Assembly: GCA_009602735.1 (NCBI GenBank)
Contig: WELA01001020.1
Coordinates: forward strand, 152,403-216,402
DNA: 64,000 nucleotides
Direction of reading: 5' to 3'
Source of the DNA: Mesotaenium endlicherianum
Lineage: Eukaryota
A program made the translations under genes and the position numbers. Below are positions 1-64,000 of the stretch, in pieces; positions within the stretch are counted from its first letter, which is position 1; each line of letters starts with the position of its first letter. Under the pieces are notes generated by a model. The model worked only from the letters and a program-made list of their open reading frames with translations, did not search any database and had not been told where the DNA came from.

Positions 1-3
<3 letters not shown>

Positions 4-36
<33 letters not shown>
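4..36. repeat. (CA)n microsatellite
   Basis: Direct inspection. Confidence 0.95.
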
Positions 37-38
<2 letters not shown>

Positions 39-314
39 CACGGACGCACACTTCCACCCACCCACACAGATACACACGAACAAGCAGAATACTCTACATC
101 GGAAAGGGCAGGCCTGAGCCTGCGACATGCCAGCACTGCACGAAGCCCTCCGCTAGGGGCCACAGTAACACACGCGATTGCAGTGTGCCTTTGGCAGGCT
201 GACGGAAACAGGAACAGGAGCAGAGCCGGGGGCAGGAATAGGACGTCGCTCCTGCCGGGTGGTGCTTCTACAACACGACCGCATCAGCATTGGCTCCAGA
301 GCTAGCGGGCCGCC

Positions 315-2482
315 ATGCTCTGCTCTGCCCTCGCCCGAGCGTTTCCCGGCCACCTCCTGGCCGCCCGCAGCGCATGCGTCGCCCTCACCCGGCAGCTGCC
401 GCCTGGCACGTTCTCCCCGGCCCTCGGACCGCAGCTGCCGCCCGGAACCAGAAGAGCCGCCGCACCGGGCGCAACAAGCACATTGGGCACAAGCAGTGCA
501 GCTGCCCGCTTGCATGCTGAGCGCTTTGCGCGACCTCTTTGCGTGTGCCGCTCGGCCTCCTCGGCAGCCCATGGGGGAGCAGGGACTGGGGCAGGGGCGG
601 GGGCAGAGGCGGGAGAGGGCGACTCGTCGAATGCGCCCGACGTGACACGCAAGGCCGCCGCCCTCATCATAGGGAACGAGATTCTGACGGGGAAGATACA
701 GGACACCAACACCGCCACGCTAGGTATCCGCGTCGCCTCTGCCTGCCTGCGTCTCGGTCTACAGGTTGGGCTGCCGTGGGCGACGCTCTTAGGGTTTGCC
801 ACGTGGCCCTTTTCTCAAAGCAGCTGCAAAAAAGTTGTACCCAAGCCAGTGTGCATCCGCTGCCTGCGGCCGTCACAGAAGCGAGATAGGGCCATGTAGT
901 ATTTACGGCATGTGTGTGCTTTTGTGTGTGTGTGTGTGTGTGCGTGTGTGTGTGTGTATGTGCCTGTGTGTATTTGTGTCTGTGTATGTGAGCGCACGCG
1001 CACGTGAGAGCATGCGTACGCGGGCGTGTATGTGTGCGTGTGTGGCATTCAAGTGGTCCTCCCGTTGCGCCCCACCTGTCTCATGCTAAGAAAAAAACTG
1101 GGGGGACTCTCCTCCACTCTACTCTTCGGGGGTGGGCGGGGGGGCGGACGGGTGGGCTGGCGGGCTGACGGGCGGGCGCGTTCAACGGAGAAGCAAAGAC
1201 GCTGTTCAGCCGAGGGGTGGACATGGTGCGCGCGGAGGTGGTGCTTGACGTGGAGAGCCACATCGTGGACGCCATCCATCGCCTCCGCGCGTGCGTGGGC
1301 GACTCCGGCGTTGTCTTCACCAGGTGGGCATTTGGCTGGCTGGCTGACTGACTGACTGACGCAGGGGGAGGGGGGGAAGGGGGGGGGAGGGAAGGGGGGG
1401 GGCACCTGCTGGTGTTTCAAACGAACCTTCTGCCCCTGCTTCTTCCCTCCTCATTTTCCGCTCTCCCCAAGCCTTCTCTCCTTCCTCGGAGGAGCCCCCC
1501 TCCAGGGGCGCAGGTGGGTCGCCGCTCTTCCTTGGCCCCGCCGCTGGTCCTGCTGCCCCTGCTCCTGCTGCTGGCAGACGGTTCCACAGCCCTGCCTCCC
1601 TCCCTCTCTCCCTCCCTCCCTCCCTTTGTCCTTCCCTCTCTTTTTGCACGAGCGTGAGGGGAGTGGTGGAGCTCACCAGCAAGACTCCGGAAGGCGGCTT
1701 CAGCTTCAGCTCAGGTCGCTTGCTCGTGTGCCCCTCGTACCAATCCCTGCCAGAGCTGGGGGCGGGGGCGTGCGAGAGGCGCAGGCAGATCCTCTGGCCA
1801 TGCACGCAGCCTGCCGTGCCATGGCCTCCTGCCGCGTGCCTGCTCCATCCATCCCGCCCTCCAGCTCAGTGGTCCTCGGAGGATGTTCCTCGAGACCCAG
1901 CAGTGGTGGTGGTTGGGGCGCGCTCGCGCGCGCGCGTGTGCGTGCGTGCGTGGGTGGGATTCTGCTGTAGTCGGATGAGCGCGCGCACGCGCGTGCGGTC
2001 GGGCGGGCGGGCTTGTGGGCAGGAGCGAGCGTGTGGCAGTGGCGGCGCAGAGAGCGTCTTGCCTCACAGAGCATGTCGTCACTGGTGCTGCACGGCTGGC
2101 AGAGGACTCAGAGGCACTCAGAGGACACCGGGCAGCCGCCTACCGCGGCCACTGCCTCTGCCGCCTCCGCTTCCTCCTCTCTTCCCTCACTTGCTCTCTT
2201 TTTCCTGCAGAGGGTTTGGAGAAAGTGACGGCGTGCGCGTGCATGCGTATGGGCAGCGGGGGCATCGGCCCAACGCACGATGACATCACGTACGCTGCTC
2301 TGGCAGCTGCCTTTGGCCGCCAGCTTGTGCTCCATGAGCCCACTGTTGAGGTGAGGGCGTGAGCCCAGTTGCCCCTCCCCTTCCCACTCCTGCCGTCCCT
2401 TCTCTCTCACACGCACTTACACACACATACACACACACACATACACGCATGTGCGTACGCTCTGGGAGGGATGACCGTCAGC

Positions 2483-2531
<49 letters not shown>

Positions 2532-4346
2532 NNNNNNNNNNNNNNNNNNNNNNNNNNNNNNNNNNNNNNNNNNNNNNNNNNNNNNNNNNNNNNNNNNNNN
2601 NNNNNNNNNNNNNNNNNNNNNNNNNNNNNNNNNNNNNNNNNNNNNNNNNNNNNNNNNNNNNNNNNNNNNNNNNNNNNNNNNNNNNNNNNNNNNNNNNNNN
2701 NNNNNNNNNNNNNNNNNNNNNNNNNNNNNNNNNNNNNNNNNNNNNNNNNNNNNNNNNNNNNNNNNNNNNNNNNNNNNNNNNNNNNNNNNNNNNNNNNNNN
2801 NNNNNNNNNNNNNNNNNNNNNNNNNNNNNNNNNNNNNNNNNNNNNNNNNNNNNNNNNNNNNNNNNNNNNNNNNNNNNNNNNNNNNNNNNNNNNNNNNNNN
2901 NNNNNNNNNNNNNNNNNNNNNNNNNNNNNNNNNNNNNNNNNNNNNNNNNNNNNNNNNNNNNNNNNNNNNNNNNNNNNNNNNNNNNNNNNNNNNNNNNNNN
3001 NNNNNNNNNNNNNNNNNNNNNNNNNNNNNNNNNNNNNNNNNNNNNNNNNNNNNNNNNNNNNNNNNNNNNNNNNNNNNNNNNNNNNNNNNNNNNNNNNNNN
3101 NNNNNNNNNNNNNNNNNNNNNNNNNNNNNNNNNNNNNNNNNNNNNNNNNNNNNNNNNNNNNNNNNNNNNNNNNNNNNNNNNNNNNNNNNNNNNNNNNNNN
3201 NNNNNNNNNNNNNNNNNNNNNNNNNNNNNNNNNNNNNNNNNNNNNNNNGGGGGGGGGGGCGGCAGAGGATGAGGGTGCACTATGGGGCGCAGGGCAAGGA
3301 GCTGAATGAAGCCCGGCTCCGCATGGCCCTCATCCCTCAAGGCACTGCCCCCCTCCCTCTCAAACTCCACCCTCCCCCTCTCCCCTTCCCGCATACCCCC
3401 TCTCCATGGCCCCTCCACAAGCACGCACCCCCATGTATCCACCGTGAGGAGGAAGGTGCGCTTTGGAGTCGGAGTCGGAATCAGAGTTGGAGGAAGCTGA
3501 AAGAGAGAGGAGACGCACGCTAGAGTCCTCCGCTTGATTGTCGTTCCCGTTGCAGGACCAGGGCAGGCAAGGCAGGGCAGAATGGACTCTCTGCTACGCA
3601 CGTTGCGTGCATGCGTGCGTGCGTGCGCATGTGCGTGCATGCGCAGGGGAGCGGGCCTGCGGGGCCTCCAGCCAGCAACTCTGACAGGACAGATGAGCAC
3701 GCTTGCACCCTCCCTCTGTCTCTCTCTCTCCCTCTCTCTCTCTCTTTCTCTCTCGTGGTGCTGGTGAGGGCGCTGCTGGGCTGCGATTGCGCGCGCGCGT
3801 GCTTGCGAGCGTGCAGGCAGCGAGGTGCTGGTAACCGAGGGGCTGTGGGTGCCCCTGGTGGTGCTGGAGAGCAACGTCTACATTCTGCCCGGCGTGCCCA
3901 GCCTCTTCACGCGCATGCTGGACGCGCACAAGCACGTACGCATGCACGCTCACCCCACATTTGCGCTGGGAAATTGGTGCCTGCTGCTGCCCAACTTGCT
4001 CTCAGCCTCAGTCTCAGTTTCAGCCCCGGGGGGGCCTTACGAGCAAAACGTGTGTGAACTGGAGTTGTGTCGAGTTGGGTGGGGTGGCCCGCGGGGGCTG
4101 ACAGCCGGGGCAGCCAGTGAGCAGCGTTACCTGCCTGCCAGCTGGCACTGGCAAGAGCAGGGTGGATGGGGCGAGAAGCTAGCTGCCGGTCTGGGACTGA
4201 CTCCCGTCTGGCTCCCCTCTGCGCCCCGAAGTTGAGTCCTGGCTGGGCCCACCCCTGGACCCTGGCCGGCCCTGACTTTCACTCTAACTCCCATCCTTTC
4301 TCCGGCTCCTGTGCTTGTGTGTGTGTGTGTATGTGTGTGTGTGTAT

Positions 4347-4377
<31 letters not shown>

Positions 4378-5588
4378 CGCGCGCGTTGGTTGCAGAGGTT
4401 CAAGGGACCAGCGAGCACGACGTTCATGCTCTATACGCACATGGTCAGTCTCTCCTCACCTTCCCATTCCCTCCTGCTGCAGTTGTCTCCTCCTTGCTCC
4501 AAGTTCTGCGGGAGTGCCTGGTCAGGCTCAGGCGCCCCTCCCCAGTCTCCTCTCTCCCAGGTGGTGCCTTGGTGGCAAGAGTGAATTGAGGCGTTCCCCT
4601 TGGAAGTTGCCGGAACAAGGAGGGAGGGCCACGTTGCGACATTTGTTGGAGCACCACGTGTGTCTAGCCTATGGTAGTAAGCGTCACTTCATATCCTGGA
4701 TACATCACGATGACATATATTCTGCCAGATATGTATGCCCCAAGGTACAGACCCAGATGATCAAAAGTGATCGAACTCTGTGCGGTGGGCAACTGGAGAT
4801 GGGGGCTGGTGGCGAAGTTGGCTGCTCCTGCCAAGAGAAGCTACGCAGCTTTGAAGCAATGCGTGTGTCATTGTGTGCTGCACCAGATGCGGATCACTCG
4901 TTGTCCTCTTCCGGGGCATTTTTCAACTTGACCATTCAGTCAATCTGCAGGAGGAAGAAAGAAAGAAAACAATCAAATAGACAATAAGACAAACTCAAGA
5001 AGTGGGTGTCAAGTGTGAATGCATCTGGTGTCTGCCAATCGTATGGTGCCCTCCTCTCGCGCCAAATATCGCGCGCGGGTAACTGCATGCGGCAGCCCCT
5101 CACTGGCTATGTGTCTCTTCAAGTGGGTGCACGCAGGGGGAGGGTGACCTGGCCAAGGAGCTGACGAGCATCGCAACCGACTTCCCCGATGTCTCCATCG
5201 GCAGTTACCCCGCAACACGAGCCAGCGATGACTTCACCACGAGGTACTTTGCGTTCGTTGCTCGTGAACTTGTTTGCATCCGCACGGGCAGATAGCTTTT
5301 GCAAGCTTGTATGTGGTGGGGATATTATTTGGCTGCCTTCGATGCATGCCTAATATAGGCGCATGTTAATATGTGAAGGTGGGCAGTTTTGTGGGGCTAA
5401 CGTTGGGTTTGCATCGCCTCCAGGTAGTGATTGCTCTTGAAAGCACCTGGCGCCTCATTGTCTCCTTCTGGGGGCTCTCTGGCTTCAGTTGGCGTTTGAA
5501 GGAAGAAACGTTGAGACGGTGGAGGCTGCGGTACTCGCTGCTGAGAAGAGCATCAAATGTTTCAGAAAGTCGTCTGAATAGTGTCTGA
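315..5588 (+). CDS. CinA-like/molybdopterin-binding domain protein (FAD diphosphatase-like; FLAD1 MPTb/Fpy1 type) with probable organellar transit peptide
   Basis: Exons 315-723, 1194-1323, 2257-2350, 3266-3341, 3817-3935, 4396-4443 and 5137-5243 join in phase. They give the family motifs AAALIIGNEILTGKIQDTN, VFTSGGIGPTHDDITY, RLRMALIP, NVYILPGVP and GEGDLA...VSIGSYP. The last exon (~5489-5581/5588) has an unresolved phase. Confidence 0.85.
910..1045. repeat. Imperfect (TG)n/(CG)n microsatellite in an intron
   Basis: Direct inspection. Confidence 0.9.
2532..3248. other. Assembly gap (N), flanked by (CT)n and poly-G
   Basis: Run of n. Confidence 1.
4310..4386. repeat. (TG)n(CG)n microsatellite immediately upstream of a splice acceptor
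   Basis: Direct inspection; acceptor AG at 4394-4395. Confidence 0.9.
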
Positions 5589-6516
5589 TATAAACTAAGA
5601 TTTGAGGCACCGACTATGGGGTCAATGCTGTATAGAACAAAATAAGTGCCTGCACCAATGGAAGTACATGGACTCAGTTCGTCCACAGACTAAATTGCAA
5701 TGGTCATTTATTTACGTCCCAACCAAGTTGCTTGGTAATTATAAACTCAGTGGCATGTAGAGGAATCAAGTTGACGACCCCCACTGCATGATCAAATAAT
5801 GTTCATTCCATTGGTGCAAAAACGTGATATCTAGTGGTATGGTGTCCACTGGAAGCTAGTTTCTTGCTCAGCTAGTGTTGCGCAACGCATGCATATTTTC
5901 TTGCATAATGGACATTAAGAACATCCACGATCTCCCTTATATGTGAGTGCAACTTAGAGTGCAGCGTGCATTCAATGAGGTCGCTCCTAAAACACACAAA
6001 GTCATCATTTTGCTGCTCATCAACGCTGTGGCGGCCACAAAGCATTTCCTCTCAATCAATAGTTGAACAGCACAACAGTTCCATGGCTAACGCCCTACTT
6101 GGCTACACGAGGCAGGACCTGTCCACCGCTACAAATATTCTTGTACAATCGACTCTAACGCAATAAGCTCGTTTTTTATAGTAATAGATGATAAGACAAC
6201 GAACATCCTAGATGACGCCAAACAACAGGGACAAAAATGATGTATCCTGATATCTGTAAGAAGTTGTATTCCTTAGGACCTGTTGCCACCACTTGCCCGA
6301 TATAACCTTCTCAAAGATCTCTTCAAGTGCACGGGTGACCTCCTTTCTCTCCGCTTCCGAGTGCGTGGTACATCCTAGTCAGAAAAGCCCTCGCGCTTCA
6401 GACTTGCACTTCTCTCTTCAAGACTGTGTACCCAATCGATGCACGTGCAGGCACGCTAACAAGGGATACCAACTCCAAGTATCAAAGGGACCAACCAACC
6501 CAACGAACCTGAAGAA

Positions 6517-9500
6517 TCACTTGCCCTTCTTGTCGAGCCCCACCTCGACGCGCCGGATCTCAAACACGAGCATGCGCCACATCTTGAGCACAAACATCTC
6601 CGCCTCCTCGTCCAGCACGGAGGTCAGGAGCTCCAGCATGGCGCCCGCATCGATGTGCTTCTGCAAGTTGGTGACAATGAAGTCGACCAGCGTGGTCTCC
6701 TCCTCGCCCAGGTACTCCTGGATCTTGCGCGAGATCCAGGGCTTCATCCGAAGGTGCAGATCGTTCTGCGTTCGGACAAAAGAGGGGAGAAATGCAGGAC
6801 AAGAATGGGCCCCTGGTGAGGACAGAACTTGATGGTCCGGATTGTTCTGTACTTGGACAGAGGACGGAGCATTACCAAAACCAGCACGGGAACAGGGTAA
6901 GGACAGGGATATATTACGGAAGTTTCATATTAAGCAGTGATAAGAGCCAGCAACCTCAGAAGCAGAGCGGCGTGCGAGGGTGTGGTGCCTACAGGTGATA
7001 CTGGAGAGGTGATAAGAAGGGCAATGATATGCGCATTCGTGTTGTATTTGTGCAACGTCTGACAGAGGAAGCCTCTCAAAGACCTGCAACCTGATGCTCT
7101 AATTAGTTACACCTCACAGACATCCTGCAACACGTTGCTTAGCACACGTACTGAGAAGTCCGTGAGATTTTGCAGAGATTTCAACGGGAGGCCCTTAAGA
7201 AATGCAAGCAGCATCGGTGGTACGGAATACATGTACGTCCAGCACTAGGTGACCCCGCGCAGACGACAACCAAAAAAAGGCATCAAGGCCCGAGGCCTTT
7301 CAGGCTACCGTCATGATATAGCAAGGGTGGGGCCACACGGTCACACAACACACACACGTGCGCGCGCACACACAGAGCCAGCCATCATCTGCAGCAGGTG
7401 CCTCAAACCAAGCAGGCCTCCTCACAGTGCCACCAGCTGCATGCGGAATGCAGAGTGGTGAAGGAAGCAGGGAGGACGTGAGAAAGCGGCAACAGGGCAG
7501 GCGAATAGGGAAGGTGGAAACAGGGGGCTCCCTCACCGAGTCGTACACCTCCCAGTTGACGGGGAACCCAAAGAGTGCTTCCTTGGTCTTGGGAATGGTG
7601 TCAATGAGAGACTTGGCATCCACCACCGCCGCCGTCTCTTCCTCCTTCTTGCCGCCACTGCTGGGCTCCTTCTCGCTCTTCCCGTCGCGCTCTGACCTCC
7701 CCCTCTCCCTCTCTTTGTCCTTGTCCGACCTGCCTCGCTCCCGACCCCTGTCCCGCTCCCTGTCCCGCTCCCTGTCCTTGGCCCCCCTGTCCCTGTCTCC
7801 TCTGTCTCCGTCCTTCTCCCGCTCCCGATCTAGCCCTCTCTCACGCCCGTCCTTGCTAGCAGTGCCGTCTTTTGCGCTAGGCCCATTCCCGCTCCCGCCA
7901 GGACCGCCCGGCTGCGACAGCGACTTGGCAAACTCCATGGCGGCCGCCAGGTTGGCGGCAAATCCTGCGCTGCCAGCTGGAGGCCCCCCGCCGGCCCCCA
8001 CAGGCGGAAAGCCGTGTACGGCGCTGCCCAGCCCTGAAGGCGTGGGCGCCGGGGTGGGGGCTGCACCCGGCGTGTTGACGTGGAGGCTGGGGGGGTGCTG
8101 CTCATGCTCGTCTTCGTAGTCCAGAGGCACGAGCTGCCTGGTCTTGCTCTGGGCAACCGTGTCGTCCTCCTCCGGCATGAAGGCCGACGCCAGCGTGAGC
8201 TTGCCGCTGCCGCCCGCTGCTGCAAGACCGAATGCGAGCCGCCGCTTGTTTTCTGCAGCGGCGGCGGCGGCGGCGGCGGCGGAGTCCTTTTCGGCCCTGG
8301 CCAGCTGGCTGCTGGAGATTGTTTCTGCGCAAGCACCCCATGCAAACACAGCACTGAGCAAAAGTGTCTGCAAGCAGGAGTATACTCGCTTGCCTACTGC
8401 TACTGAGGAAGTACCAGGCTGCCAGTGGAGCAGCAGCAGCAGCAGCAGAAAGAGGTGCCACGCTAACACCACTAGTGACTTCAGCCCCTCGAACTGACAA
8501 AACCCCGGTCACACCTCCGGTGTGCTCCCTCATGTTTGAGAGCTGGGCAACAAAGGCGGCATAGACTCCATCACCTTTCCCACAGCCCTGCCACTTCAAG
8601 GCTCTGGGACCTGGAGAAGCTGACCCAAAAGGGAGGAGGGCACACGCTCAGAAACCGCCGCAGCCCGTGTTCCAGCAGTTACAGTATAAAGCGTCCAAAC
8701 AACAGGCATTGGCTGCACACGTGGTAGTAAGGAACTTGCAAGGTGATGCATGCGCACACCATACAAGCAGGGGCAGGCGGGAGGGGGGAGATGGGGAGGC
8801 GGGGTGGTGGCAAACACGACAGACCTGCGGCGTACGGGCTGCTGTGCTCGGGCTTGGACGAGTCGAGCTTGCGAGCCTTGGCTGCAAGAGCAGCGACAGG
8901 GTCAGGCAGCGGAGGCAGCGACGCAGGAGGAGCAGCATCGGCATCACCCGCGTCGCCTCGCTCTCCGTGCGGCCTAGGAGGCTCGATCTTGACGGCAATG
9001 GGGGGGAGAGGTCCGCCTGGCAGGAGAGCGCCGGCATAGGGGCTGGCGGAGAACGCAAGGGATGGGGGCTCGGCAGGTGGCATGTTGCTGAGCATGCTGC
9101 CGTTGCCGGTCAGCGTGCCTGACAGCGCAGCACTCGCATAGGGTGACAGCGCGCGGAAGCCGCCTGGCGCAGCCGCCGGCGGAGCAGGGGGGGCAGTATG
9201 CCCAGGCTTGGTGACAGCAGGCTCGTGCGCGAAGTCCTCTGACTGATGGTGACGATGAGAATGAGCATGAGCATGAGCATGGGCATCGTGAGCATCCAGC
9301 ATGAGCACATCCTTGTGCTCCTGGACCAGCAGCGGGCCATTCCCTTCGCCTCTGCCAGTTTCTGCAGCCGTTGTCGGGTCTCTGTCCTCCCCTTGTTCCG
9401 CTTCAGACTCCACGTGCTCGCCACTCAGCCTCCGCCGCTTGGCATCAGCTGCAGATTCCTGCTCCTGCTCTGAATCCTGCAGCTCCTTCAGCCGGTCCAG

Positions 9501-12500
9501 CTCATCATCCTCGGCCTCGCGCAAGCGCCTCCGTGACTTCTCCTCATACAGGTGTCGCGCCCTGCTGCCACCACCCCCTCCCCGTTGCCGCACGTCCTCG
9601 TTATCGCTCAGACCCGCCTCCTCCTCCTGCTCCTTCACCAGCCGCCGGCGCTCCTTCTCCCGCTCCCGCTCCCGCTCCCTCTCCTTCTGCCGCAGCCTCT
9701 CCCGCTCCCTCTCCCGCGCCTCCCACTCCCGCTCCCGCTCCTCATACAGCCTCTCCGTGTCCCGCAGAGCCCTGTCCCTGTCCCGTTCCCGCCGACTCCG
9801 CTCCCGCTCCCTCTCCCTCTCCACCCGATCAAACTCTCGGTCCTTGTCCCGCTCCGCGGTGTCCTTGTCCGGCGTCACCACGACAACGTCCCGCGACCCG
9901 TGCCTCCTGGCTCTCTCGTCGCCCCCCTCCACCCTCTCCCTGTCCCGCTGGTGGTGGTCCTCTGAGGCGACCTCTGCCGCTTCCTCCACCCTGCCTGGTG
10001 TAGGAGTGTGCACCAGCTTTGAGTCCTCCTCATTCTCTACTGCTGGATCTCCCCCCCCCACCCGGCCCCCCCCTCNNNNNNNNNNNNNNNNNNNNNNNNN
10101 NNNNNNNNNNNNNNNNNNNNNNNNNNNNNNNNNNNNNNNNNNNNNNNNNNNNNNNNNNNNNNNNNNNNNNNNNNNNNNNNNNNNNNNNNNNNNNNNNNNN
10201 NNNNNNNNNNNNNNNNNNNNNNNNNNNNNNNNNNNNNNNNNNNNNNNNNNNNNNNNNNNNNNNNNNNNNNNNNNNNNNNNNNNNNNNNNNNNNNNNNNNN
10301 NNNNNNNNNNNNNNNNNNNNNNNNNNNNNNNNNNNNNNNNNNNNNNNNNNNNNNNNNNNNNNNNNNNNNNNNNNNNNNNNNNCCCGGCCCCCCCCTCCCC
10401 CCAGTAGAGAGAGAGAGACAAAGAGAAGCTATAAGTGAAAGGATCCTCACGGCAGAACAGCTAGGAGGCCCAACCAGTCGACGAAGTCGTATGGAAGCAG
10501 CCGGTCACGCTTGATCGCAGAGTAGGGAGCTTGAATTGCCACAGGCAGAGAGATGAGAAAGCGTCAACTCATACCGCCTGCTGCTTGGGCGCGAAGTCGC
10601 ACAGGAATTGACCGCCTCCGTGAGTACTTAGAGCGGCTAGGCAGGCACGCACAGCCAGTCAACCTCAGGAGCAACCAGCTGACATGCTGCTACTGAGCTC
10701 GCTGCAGCTCCCTCTAGATCCAAGCATACAGGTAAGCTCTCAGCCCGCGTTCCGCCAGAAGGCTCTCCTTTGATGCTTGCATTTCCATGTCAGCAGAAGC
10801 GCAGCCACGGGGTGGCAGCAGCAGGGCGCTTCGCCCCAACACCGCTGCAGGCCTGCTGCTAAATCAGAGAGGATCATGGTCACGCACCTTGATCGTTGTC
10901 GCCATCTCCCGTCTTGTCAGGCGTGCCCTCAGTCTCCATTTTCGCGCCCACTGGGGGTAGAAGAGGGGGTGGCGGTGGCAGTATCCTCTGCCTGCCAACC
11001 CAGACCACACAAGGCACGCGGTGATGCCACGTGACAGGCATTGCTCTCAGCATTTATGCTCCCAGGCTTCCAGGGAGAATGGGCAGGCAGGCGTGCAATC
11101 TTTACACCGCCCTACAGCTGACCACCAGACTGCCCCAAAGTGTCACTTGACTGTCTATCTGTCAGAAGCACGGCCACGCCCTAATTTTTTCCTCTCCTCA
11201 TCAGCTCTGAGACACGCGGGCATGGCAACCATGACGCGTGGGGATCAAAGGGAGATGGGAGCTACTTCCAGAGGAGGTCAAGGCACAACGCACCTCTCCT
11301 CCACCATGGCCGTAAGCTTCTCCTGGGCGTCTCTATCAGCGTCTCTGTCAGACTTGCTCACCAGCCCAAACCTCTTCCCTTCGTCCTTCCCCTCTTCTTC
11401 CTCTTCCTCTTCCTTCTCCTCCACCTTTTTCATTTCCTCCTCATCTGGCGCTCCAGCCGCATCCTCTCCTGGAGCCGCTTCTTCTTTGTTTGGCTCCCCG
11501 TCAGCAGCAGCTGCCACTTTGTCAGCCTCCCCCAGGTCCCTGGCCGTCTCATGCTCCTTCTTTCTCGCCACGTACCGTTCCAGGTACTCTCTCGTAGCCT
11601 GATTCACATTGAGCTGCACGATACACTCAGCCCCCACCCACCTCCCTCCAAAAGAAAGACCCACGCACGAACGTGCGATGCCAAGATTCAGGTCATAAAC
11701 TCAGCTTTGCACCCGCATCACACTGCACAAGAACAAGATAATGATATGAAGCCACGCTCAATGACTGTGTCGGCATAGGGTCTTGTCTTCACGTTCTTCA
11801 CGAGCTCCTCACCTGGCTCCAGATTGGGCTCCGCCGCTGCAAGTCTCGTGGGTAGCCAAGAAGGGCCGCAAGTGCCGCACTAGCTTGCCAAAGAAAAGAC
11901 CAGACCTCCCTTCCCTGAGGGGCCACGCGCTGGCTGGCTGTCTAGTACGCCCTCAGGATAATGCTGTGTCAAAAAGTATGTCTTTCCTCCCCTTCCAGGT
12001 TAGCAAGAAGGCCCTTCCCGGCTGGAGCGCGATAGCTAACCTCATTCATCCCTACAGTGATTGCTATGCTTGTATCACCGCCGCATTGCACAAGCACTTC
12101 GAGGGTGAAAGCACCACGAGCCATCCCAGGTACCCCGGCATCTTCGAGGAAGCTGATGTCTCGTGGCTTACAAGCTTAAGCCAAGGCTCATGGCTCAGAG
12201 ATGACCACTAGCAGCACCCAACTCAAAAAACGCTCCCATTCGGCAGCGCTGCAATAGGGCCAGCCTTCGAAGACCCACTGCAGGGCTCTGTGCATAGGAC
12301 TACACCACACCAGTAGTAAGCTGGTCATCTTCGAGCTGGAAAAGTTGATATCAAAGAGTTGGAAGCTAACAAGGTGTCAGAAGACAGCCCACCTCAACTC
12401 CATCAACCACTATTCCTGGGACTCCGCCTGCACGTGTGCAGCACGTCCCTGTCATAGAGCTCGTCTCTGAAAGGTGGTACATCCACGCTTTAATGACCGT

Positions 12501-12898
12501 CCTTAGCCAGTGGCCCAACCAAGATGCATGCTCAAGTCATGTATATGGTGCCACCGTCCAATATATTACATACCCCCCCCCTTCCCCCCTTGTTCCCTCT
12601 TACTAGTATATTGATGTCAGAGGGAAATGTACCCGCTGAACCTAAAAGTAGCAAGAAAATTGTACAGCTTTGGCAACTACAGCGCGAGATTCTCACCAGG
12701 AGGTCTTGGCCGTCGAGGGTGTACTTGTTAAGGAGGCGCAGTGCCCGCAGGACGCCCTCCGCATGCTCAAACTCGCAGAACCCAAAGCCCTTAGGGATTC
12801 CCGAGGTGGGGTCTTGAGCCCTTTTCCAGGTCTTGATGGGGCCGCACAGCTGGCCCAAGGTTCAAGCGAGGGCAGTACGGGCAGGGCAGAGCAGCATT

Positions 12899-12929
<31 letters not shown>

Positions 12930-26663: not shown

Positions 26664-27424
26664 CTTCGACAGGCAAAGAAGCGCTTCCTCAAGGAGGTAA
26701 TAAGCAAATGATTCAGGTAACAATGAGGCTAGGAGTGCTACAGCTCGTCTGATCGTCTCAACTACCCTGAATTAGTACTGAGGGACTGGCGTTCCTGGGC
26801 GTTCCAAGCTGGGTGATATCGATGGAGAAATCCACAAGTTGGATAAATATGGTGAATATAAAGGAGTGGGGCGGCGTGTAAGGGGGACGTAGCTTTCTTC
26901 AGTCACCTTCTCACGCATGGGGTAAATTGAAGTGGCGGTCAGGTTCTACTCGAGATCCCAAACGTTTTGGACGGCGTCGAGCGCGTCGGAGTCGGGTGTC
27001 GAAGTGCTATCAAACGTGAGTGGCGCCTGTAACACATGGTCCACAAATGGTGCAGTGCTCAATCGTGCAAATATACTGCGCCTATGAGCGTAGGACTGGC
27101 TTCACACATGTGGCAAGCCAAAGGTCTTCAGGTTAGTCGATGGTCAACCTAAGGTCCTTCATAAACTTCAAAGATAATCTTCAATGCATTAACCCTCCTT
27201 GATTATCTTTCTCGCTGGCCATAAAACACTTCAGGACTCTGCAATTGACAATCCAACAAAAATCGATCAACGTTGAGATCTCATGTCGACCTTCGTGGAA
27301 AATCTGGTTAACCCACTCTTTGTCTTCCATAGTAATCCCACCTTGAATTGACTTGGATGGCTCAAACAACTAGTCCAAATCTTTAGGAATAAGTACTCTT
27401 CTAAGTAGCAAACAAATTTGAACT

Positions 27425-28487
27425 TGTCGTAACAGTGGCCGTCGGCGGACGCTAGGCATCGACACCCCTAATCTACACAAGTGCGGAAATAGCATGGACT
27501 TGCTAACCTAAGTACTGTGGGTAAAAAACCCCCCTATTAGGGGGAAAAGCCCACAGCTTATGAGCTGTAAATGAAAAAGAATACGAGAGGTCTGAACTGG
27601 GCACTACTGGGCAACTGAGCAGCTACAACGTACTAATTAGAGAGCGAAAAATGAGCTATGAAAACAAGCTAAGGCGGAGTAGTACTACCTAGAGTGTGAG
27701 TGCACAAACCCACTATGTCTAGCAAAATACTAGTGGAAAGCTATGTCATGGCCGCGAGAAAGAATGGGGTGTTTGCGACTAAATGTGAGGGGTGGTGAAC
27801 ACTACGAGCAACCTACACATAGAAGTGAGGAAAGCAAGAGTGGATAAGCACACACTACGAGCATTTAGTCACATAGAAACAAATATCATCTCACTCATAA
27901 AAACGAACATACAAAACTAACACCGAAATGGTGTTAGCTCGCGGACTAAGTAGCGTGCTCTCGAATGCTATGCCCAGTACCTACGAAAACTCACCAAACT
28001 CTAAACTCTACGATGAACGCGTCATCGCGTCATCTCACACAAATCCACAATAAAATAAATATGAAAAAGAAGAGAACCTAGTGGTGGACACACACACGTA
28101 CCACTCAATGACTATGGCCAAAAGGGAACCCGTCCCCAATGTCCCCTACTCTCTCTAACCCCTAGCAATCCTTGGGCATACCCATAGGGATTGCCTATGG
28201 TACAGTGATGATCTAGCCATGGACCATGGGGGATTCCCCTGGGTACCCGCGCCGACCCTGTGTGGAGGTAAAGAGAGTGCGCGTGATCTGGGAAGGGCCT
28301 CAAAGCGGCTCAAAAGCAGAACCTCGTGAGTAGATCCTGGGTCCCAGGGTTCACCACCAAGGCACATAGACTAGACCATCCTCACCTACCGCCCTAACCC
28401 GACTAACCACTAGAGCCTGCAAGTGACCCTCCACCCTTAAGGAACAACTAGACACCCAAAGAGGACTCGACAAGGACGGGCACGACA
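27425..28487. mobile_element. Solo LTR (family D), ~1063 bp
   Basis: Termini TGTCGT...ACGACA form an inverted repeat with TG..CA ends, flanked by the direct repeat AACT (27421-27424 / 28488-28491). No coding capacity. Confidence 0.7.
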
Positions 28488-29039
28488 AACTAGCTAACGA
28501 CTTATCTTACTTCCAAGGTCGTTAATATGCTCTAACAACCCTTTTCAACGACTCTCCATTTTTCCTTCAGTCTAGGTCGGCTCACTATATTGAATGTTAA
28601 CCAAATGAAATGACTAGGAACGTCACAGATTTGTTCATTGGTGCCTGTTGATTGACTTGGCACATAATGAAATTATTGGTTTGGCTCAACAAACATGAAA
28701 TAGACTCTTATGCAAAGATAAGTTTTCTAACAACTATTGAAATCAGGTTTGACGCGTCTTGGCATGTAGGTTAGACTGTCAGCTCACTCTGGTGAGGGAC
28801 AATGAGAAAGCCTTCATTTGACGACAAAAAGCATGCTTAAGGAAAACCTGAGTTGACATTTTAATCTCGCAAAATTCAGCTATATGAGAGAATTGGTGAA
28901 AACCTTACTTGATGGAGAGAAGTTATGTATAAGGGACATTAACAACTGAATTTTGCTCACTCAATAAAGATTCTTTCCTCAAATATATGTCATCAAAACT
29001 ATTTAGAAGCCTATAGTGTCAAGAAGCGATCTTTGCTCT

Positions 29040-29300
29040 TATACCGAATTCAATTTACTAATTCATATCCGTCGACTCCCTTATCGTAGTGTGCCATAGC
29101 TGCACACAAAGTCAGAGCACAAGGAAGAATGTACTCATTGCTCACTAAGCATACAAGCAAGTCTATGAGGCAGCTTGTTAGTTACGCTTAAGGCGGTCAA
29201 CAGGTTGTCAAACTAATGTGACAGCAAGCTGACTTAAATGGACTTCAGCCTGTCTCTCTTGGCTGAGTCATTATACAGAATATTAATAAAATTCAGCAGT
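29040..29300. mobile_element. Degenerate LTR fragment related to LTR families A and B
   Basis: cttatcgtagtgtgccatagctgcacac matches family A; cagcaagctgacttaaatggacttcagcctg...ggctgagtcatta matches family B. Confidence 0.65.
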
Positions 29301-29714
29301 CCGCGCCTTTTTCTCCTCCTCCTCCTTGCGCACCCTCTCCACCCGGACAACCCCTGCCTTCTTCTCCTCCGCGGCCTTGCGCTCCTTCTCCACATGGTTT
29401 TAAAGAGCTGCTAGAAGTAATGGTATCTCAAAAGGTATTATTTTGTTAGCTGCTCTTGAAAACGCTAAGATTGCACAGAAGCGGGACACTCATCATTATG
29501 CCAAGACAAGAGATGGGGCTACCGCCCGCAAAAGACGCAGATCCAAGAAGAAGTCTTTGTCTAACAAAAGCGGCAGCCTAAGATCACCATTTGCACCAGC
29601 TCAAGTGCGGTGATCTTACGCGTTAAATATGCATTTGGCAATGGTGTGCTAGAACTGGAATTACCATCTTGCCCCAATGCTTGGCTTGTAGGTCGTTCCT
29701 TGGTAGTTCCTTGG

Positions 29715-30120
29715 GAACCGTGCAACCTTCCATCTCGCGAGAATGGTTGGCGGGGGACTTCTGCAAAGACCCACTTAATCCCATAGTCTACGATGTGGTA
29801 TGGCTTAATGTCATTGATATCTTCATCCCATATGCGGACAACCTCGCTTTCTCTACAAGAACCAAGTTTCAAAATTGAAAATCTTGTCCGTTTCCTTCAT
29901 GATAACCTTAAAGGCCATGAAGGCGTTGTTCATTATTGTCCATATACATGACTTTTCTTACATGGAACTTTTGTTGGATTAATGCCACTGTTCGAGTGCA
30001 CAGTCTAACGCACAGTCCAACGAACAACTCCATACGTATAGTCCCTACTCGTGGTAAATTTGGGAACATTTGTCGTATGAGTGTCCGTACCAAAGGTAAA
30101 ATCTCATGCAGCATGTCCAA
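29715..30120 (-). pseudogene. Highly degraded C5 DNA methyltransferase relic (paralog of 34880-35860)
   Basis: ELFVGL...VALIQQKFHVRKVMYMDNN aligns with KLFAGLGSGTIALIQ*GIQVAKVLYVDND. DINDIKP..WVFAEVPRQPFSRDG aligns with NIIDVKP..WIFAGFPCQPFSQAG. Confidence 0.75.
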
Positions 30121-31269
30121 CGTCGAATCGACTGTTTAAAACACTACTAAAAAAATTTCTGGTTCAGAATCCAAGTTATGCGTCGTCTCCAATTGTCCAA
30201 TTCCTCTCTAAGTGAGGATCAGAGGCTCTGGCATGTTAATGCTGGTGTAATCCCCATGCTCATACTAAAGTGTGTTAACACACGGTAGTCCAACGGATGT
30301 ATGTTTTTGGCCCAACAATTGTTGTTTAGATTATATTTGTGGCTTAATGAGAAAGTAGACCATATATCCTGAAAGGTTATGTCTCCCTTTTCGTAACCCT
30401 ACTTGTTTGTTTTGAAAGGTATGATAGGAAAGTTTGAAAAAAAATTGTACAAAAAAACATGGACAAAAGTGCTAAGTTTGAGTGACCATCAATTCCTCCA
30501 GAGTCCACACTTTAATCCACATATTGTTATTTTTTCTAGACATGCTCGTATACATGCAGGGTTACACCATACATTAATACGCTAAATACGCTTAATAAGC
30601 TAATGTGCTAAATTCATTATGTGAAAAACTTGGCTCAAAACGCTTAACACGCTTAATTTGTGCTAATGTCAACGTCACGATGTTAAATTTGAACGTCGAC
30701 GGCAAGTCTTGACGGTCGTACGTGTGAAAGTACAATTGAACTTATTTTGGAGTAAGCTGCGCAGCAATATAACTTTTTCAACAGGCAAAAACAAAATCAA
30801 AGACCAAGAGTTTTATAATTATTTTTTTTGACACACTCGACAAGCAATTGCTGGAAGCGAGATGTGAACGACGATGACAATTACGAGAGTAACTATCCAC
30901 GATGTGCATTAGAGATGAAGTAAGTTTTCATTTATGAATGAATGTATATTACATTTCATGGTTGGTTAAGAACATTATGAATTATTTCATCATTTATTTG
31001 TGCTCTTTCTGTGTGTGCAGCATTAGTTTCCTCGTGTACTGTACACTGGTTGTAATATATTTATTCACTTGTCTTGCTTTATGGCGGTGTGCATATGACA
31101 AAATTTGTAATGCTATTATTTGTGAGATGTGAACGCTCAAAATCCTTTGTCAAGTATTGAATCACTATTGAACCTTGACCACGCCATAAGCTTGCACTAT
31201 GTAACGTATAGTGCAAGTATCTAAGTTTCGTCTTCTCGAGCTCCTGTTCTGTCGTCTGGGGATGGGTCC

Positions 31270-31465
31270 GGGTTCCTGCTGAGTCCAGTTTGAGTGAGTA
31301 TTGCGTCGATTCCCACACAACTCCAGTCAATGTGTAGATTAAACGGCTTGGAGTAGTCAGGCGTTCGCAAGATTGGGGCCGTTACCAGCCGCTCCTTGAG
31401 CTCGTTCATGGCATTCTCCTGGACTTCCGTTCACACAAAAGGTACAACCTTTTTCCTCAACACAG
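31270..31465 (-). pseudogene. Ty3/Gypsy RT-connection/RNase H N-terminal fragment
   Basis: PFV*TEVQENAMNELKERLVTAPILRTPDYSKPFNLHIDWSCVGIDAILTQ. Confidence 0.8.
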
Positions 31466-32403
31466 GCATTCAGTAGTTGCTACTCTTTGGGTTCAGGTGG
31501 GAGCTTTCCGCCCTCATCCCGACCTTCAGGCTTTTCTGCCTGATTGTTAGGCGGTGGAGTGGCAGGCTTTGCAGCTTGCTCCTCCGTTGACATTAGGCTC
31601 GGCGGCCTGCTTCTTAGGCTTTTTCCCTTTTCCGATGGATCGTCGCCTCTCCTGTTGAGTGGCGTATGTCGGACGCCTCCGGGTGGGCTGCCTCAAGAAC
31701 CTTTTATTATCGGCTGCAGTCCAACTGGTCCCCGTTCCTCCCTCTTCACGTGGTGGGGACGGGTTCGGCAAAGGCCACCCTGTTGGATCTGCTCTGGGGT
31801 CGATTGGCCAACCTCACTCGCGCTCAATGGTAGCAATGCGCGCAACGATTGTGCCAAACTCCTCCCTGGCTGGTGGCGTAACCGTCCATGCTTGTGTCAA
31901 CGTCTGCGATCTTTCAGCCGCAGCTAGTTGTGCACACATAGCATTTTTTGCTGTCAAGCGGCTTATGGTACTTCTCAGCTCTACCAGTTCCCTTTCAGAA
32001 ACTGCAGGTGTCCTAGGAGCTGAACTATCCTTCTCCCACGTTCCAGTGGATGAAGGTCGCACCATGGGAATGTGAACTCCCAATGCCATAGCTTTGCAAA
32101 CCAAGCCATTCTCTCCCTCTCTCTGCAAAATCTCCAAAATAGGTTGCGGAGGACGAGCCGGTTCCCTTCGGTGTCCCTTCTCTCTGAGCTGCTCCCCTAT
32201 ACTTGAGATAACGCATCAGCATCCGCCTGAAAGGTGCATTCCCTTCCCGGGCCACCTTTCTTGGTCTGCTTGCGCGACCGTGAGGATTACCTTGTGTTGG
32301 TTCCACCTTAGCGGTGCAGGCAGCCACTTTCTGCGGCTGTTGTAGCTAATGTGGGGTAGCTCTTGGTGTTGGAAAACTGGCGGTTGGAAAACTGCATGTA
32401 GGC

Positions 32404-33627
32404 TGAAATGAATCTTGCTTATTCAAGATTAATATATTTCATTTAAATATATAAGATCAGAGATAGGTGGAAGCGTGTAAAATCAGGGAGCGATCTTCGT
32501 CCTTAATATGAATTCCGTTTACTCATCTATAACCCTTGACTCACTTACCGTAGTGTGCCATAGTTGCACACTAATACAAGGCACAAGAAAGAGGCGAGCT
32601 TGAGGACTAGAGCTTCTCCTTTAGAAACTCATGGCCTCTTGCCTACCAGGCATACAAGCATGTATAAGCACATACACAACATCAGGGGTCTAAACAGCAA
32701 AGACGCTCTCATTCAGATGACCATAAAGTAGCTAAAACACATCCCACTGACTTAGGTGCAAAACCATGGAATCTGTCCGCTGTGTGACCCCGAAATGTCA
32801 AAGGGCATAACTCTGTCAATACTACTCCAAATTGCGCAAACTTAACGGCAACGGATGCATCTTGACAAGACCTTTCCGAAAAGTTCTAGTTTGCTCCATT
32901 AGGAGCGCAAACAAAGCAGCCATGTCAATTTCTGTGAAGGCTGGTCATTAGAACGAACCCAAAAAGTGCACACATCACTTGCAAGTAGAAATCCGACTGT
33001 AAAGCCTACTGTCCAGAATGAGGGACCACGAGATCCCAGCCTGCTATGTACCTAGTGACCACCTGGTTGACCACGGCGCAAGGTGCGCCGTTTCGTGGGA
33101 AACCCGTTCAGTTGGGACCCACGGATCTAGGTATAACGACCATATTAATTGGTCGGTTGACTGAAGTCCTAACTGTTCAGTTGACTGACGACGGCTCCGC
33201 CTACCCAGGAGTTAACCACACTGGTAGGACATCGGTTTACCGAATCTCAGTCGACCTCTTGACTTTTAGTATACTACGGTCACATGTGCCAATCTACAAA
33301 TAACAATCTAAATGAATATGTCTATCCTTAGCGTACTGAAGCTAAGTATATTGACTAATATCAAGCGAGCTTACTATATGTCAACCTACNATATGTCAAC
33401 CTACTGATATTCTATCCTATATATAATTGATATATAAATCTTAGCAAACTACACTATGGTACAAAAGTCATCTTGCTGACCTTTTTGACAAAGTAAGTAA
33501 ACTCGCATTACATCGACATACATTCATTTAGATGAACTCGCACATGTGAGTATATAGACCTAGTACTTATTTAGTGTTATATTTATATGTGCAATAAATT
33601 AAATAAGTAATGAACTGATTCATTACA
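32404..33627 (-). mobile_element. Solo LTR, family A, copy 1
   Basis: TGAAATGAATC...GATTCATTACA; 5-bp TSD TAGGC (32399-32403 / 33628-33632). Orientation assigned by analogy to family B. Confidence 0.92.
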
Positions 33628-34879
33628 TAGGCGATCTAAGACTACTGCATAGAACCGCCGAGCTGGGCCCCTCCATTATCAAGTGGTTGGCCACCTAGTC
33701 ATCCGTCCTGAGCTCTTGTAGCTCCAACAGGTCCAGCTCTGGGGTAGGGAAACGTGGAATTTCTTCCCGAATCTCCTCTTCATTGGTGACTGACGGCAGG
33801 TCAAACCCTGGAAGGTCTGGCATCTCTGCCTCATCTTCAACTGACTTCTCCACTGCAGGTGGTGGTGGCTCTCCATCATTATCTGTGTTGAGCTTCGCCA
33901 GGTTGACGATGGCTGATTGCAGAGTGCTTGCCGTCTTAGCCACTTCCTCTTCCTTGTGCCGTCGAGTGTCTGCTTCCAGCAGCTGCTCCATGATCTGCCT
34001 TGCAATGGATTCAATTGTCTGACTGGCTGAACCCGGCTGTGGCCCCTTAGCCTGTGACTCTGGGCTCATCAAAGAAGGTGTTGTGGACAGTTGCTTGCCC
34101 AACTCCTCCTTGCGTTCTTTGAATATCACTTCGAGACGTATGGTCTTTGCAGACCCTCCAGAATCTCCTAAAGTTTGGCTACACAATTTGGCCCATTCAC
34201 CAATATTGCACTGGCGTTCTTGCACTGATTCTTGGTTTAGATTTTGTTCAAAGTCTTCAGACGTTGGCTCAGGGGTCTTCTCCTCAGACTCCTCTGACAT
34301 ATTTTGGAACGGTGCTTGCTCTGGTGAAGACGATAGATACCTTTGGTTAGCTTACCAACTACTTGAGCTTTGTTGCCAGTAGTTCTCGCGCCCAGCTGCT
34401 CTTGGGTTGAGGTTGGTATTATACCCTAATCTGGCATCTTTTGAAGTCTCCTCGCGCCTTGATGTCGTGGCTCCGGGAGATGGACTCCCAAATATCTGAC
34501 TGCGAGTGGCGTTTCTCAGGGATGATGAGGTGTCCTGCGTATCGTCTTCTACGCTTGGCAACGGCGTCATCTGCTCAGGCGCCTGGTCCCTCATGGGGGT
34601 ATCCTCTCTTTCCAGAGGTGCTTGTAATTCAGCGATCCGGTTATCAATCCGGTCCAACAGATCCTGGCATCTCATCAGTTCAGCTAAATCAGCTCCCCTG
34701 AATGCTCTGTCTCTGGCAGCTGCCGCTGTGTCTCTTTGCACACCGTATTCTTCTTGTTGCTGATGTGCGGTCTTGATAGCCCTCTGATCAGATGTTGGCA
34801 CCACATTGACCCCGATTGTCACTCGTCTTGGCCTCGGCATAGGCTTGTCGGTGAAGGTCAATTGCTGCCACGTGATGAT

Positions 34880-35860
34880 TGTCTCCACCAGCCAAGTCAT
34901 AGAGTGCTGTCCAATCATGTTGCCAAAAATCTTCGCAGCTTCATCTGACCCTATAGCACCGACTATCTGCCGAGCTATGGTGTCAAGTATTCCAAGGCAG
35001 TTTCCCTTCTCCACAGCAGTAGGCTCTCTCCAAACGGCGTCTCTTTCATGCATGTCTTTGACCATTCGTGGTCCACCTCCTATGAAGGCTCGAGATCCTG
35101 GATACACTGTGAAAGTAGGCAGTACCGCCCTTGGCTGACGTGGTTCGCTGATGACGCACTGTGGATAGGAATCCCTCCTGGTCACTGGCTCGGTACGTAC
35201 CCCCAGCGCCTTTCTCACTGTCAATGCCGTCGGTGATCACCGTGTAAGGTCCTCCATCTCTTTCAGGATCTCAATAGACATGCCGTTGGTCCAAAATAAT
35301 CTGGCCCTATGGGATAATCCTCCGTGCTTGGCGTCGTTGATTAGCACATGATGTCCCAATGTGGAGTCAAAAATCAGCCATGGCTCTCCCAGCTTCATCT
35401 GCTTGTAATCCATTCCTGGATGCACGTTCTCAATCACAAACACTGGTGGGTGATAGTGCTAACGTTCCCGCAGCATGCTGATGATTTTCACCATCCATCC
35501 CCAGTGTTGTGCTCGTGGATCACTGAATCCCCTCCGATCCCCAGCTTGAGAAAACGGTTGACAAGGAAATCCAGCAAAAATCCAGCCAATCTTGTAGCCA
35601 TACAGGTCTTCAGGCTTCACATCAATAATGTTGCCTGCGGCGATGCGCTCAACATTTGAGTATGGAGCACCAACCCTTGGAAGTGATGCATTTGTCGCAT
35701 CTGACTTATGACTTTTCTGAATGCTTGGAAAGCGTGGTCATCATTGTCCACATATAGGACTTTGGCCACTTGTATCCCTCACTGGATCAATGCTATGGTC
35801 CCAGACCCAAGTCCGGCGAACAATTTCAACACCACCACTCCCCTTTTACGAAAAGGATCT
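34880..35860 (-). pseudogene. C5 cytosine DNA methyltransferase domain within the retroelement pol region
   Basis: Motifs in canonical order: I LFAGLGSG, II YVDND, IV FAGFPCQPFSQAG (~35540-35580), VI VIENV, VIII SHRARLFW, IX REPTAVEK, X KIFGNMI. Two stops (35779-35781, 35459-35461) and about two frameshifts. Confidence 0.9.
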
Positions 35861-36171
35861 TCCATTCTGACAATGCCTTGCGGCAGCGGCTCGACTCCCG
35901 GCATCAGGTTTGCAGCAGAGGTAATTGGATAAGGTACTGGCAGCAGCTCTTGCGGGTCGCGGTCCCTGTTACTCACGGTTTCCAGTTGCTCCATAATCCG
36001 AGGTTGCCATACCAAAGGTGTTGGCATGTTGATGCTCGTATAGATTTCCTCTTCCTGTTTCATGATGTTGTCGCAGGCTTCTAGGTACTTGTTGTTAACG
36101 CAGCAGTCTAGCAGCCCGTAATTTGCTACTCCTGTGCAAACCATGTCCACAGGAATTTCTCCTGCCGGCTG

Positions 36172-36560
36172 CTAATCTGTTGACTGGTAAGTCACCCTCT
36201 GCTTCCGCAGATCAATGACCATACCCAAGGGAATCAGTGCTTTTGTCCCCAAGAGAACATCAAAGTTCTCTGCCAACGTCACTGTGCACTCCATGAGTAG
36301 TGACGCCTCTTCAGGTTTTCCTGAATATACTATGATTTTCACAGGCTTGTGAGTAATCCCACAAGACTTGGTAACTTGCCCTAAGGCAGTTCTCAACTGG
36401 AAAGGACTCTTTCAGGTCCCTTGCTGTCAATCCTAAAGCATTTACAGCTCGCTTTCCCAGGATGACTGGCTGTGCGCCCGTATCCAACAGACCGTTAGGA
36501 GCTGCCCAGTTGTTGAATAGTATTGTACTATCCCTATTCTGCACTCTCACAATGCTGAAA
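36172..36560 (-). pseudogene. Retroviral-type aspartic protease
   Basis: GLLDTGAQPVILGKRAVNALGL...FDVLLGTKAL, split by one frameshift. Confidence 0.8.
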
Positions 36561-37012
36561 TTGGTAGGCAATGAGGCGCTGCTTGCACCCTCCTCAGCTA
36601 TATCCAGCTGATGTCTCGCTTCTTCAACCGTAAATGGGTAGGTGATATGCAAATCAGCGAGAGAAAGCAAAGGAGCATGCTGGATCCGATGTTCCACCAG
36701 GGCCTTCAGCTTCTCCAGCGAAAAACTAAATGTCTTACGCGTCCTAGGCCTCGCTTGTCGCAGCTGCGAGATCTCATTTTCATCCAGAGTGATCCAAAAA
36801 GTCTGAGGAAGCTTCCCAGCATTCCTTGGTACCAAACGGTCGTGATCTGCTCGCTCGGCAGCCGTTGCACCCACAGCCTTCTCAGGCGTCAGCTTCCCGC
36901 CTTTGCAGACGGTCTTTTCTGCAACATCTGCATCATAGTAGACATTAGGCGCATTTAGTTTTGCAACTTGAGCTTTCAACTCAACGATTTCCGCACTCAT
37001 AGCGTCATACTT

Positions 37013-38625
37013 CTAGTTACCCTTGCGATTACCAGAGCTACCCTTTTCTTTCTTTTTCTCCTTGTCTGCCTCTTTTGTGGCAGCATTTGCCCATGGCGGC
37101 TTCAAATTTGGGTTCTTAGACCAGCACTCATCTTCTGAGTGTCCCTTCTTGCTGCAATGTGCACATATCTGCGCCTTGCTAGCAGATACTTGCTTAGCAT
37201 CCGAGTACGGACAATCTCTTTTCTGATGTCCTGATTTCTCGCAATTCCAACAGCCCTCTGCTATTTCAGCAGTGTTGGCGTGCTTAGCAAACTTATTGAA
37301 AGACCCGCTCTTTTTCTTAAATTGAAAATTAGAGCTGTTGGCCTTAGGTGGAGAAAATTCCTCCCTCCTCTCAGAAGCCATAAGCGTCCTGGAAGCCTCC
37401 TTGTACCACAATTAACCTTCTTTGACATTGCGTGCTATTTCAACCGCCTCGTCAATGTCCCAGTCTATCCCGTGCTTCGCGAACAGGTGTGGCCTGACTT
37501 CACAATCTGTTTCCTTGCCCAAGCATAACAGAAATTTGTCAGCCACTGGGCTCGTAGATTTTTGCCTTTTTGGCGAGGTCTACCAATCTGGATTTAACCT
37601 CCATGACTGTCTCGTTCTTTTGACGGACAAAATGCACATAACGGTGCACCTCAAGAATGCGATCCTCTGGGAATCGTGCTTCAAGCAACTTAAAGAAACG
37701 ACGCAGGCAATGCTCGGAGTCCAGCTGGTCATCCCCAGCCTCCATATCCTTACGACAGCTTGCGAGGGCTTGTGCATGGCTTGCCTCTGTCGTGGCGCTA
37801 TTGCATTGCTGACCATTAAAAGGTGCAGCTCTGTGCGTTACTCGTTCCTGAGCATTAGCAATCTTTTCAGACATATCTGCACACACCTTTCGCAACTCCG
37901 CGACAGAGCCGGCATCATCATTCTGAGTAGCAGCTCTTTGCTGGCCCTCAATGAGTTGCCTCATGGCCTCTGTTAATTCTTGTGGTAGTGCAGCTAAGTC
38001 TATGCTCTCAACAGGTGCAGTTGGCACTGCTCTTCCTGAAGATAAAGCAGACATTCGAGCTTTCGCAGCCTCATTCTGGATTTTCAAATCCCTAGCCCTT
38101 TTCTGCTCTCCAAATGCCCATTCCTGGGTGAGATCCTCATCCTTCCGGAATTGACGATATAGCAACAGGGGATCCTTATCCAAGTATTGAACCAAGCCTA
38201 TAAATGCGACAGATTGCGTATAAAAAGAATACGTCCGAATCTTCTCAAAACTTCTACCCAATAGATCTCATCAAACTCTTCGAAAGTGACACCGTTTCCA
38301 CTGGTTCGTCCGCTAAAACACTTTGCAGACAGCTTGAACTTAGGATTTTCATCCGGATCATCACCAGCCATTTCGAATGGTGACTTGAACTCACTGACCT
38401 TACCCCACACGTCTTGCTCTCTACCCAAATCAGGTACAAAGGCTCGTGTGTTATCCGGGTTCTCACCGCTTGCGGAGATATGGCAAGACTCGTCTCTTGA
38501 CGATTGCTCACTCCACCGATTGTCAGTATGCTCAGACGTCTCACTTCCTCGTGGACTCTGGCTAGAATCAAAACCTTCCGCAGGCTCCACAGGGTGGTAT
38601 AGTCTTCCACTCCTCAACCGCATAT
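37013..38625 (-). pseudogene. gag-like gene with two CCHC zinc knuckles
   Basis: Starts MRLRSGRLYHP; knuckles CWNCEKSGHQKRDC and CAHCSKKGHSEDEC; internal stops and frameshifts. Confidence 0.8.
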
Positions 38626-39214
38626 ACAGCTGAATTTCTCCGGGTCCCCTTCCAGGTTGAACACGGGCAGCCTTCACAGGCCTCAATCCCCAACTGGCTT
38701 GGAAATTCTTGATAAATCACGTCTAAGCAGCTTAACAGGCAATGCCGGATCCAGAGAAAATCGCCCTTCAAGGCTTAACTTTCACAAGTTACTGCTTACA
38801 AAATTCTGATACTGCGCATCTATACTGGCCTGGTCTGAGCTCTTCCCACAACACCGCGCCTAAACAGTTCTTTACTGCTTGGCTGGGCTCACTTAGTTCT
38901 TCACTGAGAGCTTTACTTGTTAATACTACTCTTGCTATCAGCAATTTGACAATCGAGACTTCTGAGAACTTGGAAACTAACACAGTACTCACCATTTTAA
39001 GTGGCTTTCGCACGCTTGTGGTGTTCGACTCGAATATGTGCTAATGTCCTAACAAATTCTATTTTGCAGTTCTCTACCTAATTTACCAGCAAGATCCCCT
39101 CTTCGGAACTCCTGAGGTCTAACCTTTTTATGATACACTTGAGAAGAAATCTTCTAGCGTCGGCAGAAGCGTGGCGTCTCGGCTCTTATGTGGCCTTGGA
39201 AACTCCTTCTTCTT

Positions 39215-40477
39215 TGAAATGAATCTTGCTTATTCAAGATTAATATATTTCATTTGAATATAAAAGATCAGAGATAGGTGGAAGCGTGTGAAATCAGGGA
39301 GCGATCTTCGCCCTTATAATGAATTCCATTTACTCATCTATAACCCTTGACTCACTTATCGTAGTGTGCCATAGTTGCACACGAATACAAGGCACAAGAA
39401 AGAGGCGAGCTTGAGGACTAGAGCTTCTCCTTTAGAAACTCCTGACCTCTTGCCTACGAGGCATACAAGCATGTGTAAGCACATACACAACATCAGGGGA
39501 CTGAATAACAAAGGCGCTCTCATTCAGATGACCATAAAGTAGCTCAAACACATCCCACTGACTTAGGTGCGAAAACCATGGAATCTGTCCACTGTGTGAC
39601 CCCAAAATGTCAAAGGGCATAACTCTGTCAATACCACTTCAAATTGCGCAAACTTAACGGCAACGGATGCATCTTGACAAGACCTTTCCGAAAAGTTCTA
39701 GTTCGCTCCATTTGGAGCGCAAACGAAGCAGCCATGTCAATTTCTGTGAAGGCTGGTCATTAGAACGAACCCAAAAAGTGCACACATCACTTGCAAGTAG
39801 AAATCCGACTGTAAAGCCTACTGTCCAGAATGAGGGACCACGAGATCCCAGCCTGCTATGTACCTAGTGACCACCTGGTTGACCACGGCGCAAGGTGCGC
39901 CGTTTCGTGGGAAACCCGTTCAGTTGGGACCCACGGATCTAGGTATAACGACCATATTAATTGGTCGGTTGACTGAAGTCCTAATTGTTCAGATGACTGA
40001 CAACGGCTCCGCCTACCCAGGAGTTAACCACACTGGTAGGACATCGGCTTACCGAATCTCAGTCGACCTCCCGACTTTCAGTATACTACGGTCACATGTG
40101 CCAATCTACAAATAACAATCTAAATGAATATGTCTATCCTCACCGTACTAAAGCTAAGTATATTGACTAATATCAAGCGAGCTTACTATATGTCAACCTA
40201 CTGATATTATATCCTATGTATAATTGATATATAAATCTCAGCAAACTACACTATGATACAAAAGTCATCCTGCTGACCTTTTCAACAAAGTCAGCAAACT
40301 ACACTATGGTACAAAAGTCATCCTGCTGACCTTTTTGACAAAGTAAGTAAACTCGCATTACATCGACATACATTCATTTAGATGAACTCGCACATGTGAG
40401 TACATAGACCTAATACTTTTTTAGTGTTATATTTATAAATGCAATTAATTATATTGATAATGAACTGATTCATTACA
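39215..40477 (-). mobile_element. Solo LTR, family A, copy 2
   Basis: Same termini; TSD TTCTT (39210-39214 / 40478-40482). Confidence 0.92.
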
Positions 40478-41281
40478 TTCTTCGCGCTCCGTCTTCTCCT
40501 TTTCTTTTGTATCTTTGTCTTACGCTTTCTTGACAACGCGATACGAGCCGAAATGAGGCAGCTTCAGGCAGGACTTGTGCCTTTTGCAGGCATCACACAT
40601 TATTCTCTCGAGAATGCCAGTGCTTAGTCACGGCGCTTAGTTTACATGCCGTCCTTACTTAGCAGCCTTCAAACAGCTTCGAAGTTGTCACCCAGCATGC
40701 ATGCATGCCTTGTGACTGTTGCGCGAGACTGCCTAGCCTTTTAGCTGGCAATCATGCCTAGGTGGCTGGCGGCTGGCAGCGTTTGAGATGAATGCTCAAG
40801 CTGTGCTTAGTTACTTGAGGGTCTTGGCCGAGGTGGCACACAACGCCTTTGCAACATCCCTGCTGTACTTGACTTAGATAGCCAATTGATCCGCACCTTT
40901 CTTGGCACTTGTTGGGCTGGCTTATTACTGGTTCCAGGCCCCCAGCCTTTTGGCTGACTACTTCGTCCAAATTTCCATCCATCCGTGGGTGTGGGATTTG
41001 ACGTGTCGTGACCACTTTGACAGTGACGGCGACTTTGACATACCCGTTGACTGAGATAACTCAATCTTTTGGTCGGTGAGTCAACGCTGACTTTCCGTAC
41101 CTGGTCCACCGTGACTTGCGTTGAGCGTGTGGCACCGTCCAGTGGTTGGCAATCGCGACAAGGATTTTCTATGAGTCATAGCGGTGCTTGTAGCACCATG
41201 TCCTCTATTCGCACACACTGTTTGCTCCCTCCTCAATTCCAACGTTTTGTTCTTCACCCTCTTCAATTGTCGCTGGAAATT

Positions 41282-42545
41282 TGTAATGAATCAGTTAATG
41301 ATATATTTAATTGATTGCATATATAAAAATAACACCAAATAAGTATTATGTCTATATACTCACATGTGCGAGTTCATCTAAATGAATGTATGTCGATGAA
41401 ATGCGAGTTTACTTACTTTGTCAAAAAAAGTCAGCAGGATGACTTTTGTACCATAGTGTAGTTTGCTGACTTTGTTGAAAAGGTCAGCAGGATGACTTTT
41501 GTATCATAGTGTAGTTTGCTAAGATTTCTATATCAGTTATACATAGGATATAATATCAGTAGGTTGACACACAGTAAGCTCGCTTGATATTAGTCAATAT
41601 ACTTAGCTTCAGTACGCTGAGGATAGACATATTCATTTAGATTGTTATTTGTAGATTGGCACACGTGACCGAAGTATACTGAAAGTCGGGAGGTCGACTG
41701 AGACTCGGTAAACCGATGTCCTACCAGTGTGGTTAACTCCCGGGTAGGCGGAGCCGTCGTCAGTCAACTGAACAGTTAGGACTTCAGTCAACCGACCAAT
41801 TAATATGGCCGTTATACCTAGATCCGTGGGTCCCAACTTAACGGGTTTCCCACGAAACGGCGCACCTTGCGCCGTGGTCAACCAGGTGGTCACTAGGTAC
41901 ATAGCAGGCTGGGATCTCGTGGTCCCTCATTCTGGACAGTAGGCTTTACAGTCGGATTTCTACTTGCAAGTGATGTGTGCACTTTTTGGGTTCGTTCTAA
42001 TGACCAGCCTTCACAGAAATTGACATGGCTGCTTCGTTTGCGCTCCAAATGGAGCGAACTAGAACTTTTCGGAAAGGTCTTGTCAAGATGCATCCGTTGC
42101 CGTTAAGTTTGCGCAATTTGAAGTGGTATTGACAGAGTTATGCCCTTTGACATTTTGGGGTCACACAGTGGACAGATTCCATGGTTTTCGCACCTAAGTC
42201 AGTGGGATGTGTTTGAGCTACTTTATGGTCATCTGAATGAGAGCGCCTTTGTTATTCAGTCCCCTGATGTTGTGTATGTGCTTACACATGCTTGTATGCC
42301 TCGTAGGCAAGAGGTCAGGAGTTTCTAAAGGAGAAGCTCTAGTCCTCAAGCTCGCCTCTTTCTTGTGCCTTGTATTCGTGTGCAACTATGGCACACTACG
42401 ATAAGTGAGTCAAGGGCTATAGATGAGTAAACGGAATTCATTATAAGGGCGAAGATCGCTCCCTGATTTCACACGCTTCCACCTATCTCTGATCTTTTAT
42501 ATTTGAATGAAATATATTAATCTGTAATAAGCAAGATTCATTTCA
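41282..42545 (+). mobile_element. Solo LTR, family A, copy 3 (inverted relative to copies 1 and 2)
   Basis: TGTAATGAATC...GATTCATTTCA; flanks AAATT/GAATT match 4 of 5. Confidence 0.88.
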
Positions 42546-45500
42546 GAATTTTATCCCGAGATCAACCACTAAAAACGTAGGAATATGCTGCATCTTCCAA
42601 AACAATCATTGACTTGCAGATGGACAATATTGATTTCACTAAGCATGGTTTGAAATGTTTAAGAAAGTTTCTCACTATTTCCGGGTACTTAGCAATTTGA
42701 TGTGCTCGTTCAACTGTTGGCGCCGCGCTCCATTTGCCGGCAGTCACTCGTGCACTCTTGCAAACAGTCTTCTCTGCTATGACGACGTCGTAGTAGGATC
42801 TTGGCGCACTCATCTTGGCCATCTAAGCTTTAAGGAGAGCAAGTTTAAAACTCAAGTTGAAAGGGACAGAGTGCCCTAGTGGAAGCGTAGTAAGTCACGA
42901 GGAAAGGAACTAGTTGCAATCATACTAAAGAGTGCAGCGGCATATCACTAAGAAAGCTTAGGAAAATTATCCAACATTTTGAGTAGCAAGAAACTGCTCA
43001 CAAATGATGTAAGATGGAAGGCCTTGTGATTACAAACCCGTTGAAATTTACAGTAAGTGAAAACTGATAAGAAACAAACAAGTTATGCCTATTTATAATT
43101 TTCTGCCCAAGTGCTTCTCTCTAGGAGGAAGCTACAAAATTTCCTTAGTGTTTGTCAGATCGTCCCTTCCAGAATATTTGTGAGTAGGCCAGATCAATCT
43201 CATCTGACGTGTCGGGCCGAATTGACGTCCACATACATGTATCGACATTACTAGAATATTCTATCTTAGACGCGCTAGGCTAAATCGAAACTTTTAGGTA
43301 AATCGACCTAGTCGGCACTCCGCGTCAGCCGAACTTACGTGAAGGTTTGAGTTCACTCTTACGGGCCAGATCGCTCGATACTGTTGGTCAATGCGACGGT
43401 CGCGCTCACCGCAAATTAAGGACAGTCGTCAACCGACCTCAGAACTAAATAAACTTTGGAAAATCCATCTCTCTCTCAATACTTAACCAAATTCGATGAA
43501 CTTTATATCAAAATAACCACAAAAATGCACTCTAGAGTTCTATGCAATTAAAACATACTTTCAAGAAACTAAAAAATGCACCTTATAAACCTATGACCTT
43601 ACACAAGTCGTCATATTCTTGATTGCCTTTGCGGCAATCACTGTTTCCCTTGTCCTTCTTTTTCTCCTTGTCTGCCTCTGGTGTGGCAATATTAACACAT
43701 GGAGGCTCTCAGTGCGGGTTCTTGGACCAGCATTCAATTTCCAAATGGCCCTTCTTGCTGCAAAGTGCACATACATGTGCTTTGCTTGCAACCAATTGCT
43801 TTGCAAAAAGAAAAGAGCAGTCTTACCTTCTGAAAATCCTGCTTTTTGTAATTCAAATTATTACTCAAAGTTTGACCCATTCGCGTACTTGGCAACCTTT
43901 TTAGATGATCCATTCTTCTTTTTGAGAGAAAATAATTGGATCTGAGGCCTTAGGAGCAAAGAATTTATCGTTCTTATCTGGCGCCATTAACGTTCTTGAG
44001 ATCTCTTTGTACCATATCTTACCTTCCTCAATATATTTGCCGTTTTGACGACTTTGATGATTGACCAGTCGATTCCCCTTCGGGCCGAGTCCCAACGGGT
44101 TTGGTTGGACTTGCTCATCTGTTCCTTGTTCAAGGGCAACAAAAATTTGTCAGTAACAATCTAATGTTTATAGATTCCTACCTTATGGGCGAGATCTTCC
44201 AATTTGGACTAATACTCCATGACGATCTCATTCTTGCAACAATCAAAATGGACACGGCGATGTAATTGGATGCTGTGATCTTCAAGAAAACGTACCTCAA
44301 GCAATTTGAAGAATTGACGCAAGCAATAGATACGAGCTCAGCTGATCATCTCCAACTTCCATTTCCCCTTTGGTATCAAGTCGACGCTTCCGCATGATTG
44401 GATGCAACAGCTTTTTTTCTGGCCGCAGAAGAATCAGCATGCAATAAGCGCGAAGTATATTCTTAGCTTGTTTCAATAGAGTCGACAATTCGGTATAGAG
44501 TCCTAGCTGTCTCTCTTTGAAGCCTTCAACGCTCTCGTCTGTGATTGTGGTCATTTGAGTTGTTTCCAGATGCCTTAATACAATAGCCAAGTTATCTGTC
44601 AAAGCAATCGGTTTGTCACCGTGTCACAAAGGTCAATGGACCTCGTCACTTCTCCTGTTGACATAGCAGCTAGCTTGGCTTTTGCAACTCCTTTTTCAAG
44701 TTCTTGGTTCTTTATATTCCAGATTTCCCTTTTTGGAGTGAGTTGTTCATCCTTCCAGAATTGTTGATGAAGCAACAGAGCATCATTGAACACTTATTGA
44801 ATCAAATTGATGAATTCAACAGAGCACGAGCATAAGGCATCTTTCGGGATTTTCTCAAAAGAATCCACCCCGAAAAATCCTTCATCTTTTTTCATAAGTA
44901 GACGTATGAGAACTTATTAGCCGTTCAACCGTTGAAGCATTTTAGCGACAACTTAGCTCCGAGATTCTCATCTCTTTTATCATTAGTCATCTTGGTTGGT
45001 GACCAATACTACCTGACTTTGACCCAAGCGTTCCGCAATCTGCTTAACTATAATACAGAAGATCGCTTGCTATAATGAATCTCAGCGTTCGTAACTTCTT
45101 TCAACCATTCGTGACTCGTCTTCCAACGTTTGTGCATCTCACGAGTTGTCAGGTAGGTCAAGCGCCTTACTTTCTTGTGGACTTTCGCTTTCTTCATAAC
45201 CTTGCTCAAGCTCCACATGTTGGTACATTCTACCACTCTTCAACGCCATAAACAATTTAATTTTGTTTGCCCCCTTCTCAAAGTTAGCTGGTGCAGATTT
45301 TGCAGGTCCAATTTCCAATTTCCTAGAAAAATATTATTAAGCTGAGAAGCAATTTAATAAAAAATTATCAAAAATAGTGCAAAAACATATACTTCTATGC
45401 AGCTTCTTTATCCATGTTGATGTTGACGCGTTCACAAAAGTTGTAGTTTGCAAAAATCTGTTACGCAAATGTGGAAAGAGTCAGGATTTTGGTAAATCAA

Positions 45501-45900
45501 GCTTTTGGTTCACTTTCTAAAATGCTTGCAAATTTTTAGACCTATAGCAACCTATGCTAGTTTGGCCGGGCCAATTTGCCCTTAATCACGCTTACCAATT
45601 TCCACCGCAAATTTAACTTTCCCTTTTTTCCATTGTGAGTTTTTTTAAAAACAACTGCTTTTGCATTAAAGAGATTTTTGGAGAACTTTGACTCTGAACA
45701 ACAACTCACTATTTCATGTGCACAGTTTGTATGTCGTAGAATTTGTCCTAAAATCTCCTAGCAGATCAAATCAGCAATTATTTATTTTTATCAGGGAGTC
45801 AATCGTTTCTGGAAACTCTGAAGCTTTAACTCTTGCATAAAATTGGACAGGAAGAGCAAAGAAAATTTGATATTGTCAACAAAGACGTAGGGCTCTGGCT
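42546..45900 (-). mobile_element. Older, more degraded copy of the gag region of the DNMT-element family
   Basis: MALKSGRMY (~45250) vs MRLRSGRLY; GKIWYKEISRTLMA vs WYKEASRTLMA; YYDVVIAEKTVCK vs YYDADVAEKTVCK; MEVGDDQL vs MEAGDDQL. Confidence 0.8.
42841..43590. mobile_element. ~750-bp non-coding insertion (possible solo LTR) splitting the older gag copy
   Basis: Homology to 36970-37010 breaks here and resumes at ~43591. Contains TATAAATAG on the minus strand (~43088-43097). Termini are degenerate. Confidence 0.5.
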
Positions 45901-47116
45901 ACTTGAGTGCTCTTTCTCCTTTGCGCCCTTCCTCCATTTCATACTCTTTTTTGGAGATGAAAAACCAAAATGATGTGAGAATGTGTTTGCTCGTGCCCTA
46001 CTCACTTACCTGCATGCAAAATGTCTAGTTATGACTTGGGTCAAGCTCAAGCTTGCGTCATCAAGGCTTTTCACACTGCCTTGTATGTAAAGTTGCGCTT
46101 GACTGTCTGGCTCCTCACCCCTTGGCTGGGCTTGCGTGGCCGTCAAGTTGGTGTGCATTATCGTTGCAGGCATGCAGTGGCAGCTCCGGTAGTGGACCAA
46201 GTCCTATAGGGGCCTTCCACTTCGACACCGTCCTGGCTTGGCAGGTGCCCTCATGGCCATAGTTGGCCTCATTGTGGGTAGTCTTATGACTTACATGGCT
46301 TGCACTTCCCACGCATCCAAGAATATCGGGATTTGCTCATCCTGTATATGTCACTTTGCACGTGTGGATCGGAAAAAGACCCTGGTCCTGTGCTGACGTG
46401 GCCAAGTCAAGTTGGCCTGGTCTGCTGGAGTAAACGGTCGCTGCGGCATACTTTCGGCAGGCCTGCGCCACAACTTTCGCCACGCGTGTTAGGTCGTGAA
46501 TTACTGACAGTCACGGCAACAAAGGCAAGGACGGGGCAAGGAGCTCGTGATACTCCTGAGCAGGCCCCAGGATTCGACAAAATCCTCGGATGTCGGCAAC
46601 ACCCTGGCAGTGAATATTAGGATCTCATCCGACACCCAACTTAAAATGAAGGGTTTTAAGAGTCATCCTCGTGCCGGTCAAAAACATACCATTTCACGGA
46701 AAGATAAATTAAGTACAATTGTACGGATAGCAGAGGGCGGCAAAGGTCTTCAATAGACTTTTTGATAATATGGGCTTCAATCTTCAAGCTCACGCGTGTC
46801 AAATCATTTGAAGGTCTTTGATATATCCTCCATACATAATAATATTTATTTTTGCTTTCGTAGTGTAAGTTAAATTTTATAACATTCATCTTGACCACAA
46901 ACTTTTTAATTTGCATGAACCTCTTAAGGAATTATTACGAACAATAAGATGGTAAATGAGACACAAACAACACAAATCAAGCGCATGGTGCTGCCATACA
47001 TAAACAACAAAAAAAGCAGTGGAGAAAGAATGTATAAATAATTTGCAGAAAATAAATGTCTACAAAGTCACAGTTGCCACATGTGACGAATAATGCACTG
47101 CATCTCAATGAATAAA

Positions 47117-48270
47117 CTATTGTACACTACGTAATTTCAATGCAATCCATGCTTGGTAGATAGCATCAAACAAAGCATCCGTTTTATTGTCGACGACCTC
47201 TTGAGCTTCACTTGAGTTCTCTTTCTCTGTAGAAGTCAAAGAAATCCTCATGAGCTTTGCCGAAGTGTTGCTGCTCAGACCTATCCTCTTTGATGTCTTG
47301 ATGAGGTTCTGTTTGCTGAATCCCCGCTCACACATGGCTGTGTTGGTGGGAATAACTCTCATGAGCTGCATCAAAGCCACCATATCTGGACATTCTCGCA
47401 AGGCTTGAGAACCTTGCGAGAAGTTTCTCCATGCACCCTCCATAGATGGCTGACCCTCAGCCAAGCTTCTCATGAAAGACACAAAAGCAGGCAACTGCTC
47501 ACGGCACTGCTTGATCCTCAAGACCTTAGCCCCATCAGTCACATTCTCTGTGAGAGATCGTATCAATCTCTCAAACCATTCAAAGCACTTTTTCCTCCCT
47601 CCATCTGCTGCCGCAATATAGTGAGAGGGAACAAAGAGCTTGGCACTATTGAAGGACCCCAACATCCCTCTATCGTGCATTGAAGGAATCCACCAAGTTC
47701 CCGCACAAGAGAGCAACAACAGCCTTAACTGAGGCTAAGCTAGCTCGCTCTCAAGGGTTTGTTGCTCTCTGCATGCTCAGCTCATGCTCTATGCAAACAC
47801 CCTGGGAGTTCTGGGATACAAGTACGGGACTATCACCATTGATCGTATCCTGCAGAAATGCCCTCAAATGTGTACTCCCCTCAGCGCATTCTTCTCCTTC
47901 AATGAGATAGCTAACTTTGATGAAGTCAATGAGCTGCTCAATTGATGCCCCTATCTCAACAAGATTGACTTGATCAGCTTGGAAAAGCTTGTTCGAGACG
48001 TCAATCTTTGGAAGGACATCTCGCAAGAGTTTTAGAAGCATAACAGCTCCCAGTTGCACACCCTTGCATACAACTTGTCCTTTCCAGAACTCCTCAATAT
48101 TGTAAGGATGGCAAGCAACACTCTCCCCAATCGTTCCACAGCAGCCCCTCTTGACAGCCAACGGACGGAGAAGAAACGCTTTGGACTCAACACAGAAAGC
48201 TTCATCTCTTATTGTATCTCCTTGAGAAGGTTCAGACGCTTAGGAGATCGCCCCACAAACTCAGTGATCT
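47117..48270 (-). pseudogene. hAT-superfamily transposase, C-terminal part (frameshifted)
   Basis: RFFSVRWLSRG, DVLPKIDVSNKLFQ and the hATC dimerisation motif IPTNTAMCERGFSKQNLIKTSKRIGL. Acceptor ttgcAG at ~48270; the upstream (CA)-rich intron is cut by the LTR at 48531. Confidence 0.8.
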
Positions 48271-49364
48271 GCAAAGTAATAACATTCACCCAACATTGAA
48301 CACAATGTCCCAATGTGTGTGTAGAAGTTTGTGTGTAGTGTGTGTGTAGAAGTTTGTGTGTAGGTGTGTGTGTGTATGTGTGCCTAGACCTCACACACAA
48401 AATCCCATATCCTAAAACTTGAGCTACAAGTAGCCAATGTGTGTGTGTGTATGTGTGCGTGCGTGTGTGTGTGTGTGTTTGTGAGTGTGTGTGTGTGTGC
48501 ATGCAAGTTAAATGTACAACACTCAAACGTTGAAATGAATCGACTTACCAATTAGGCGATTAACAATTAATAAAGATCTTTATATCAGCAAACAATCTTT
48601 ATGGTATTTTCCGTTATTTGAATTAACAGCAAAGGACCACACACTAGCAGTGAATAATACTTGTAAGTCAAATGCAAGCAAACTAGCATCAATTATGCAA
48701 TCAGTAAACTCATACATAAGCAAGGTTGGAAGACAGTGCGTATCAATGGCTTCTAGCCTTGGATTCAGATCTCTCTGAGTAAGCTGCACAAGAGAGTTGG
48801 CCTCGTTTCCGAATGCCAAACTTGAGAGCAATGCCTAGCATATGTAGAAGGAATGAGTTTACTGTTCAACGGCCAGTGCGATGGCACCGCCTACCCGGGA
48901 GTTAACCACGTTGGTAGGACCTCGGTTAAGCAAATCCACCGCCATCTCCCATCATCCCGAATCGCCATCCATCGTAGGGATGTCATCTGGCCATTAATCT
49001 AGCATACCACACTTAGATGCATATCAAGGCAGTTCGCTGCTACCGAGTACGGAAGTCAGCTGGCTGTCAAAGAATGTGTCAGCAAGCTGACTTAAGTTGG
49101 CATCAGCCTGCTGCTTCCGGCTGAGTCCTTAAAGTGATAATTATGTAAAGTCCAGCAGACTCAATACTACATGAAGTTCAGTAGGCTGAACATGATTAAC
49201 AATTATATTTAAAATGAATATTATATCTACTAATATACTGATTCATTACAATTCCTCCAACTTAACTTGTTGTTGCCTCGACAACATTAAACTGCATAAG
49301 TTTTTGGTCAGGTAACTGAACCTGACCAGCCTCCCCCACTGGCTGCTTTTTCAGCCTGTCACCT

Positions 49365-51531
49365 AGGGGATTGTTCCTGGGGCTTCAGGATCAGGGGACT
49401 AAGATCTGGACCTAGATCTGGACAGCCCTCTAGGTTTGTCAGCTGGCCTTCTGAAGAACCCCGTTTGTTCTAAAGTTGGACCTCGAGGAGAACGAAGGAT
49501 GGTAGCCTGCTCTTCAACCACTTGGGTGTTGATCCCCACATGGACAGGCATTCCAGTAGGGTGCTGAAATACATTGGCAAGAGGTACATGCCCCTGAGCG
49601 AAGGGAGAGGCCGGCATACCTCTGGCCACCCCGCGTGTCCCTCTTCTGGCACCCCTGTCCTCTGGAGATTTCTGCCTTTGTCTGCTGCCAAGTACAGTCA
49701 GATGAGCTTCTTCCCCTGCTTGGGGAGGTGGGCTGGGGGAGCGAGTGCGCAATTCAGTTACTTCTATGGCCGGAGTCAAATGCCATATTCCTGATCTCGG
49801 ACCCTGAGGAAGCCCTGCTCTTGCCTGCCCCTGGGTGTCCTGAGTACCAGGTCCTGATGCTTCTCCTCTGCCTTGTTCTTCTTCCTCATCCTCCTCATCT
49901 TCCTCCTCTGAGAGGGTAGGAGTCTCGTCCACTAAGTCGTCCTGCTCCCTTGTAGACATGGAGTAGTCTACTGACCTCCCTTTCTTAGGGCGCGCCGGAG
50001 GTTGCTTGGCCTTTAGCCTGCTGATATCTATCCGGCTTGCATTCTTTGCCCATTTGACAAAAGCATGCTTTCCCTTAGAGAAGTAGTCTCTCCCCCTCCT
50101 CCTGTGCTCTTTGGTCTCTGCATTCATATTGCTCAGGCAGCCATTCAGCTTGGGGTCCCAAGGGGCAATGTGAGGTGGTAGGATGAGGTAGCCGTCCATG
50201 TAGTGAAACAGATAGATAAAGTACTTAGTAGAACAGAATACTTTATCTATTCAAGACAAGGATCTTTGAACACAAGTGGTAGCTTCTTTGAAAGAGAGAT
50301 GGCTTCTTGAAAGTTTAAGTACAAGAGTGATTCTCCCATGTCTTTCTATGTTCTAGCCCTTGTTTATATACTTGCTACATAAGTAATTTCTAGGAAGGTG
50401 TATGTTGATGTGTTGGCACCCAACACATCCCAAAACTTGCCACCTCTTTCTAGAATAATGTACACATGTCCTTTTGACCTAAAAATGGCACATCTGACTT
50501 TTGCCACATGGAGTTCTACTAGGTCTTTCCTCTAACTTCGAAAGTGCCTTGGAAGGTTCAAAGGACATGAACCAAGTTACTAGAGTACCTATTCACACTT
50601 GACTCCACACAATACTACTCCAAATATATTTGAAAACATTAAAATATATGCAAACTAATATATAATAACTCAAATCACTACAGTCCAGGCCATCGTGAAA
50701 GTCATCCGGTTGGGCTCGATCACACTCCTGCTTTTTGTTTGTGACGGTCATCTACGTCCAGTCTGTTGGCTGTTGGTAGTACTGGGGTCCATGCTTAGCC
50801 TTCCTCAGTTTACACGGGAACCAATGGGGAGAGAACATCTGCTGTCCTGCTTCCCTGGCCAAGTACTCCCAGCTCCTCCTCTCAACTTCATTGTAAGCTG
50901 GCAGTAGTGTGAGGTAGATAATCGTATCCGTAAAGCTATCGGGCCGCATGCTCACCATCCTGATGAGTCTCTGATCTCTCACTATTCCCGGTATTGGGAC
51001 CGGCTTGTTCTCTGAATCATATGCAAGATACCGGGCCTGCTCTGCTGTATAGCCCACCATCTTGGCATAATCTTCGTAGAGTACCACACCAGTGTGTGTC
51101 TCAATGTACCTATCCAGTGCTGCAGCTCCTTGCCTCTGTAGCAGTGTTGTTTGTTCCAGCTTGTTGATCTCTTGGGCTGCCAGCAATGCTTCCTTCAGCT
51201 TATCAAAGTTTTGGCCACCCACCACAGTATACCTGTAAGTGGCCAAGCTCTTATGCCTGTCCGCTTCAGCCTTTTTCCTTCTCTCCTCCTCTGCCGCTGC
51301 CGCTTCTTTTTGTTGTTTCTTCTGTCTCTCCTCCTCAGCTTTCCTGAGGTTTTCTGCTTCTTGATCCTTCTTCCTCTGTGCCTCTTTTGCCGTCTCTTGT
51401 TGTCTGCGGACCCTTTCTTGCTCTCTTCTGGTGAGGGACGTTGCCGCCAGCTCCTTCTGGTATTGCTCCATTGTCCTCCTGACTTCTTCTGCCTTGCGCT
51501 TTCTGTCCTCCTTTTGTGTGGTGGGAGCCAT
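49365..51531 (-). pseudogene. Disrupted copy of the family-B extra gene (intron-less 5' leader)
   Basis: Close homolog of 53207-54883; TAG stops at 50752-50754 and 49399-49401; split by the solo LTR at 50199-50682. Confidence 0.88.
50199..50682. mobile_element. Solo LTR (family C), 484 bp
   Basis: TGTAGTGA...TCACTACA terminal inverted repeat; TSD GTCCA (50194-50198 / 50683-50687). Confidence 0.92.
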
Positions 51532-53093
51532 CCTTACAGGTTGATTGCTAGGAGTTGACGTAGTTGCGGTGCGCTAGACATAAACGAGGTCCTTTTTCTT
51601 CCGCCCAAGGTGCTTGATGTGGGCCAGGCTGTCCCATCTGTCACTATGCTGACACTTAGGATCTTAGGATTCACGAATTTGTCCCTTTTTCGCTCTCGCA
51701 CACTTACTGTCATTACGAAACTGTCCCTTTCTCGCTTTCGCACACTAGCTGTCATATATTTTCCCCTCCAACTTAAATGGAGACAGGACCTCCTGTCACC
51801 TTCTCGTGTCAACTGAAATGACCGTTATGGAGGGGCTCTAGCCGCCCGAAGGTGGAACCGTTTCCACGCCCCTTTGGCATTGGTCAAATGGTCCTTAAGT
51901 TCCCAAGTGTCCCCAGAGGCATCGTAACCTTTCCATCGAATGAGGTACTTCATGACATATTTAGACGATCGACGGACCGAGCGCGCGTCTAAAATCTCCT
52001 CAACCTCATATTCCTCAGGGTCACCGTCCCGGACAGCTGGGACCGGTCCCGGTTGGACAGGTAACCGACCCGTGAACAGTGTGTCCCTGTGATGAATCTG
52101 TTCATTACTTATTTAATTAATTGCATATATAAATATAACACTAAATAAGTATTATGTCCATATACTCACATGTGCGAGTTCATCTAAATGATGTATGTCG
52201 ATGTAATGCGAGTTTACTTACTTTGTCAAAAATGTCAGCAGGATGACTTTTGTATCATAGTGTAGTCTGCTGACTTGTTGAGAAGGTCAGCGAGATGACT
52301 TTTGTATCATAGTATAATTTGCTGAGATTTGTATATCAGTTATATATATGAAATGAATCGACTTACCAAATAGGCGATTAACAATTAATAAAGATCTTTA
52401 TATCAGCAAGTAATCTTTATGGTATTTCCGTTAACTAGTTAAACGGCAAAGGACAATACACTAGCAGGGAATAATACTCGTTAGTCAAATGCGAGTAAAC
52501 TAGCATCAATGATGCAAATTAGTAAACTCATACATAAGCAAGGTTAGAAGACAGTGCGTATCAATGGCTTCTCGCCTTGGATTCAGAGTTCTCTCAGTAA
52601 GCTGTACAAGAGAGTTGGCCTCGTTTCCGAATGCCGAACTCGAGAGCAATGCCTAGCATATGTACATGGAATGAGTTTACTGTTCAACGGTCAGTGCGAT
52701 GGCACCGCCTACCCGGGAGTTAACCACGTTGGTAGGACCTCGGTTAACCAAATCCACCGCCATCTCCCATCATCCCGAATAGCCATCCATCATGGGGATG
52801 TCATCTGGCCATTCATCTAGCAGGTGGTACTTAGATGCATATCAAGGCAGTTCGCTGCTACCGAGCACGGAAGTCAGCTGGCTGTCAAAGAATGTGTCAG
52901 CAAGCTGACTTAAGTTGACTTCAGCCTGCTGCTTTTGGCCGAGTCATTAAACTGATACTTACGTAAAGTTCAGCAGACTGATTACTAACTAAAGTTCAGC
53001 AGATTGACTACTAACTAAAGTCCAGCAGGCTGAACTACATTAACTATTATATTTAAATGAATATTATATCTACTAATATACTGATTCATTACA

Positions 53094-53108
53094 ATCCCTC
53101 CAACTTAA
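53094..53108 (-). promoter_or_regulatory. Polypurine tract abutting the 3' LTR
   Basis: TTAAGTTGGAGGGAT immediately before TGTAATG. Confidence 0.75.
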
Positions 53109-53206
53109 CTTGTTGTCGCCTCGACAACATTAAACTGCAAATGCTTTAAATAAAGAAACTGACCCTGACCAGCCTCCCTTACTGACTATCTTTTCAGCCT
53201 GTCACC

Positions 53207-54883
53207 TTAAGGGGTGGTTCCTGGGGCTTCAGGATCAGGGGACGGAGATCTGGACCTAGATCTGGACAGCCCTCTAGGTCTGTCAGCTGGCCTTCTAAAG
53301 AACCCGGTTTGCTCTAAAGTTGGACCTCGAGGAGAACGAAGGATGGTAGCCTGCTCTTCAACCACTTGGGTGTTGATGCCCACATAGACAGGCATTCCAG
53401 TAGGATGCTGAAATACATTGGCTAGAGGTACATGCCCCTGAGCGGAGGGGGAGGCTGGCATACCTCTGGCCCACCCGCGTGTCCCTCTTCTGGCACCCCT
53501 GTCCTCTGGGGATTTCTGCCTGTGTCTGCTGCCCAATACAGTCAGATCAGCTTCTTCCCCTGCTTGGGCAGGTGGGCTGTGGGAGCGAGCGCGGGCTCCA
53601 GTTGTCGCCATAACGGGGATCACATTCCAAACACCTGATCGTGGTTCTTTAAGAAGCGCCCCTACCTGTCCCTGGGTATCCTGAGTACCTGCTGCTGATG
53701 CTTCTCCTCTGCCTTGTTCTTCTTCCTCATCCTCCTCATCCTCCTCCTCGGAGAGAGTAGGGGTCTCGTCCACTAAGTCGTCCTGCTCCCTAGTAGACAT
53801 GGAGTAGTCTACCGACCTCCCTTTCTTAGGGCGCGCTGGAGGTTGCTTGGCCTTCAGCCTACTGATATCTATCCGGCCTGCATTCTTTGCCCATTTGACA
53901 AAGGCATGCTTTCCCTTAGAGAAGTACTCTCTTCCCCTCCTCCTATGTTCCTTGGTCTCTGCATTCATATTGCTCAGGCATCCATTCAGCCTGGGGTCCC
54001 AAGGGGCAATGTGAGGTGGTAGGATGAGATAGCCGTCTAGGCCATAGTGGAAGTCATCCGGTTGGGCTCGGTCACACTCCTGCTTCTTATTTGTGACGGT
54101 CATCCACCTCCAGTCTGTTGGCTGCTGGTAGTACTGGGGTCCGTGCTCAGCCTTCCTCAGTTTACACGGGAACCAGTGGGGAGAGAACATCTGCTGTCCT
54201 GCTTCCCTGGCCAAGTACTCCCAGCTCCTTCTCTCAACTTCATTGTAAGCTGGCAGGAGTGTGAGGTAGAATACCGTATCCTTAAAGCTATCGGGCCGCA
54301 TGCTCACCATCCGGATGAGTCTCTGATCTCCCACTATTCCCGGTATGGGGACCGGCTTGTCCTCTGAATCATCTGCGAGATACCGGGCCTGCTCTGCTGT
54401 ATAGCCCACCATCTTAGCATAATCTTCGTAAAGGACCACGCCGGTGTGTGTCTCGATGTACCTGTCCAGTGCTGTAGCTCCTTCCTTCTGTAGCAGTGTT
54501 GTCTGTTCCAGCCTGTTGATCTCCTGGGCTGCCAGCAATGCTTCCTTCAGGTTATCGAAGTTTTGGCCACCCACCACAGTATACCTGTAAGTGGCCAAGC
54601 TCTTCTGTCTGTCCGCTTCAATCTTTTTTCTTTTCTCCTCTTCTGCCGCTGCCGCTTCTTCTTGCTGTTTCTTCTGTCTCTCCTCCTCAGCCTTCCTGAG
54701 GTTTTCCGCTTCCTGATCCTTCTTCCTCTGTGCCTCTTCTGCCGCCTCTTGTTGTTTGCGGACCCTTTCTTGTTCTCTCCTGGTGAGGGACGTCGCCGCC
54801 AGCTCCTTCTGGTATTGCTCCATTGTCCTCCTGGCTTCTTCTGCCTTGCGCTTTCTGTCCTCCTTTTGTGTGGTGGGCGCCAT
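53207..54883 (-). CDS. Unknown extra protein (558 aa) between pol and the 3' LTR
   Basis: Uninterrupted ORF, conserved in the second copy. The start MAPTT at 54883 lies 1 nt after an intron acceptor and matches the start in the older copy (51531). Confidence 0.85.
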   Translation of the reverse strand: MAPTTQKEDRKRKAEEARRTMEQYQKELAATSLTRREQERVRKQQEAAEEAQRKKDQEAENLRKAEEERQKKQQEEAAAAEEEKRKKIEADRQKSLATYRYTVVGGQNFDNLKEALLAAQEINRLEQTTLLQKEGATALDRYIETHTGVVLYEDYAKMVGYTAEQARYLADDSEDKPVPIPGIVGDQRLIRMVSMRPDSFKDTVFYLTLLPAYNEVERRSWEYLAREAGQQMFSPHWFPCKLRKAEHGPQYYQQPTDWRWMTVTNKKQECDRAQPDDFHYGLDGYLILPPHIAPWDPRLNGCLSNMNAETKEHRRRGREYFSKGKHAFVKWAKNAGRIDISRLKAKQPPARPKKGRSVDYSMSTREQDDLVDETPTLSEEEDEEDEEEEQGRGEASAAGTQDTQGQVGALLKEPRSGVWNVIPVMATTGARARSHSPPAQAGEEADLTVLGSRHRQKSPEDRGARRGTRGWARGMPASPSAQGHVPLANVFQHPTGMPVYVGINTQVVEEQATILRSPRGPTLEQTGFFRRPADRPRGLSRSRSRSPSPDPEAPGTTP

Positions 54884-54884
54884 C

Positions 54885-54987
54885 CTGCACATGTAACCAG
54901 GGCACAAGTTAGTAGGATATGGACCTTTGTCATAGGGATTGCAGGAAGTATGTTAGTATTTAGTATAGTGGCTTCGCTGCTGTTTAC
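54885..54987 (-). other. 103-nt GT-AG spliceosomal intron in the leader of the extra gene
   Basis: AAG|GTAAAC donor, TACTAAC branch site (54914-54908), TGCAG|G acceptor; exactly absent at 51532/51533 in the older copy. Confidence 0.88.
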
Positions 54988-55150
54988 CTTACAGGATGAT
55001 TGCTAAAAGTTGACGTAGTTGCGATGCGCTACACATAAACGTATGAGTGTGTTTTTATCGCTCTCGCTCACTAACTGTCATATATTTTCCCCTCCAACTT
55101 AAATGGAGACAGGACCGCCTGTCACCTTCCCGTGTCAACTGAAATGACAG

Positions 55151-58100
55151 TTATGGAGGGACTCCAGCGGCCCGAAGGTGGAACCGTGTCAACGCCCCTT
55201 TGGCATTGGTCAAGTGGTCCTTAAACTCCCAAGTGTCCCCAGAGGCATCGTAACCCTTCCATCGAATGAGGTATTTCATGACATATTTAGACGATCGACG
55301 GACCGAGCGAGCGTCTAAAATCTCATCGACCTCATATTCCTCAGGGTCGCCGTCCCGGACAGCGGGGACCGGTCCCGGTTGGACAGGGAACCGACCTGTG
55401 AACAGTGTATCACCTTTGATGTACGGTTCCAGGAAGGAGACATTAAAGACCGGGTGCCCCTTGTATTCAGCTGACATGTTCAGTTTGTAAGCATTCTGAC
55501 CGACACGACGGACCACCGAATATGGACCGACCCAGACAGGGCCAAGCTTTTTCTTGACCACACCAGGGAGGTACAGGTGCTGAGAATGCAGTTTGACTAA
55601 ATCCCCCTTGGAAAATGTCAGTTCCCGACGGTGTTGATTAGCGTATTTTTGTTGGTTTTCTTGGGCCGTGTGCAAGTTTCGTTGGACTTCTGACAGGGTG
55701 TCAGCAAACTCCTGAGTTAACTGGAGGGAGACCGGGTTGTCAATCCCTTCAGGGTGAGTTAAAGATTCCCCTAGCACATCTAGAGGAGACTTAGGGACTC
55801 TACCCAGGCTGAGTTCAAAAGGAGTTTTGCCCGTTGACGCGTGCACCGCACTGTTGACCGCAAACTGAATTTGAGGCAACAGGTCATCCCAATTATCTTG
55901 TTTTTGGTTAATATATGCTCTCAGCACCTCCTGCAGAACTCGGTTAGTTCTTTCAGTCTGCCCATCAGTCTGAGGGTGGTTTGCTGTGCTGAGCAGCTGT
56001 TTGACTCCCATTAACCCCATTAAAGCTCTCCAGAACTTAGAGGTGAATTTTGAGTCTCTGTCTGAGATGATATTAGAAGGGAGCCCATGTTGGCATACTA
56101 CATGGTTGTAAAACTGTCTCGCTGTTTCGAGTGCAGTCACTTTGACAGTTGTGGGGATAAAAATGACCATTTTTGTCAGTTTATCCACGACTACCAGTAT
56201 TGAATCATGCCCGTTGGCAGTTCTTGGTAGTGAGACCACCCAGTCCATGGATATAGTTTCCCAGCGTCCCGCTGGGATGGGTAGCGGTTGCAAGAGACCT
56301 CCGGGTGGTGTGTGCCGAGACTTATTTCTCTGACACTGGTCACAGGACTTGACATATTTCAAGACCTCCCGGGGTAACCCCTCCCAATGATAATGTTTTG
56401 CCAGTTTGCCAACAGTTTTGGCCTGCCCCAAATGTCCACCCAGGAGACTGTCATGAGCTTGACTCAGTAAGAGAGACCTTATTTCCAAATTATTAGGAAT
56501 GACCAGCTTCAGCCTGCCTGAAGTGGTTTCAGACACCCAGACCCACCCCTTGAGCTTATACCCGAGTGCAGTAGCACGACACACAGCAGTAGTGGGGCTG
56601 GGCTCAAATGTTGGGTCAAAAAGGTAGGCTTTCCTAAGTTGTTCAAGGAAGGACTTTTTCACTTTTAGTGAAGTGAGTGCACACAGGACTTTATCTACAG
56701 TATGCTGACTAAAGTTCCTTTCTTGCAAGTCAGGTCTTCTAGAGAGTGCATCAGCAGGATTCAACTTCCCTGGTTTGTAGTCGATCTGGACTTGGAACTG
56801 CTCCAGCATCTGGCTCCAGCGGTTCTCCCTCCTCGACAGCTTGGACTTCTTCTGAAAGTGGGTCAGAGCTAGATGATCTGTAATCACCTTAAAAGCTTTA
56901 CCATGTAAGTATGCTCTCCACTGTTTGAGTACATGAATGATAGCTAGCAGCTCTTTATCATGCACTGAGTAATTAATCTCCGCTGGATTAAATTTCATAG
57001 ACTCATACAACACAGGATGCCACTCCTGCCGTACCTTACCATCCTTTGTGGTTTTGTCAGCAGGCTGCAACAAAATAGCACCCATGGCAAAATCAGAGGC
57101 ATCAGTAACCACCTGCACCGGTTTGCTGGGGTCATACACGGCTAGCACTGGGGCAGAACAAAGGGCATCTTTAAGGGTCTGGAAGGCAGCCTGCTGCTCT
57201 TCCCCCCACACATACCCGATGTCTTTCTTAGTAAGGTCAGTCAGTTTACTGGCCTTTGTGGAATAATTCTCAATAAATCTCCTATAGTAGTTAGCCAACC
57301 CGAGGAAGGATCTAACTTCAGAGACAGACTGTGGTACTGGCCAGTCCCTTATGGTCTGGACTTTCTTAGGATCCACACTGATGCCCTCTTTACTGACAAC
57401 GTGGCCTAAGAATTCAATACTTTCCTTAAAGAAATCACACTTGCTCATTTTAGCATACAAGTGATTTTTCCGCAGAGTGTCCAGCACTTTCTTTAAGTGT
57501 TCAGTGTGCTGAGCTTCATCTTTAGAGAAAATTAAAATATCATCCAGGAAAACTTGCACAAACTTATCCAAATAAGGTCTGAAAATGTCATTCATAGCAC
57601 CCATAAAGGTAGCAGGAGCATTAGTCAGTCCAAATGGCATCACGTTGAACTCATAGTGTCCATAACGTGTGCGGAAAGCAGTCTTGTGTTCATCCCCCTC
57701 AGCAATTCTGATTTGATGATAACCACTCTTGAGATCTATCTTACTGAACACCTTAGCGCCAGACAGGGTATCAAGCAAGTCCTCGATTCTGGGTAAAGCA
57801 TACTTGTTCTTTACTGTAATTCTGTTCAGGGCTCTGTAATCCACACACATCCGCATACTGCCATCCTTTTTCTTAACAAATAGGATAGGTGCGCCGTACG
57901 GTGATTTACTGGGAGAAATGTAACCATTTTCCTCCAGCTCTGCAATCTGTGTTTTCAACTCCTCACTCTCCAAATAAGACAAGCCATACGTGCGTTGCCA
58001 GGGTGGCTGGCTACCAGGTAATAAATCAATCCTATGATCTACTTCCCGCTTAGGGGGTAGTCCTGGAGGCATATTAAACACATCCGTGTACTGAGCAACA

Positions 58101-58960
58101 ATGTTTGCAGCAGTAGGGTGTTCCGGAGGGTGTACCTTTTTCTCAACCACTTCTTCAGGTTGAGGAGGTACCTCTCTTAGCAGCAGACAGAACATTCTGT
58201 CTTCCTTCTGGTTCCAGCTTTTGACGAACTCCATTGCATTCAGCAACTTGCATCCTTCTGGAAGCCTCTTCTTTTCCTTCATTTGCCATCCACACAGGAC
58301 AAGAGGAAGAGCACTGGTGGGTGCCAAGTCAGTCTGCCCATCACTGGCTCCTCTCACTTTAACTGTACCTCTGCTCCAACACACTTCAGCTTGATGTCTA
58401 TTAAGCCAGGACCTGCCTAGCACGAGATCATAAAAGCCAGTGTTGAGTACCTCAAATGTAAGCGTTTCAGTTAGAACTGCAATGCCAGAACCTAACTGGA
58501 CCTCAATAGGCTTGGTTATAACTCCTCCCGGGATACTTGAGGCATCTCCAAGGAATATTTTTCTATTCCCTTGGGTGACAGTAGGCAGCCTTAGCCGCTT
58601 AACTAAGTCCTTGTGGATAAAAGTATGTGACGCCCCTCCGTCAACAAATGCCCTCACCTTCCTACCTGCAATCATGCAATGCAGTAGGATAGGGGGGACT
58701 GTCTTTTCCTGACTTTCGCATTGTTCTCCTGACGTAGCAAAGAAATGTTGGACATCAGGTGGAACAAGAGCATCCAGAGTGTGCACTCTCTGGACGTCTA
58801 TATTGCTGATGGTCTCCTTTATCTGGTTGTCAGGCATGCATAGTGAATCCAGTTCAGCAGGACCCATAATACCTGCTACGAGGGCAGCTAGTGACGACTC
58901 ACTATCTCTAGCATCCTCACAGTCAGTAGACTGGATTACTGACTGTTGCTGTCTTTTAAA
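55151..58960 (-). CDS. pol: Pol (PR-RT-RNase H-integrase-chromodomain), entered by -1 frameshift from gag
   Basis: [35 protein letters not shown] and DDE integrase, GPY motif, chromodomain EYEVDEIL...YLIRWKGYD...TWE. The frame is open upstream of the ATG at 58867 into the gag overlap. Confidence 0.95.
58919..58960 (-). promoter_or_regulatory. -1 programmed ribosomal frameshift signal
   Basis: T TTA AAA in the gag frame (58960-58954), 7-nt spacer, perfect 10-bp stem ACAGTCAGTA/TACTGACTGT with an 8-nt loop. Confidence 0.85.
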
Positions 58961-60414
58961 GGCTGGTCTTTTCTCTCGACCTTAGGCAGGTGCTTGACCG
59001 GACACTGTTCTCTGTAGTGGCCTTTCTGCTGACAATGGTAGCAAGTAGATTTTGCTGAGGCTGGTCTCGGCTTAGTCCTACCACCACCCCTTCCATAGCC
59101 ACCTCGAGAGGGACCACCTCTACCTCTAGACTGAATAGCATTGTACTCATACTCATATTCATCACCCTGATTATCCTCAGCCTGGTCTCCTTCAACTGCA
59201 TTGTAGGAACCGTGGGGCTTTTTGACAATCTTAGACACCAAAGCGTTACTCTGGCGCTTGTGATTGAACTGCTGCTGATCCCAGGCGTCAGCATCCTGGA
59301 TCAAGTCAGCCAGTTTCTCATACTTTTTCTCAGCAAAATGACCAGAGACCTCGGATTTCAAGCCATACCTGAAGTATGCTATCCTATACCGTTCTGGCAA
59401 ATCAGGCTGCTTCATCATGTTCTCTTGGAACTTTTGAGCAAACTCAGCAACTGAAGTGGTCTGCTTCAGTGTCAGGGAGATCATCGCATAGATAGCTTTC
59501 TCCTGCTGGTTGATGACATCAAACTTCTCATGCAACTTCTCGACAAACTCTACCCACGTAGGGTCACCGAGTTGCCGAGCCTTACGCTCTTCCTTCCAGT
59601 AAAGCCACCAGTCTGCGGCACTGCCTTTCAGTAGCGCATCGGTGTGCCTGACCTTCTCGTAATCTTGCAGTTCTGGGTAGTTCTCCAGCCACTGCTCAAC
59701 ATCCGCGAGAAACTTGATCAGGTAATATTTTCTGTTTCCCTCAGGATCATAGCCCTGGGGAGGTTTCGGCTTGGGCTTACTAGGCCCTCGGCCACCACCA
59801 CTAGTGGTGTGAGACCCCAGTTGGTCTCTGTCCCGGAGTAGGGACATTATGATTCTTTTGTCCTCCTGCTGGGACTGATACATGGTCGCCATTTGCGACT
59901 GCATCTGAACAAACAATGCTCCCAAGTCTACATTTTGGGGTGGTAGATTAGCAGATGCAGCAGCAGCATTGGCATCCACTCGCTGAGTAGTGTCCTCAAC
60001 AGTCCCTCTTGCTCCTGCAGCAGCAATTTCTGCCGCATTCAGCCGGTCACGTATTTGACCTAGGGGTACATTGAGTTGTACGGCAGGAGGTGGGTTCAGA
60101 ACATTGGCCCTTGATGCCATAAGTTCTTCAACAGTGCGCTCGTCAGCTGGCTGTCCTTCCCTCCTTTGTATATCTTCAGCGGCCTTTGCTACTTGTTCAG
60201 CTTCTAGTCTGGCTATCTCCTCCTCAGCTTGCTGAGCTGCGACTGAGGCAATAGCAGCTGCCTCATCTGCAGCCTCCCTAGCTGCAGTATCCGCTACTGC
60301 TTCCGAATAGGTACGGTTTCCCGCTACATGGCTTTCCGCCTGGTTTTCGACATTCTCGTTATCCTGGTTCTCCATGTCTCGGGAGTTGCTAGTTTGAGAC
60401 CTTGTCCTTACCAT
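58936..60414 (-). CDS. gag: Gag (492 aa) with CCHC zinc knuckle
   Basis: MVRTRS start, capsid motif LKGSAADWW..., knuckle [14 protein letters not shown]. Confidence 0.93.
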
Positions 60415-60435
60415 ACAAAGAAGACTGTGATAACT

Positions 60436-60447
60436 GCTCCGATACCA
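60436..60447 (-). promoter_or_regulatory. Primer-binding site (initiator tRNA-Met type)
   Basis: TGGTATCGGAGC, 1 nt after the 5' LTR; consensus is TGGTATCAGAGC. Confidence 0.9.
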
Positions 60448-63400
60448 CTGAAATGAATCGACTTACCAAATAGGCGATTAACAATTAATAAAGATCTTTA
60501 TATCAGCAAGTAATCTTTATGGTATTTCCGTTAACTAGTTAAACGGCAAAGGACAATACACTAGCAGGGAATAATACTCGTAAGTCAAATGCGAGTAAAC
60601 TAGCATCAATGATGCAAATCAGTAAACTCATACATAAGCAAGGTTAGAAGACAGTGCGTATCAATGGCTTCTCGCCTTGGATTCAGAGTTCTCTCAGTAA
60701 GCTGTACAAGAAAGTTGGCCTCGTTTCCGAATGCCCAACTCGAGAGCAATGCCTAGCATATGTACATGGAATGAGTATACTGTTCAACGGTCAGTGCAAT
60801 GGCACCGCCTACCCGGGAGTTAACCACGTTGGTAGGACCTCTGTTAACCAAATCCACCGCCATCTCCCATCATCCCGAATAGCCATCCATCATGGGGATG
60901 TCATCTGGCCATTCATCTAGCAGGTGGTACTTAGATGCATATCAAGGCAGTTCGCTGCTACCGAGCATGGAAGTCAGCTGGCTGTCAAAGAATGTGTCAG
61001 CAAGCTGACTTAAGTTGACTTCAGCCTGCTGCTTTTGGCCGAGTCATTAAACTGATACTTATGTAAAGTTCAGCAGACTGATTACTAACTAAAGTTCAGC
61101 AGACTGACTACTAACTAAAGTCCAGCAGGCTGAACTAAATTAACTAATATATTTAAATGAATATTATATCTACTAATATACTGATTCATTACATATATCA
61201 GTCATATATAGGATGTAATATCAGTAGGTTGACATATAGTAAGCTCTCCTCATATTAGTCAGTAGACGTAGCTTCAGTACGCTGAGGATAGATACATTCA
61301 TTTAGATTATTATTTGTAGATTGGCACATGTAACCGTAGTATACTGAAAGTCGGAAGGTCGGCAGAGATTCGGTAAACCGATGTCCTACCAGTGTGGTCA
61401 ACTCCTGGGTGGGCGGAGCCGTCGTCAGTCAACTGAACAATTAGGACTTCAATCAACCGACCAATTAATATGGTCGTTATACCTAGATCCGTGGGTCCCA
61501 ACTTAACGGGTTTCCCACGACACGGCGCACCTTGCGTCGTGGTCAACCAGGTGGTCACTAGGTACTTAGCAGGCTGGGATCTCGTGGTCCCTCATTCTGG
61601 ACAGTAGGCTTTATAGTCGGATTTCTACTTGCAAGTGATGTGTGCACTTTTTGGGTTAGTTCTAGTGACCAGCCTTCACGAAAATTGACATGGCTGCTTC
61701 GTTTGCGCTCCAAATGGAGCGAACTAGAACTTTTCGGAAAGGTCTTGTCAAGATGCATCCGTTGCCGTTAAGTTTGCAAAATTTGGAGTAGTATTAACAG
61801 AGACATGCCCTCTGACAGTTTGGGGTCACACAACGGACAGATTCCATGGTTTTTGCACCTAAGTCAGTGGGATGTGTTTGAGCTACTTTATGGTCATCTG
61901 AATGAGAGCGCCTTTGCTATTCAGTCCCCTGATGTTGTGTATGTGCTTACATATGCTTGTGTGCCTGGTAGGCAAGAGGTCATGAGTTTCTAAAGGAGAA
62001 GCTCTAGTCCTCAAGCTCGCCTCTTTCTTGTGCCTTGTATTTGTGTGCAACTATGGCACACTACGATAAGTGAGTCAAGGGTTATAGATGAGTAAACGGA
62101 ATTCATTATAAGGGCAAAGATCGCTCCCTGATTTCACACGCTTCCACCTATCTCTGATCTTTTATATTCAAATGAAATATATTAATCTTGAATAAGCAAG
62201 ATTCATTTCAGTCCCCTTTGGTGTAAGGTTCTAGGAAGGAGACATTAAAGACCGGGTGACCCTTGTATTCTGCTGACATGTGCAGTTTGTAAGCATTCTG
62301 ACCGACACGGCGCACCACCGATATGGATCGACCCAGACAAGACCAAGCTTTTTCTTGACCACACCAGGGAGGTACAGGTGTTGAGAATGTAGTTTGACTA
62401 AATCGCCCTTAGAAAAGGTCAGTATTCGACGGTGCTGATTAGCGTACTTTTGTTGGTTTGCTTGGGCTTTGTACAGCTTCTGTTGGACTTCTAACAGGGC
62501 GTCAGCAAACTCCTGAGTTAACTGGAGGGAGATCGGGTTGTCAATCCCTGCAGGGTGAGTTAAAGACTCCCCTAGGACATCTAAAGGAGACTTAGGGACT
62601 CTATCCAGGCTTAGTTCAAGAGGAGTCTTGCCCGTTGACGCGTGCACCGCATTGTTGACCGCAAATTGGATTTGAGGTAACAAGTCATCCCAATTATTTT
62701 ATTTTTGGTTAATATAGGCTCTCAGTACCTCTTGCAGAACTCGATTAGTTCTTTCAGTCTGCCCATCAGTCTGAGGGTGGTTTGCTGTGCTGAGCAGCTG
62801 CCTGACTCCCATTAACCCCATTAAAGCCCTCCAGAACTTAGAGGTGAATTTTGAGTCTCTGTCTGAGATGATATTAAAGGGTAGCCCATGTTGGCAAACT
62901 ACATGGTTGTAGAACTGTCTCGTTGTTTCGAGTGCAGTTACTTTGACAGTTGTGGGGATGAAAATGACCATTTTTGCCAGTTTATCCACAACTACTAGTA
63001 TCGAATTATGCCCATTGGCAGTTCGTGGCAGTGTGACCACCCGGTCCATGGATATTGTTTCCCAGCGGCCAGCTGGGATGGGCAGCGGTTGTAAGAGGCC
63101 CCCCGGTGGTGTGTGCCAAGACTTATTACTGGTCACAGGACTTAGCGTATTTCAAGACCTCCCAAGGTAATCCCTCCCAATGATAATGTTTTGCCAGTTT
63201 GCCAACAGTTTTGGCCTGCCCCAAATGCCCACCCAGTAAACTGTCATGTGCTTGACTCAATAAGAGGGACCTTATTTTCACGTTATTAGGAACGACCAGC
63301 TTCAGCCGGCCTGAAGTGGTTTTAGTCACCCAGGCCCCTCCCTTAAGCTTATACCCGAGTGCAGTAGCACGACACACACCAGTAGTGGGGTTGGGCTCAA

Positions 63401-64000
63401 ATGTTCGGTCAGAAAGGGAGGCTTTCCTAAGTTGTTCAAGGAAGGATTTTTTCACCTTCAGCGAAGTGAGTGCACACAGGACTTTATCTACAGCATGCTG
63501 ACTAAAGGTCCTTTCTTGCAAGTCAGGTCTTGTAGAGAGGGCATCAGCAGGATTTAACTTCCCTGGTTTGTAGATGATCTGGACTTAGACTGCTCCAGCA
63601 TCTGGCTCCAGCGGTTCTCCCTCCTTGACAGCTTGGACTTCTTCTGAAAGTGAGTCAGAGCTAGATGATCTGTAATCACCTTAAAAACTTTACCATGTAA
63701 GTATGCTATCCATTGTTTGAGCACATGAAGGATAGCTAGCAGCTCTTTATCATGCACTGAGTAATTAATCTCCGCTGGATTAACTTTCATACTCGTACAA
63801 CACAGGATGCCACTCCTGCCGTACATTACCATCCTTTGTGGTTTTGTCAGCAGGCTGCAACAAAATAGCACCCATGGCAAAGTCAGAGGCATTAGTGACC
63901 ACCTGCACCCGTTTGCTGGGGTCATACACGGCTAGCACTGGGGCAGAACAGAGAGCATCTTTAAGGGTCTGGAAGGTAGCCTGCTGCTCTTCCCCCCACA

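What the first reader, a model, noticed from the sequence alone, without database searches (positions are those of the whole stretch)
53207..54883. Chromovirus carries a conserved, unknown 558-aa third gene downstream of pol
Seen: an intact sense ORF between pol and the 3' LTR, also present in the older copy. Many differences between the copies are synonymous (e.g. GTG GTC CTT TAC vs GTG GTA CTC TAC). The protein has an E/K/R/Q coiled-coil N-terminus, an aromatic-rich central region (YRYTVVGG...WFPCKLRK...WDPRLNG), a basic NLS-like PPARPKKGR, an acidic tract and an SRSRSRSPSP tail. I see no signal peptide or TM segment, so it does not look env-like. Established: chromoviruses normally encode only gag and pol. 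Inference: a selected nuclear accessory factor, possibly anti-silencing or acting on RNA processing/export. I do not recognise the family.
Basis: partly seen in the sequence, partly recalled or inferred. Interest (0 to 1): 0.85.

Follow-up and report, generated by a model that had tools for sequence, protein, structure and literature searches.

The report
Orphan third gene in algal retrotransposon
A young, intact jumping gene of the green alga Mesotaenium carries, behind its two usual genes, a third gene whose protein is conserved as strongly as the element's own enzymes but resembles no catalogued protein, and which likely makes a nuclear helper that would let the element's RNA escape host control.

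Summary
The ORF is real: 53207-54883, minus strand, 558 aa, sense to gag-pol, in an intact chromovirus (LTRs 1.6% apart). A neighbouring host exon is 100% identical to a Mesotaenium endlicherianum protein. Against the older copy dN/dS is 0.20 (95% CI 0.13-0.29), core 0.13, pol 0.19. The older ORF3 is broken (two stops, 484-bp insert). No homologue was found among 1.8 billion representatives, Pfam, PDB or the ESM Atlas; the folds were unusable; it is not env-like.

New here: (1) a 103-bp GT-AG intron with TACTAAC branch points ends one base before the ATG and is exactly absent from the older copy; (2) a second, conserved polypurine tract follows pol, where sister elements diverge into TG-starting sequence, so ORF3 likely sits in a cassette added behind the ancestral 3' end; (3) RNA reads show a diverged in-frame relative around PPHIAPWDPRLNG.

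Expression is weak and no splice-junction read was seen. 3' sense extra ORFs are known in Tekay chromoviruses (18%) but are not listed for Chlamyvir or Tcn1. Best guess: a Rev/CERV-like RNA regulator (0.3); anti-silencing is nearly as likely. New variant of a known kind.

The parts
60449..61193 (-). 5' LTR of the young element (745 bp, TG..CA)
   Evidence: 12 differences in 745 from the 3' LTR
60436..60447 (-). Primer-binding site, tRNA-iMet type (one position off the recalled consensus)
   Evidence: sequence; consensus recalled
58936..60414 (-). gag, 492 aa (Ty3 capsid, zinc knuckle)
   Evidence: Pfam PF19259, PF00098
58954..58960 (-). T TTA AAA slippery heptamer where the gag and pol frames overlap; predicted -1 frameshift
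   Evidence: function inferred
55151..58867 (-). pol from its first ATG (the frame is open further upstream): PR-RT-RH-IN-chromodomain, aromatic cage residues present by inspection
55054..55148 (-). Conserved non-coding block after the pol stop, holding an internal PPT-like tract (55085-55102) followed by TATATGACAG, a likely decayed LTR start
   Evidence: 6 differences in 95 vs a synonymous rate of 0.198, P=2e-4; sister elements diverge at 55086-55089
54989..55036 (-). 15-codon upstream ORF kept in both copies; its stop lies 2 nt before the ORF3 ATG in the intron-less form
   Evidence: function untested
54885..54987 (-). 103-bp GT..AG intron with TACTAAC at -74 and -30; exactly absent from the older copy
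53207..54883 (-). ORF3, 558 aa: charged helix 1-95, conserved core 96-350, basic/acidic stretch 351-400, variable tail 401-558
53834..54598 (-). ORF3 core (aa 96-350), dN/dS 0.13; includes the PPHIAPWDPRLNG motif and the start of the basic helix (aa 308-356, 17 K/R in 49)
53094..53111 (-). 3' polypurine tract next to the 3' LTR
52349..53093 (-). 3' LTR of the young element; 4-bp TATA target duplication, in a TA-rich site
49363..51531 (-). ORF3 of the older copy, broken by two stops and an insert
50199..50682 (.). 484-bp TG..CA insert (solo-LTR-like) in the older ORF3, 5-bp duplication GTCCA
48531..49250 (-). 3' LTR of the older copy (88% identical to the young LTR)
52088..62211 (+). Solo LTR of a second family (52088-52348 plus 61194-62211) that holds the young element and itself interrupts pol of the older copy (5-bp duplication GTCCC)

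Best explanation
ORF3 is a conserved accessory gene of a Mesotaenium chromovirus that likely encodes a nuclear protein which would bind the element's own RNA and help the unspliced genome RNA leave the nucleus, as Rev or the nematode CERV protein do. Shown: the gene is intact in a young copy, is as constrained as pol, has an intron ending one base before its ATG, and both intron-containing and intron-less forms exist as DNA copies. Inferred: ORF3 is made from a spliced subgenomic RNA, started either in the LTR-like remnant behind pol or in the 5' LTR; the cassette was added behind the ancestral pol-PPT-LTR end; the basic helix (aa 308-356) serves RNA binding and nuclear import, and the RS-like tail contacts splicing or export factors. 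Untested: localisation, RNA binding, and any effect on export or transposition. Confidence is about 0.9 that it is a selected protein and about 0.6 that it is a nuclear accessory factor of some kind; 0.3 applies to the RNA-export mechanism.
For: dN/dS 0.20 over 555 codon pairs, core 0.13, aa 351-400 0.07, against pol 0.19 over 588. Four of five control frames give 1.25-1.50; the antisense frame sharing third positions gives 0.28 but has 22 codon pairs with a stop. The intron has a GT donor, TGCAG acceptor and two TACTAAC, and is exactly absent from the old copy. A contig in run X4 keeps the intron with 5 substitutions and 1 gap inside it, GT and CAG intact, and at most 2 changes in about 440 coding bases. 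So RNA with strong splice signals was copied unspliced, the problem CERV solves (PMC10309623, abstract and section 15). Basic helix 17 K/R in 49 aa; 13 RS/SR dipeptides. A diverged in-frame relative appears in RNA run X14 (10 and 12 loose-end reads, read by eye). Sense-only reads lie over the 5' part of ORF3 in stranded run X17 (depth up to 20).
Against: No homology to Rev, CERV or any RNA-binding family. The older copy has no intron here, yet ORF3 was constrained along the path joining the copies, so this intron alone cannot explain the gene. The RS-like tail lies in the least constrained part (dN/dS 0.38), and the older copy has a stop at its end. No junction read in 5 raw RNA runs; ORF3 depth is essentially 0 in X10 and at most 2.3 in X16. 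The X17 signal lies on the low-complexity E/K region at an 80% likeness cut-off and may be cross-mapping. No strongly structured RNA element: lowest z -2.6 among 22 windows. Only weak NES-like patterns. The deletion is flanked by an AGG repeat, so an insertion or a microhomology deletion is not formally excluded. Sister elements that seem to lack the cassette are also present in the DNA runs.
Confidence: 0.3

Rival explanations
1. ORF3 is a chromatin-level anti-silencing factor or transactivator (works like VANC or Tat): it would bind the element's LTR or internal DNA, oppose methylation and raise transcription.
For: NLS-like basic patch next to a strongly conserved acidic tract (18 D/E in aa 351-400, dN/dS 0.07). 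CpG observed/expected is about 0.4 in gag, pol and ORF3, consistent with methylation pressure. The element is barely expressed and pol reads are largely antisense in the stranded runs X10 and X16. Other extra-ORF proteins are nuclear (Grande GENE23, PMC7264820; predicted for Tekay 5' aORF, PMC11728184).
Against: No Pfam family matched the core and no recognisable DNA-binding fold was obtained. No tandem target-motif arrays were looked for or noticed. CpG depletion applies to the whole element, with or without such a factor.
Confidence: 0.25
2. ORF3 is a particle or integration co-factor that would bind Gag or integrase for nuclear import, particle trafficking or target choice.
For: Constraint equal to pol; long charged helix usable as a spacer; NLS-like patch. 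The one target duplication seen is 4 bp, whereas most chromoviruses make 5 bp.
Against: Integrase already carries a chromodomain with cage residues. Apparent ORF3-less sisters share about 85% of the pol end. No binding test was run.
Confidence: 0.15
3. ORF3 is a passenger: a captured host or foreign-element gene whose constraint is inherited and which no longer serves the retrotransposon.
For: Cassette-like position behind a second PPT, a host-like intron, and higher GC3 than gag and pol (0.57 vs 0.50 and 0.49). RNA is scarce.
Against: dS between the copies is the same in ORF3 (0.23) and pol (0.22), so the constraint acted while both travelled together. No host homologue was found, although Mesotaenium proteins are in the searched collection. 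An 83%-identical ORF3 relative occurs in DNA contigs.
Confidence: 0.07
4. ORF3 is an env-like gene for cell-to-cell spread.
For: Env position and orientation; splice acceptor directly before the ATG; a donor-like GGTAAGG directly after the gag ATG.
Against: No signal peptide, best hydropathy window 0.73, 0 sequons, 3 Cys.
Confidence: 0.03

Closest known systems
Chromoviruses of non-seed plants and algae (Chlamyvir, Tcn1, Galadriel; REXdb, PMC6317226)
   Same: LTRs, PBS, PPT, gag, PR-RT-RH-IN and a chromodomain with aromatic cage. The best-scoring named pol hits are from Closterium and Haematococcus.
   Different: The REXdb table lists no extra ORF of any kind for Chlamyvir (44 elements), Tcn1 (1500), Galadriel (270), Reina (708) or CRM (736). 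This element has a 558-aa 3' sense ORF, an intron and a second PPT.
Tekay chromovirus extra ORFs (eORF-3'F in 18% of 782; 5' aORF in sunflower and grasses)
   Same: Extra ORF of unknown function in a chromovirus; for the sunflower 5' aORF, a predicted NLS, helices and disorder (PMC11728184 passages).
   Different: Tekay is confined to seed plants. No sequence match surfaced. The REXdb eORF sequence files could not be read, so a direct comparison was not made.
CERV of C. elegans Cer1 (PMC10309623) and retroviral Rev
   Same: Proposed logic: accessory protein from a spliced RNA, nuclear, acting on unspliced genome RNA.
   Different: No sequence similarity found. CERV has a G-like domain and a C4 Cys loop; ORF3 has 3 Cys. 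Function is shown for CERV and only inferred here.
Retand/Grande/Ogre/Athila/SIRE extra ORFs (TRP28, plant mobile domain, Athila ORF1, env-like)
   Same: Located between pol and the 3' LTR and conserved like pol; Grande GENE23 is nuclear with its own promoter (PMC7264820).
   Different: Those are non-chromovirus or copia lineages and often antisense. None of their Pfam domains hit ORF3, and it has no transmembrane segment.

Membership tests
Chromovirus (Ty3/gypsy) | LTRs with TG..CA ends, PBS, PPT | tested here: met
Chromovirus (Ty3/gypsy) | gag followed by PR-RT-RH-IN order | tested here: met
   Pfam
Chromovirus (Ty3/gypsy) | chromodomain at the integrase C-terminus | tested here: met
   PF00385 E=2e-8, 34.5 bits vs cut-off 25.1
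A named chromovirus clade (Chlamyvir, Tcn1, Galadriel) | RT/IN phylogeny with reference elements | not tested
   No labelled reference set was available. Features are mixed: tRNA-Met-type PBS (unlike most Tcn1), overlapping gag/pol frames (unlike most Chlamyvir), one 4-bp duplication (38% of Galadriel)
env-like ORF | sense ORF between pol and the 3' LTR | tested here: met
env-like ORF | signal peptide and transmembrane helix | tested here: not met
   best 19-aa hydropathy 0.73, charged N-terminus, 0 sequons
Known plant extra-ORF families (PF04195, PF10536, PF03078, PF20167) | match to the family profile | tested here: not met
   The only Pfam hit at E<=0.1 is Borrelia_P83 on aa 6-97, 14.9 bits vs cut-off 33.6
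Rev/CERV-type RNA export regulators | sequence homology | tested here: not met
   0 hits at E<=0.001; none in Pfam or PDB
Rev/CERV-type RNA export regulators | made from a spliced element RNA | tested here: inconclusive
   intron present or absent between DNA copies; no junction reads at low depth
Rev/CERV-type RNA export regulators | structured response element in the genome RNA | tested here: inconclusive
   lowest z -2.6 in 22 windows over 53081-55300; the rest of the element was not scanned
Rev/CERV-type RNA export regulators | nuclear, binds genome RNA, needed for export | not testable with these tools
   needs imaging, CLIP and mutants
VANC-type anti-silencing proteins | profile match to a VANC/MAIN-related domain | tested here: not met
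   no Pfam family matched the core; the VANC-MAIN link is from PMC13547354 passages
VANC-type anti-silencing proteins | sequence-specific loss of methylation on cognate copies | not testable with these tools
   needs methylomes with and without ORF3

The most novel reading that the evidence does not exclude
A chromovirus in the algal sister group of land plants has become a 'complex' retroelement. It turned its old 3' LTR start into the front end of a new spliced gene, kept the old polypurine tract as a second internal signal, and uses the product, a protein family with no known fold, as a Rev-like switch between spliced and unspliced RNA. This would be a plant-lineage counterpart of Rev and CERV that arose independently.
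Probability: 0.2. Interest if true: 0.8.

Novelty: new variant of a known kind. Interest (0 to 1): 0.5.

Why it matters
Extra ORFs of plant LTR retrotransposons are common and almost all of unknown function (PMC6317226, PMC7264820). This one is a clean test case: an intact young element in a model alga, an orphan protein constrained like pol, natural variants with and without the intron, and probable sisters without the cassette as built-in controls. If it regulates RNA export or silencing, it adds a new protein family to the host-transposon conflict and shows how an accessory gene can be grafted on behind a chromovirus's old 3' end. No function has been shown yet.

Tried and rejected
No whole genome is held for this window, so there is no genome-wide copy count or multi-copy dN/dS.

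Homology searches with the core (aa 92-350): 0 of 1960 word-sharing candidates passed E<=0.001 (lengths 306-977 only); 0 hits among 1.84 billion representatives; PDB sequences gave 1 hit at E=1; NCBIfam 0; PHROGs best E=0.19; metagenome contigs 0 of 69 pattern matches confirmed. ESM Atlas best scores were 0.81 and 0.88 with about 110 of 256 features shared, within chance range. The core against 120 pol relatives gave best E=0.048. The N-terminal helix and the tail (aa 351-558) were scanned only against Pfam and NCBIfam.

AlphaFold2 gave mean pLDDT 34.9 (one sequence) and 38.9 (three rows). Foldseek on these models found nothing at E<=0.001, which is uninformative. A pol query in metagenomes gave 2 short distant loci of 36 candidates (33-41% identity, 1.4-1.6 kb), which were not used. 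The run search listed no RNA holder on record. No complex prediction was run.

Literature: searches found no description of this element or of a 3' sense ORF in an algal chromovirus. The library lacks most subscription papers. Steinbauerova 2011 was seen only as cited by others, and Chlamydomonas REM1 (antisense ORF3 with PHD and chromodomains) is recalled, not found. REXdb supplements 1 and 3 (per-element table, sequences) were too large to read and could hold related eORFs.

Rejected: chance ORF, antisense shadow frame, env.

Full report
Element and host. The window's right end holds a nest of LTR elements. A young element at 52349-61193 (minus strand; LTRs differ at 12 of 745 sites) has intact gag and pol with protease, RT, RNase H, integrase and chromodomain, a tRNA-Met-type PBS, a slippery heptamer at the gag/pol overlap and a PPT. 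It sits in a solo LTR of a second family, which itself interrupts pol of an older copy of the first family (48531-52094, continuing from 62212 past the window end). An exon of a host actin-depolymerising factor gene at 26134-26394 is 100% identical to a protein labelled jgi/Mesen1, next best 74-79%. I read that label as Mesotaenium endlicherianum, a zygnematophyte alga (label meaning recalled). The best-scoring named pol hits are from Closterium and Haematococcus, at about 35-49% identity.

ORF3 is 558 aa, sense to gag-pol, far beyond shuffled controls (maximum 359 codons in 2000 shuffles). Nei-Gojobori counts between the young and older copies give dN/dS 0.20 (555 codons, 77 silent and 58 replacement changes, bootstrap CI 0.13-0.29). 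By region: aa 1-95 0.18, aa 96-350 0.13, aa 351-400 0.07, aa 401-558 0.38. For comparison, pol RH-IN gives 0.19 and dS is the same in both genes (0.23 and 0.22). Four alternative frames give 1.25-1.50; the antisense frame sharing third positions gives 0.28 but contains 22 stop-bearing pairs. The older ORF3 is dead (two stops, 484-bp insert), so part of dN is probably neutral decay and the true constraint is stronger. This rests on two copies only. Of the 14 ORF3 variants shown by read laying (of 284 rows, most hidden, biased to the tail), 8 are silent and 6 are not.

No relatives in catalogues. The core had no hit in the 5.8-billion word search, the 1.84-billion representative search, Pfam, NCBIfam, PHROGs, PDB or metagenome contigs, and only chance-level Atlas neighbours. 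Structure predictions failed. Relatives do exist in sequencing runs. A 1081-nt contig of DNA-type run X4 aligns over two ORF3 stretches at about 83% identity, with 4 gap positions in one. In RNA run X14, 10 and 12 reads align only at 53982-54019 (PPHIAPWDPRLNG); read by eye, their loose flanks are stop-free in ORF3's frame and keep 3 of 10 residues upstream and 3 of 9 downstream. So ORF3 is a family with a conserved motif, within this organism at least.

(1) The young copy has 103 bp (54987-54885) starting GTAAAC, ending TGCAG, with TACTAAC at -74 and -30; the older copy lacks exactly these bases. A contig in X4 retains the segment with 5 substitutions and one gap inside it, leaving GT and CAG intact, against at most 2 changes in about 440 coding bases. 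The simplest reading is an intron lost by reverse transcription of a spliced RNA. An insertion or microhomology deletion at the AGG repeat is not excluded. (2) A 15-codon upstream ORF is kept in both copies. (3) Behind the pol stop lies a 95-bp block with only 6 differences (P=2e-4 against the silent rate), containing a near copy of the 3' PPT. At exactly this point (55086-55089) three X4 contigs, one X5 contig and reads of X14, X16 and X17 stop matching. All 4 distinct loose ends shown continue with TG after the purine run, as an LTR would, whereas both window copies have TA. Two of the X4 contigs run on for about 390 and 460 nt with no ORF3 match listed, but 93 pieces were not shown. I infer that sister elements end pol-PPT-LTR and that ORF3 is a cassette added behind that old end. 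The alternative, a longer spacer with a more diverged ORF3, is open. Contig depth falls from about 80-100 at the pol end to mostly 14-50 over ORF3 in X4 but not in X5, and is not a copy number.

Expression. Five raw RNA runs from three studies with the same species label were laid, 6-24% of each run read. ORF3 depth was essentially 0 in X10, at most 2.3 in X16, 0-2 in X13 apart from two bins toward the 3' end (up to 19), 0-21 in X14 (the peak from diverged copies), and up to 20 sense-only in X17 over the low-complexity N-terminal region, where cross-mapping is possible. Depth over the intron and the bases upstream was at most 0.08 in X14 and X17. No junction across the intron was listed. Reads on the pol end are mostly antisense and come from sister elements. 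Family-level transcription of ORF3-like sequence is therefore seen, but transcription and splicing of this copy are not shown.

Mechanism. Composition argues against env and for a soluble, probably nuclear protein: a charged N-terminal helix, a 255-aa aromatic core, a basic helix with 17 K/R in 49 residues ending in PPARPKKGR, an acidic tract and an RS/SP-rich tail. The one clue specific to this element is that RNA with strong splice signals was copied unspliced into DNA, which is the problem that CERV solves for Cer1 (PMC10309623, abstract and section 15). I therefore commit to a Rev/CERV-like role at 0.3, with anti-silencing or transactivation at 0.25 and a particle or integration role at 0.15. 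Against the RNA reading: the intron-less lineage kept ORF3, the RS tail is the least constrained part, and no structured RNA element or convincing export signal was found.

Comparison with what is known. Extra ORFs are a known class: REXdb counted 3372 Ty3/gypsy elements with one, in 314 unrelated groups (PMC6317226 passages). Its lineage table gives 3' sense ORFs in 18% of Tekay chromoviruses and none for Chlamyvir, Tcn1, Galadriel, Reina or CRM (supplement). Reviews describe sense 3' ORFs as env-like and antisense ones as possibly regulatory (PMC7264820, parts 1 and 2 of 3; PMC11963269 passages). A sunflower study treats chromovirus aORFs as 5' (PMC11728184 passages). PMC9289625 and PMC13547354 were seen as passages only. 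An earlier scan note reports a much larger 3' ORF in a chromovirus-like element of another genome; it is unchecked and not independent support. Verdict: the element is a chromovirus; ORF3 belongs to no tested family; the whole is a new variant of a known kind, with the function open. Interest 0.5.

Noticed in passing
window 32403-40477 (minus strand): Second LTR family (1.26-kb LTRs) whose internal region holds a gag-like frame with zinc knuckle, a weak protease-like stretch and a C5 cytosine methyltransferase (FAGLG, GFPCQ, ENV and RAR motifs; TIGR00675 E=9e-9, PHROG methyltransferases E=9e-11, best PDB hit M.HaeIII), then about 400 unknown codons. I saw no RT, RNase H or integrase by reading the frames. 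It is broken by stops and frameshifts. Its LTR ends are nearly the same as those of the ORF3 element and a 75-bp LTR segment is 82% alike, but its solo LTR shows a 5-bp duplication. It may be a non-autonomous methyltransferase-carrying element; it differs from KnitGypsy-Dnmt3, where the enzyme is in the Pol polyprotein (PMC5890265 section 9). It deserves its own follow-up.
   Followed up: partly
window 41282-42545 and 43609-44366: A further family-B LTR in inverted orientation, and a decayed gag-like stretch 66% identical to 37003-37749.
   Followed up: no
window 50199-50682: 484-bp AT-rich insert with TGTAGTG..CACTACA ends and a 5-bp duplication; no other copy in the window. Solo LTR or MITE of a third family.
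   Followed up: partly
window 60406-60414: The only GT(A/G)AG donor-like site in the first 150 bases after the 5' LTR lies directly behind the gag ATG. Joining it to the ORF3 acceptor would not be in frame, and no reads show it.
   Followed up: partly
window 47117-47734 (minus strand): Frame ending in a CERGFS motif that recalls the hAT transposase dimerisation domain (recalled; Pfam gave no hit); probably a DNA transposon remnant.
   Followed up: no
window 54963-56500 and the LTRs, runs X10 and X16: Stranded RNA reads over the 3' part of pol are mostly antisense and come from sister elements; many LTR reads run into flanks of other loci.
   Followed up: partly
window 28944-29299: Decayed LTR pieces with similarity to both LTR families (72-82%), hinting at shared ancestry or exchange between them.
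   Followed up: no

What the first reader, a model, noticed from the sequence alone, without database searches (positions are those of the whole stretch)
54885..54987. Spliceosomal intron inside an LTR retrotransposon, precisely lost in the sister copy
Seen: the young copy reads ...CCTGTAAG|GTAAAC...TACTAAC...GTGCAG|G ATG GCG. The older copy (51540-51526) reads CCTGTAAG|G ATG GCT, which is the exact splice product. Established: a retroelement keeps an intron only if unspliced RNA is packaged. Inference: the intron is genuinely spliced, and a spliced full-length RNA was once reverse-transcribed. Retention in the active lineage suggests regulated splicing controls the extra gene, or that the acceptor also serves a subgenomic mRNA. 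The SR-tailed product could itself regulate this, in a Rev/Rex-like manner.
Basis: partly seen in the sequence, partly recalled or inferred. Interest (0 to 1): 0.85.

Follow-up and report, generated by a model that had tools for sequence, protein, structure and literature searches.

The report
Retrotransposon intron erased in some copies
A jumping gene carries a 103-base stretch with textbook intron signals just before an extra gene of its own; most copies keep the stretch and a minority lack it exactly, likely because spliced RNA was now and then copied back into DNA, though splicing was not seen in RNA.

Summary
An intact chromodomain Ty3/Gypsy element (61193-52349, minus strand) has a 103-nt AG|GTAAAC...TACTAAC...TGCAG|G segment (54987-54885) one base before the ATG of an extra sense ORF. 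An older copy nearby lacks exactly this segment. Only 2 of 1,619,700 possible deletions in the element fit such signals. In genomic DNA the exact skip is the deepest of 9 joints nearby, with no ragged version listed, but most copies keep the segment. A copy far more diverged than the old one keeps the segment's 3' end, which favours loss over gain. The extra ORF (558 aa) has no homologue yet is under purifying selection like pol (dN/dS 0.15-0.23). Splicing was not shown: three RNA runs had no reads on the ORF. The Rev/Rex-like idea has no support beyond a short RS tail. Best reading: a real leader intron that gates the extra ORF and is occasionally lost through reverse transcription of spliced RNA (0.7). 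Introns in LTR retrotransposons are known (Ogre, BARE1, EVD, Cer1), so this is a new variant of a known kind.

The parts
60449..61193 (-). 5' LTR of the young element (745 bp, TG...CA); holds a perfect GTAAGT at 60466, an untested candidate donor for a subgenomic RNA
   Evidence: 12 differences in 745 bp from the 3' LTR
60435..60447 (-). Primer-binding site TGGTATCGGAGC, initiator tRNA-Met-like (assignment recalled, not from a call)
58936..60414 (-). gag (Ty3_capsid, CCHC knuckle)
   Evidence: PF19259 E 3.4e-9, PF00098 E 8.4e-4
55151..58981 (-). pol in a separate overlapping frame: protease, RT, RNase H, integrase, chromodomain
   Evidence: RVT_1 E 2.1e-41, Chromo E 2.1e-8
55090..55128 (-). 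Internal duplicate of the 3' module: a 12-nt motif also found after ORF3 and a 13-nt polypurine tract identical to the one before the 3' LTR
   Evidence: E 0.09-0.35 each, so weak alone; the positions are telling
54988..55041 (-). 54-nt exon part before the donor, 49 of 54 identical in the old copy; ends ...TAAG
54885..54987 (-). 103-nt GT-AG intron-like segment; TACTAAC at 54958 and 54914; out-of-frame ATG at 54933 (128-codon frame overlapping ORF3); in-frame ATG at 54892
53207..54883 (-). Extra sense ORF3, 558 aa: charged helical-type N-terminus, unique core, low-complexity C-terminus with a short RS run; no hydrophobic segment (highest 19-residue hydropathy 0.73)
   Evidence: dN/dS 0.15 and 0.23 against the old copy; no homologue
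52349..53093 (-). 3' LTR of the young element, preceded by the polypurine tract; flanks read TATA on both sides (4-bp target-site duplication)
51526..51540 (-). Segment-less junction in the old copy (51533|51532), ATG at 51531
48531..52094 (-). 3' part of the old copy: pol end, longer leader, broken ORF3 (premature stops, insertion of about 490 bp near 50682-50197), 3' LTR 49250-48531; its pol continues at 62212-64000
   Evidence: 7-9% diverged from the young copy

Best explanation
The 103-nt segment has the signals of a spliceosomal intron and sits in the leader of an extra gene inside a chromodomain Ty3/Gypsy retrotransposon; it is likely spliced from part of the element's RNA, and a minority of genomic copies lack it exactly, likely because spliced RNA was reverse-transcribed and integrated. 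Shown: the signals, the exact absence in the old copy and in genomic contigs, retention in most copies, and purifying selection on ORF3. Inferred: splicing removes an out-of-frame ATG (54933) whose frame overlaps the ORF3 start, so the spliced RNA would be the ORF3 message while mostly unspliced RNA is packaged. Inferred: the loss came either from a spliced full-length RNA or from RT switching between a spliced subgenomic RNA (it would carry the 3' end and polypurine tract) and the genomic RNA within the shared 54-160 nt upstream of the donor; I cannot tell these apart. What ORF3 does is open; my guess is a soluble, probably nuclear accessory protein rather than an envelope.
For: Signals beyond chance. 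Junction exact in the old copy. In DNA run X1 the joint 54883-54987 with intron-type ends has depth 473.5, the deepest of 9 joints listed in 54600-55300; 7 of 9 lie at 47-64 and one at 163, and none of the other 8 shares an end with the segment. If about 59 is one copy (my inference; the tool warns depth is no copy number), about 8 copies share the junction. Depth over the segment is 0.90 of that over ORF3, with 14% scatter between bins. The long contigs of X3 (647 nt, 1 difference) and X5 (363 nt, 0 differences) span it intact. A contig with 19 differences in 138 nt, against 3 in 104 for the old copy there, aligns 34 nt into the segment's 3' end (piece 5). ORF3 dN/dS 0.15 and 0.23, pol 0.18-0.21. 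Precise loss of an engineered intron on LTR retrotransposition is established (PMC12786077, passages).
Against: No RNA junction: X22, X23 and X24 laid 114, 183 and 99 reads on 8.1 kb, with depth 0 in all 7 bins from 53100 to 54996 (6-12% of each run read). At 85% likeness X23, the 1 of 3 re-laid, gave 4 reads, none below 55080. The ORF is silent there, so splicing is untested rather than refuted. The junction rests on one contig with 20 nt on its short side, X1 may be the window's own sample, and the junction was not listed in X3 or X5. The ends have 3-nt microhomology and a 7-bp inverted repeat flanks the segment (115 of 8,645 background window pairs), which could aid RT slippage. The segment is not U-rich (25% T), unlike the land-plant introns described in PMC3735527. 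Polarity rests on one contig whose other 195 nt did not align. Two more ATGs (55081, 55036) remain upstream after splicing.
Confidence: 0.7

Rival explanations
1. Intron gain: the segment-less state is ancestral, and the segment was inserted at an AG|G site in the lineage that later amplified.
For: The two copies differ by dS about 0.23 under purifying selection, so they are sister lineages and not parent and decayed copy. The majority state could reflect a recent burst. AG|G is what an insertion with a short duplication leaves. Transposons that create introns exist (PMC12130899, search listing only).
Against: A copy 14% diverged carries the segment's 3' 34 nt (piece 5), more diverged than the old copy (3 of 104 locally, 7% over ORF3). 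The segment has no second copy in the window and shows no terminal repeats (read from the sequence). A gained segment with these signals would still be a spliced intron.
Confidence: 0.13
2. No splicing: the segment is leader sequence, deleted by RT slippage or DNA repair at the 3-nt AGG microhomology, helped by the flanking 7-bp inverted repeat.
For: 3-nt microhomology; a helix closes the segment in the predicted fold; the leader has other indels; RT makes intron-like deletions in vitro (PMC8240250, abstract); no RNA junction seen.
Against: Only 2 of 28,602 deletions with such microhomology fit the full signals, and 14 fit donor plus acceptor. The fold is no more stable than shuffles (z -0.10). 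The inverted repeat is broken in the old lineage (4 bp). No ragged variants among 9 joints.
Confidence: 0.1
3. The acceptor is the real, selected site of a long env-type splice from the 5' LTR (candidate donor GTAAGT at 60466); the nearby donor is a cryptic one, used rarely, and that rare use made the segment-less copies.
For: Third ORFs are typically expressed from spliced messages (PMC5408684 and PMC7264820, passages). A perfect GTAAGT lies in the LTR end.
Against: No such joint was among the 15 of 74 shown. The 8 bases before the near donor are identical in both lineages. This overlaps the best explanation, since the loss would still come from splicing.
Confidence: 0.07

Closest known systems
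Plant chromovirus Ty3/Gypsy elements with a sense extra 3' ORF (eORF-3'F / aORF-3S; PMC6317226 passages and section 9, PMC7264820 first of 3 parts)
   Same: LTR-gag-pol(PR-RT-RH-INT-chromo)-extra sense ORF-PPT-LTR; extra ORF without known family; splicing reported for the barley Bagy2 env-like message.
   Different: Here a short intron with its own donor sits in the extra ORF's leader; the ORF has no hydrophobic segment, so it is not env-like; the clade is unresolved.
Ogre, BARE1 and EVD/Ty1-copia introns (PMC6317226, PMC3735527, PMC5580714; passages)
   Same: A facultative intron is kept in genomic copies and spliced from a subset of transcripts; the BARE1 intron is 104 nt.
   Different: Those introns lie in or between gag and pol and set the Gag:Pol ratio. 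BARE1's short form was reported in RNA but not in the genome; here the short form stands in DNA and no RNA junction was seen.
Penelope 75-bp intron near the transcript start (PMC2377424, passages)
   Same: Short intron at the 5' end of a retroelement message, retained through transposition; deleting it abolished reporter protein but not RNA.
   Different: Penelope is not an LTR element and the intron serves its main ORF.
Cer1 CERV of C. elegans (PMC10309623, abstract)
   Different: CERV's export role was shown experimentally; no similarity to any known protein was found for ORF3 and no function was tested.

Membership tests
Chromovirus Ty3/Gypsy LTR retrotransposon | Two LTRs, PBS, PPT, target-site duplication | tested here: met
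Chromovirus Ty3/Gypsy LTR retrotransposon | Order PR-RT-RH-INT with C-terminal chromodomain | tested here: met
A named chromovirus clade (Chlamyvir, Tcn1, Galadriel, Tekay, Reina, CRM) | RT placement with reference elements | tested here: inconclusive
   43 RT-RH sequences (25 named and 17 unnamed of 89 long hits), no clade references; groups with unnamed environmental proteins (58-60% identity), outside the main seed-plant group. A tRNA-type PBS argues against Tcn1 as described in PMC6317226 section 9.
U2-type spliceosomal intron | GT-AG ends with donor and acceptor consensus | tested here: met
U2-type spliceosomal intron | Branch-point motif near the 3' end | tested here: met
   TACTAAC, branch A 24 nt from the end
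U2-type spliceosomal intron | Removed from RNA (junction reads) | tested here: inconclusive
   no RNA reads on the ORF or the junction
U2-type spliceosomal intron | Match to the host's own intron signals | not testable with these tools
   no genome held; host not named
env-like ORF3 | Transmembrane segment | tested here: not met
   highest 19-residue hydropathy 0.73
Rev/Rex/CERV-like export protein or SR protein | Homology, RNA-binding domain or extended RS domain | tested here: not met
   none found; one short RS run
Rev/Rex/CERV-like export protein or SR protein | Needed for export or retention of unspliced RNA | not testable with these tools
   needs a bench assay

The most novel reading that the evidence does not exclude
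A chromovirus acquired a whole expression cassette between duplicated polypurine tracts: a relic LTR start acting as internal promoter, a leader intron, and an orphan protein that feeds back on splicing or export of the element's own RNA (a Rev-like switch in a non-seed plant or alga), with segment-less copies as deregulated escapees.
Probability: 0.1. Interest if true: 0.8.

Novelty: new variant of a known kind. Interest (0 to 1): 0.45.

Why it matters
If splicing is confirmed, the genome itself records how often spliced RNA of an LTR retrotransposon gets packaged and integrated, and in a very abundant family this can be counted and placed on a tree. It would also show how an extra 3' ORF with no known relative is expressed; the reviews read here leave the origin and role of most such ORFs open. 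It does not overturn anything: facultative introns in retrotransposons and intron loss through reverse transcription are established.

Tried and rejected
No whole genome was held, so no genome-wide copy count or tree was possible. The run search listed no RNA holder; that blank is not used as evidence. X3 is only a guessed RNA run, so its intact segment is not counted as unspliced RNA. Metagenome scans found nothing with ORF3 (84 pattern matches, none confirmed) or with a 36-nt piece of the segment (0). ORF3 searches were blank: Pfam gave only one sub-threshold hit in the charged N-terminus; 0 of 7,995 candidates; 0 in 1.84 billion representatives; no usable Atlas hit for residues 100-370. The single-sequence structure model was unusable (pLDDT 33.8), so no fold search was run. 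Rfam: 0 matches in 52300-61300. Two other joints with intron-type ends were not counted as splicing: 56632-60448 begins at the LTR end and is better read as a nested insertion; 56877-58136 (depth 132, AG|GTAC..CAG) could be a cryptic splice but was not pursued. One local-divergence figure (75 of 104) was out of register and is replaced (3 of 104). Earlier findings: none returned. Literature: searches listed no paper on natural splice-exact intron-less copies before a 3' ORF; I read listings and selected passages only. The main Ogre splicing paper was not held, and it may report such copies. No supplements were opened.

Full report
Observation. The segment is as described: 54987-54885 on the minus strand, 103 nt...TAAG|GTAAAC to TGCAG|G, with the ATG at 54883. 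The older copy joins 51533|51532, and its flanks match those of the segment exactly over 8 and 6 bases. TACTAAC occurs twice inside it, and these are the only two on the window's minus strand. Among 1,619,700 possible 50-300 nt deletions on the element's sense strand, 59 fit AG|GTRA..YAG and 2 also have TACTAAC in place, both ending at this acceptor; among 28,602 with 3-nt microhomology the counts are 14 and 2; the antisense control has 0 at the strict level. The strict filter was chosen after seeing the motif.

Context. The young copy is an intact chromodomain Ty3/Gypsy element: LTRs 61193-60449 and 53093-52349 (12 differences in 745 bp), gag, pol with PR-RT-RH-INT-chromo. It lies inside a solo LTR that interrupts the old copy's pol, which confirms the age order. 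After pol come a copy of the polypurine tract, a leader, the segment, and a 558-aa sense ORF. This ORF has no homologue, no hydrophobic segment, and one short RS run. Against the old copy it shows dN/dS 0.15 (282 codons) and 0.23 (271 codons), like pol (0.18 over 591 codons). dS is about 0.23 in both, so the copies are sister lineages separated mostly by active replication. An RT tree did not resolve the clade. The chromodomain keeps aromatic-cage-like residues (read, positions recalled), which PMC6317226 section 9 limits to non-seed plants among plants; the host is otherwise not identified.

Genomic evidence. No genome was held, so I laid public runs. In DNA run X1 the exact skip appears as one contig of depth 473.5. 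It is the deepest of 9 joints in 54600-55300; 7 lie at 47-64 and one at 163, and none of the other 8 shares an end with the segment. Taking 59 as one copy, about 8 copies share the junction; this is my inference, the tool warns against reading depth as copy number, and short contigs cannot show joints, so it is a floor. Depth over the segment is 0.90 of that over ORF3 (14% scatter), and long contigs in X3 and X5 span it intact, so most copies keep it. One contig with 19 differences in 138 nt reaches 34 nt into the segment's 3' end, whereas the old copy differs at 3 of 104 nt there. That suggests the segment predates the young/old split, on one contig only. X1 may be the sample the window came from.

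RNA evidence. Three poly(A) runs with X1's species label (6-12% of each read) laid 114, 183 and 99 reads on 53100-61200, with none on ORF3 or the segment. X23 at 85% likeness gave 4 reads, all above 55080. The ORF is silent in these samples, so splicing is untested.

Mechanism. Unspliced RNA has an out-of-frame ATG at 54933 whose 128-codon frame overlaps the ORF3 start, and an in-frame ATG at 54892. Splicing removes both and leaves the ORF3 ATG one base after the junction. I infer that the spliced RNA is the ORF3 message and that mainly unspliced RNA is packaged. Occasional reverse transcription of spliced full-length RNA, or a template switch from a spliced subgenomic RNA, would give the exact-loss copies (0.7). 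Rivals are gain in the majority lineage (0.13), slippage at the AGG microhomology without splicing (0.1; a 7-bp inverted repeat flanks the segment, 115 of 8,645 background, broken in the old copy), and a long env-type splice with a cryptic near donor (0.07).

Known systems. Facultative introns are documented in Ogre (PMC6317226, passages), BARE1 (PMC3735527, passages) and EVD (PMC5580714, passages); spliced messages for third ORFs in PMC7264820 (first of 3 parts) and PMC5408684 (passages); a retained 75-bp 5' intron in Penelope (PMC2377424, passages); a spliced-mRNA export factor in Cer1 (PMC10309623, abstract); and loss of an engineered intron on transposition in PMC12786077 (passages). Searches listed no report of natural exact-loss copies before a 3' ORF, but the main Ogre paper could not be read.

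Verdict. A real feature, most likely a true leader intron recorded by exact loss in DNA; a new variant of a known kind. The regulatory and Rev-like parts are speculation. Interest 0.45.

Noticed in passing
window 32403-40478 (minus strand), methylase part near 35240-35830: A second LTR element (1.2-kb LTRs) has gag-like and protease-like frames followed by a broken C5 cytosine methyltransferase (PF00145, E 3.5e-10); no RT frame was found in the ORFs scanned. DNMT-bearing Gypsy elements are described in Klebsormidium (PMC5890265, passages).
   Followed up: partly
window 55128-55080: A duplicate polypurine tract follows pol. In X1 (24 contigs) and X5 (1 contig) other copies diverge right after it with sequence starting TG, the X5 one resembling the start of this leader. 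ORF3 depth is 0.55 of pol depth. A sister subfamily without ORF3 may exist, and the leader may be a relic LTR start; not confirmed.
   Followed up: partly
window 51730-51587 versus 55058-55041: The old leader has about 130 extra nt including a 24-nt tandem duplicate; X5 shows this long type and a third leader type.
   Followed up: partly
window 60346-60449: All three RNA runs show loose ends at 60346 (11-24 reads) and 60449 (23-57 reads): transcripts from LTR-related loci elsewhere, not from this copy.
   Followed up: no
window 56877-58136: A DNA joint skipping 1258 nt of pol with GT..AG ends on the element's strand (depth 132); possibly another splice-derived deletion.
   Followed up: no
window 50682-50197: An insertion of about 490 bp in the old ORF3 with TG...CA inverted ends and a 5-bp duplication, probably a solo LTR of a third family.
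   Followed up: no
window 52679-52754 and 33172-33246; 52873-52976 and 29196-29299: The LTR of this family shares 80-82% identical patches with the second family's LTR and with a fragment at 29 kb.
   Followed up: no
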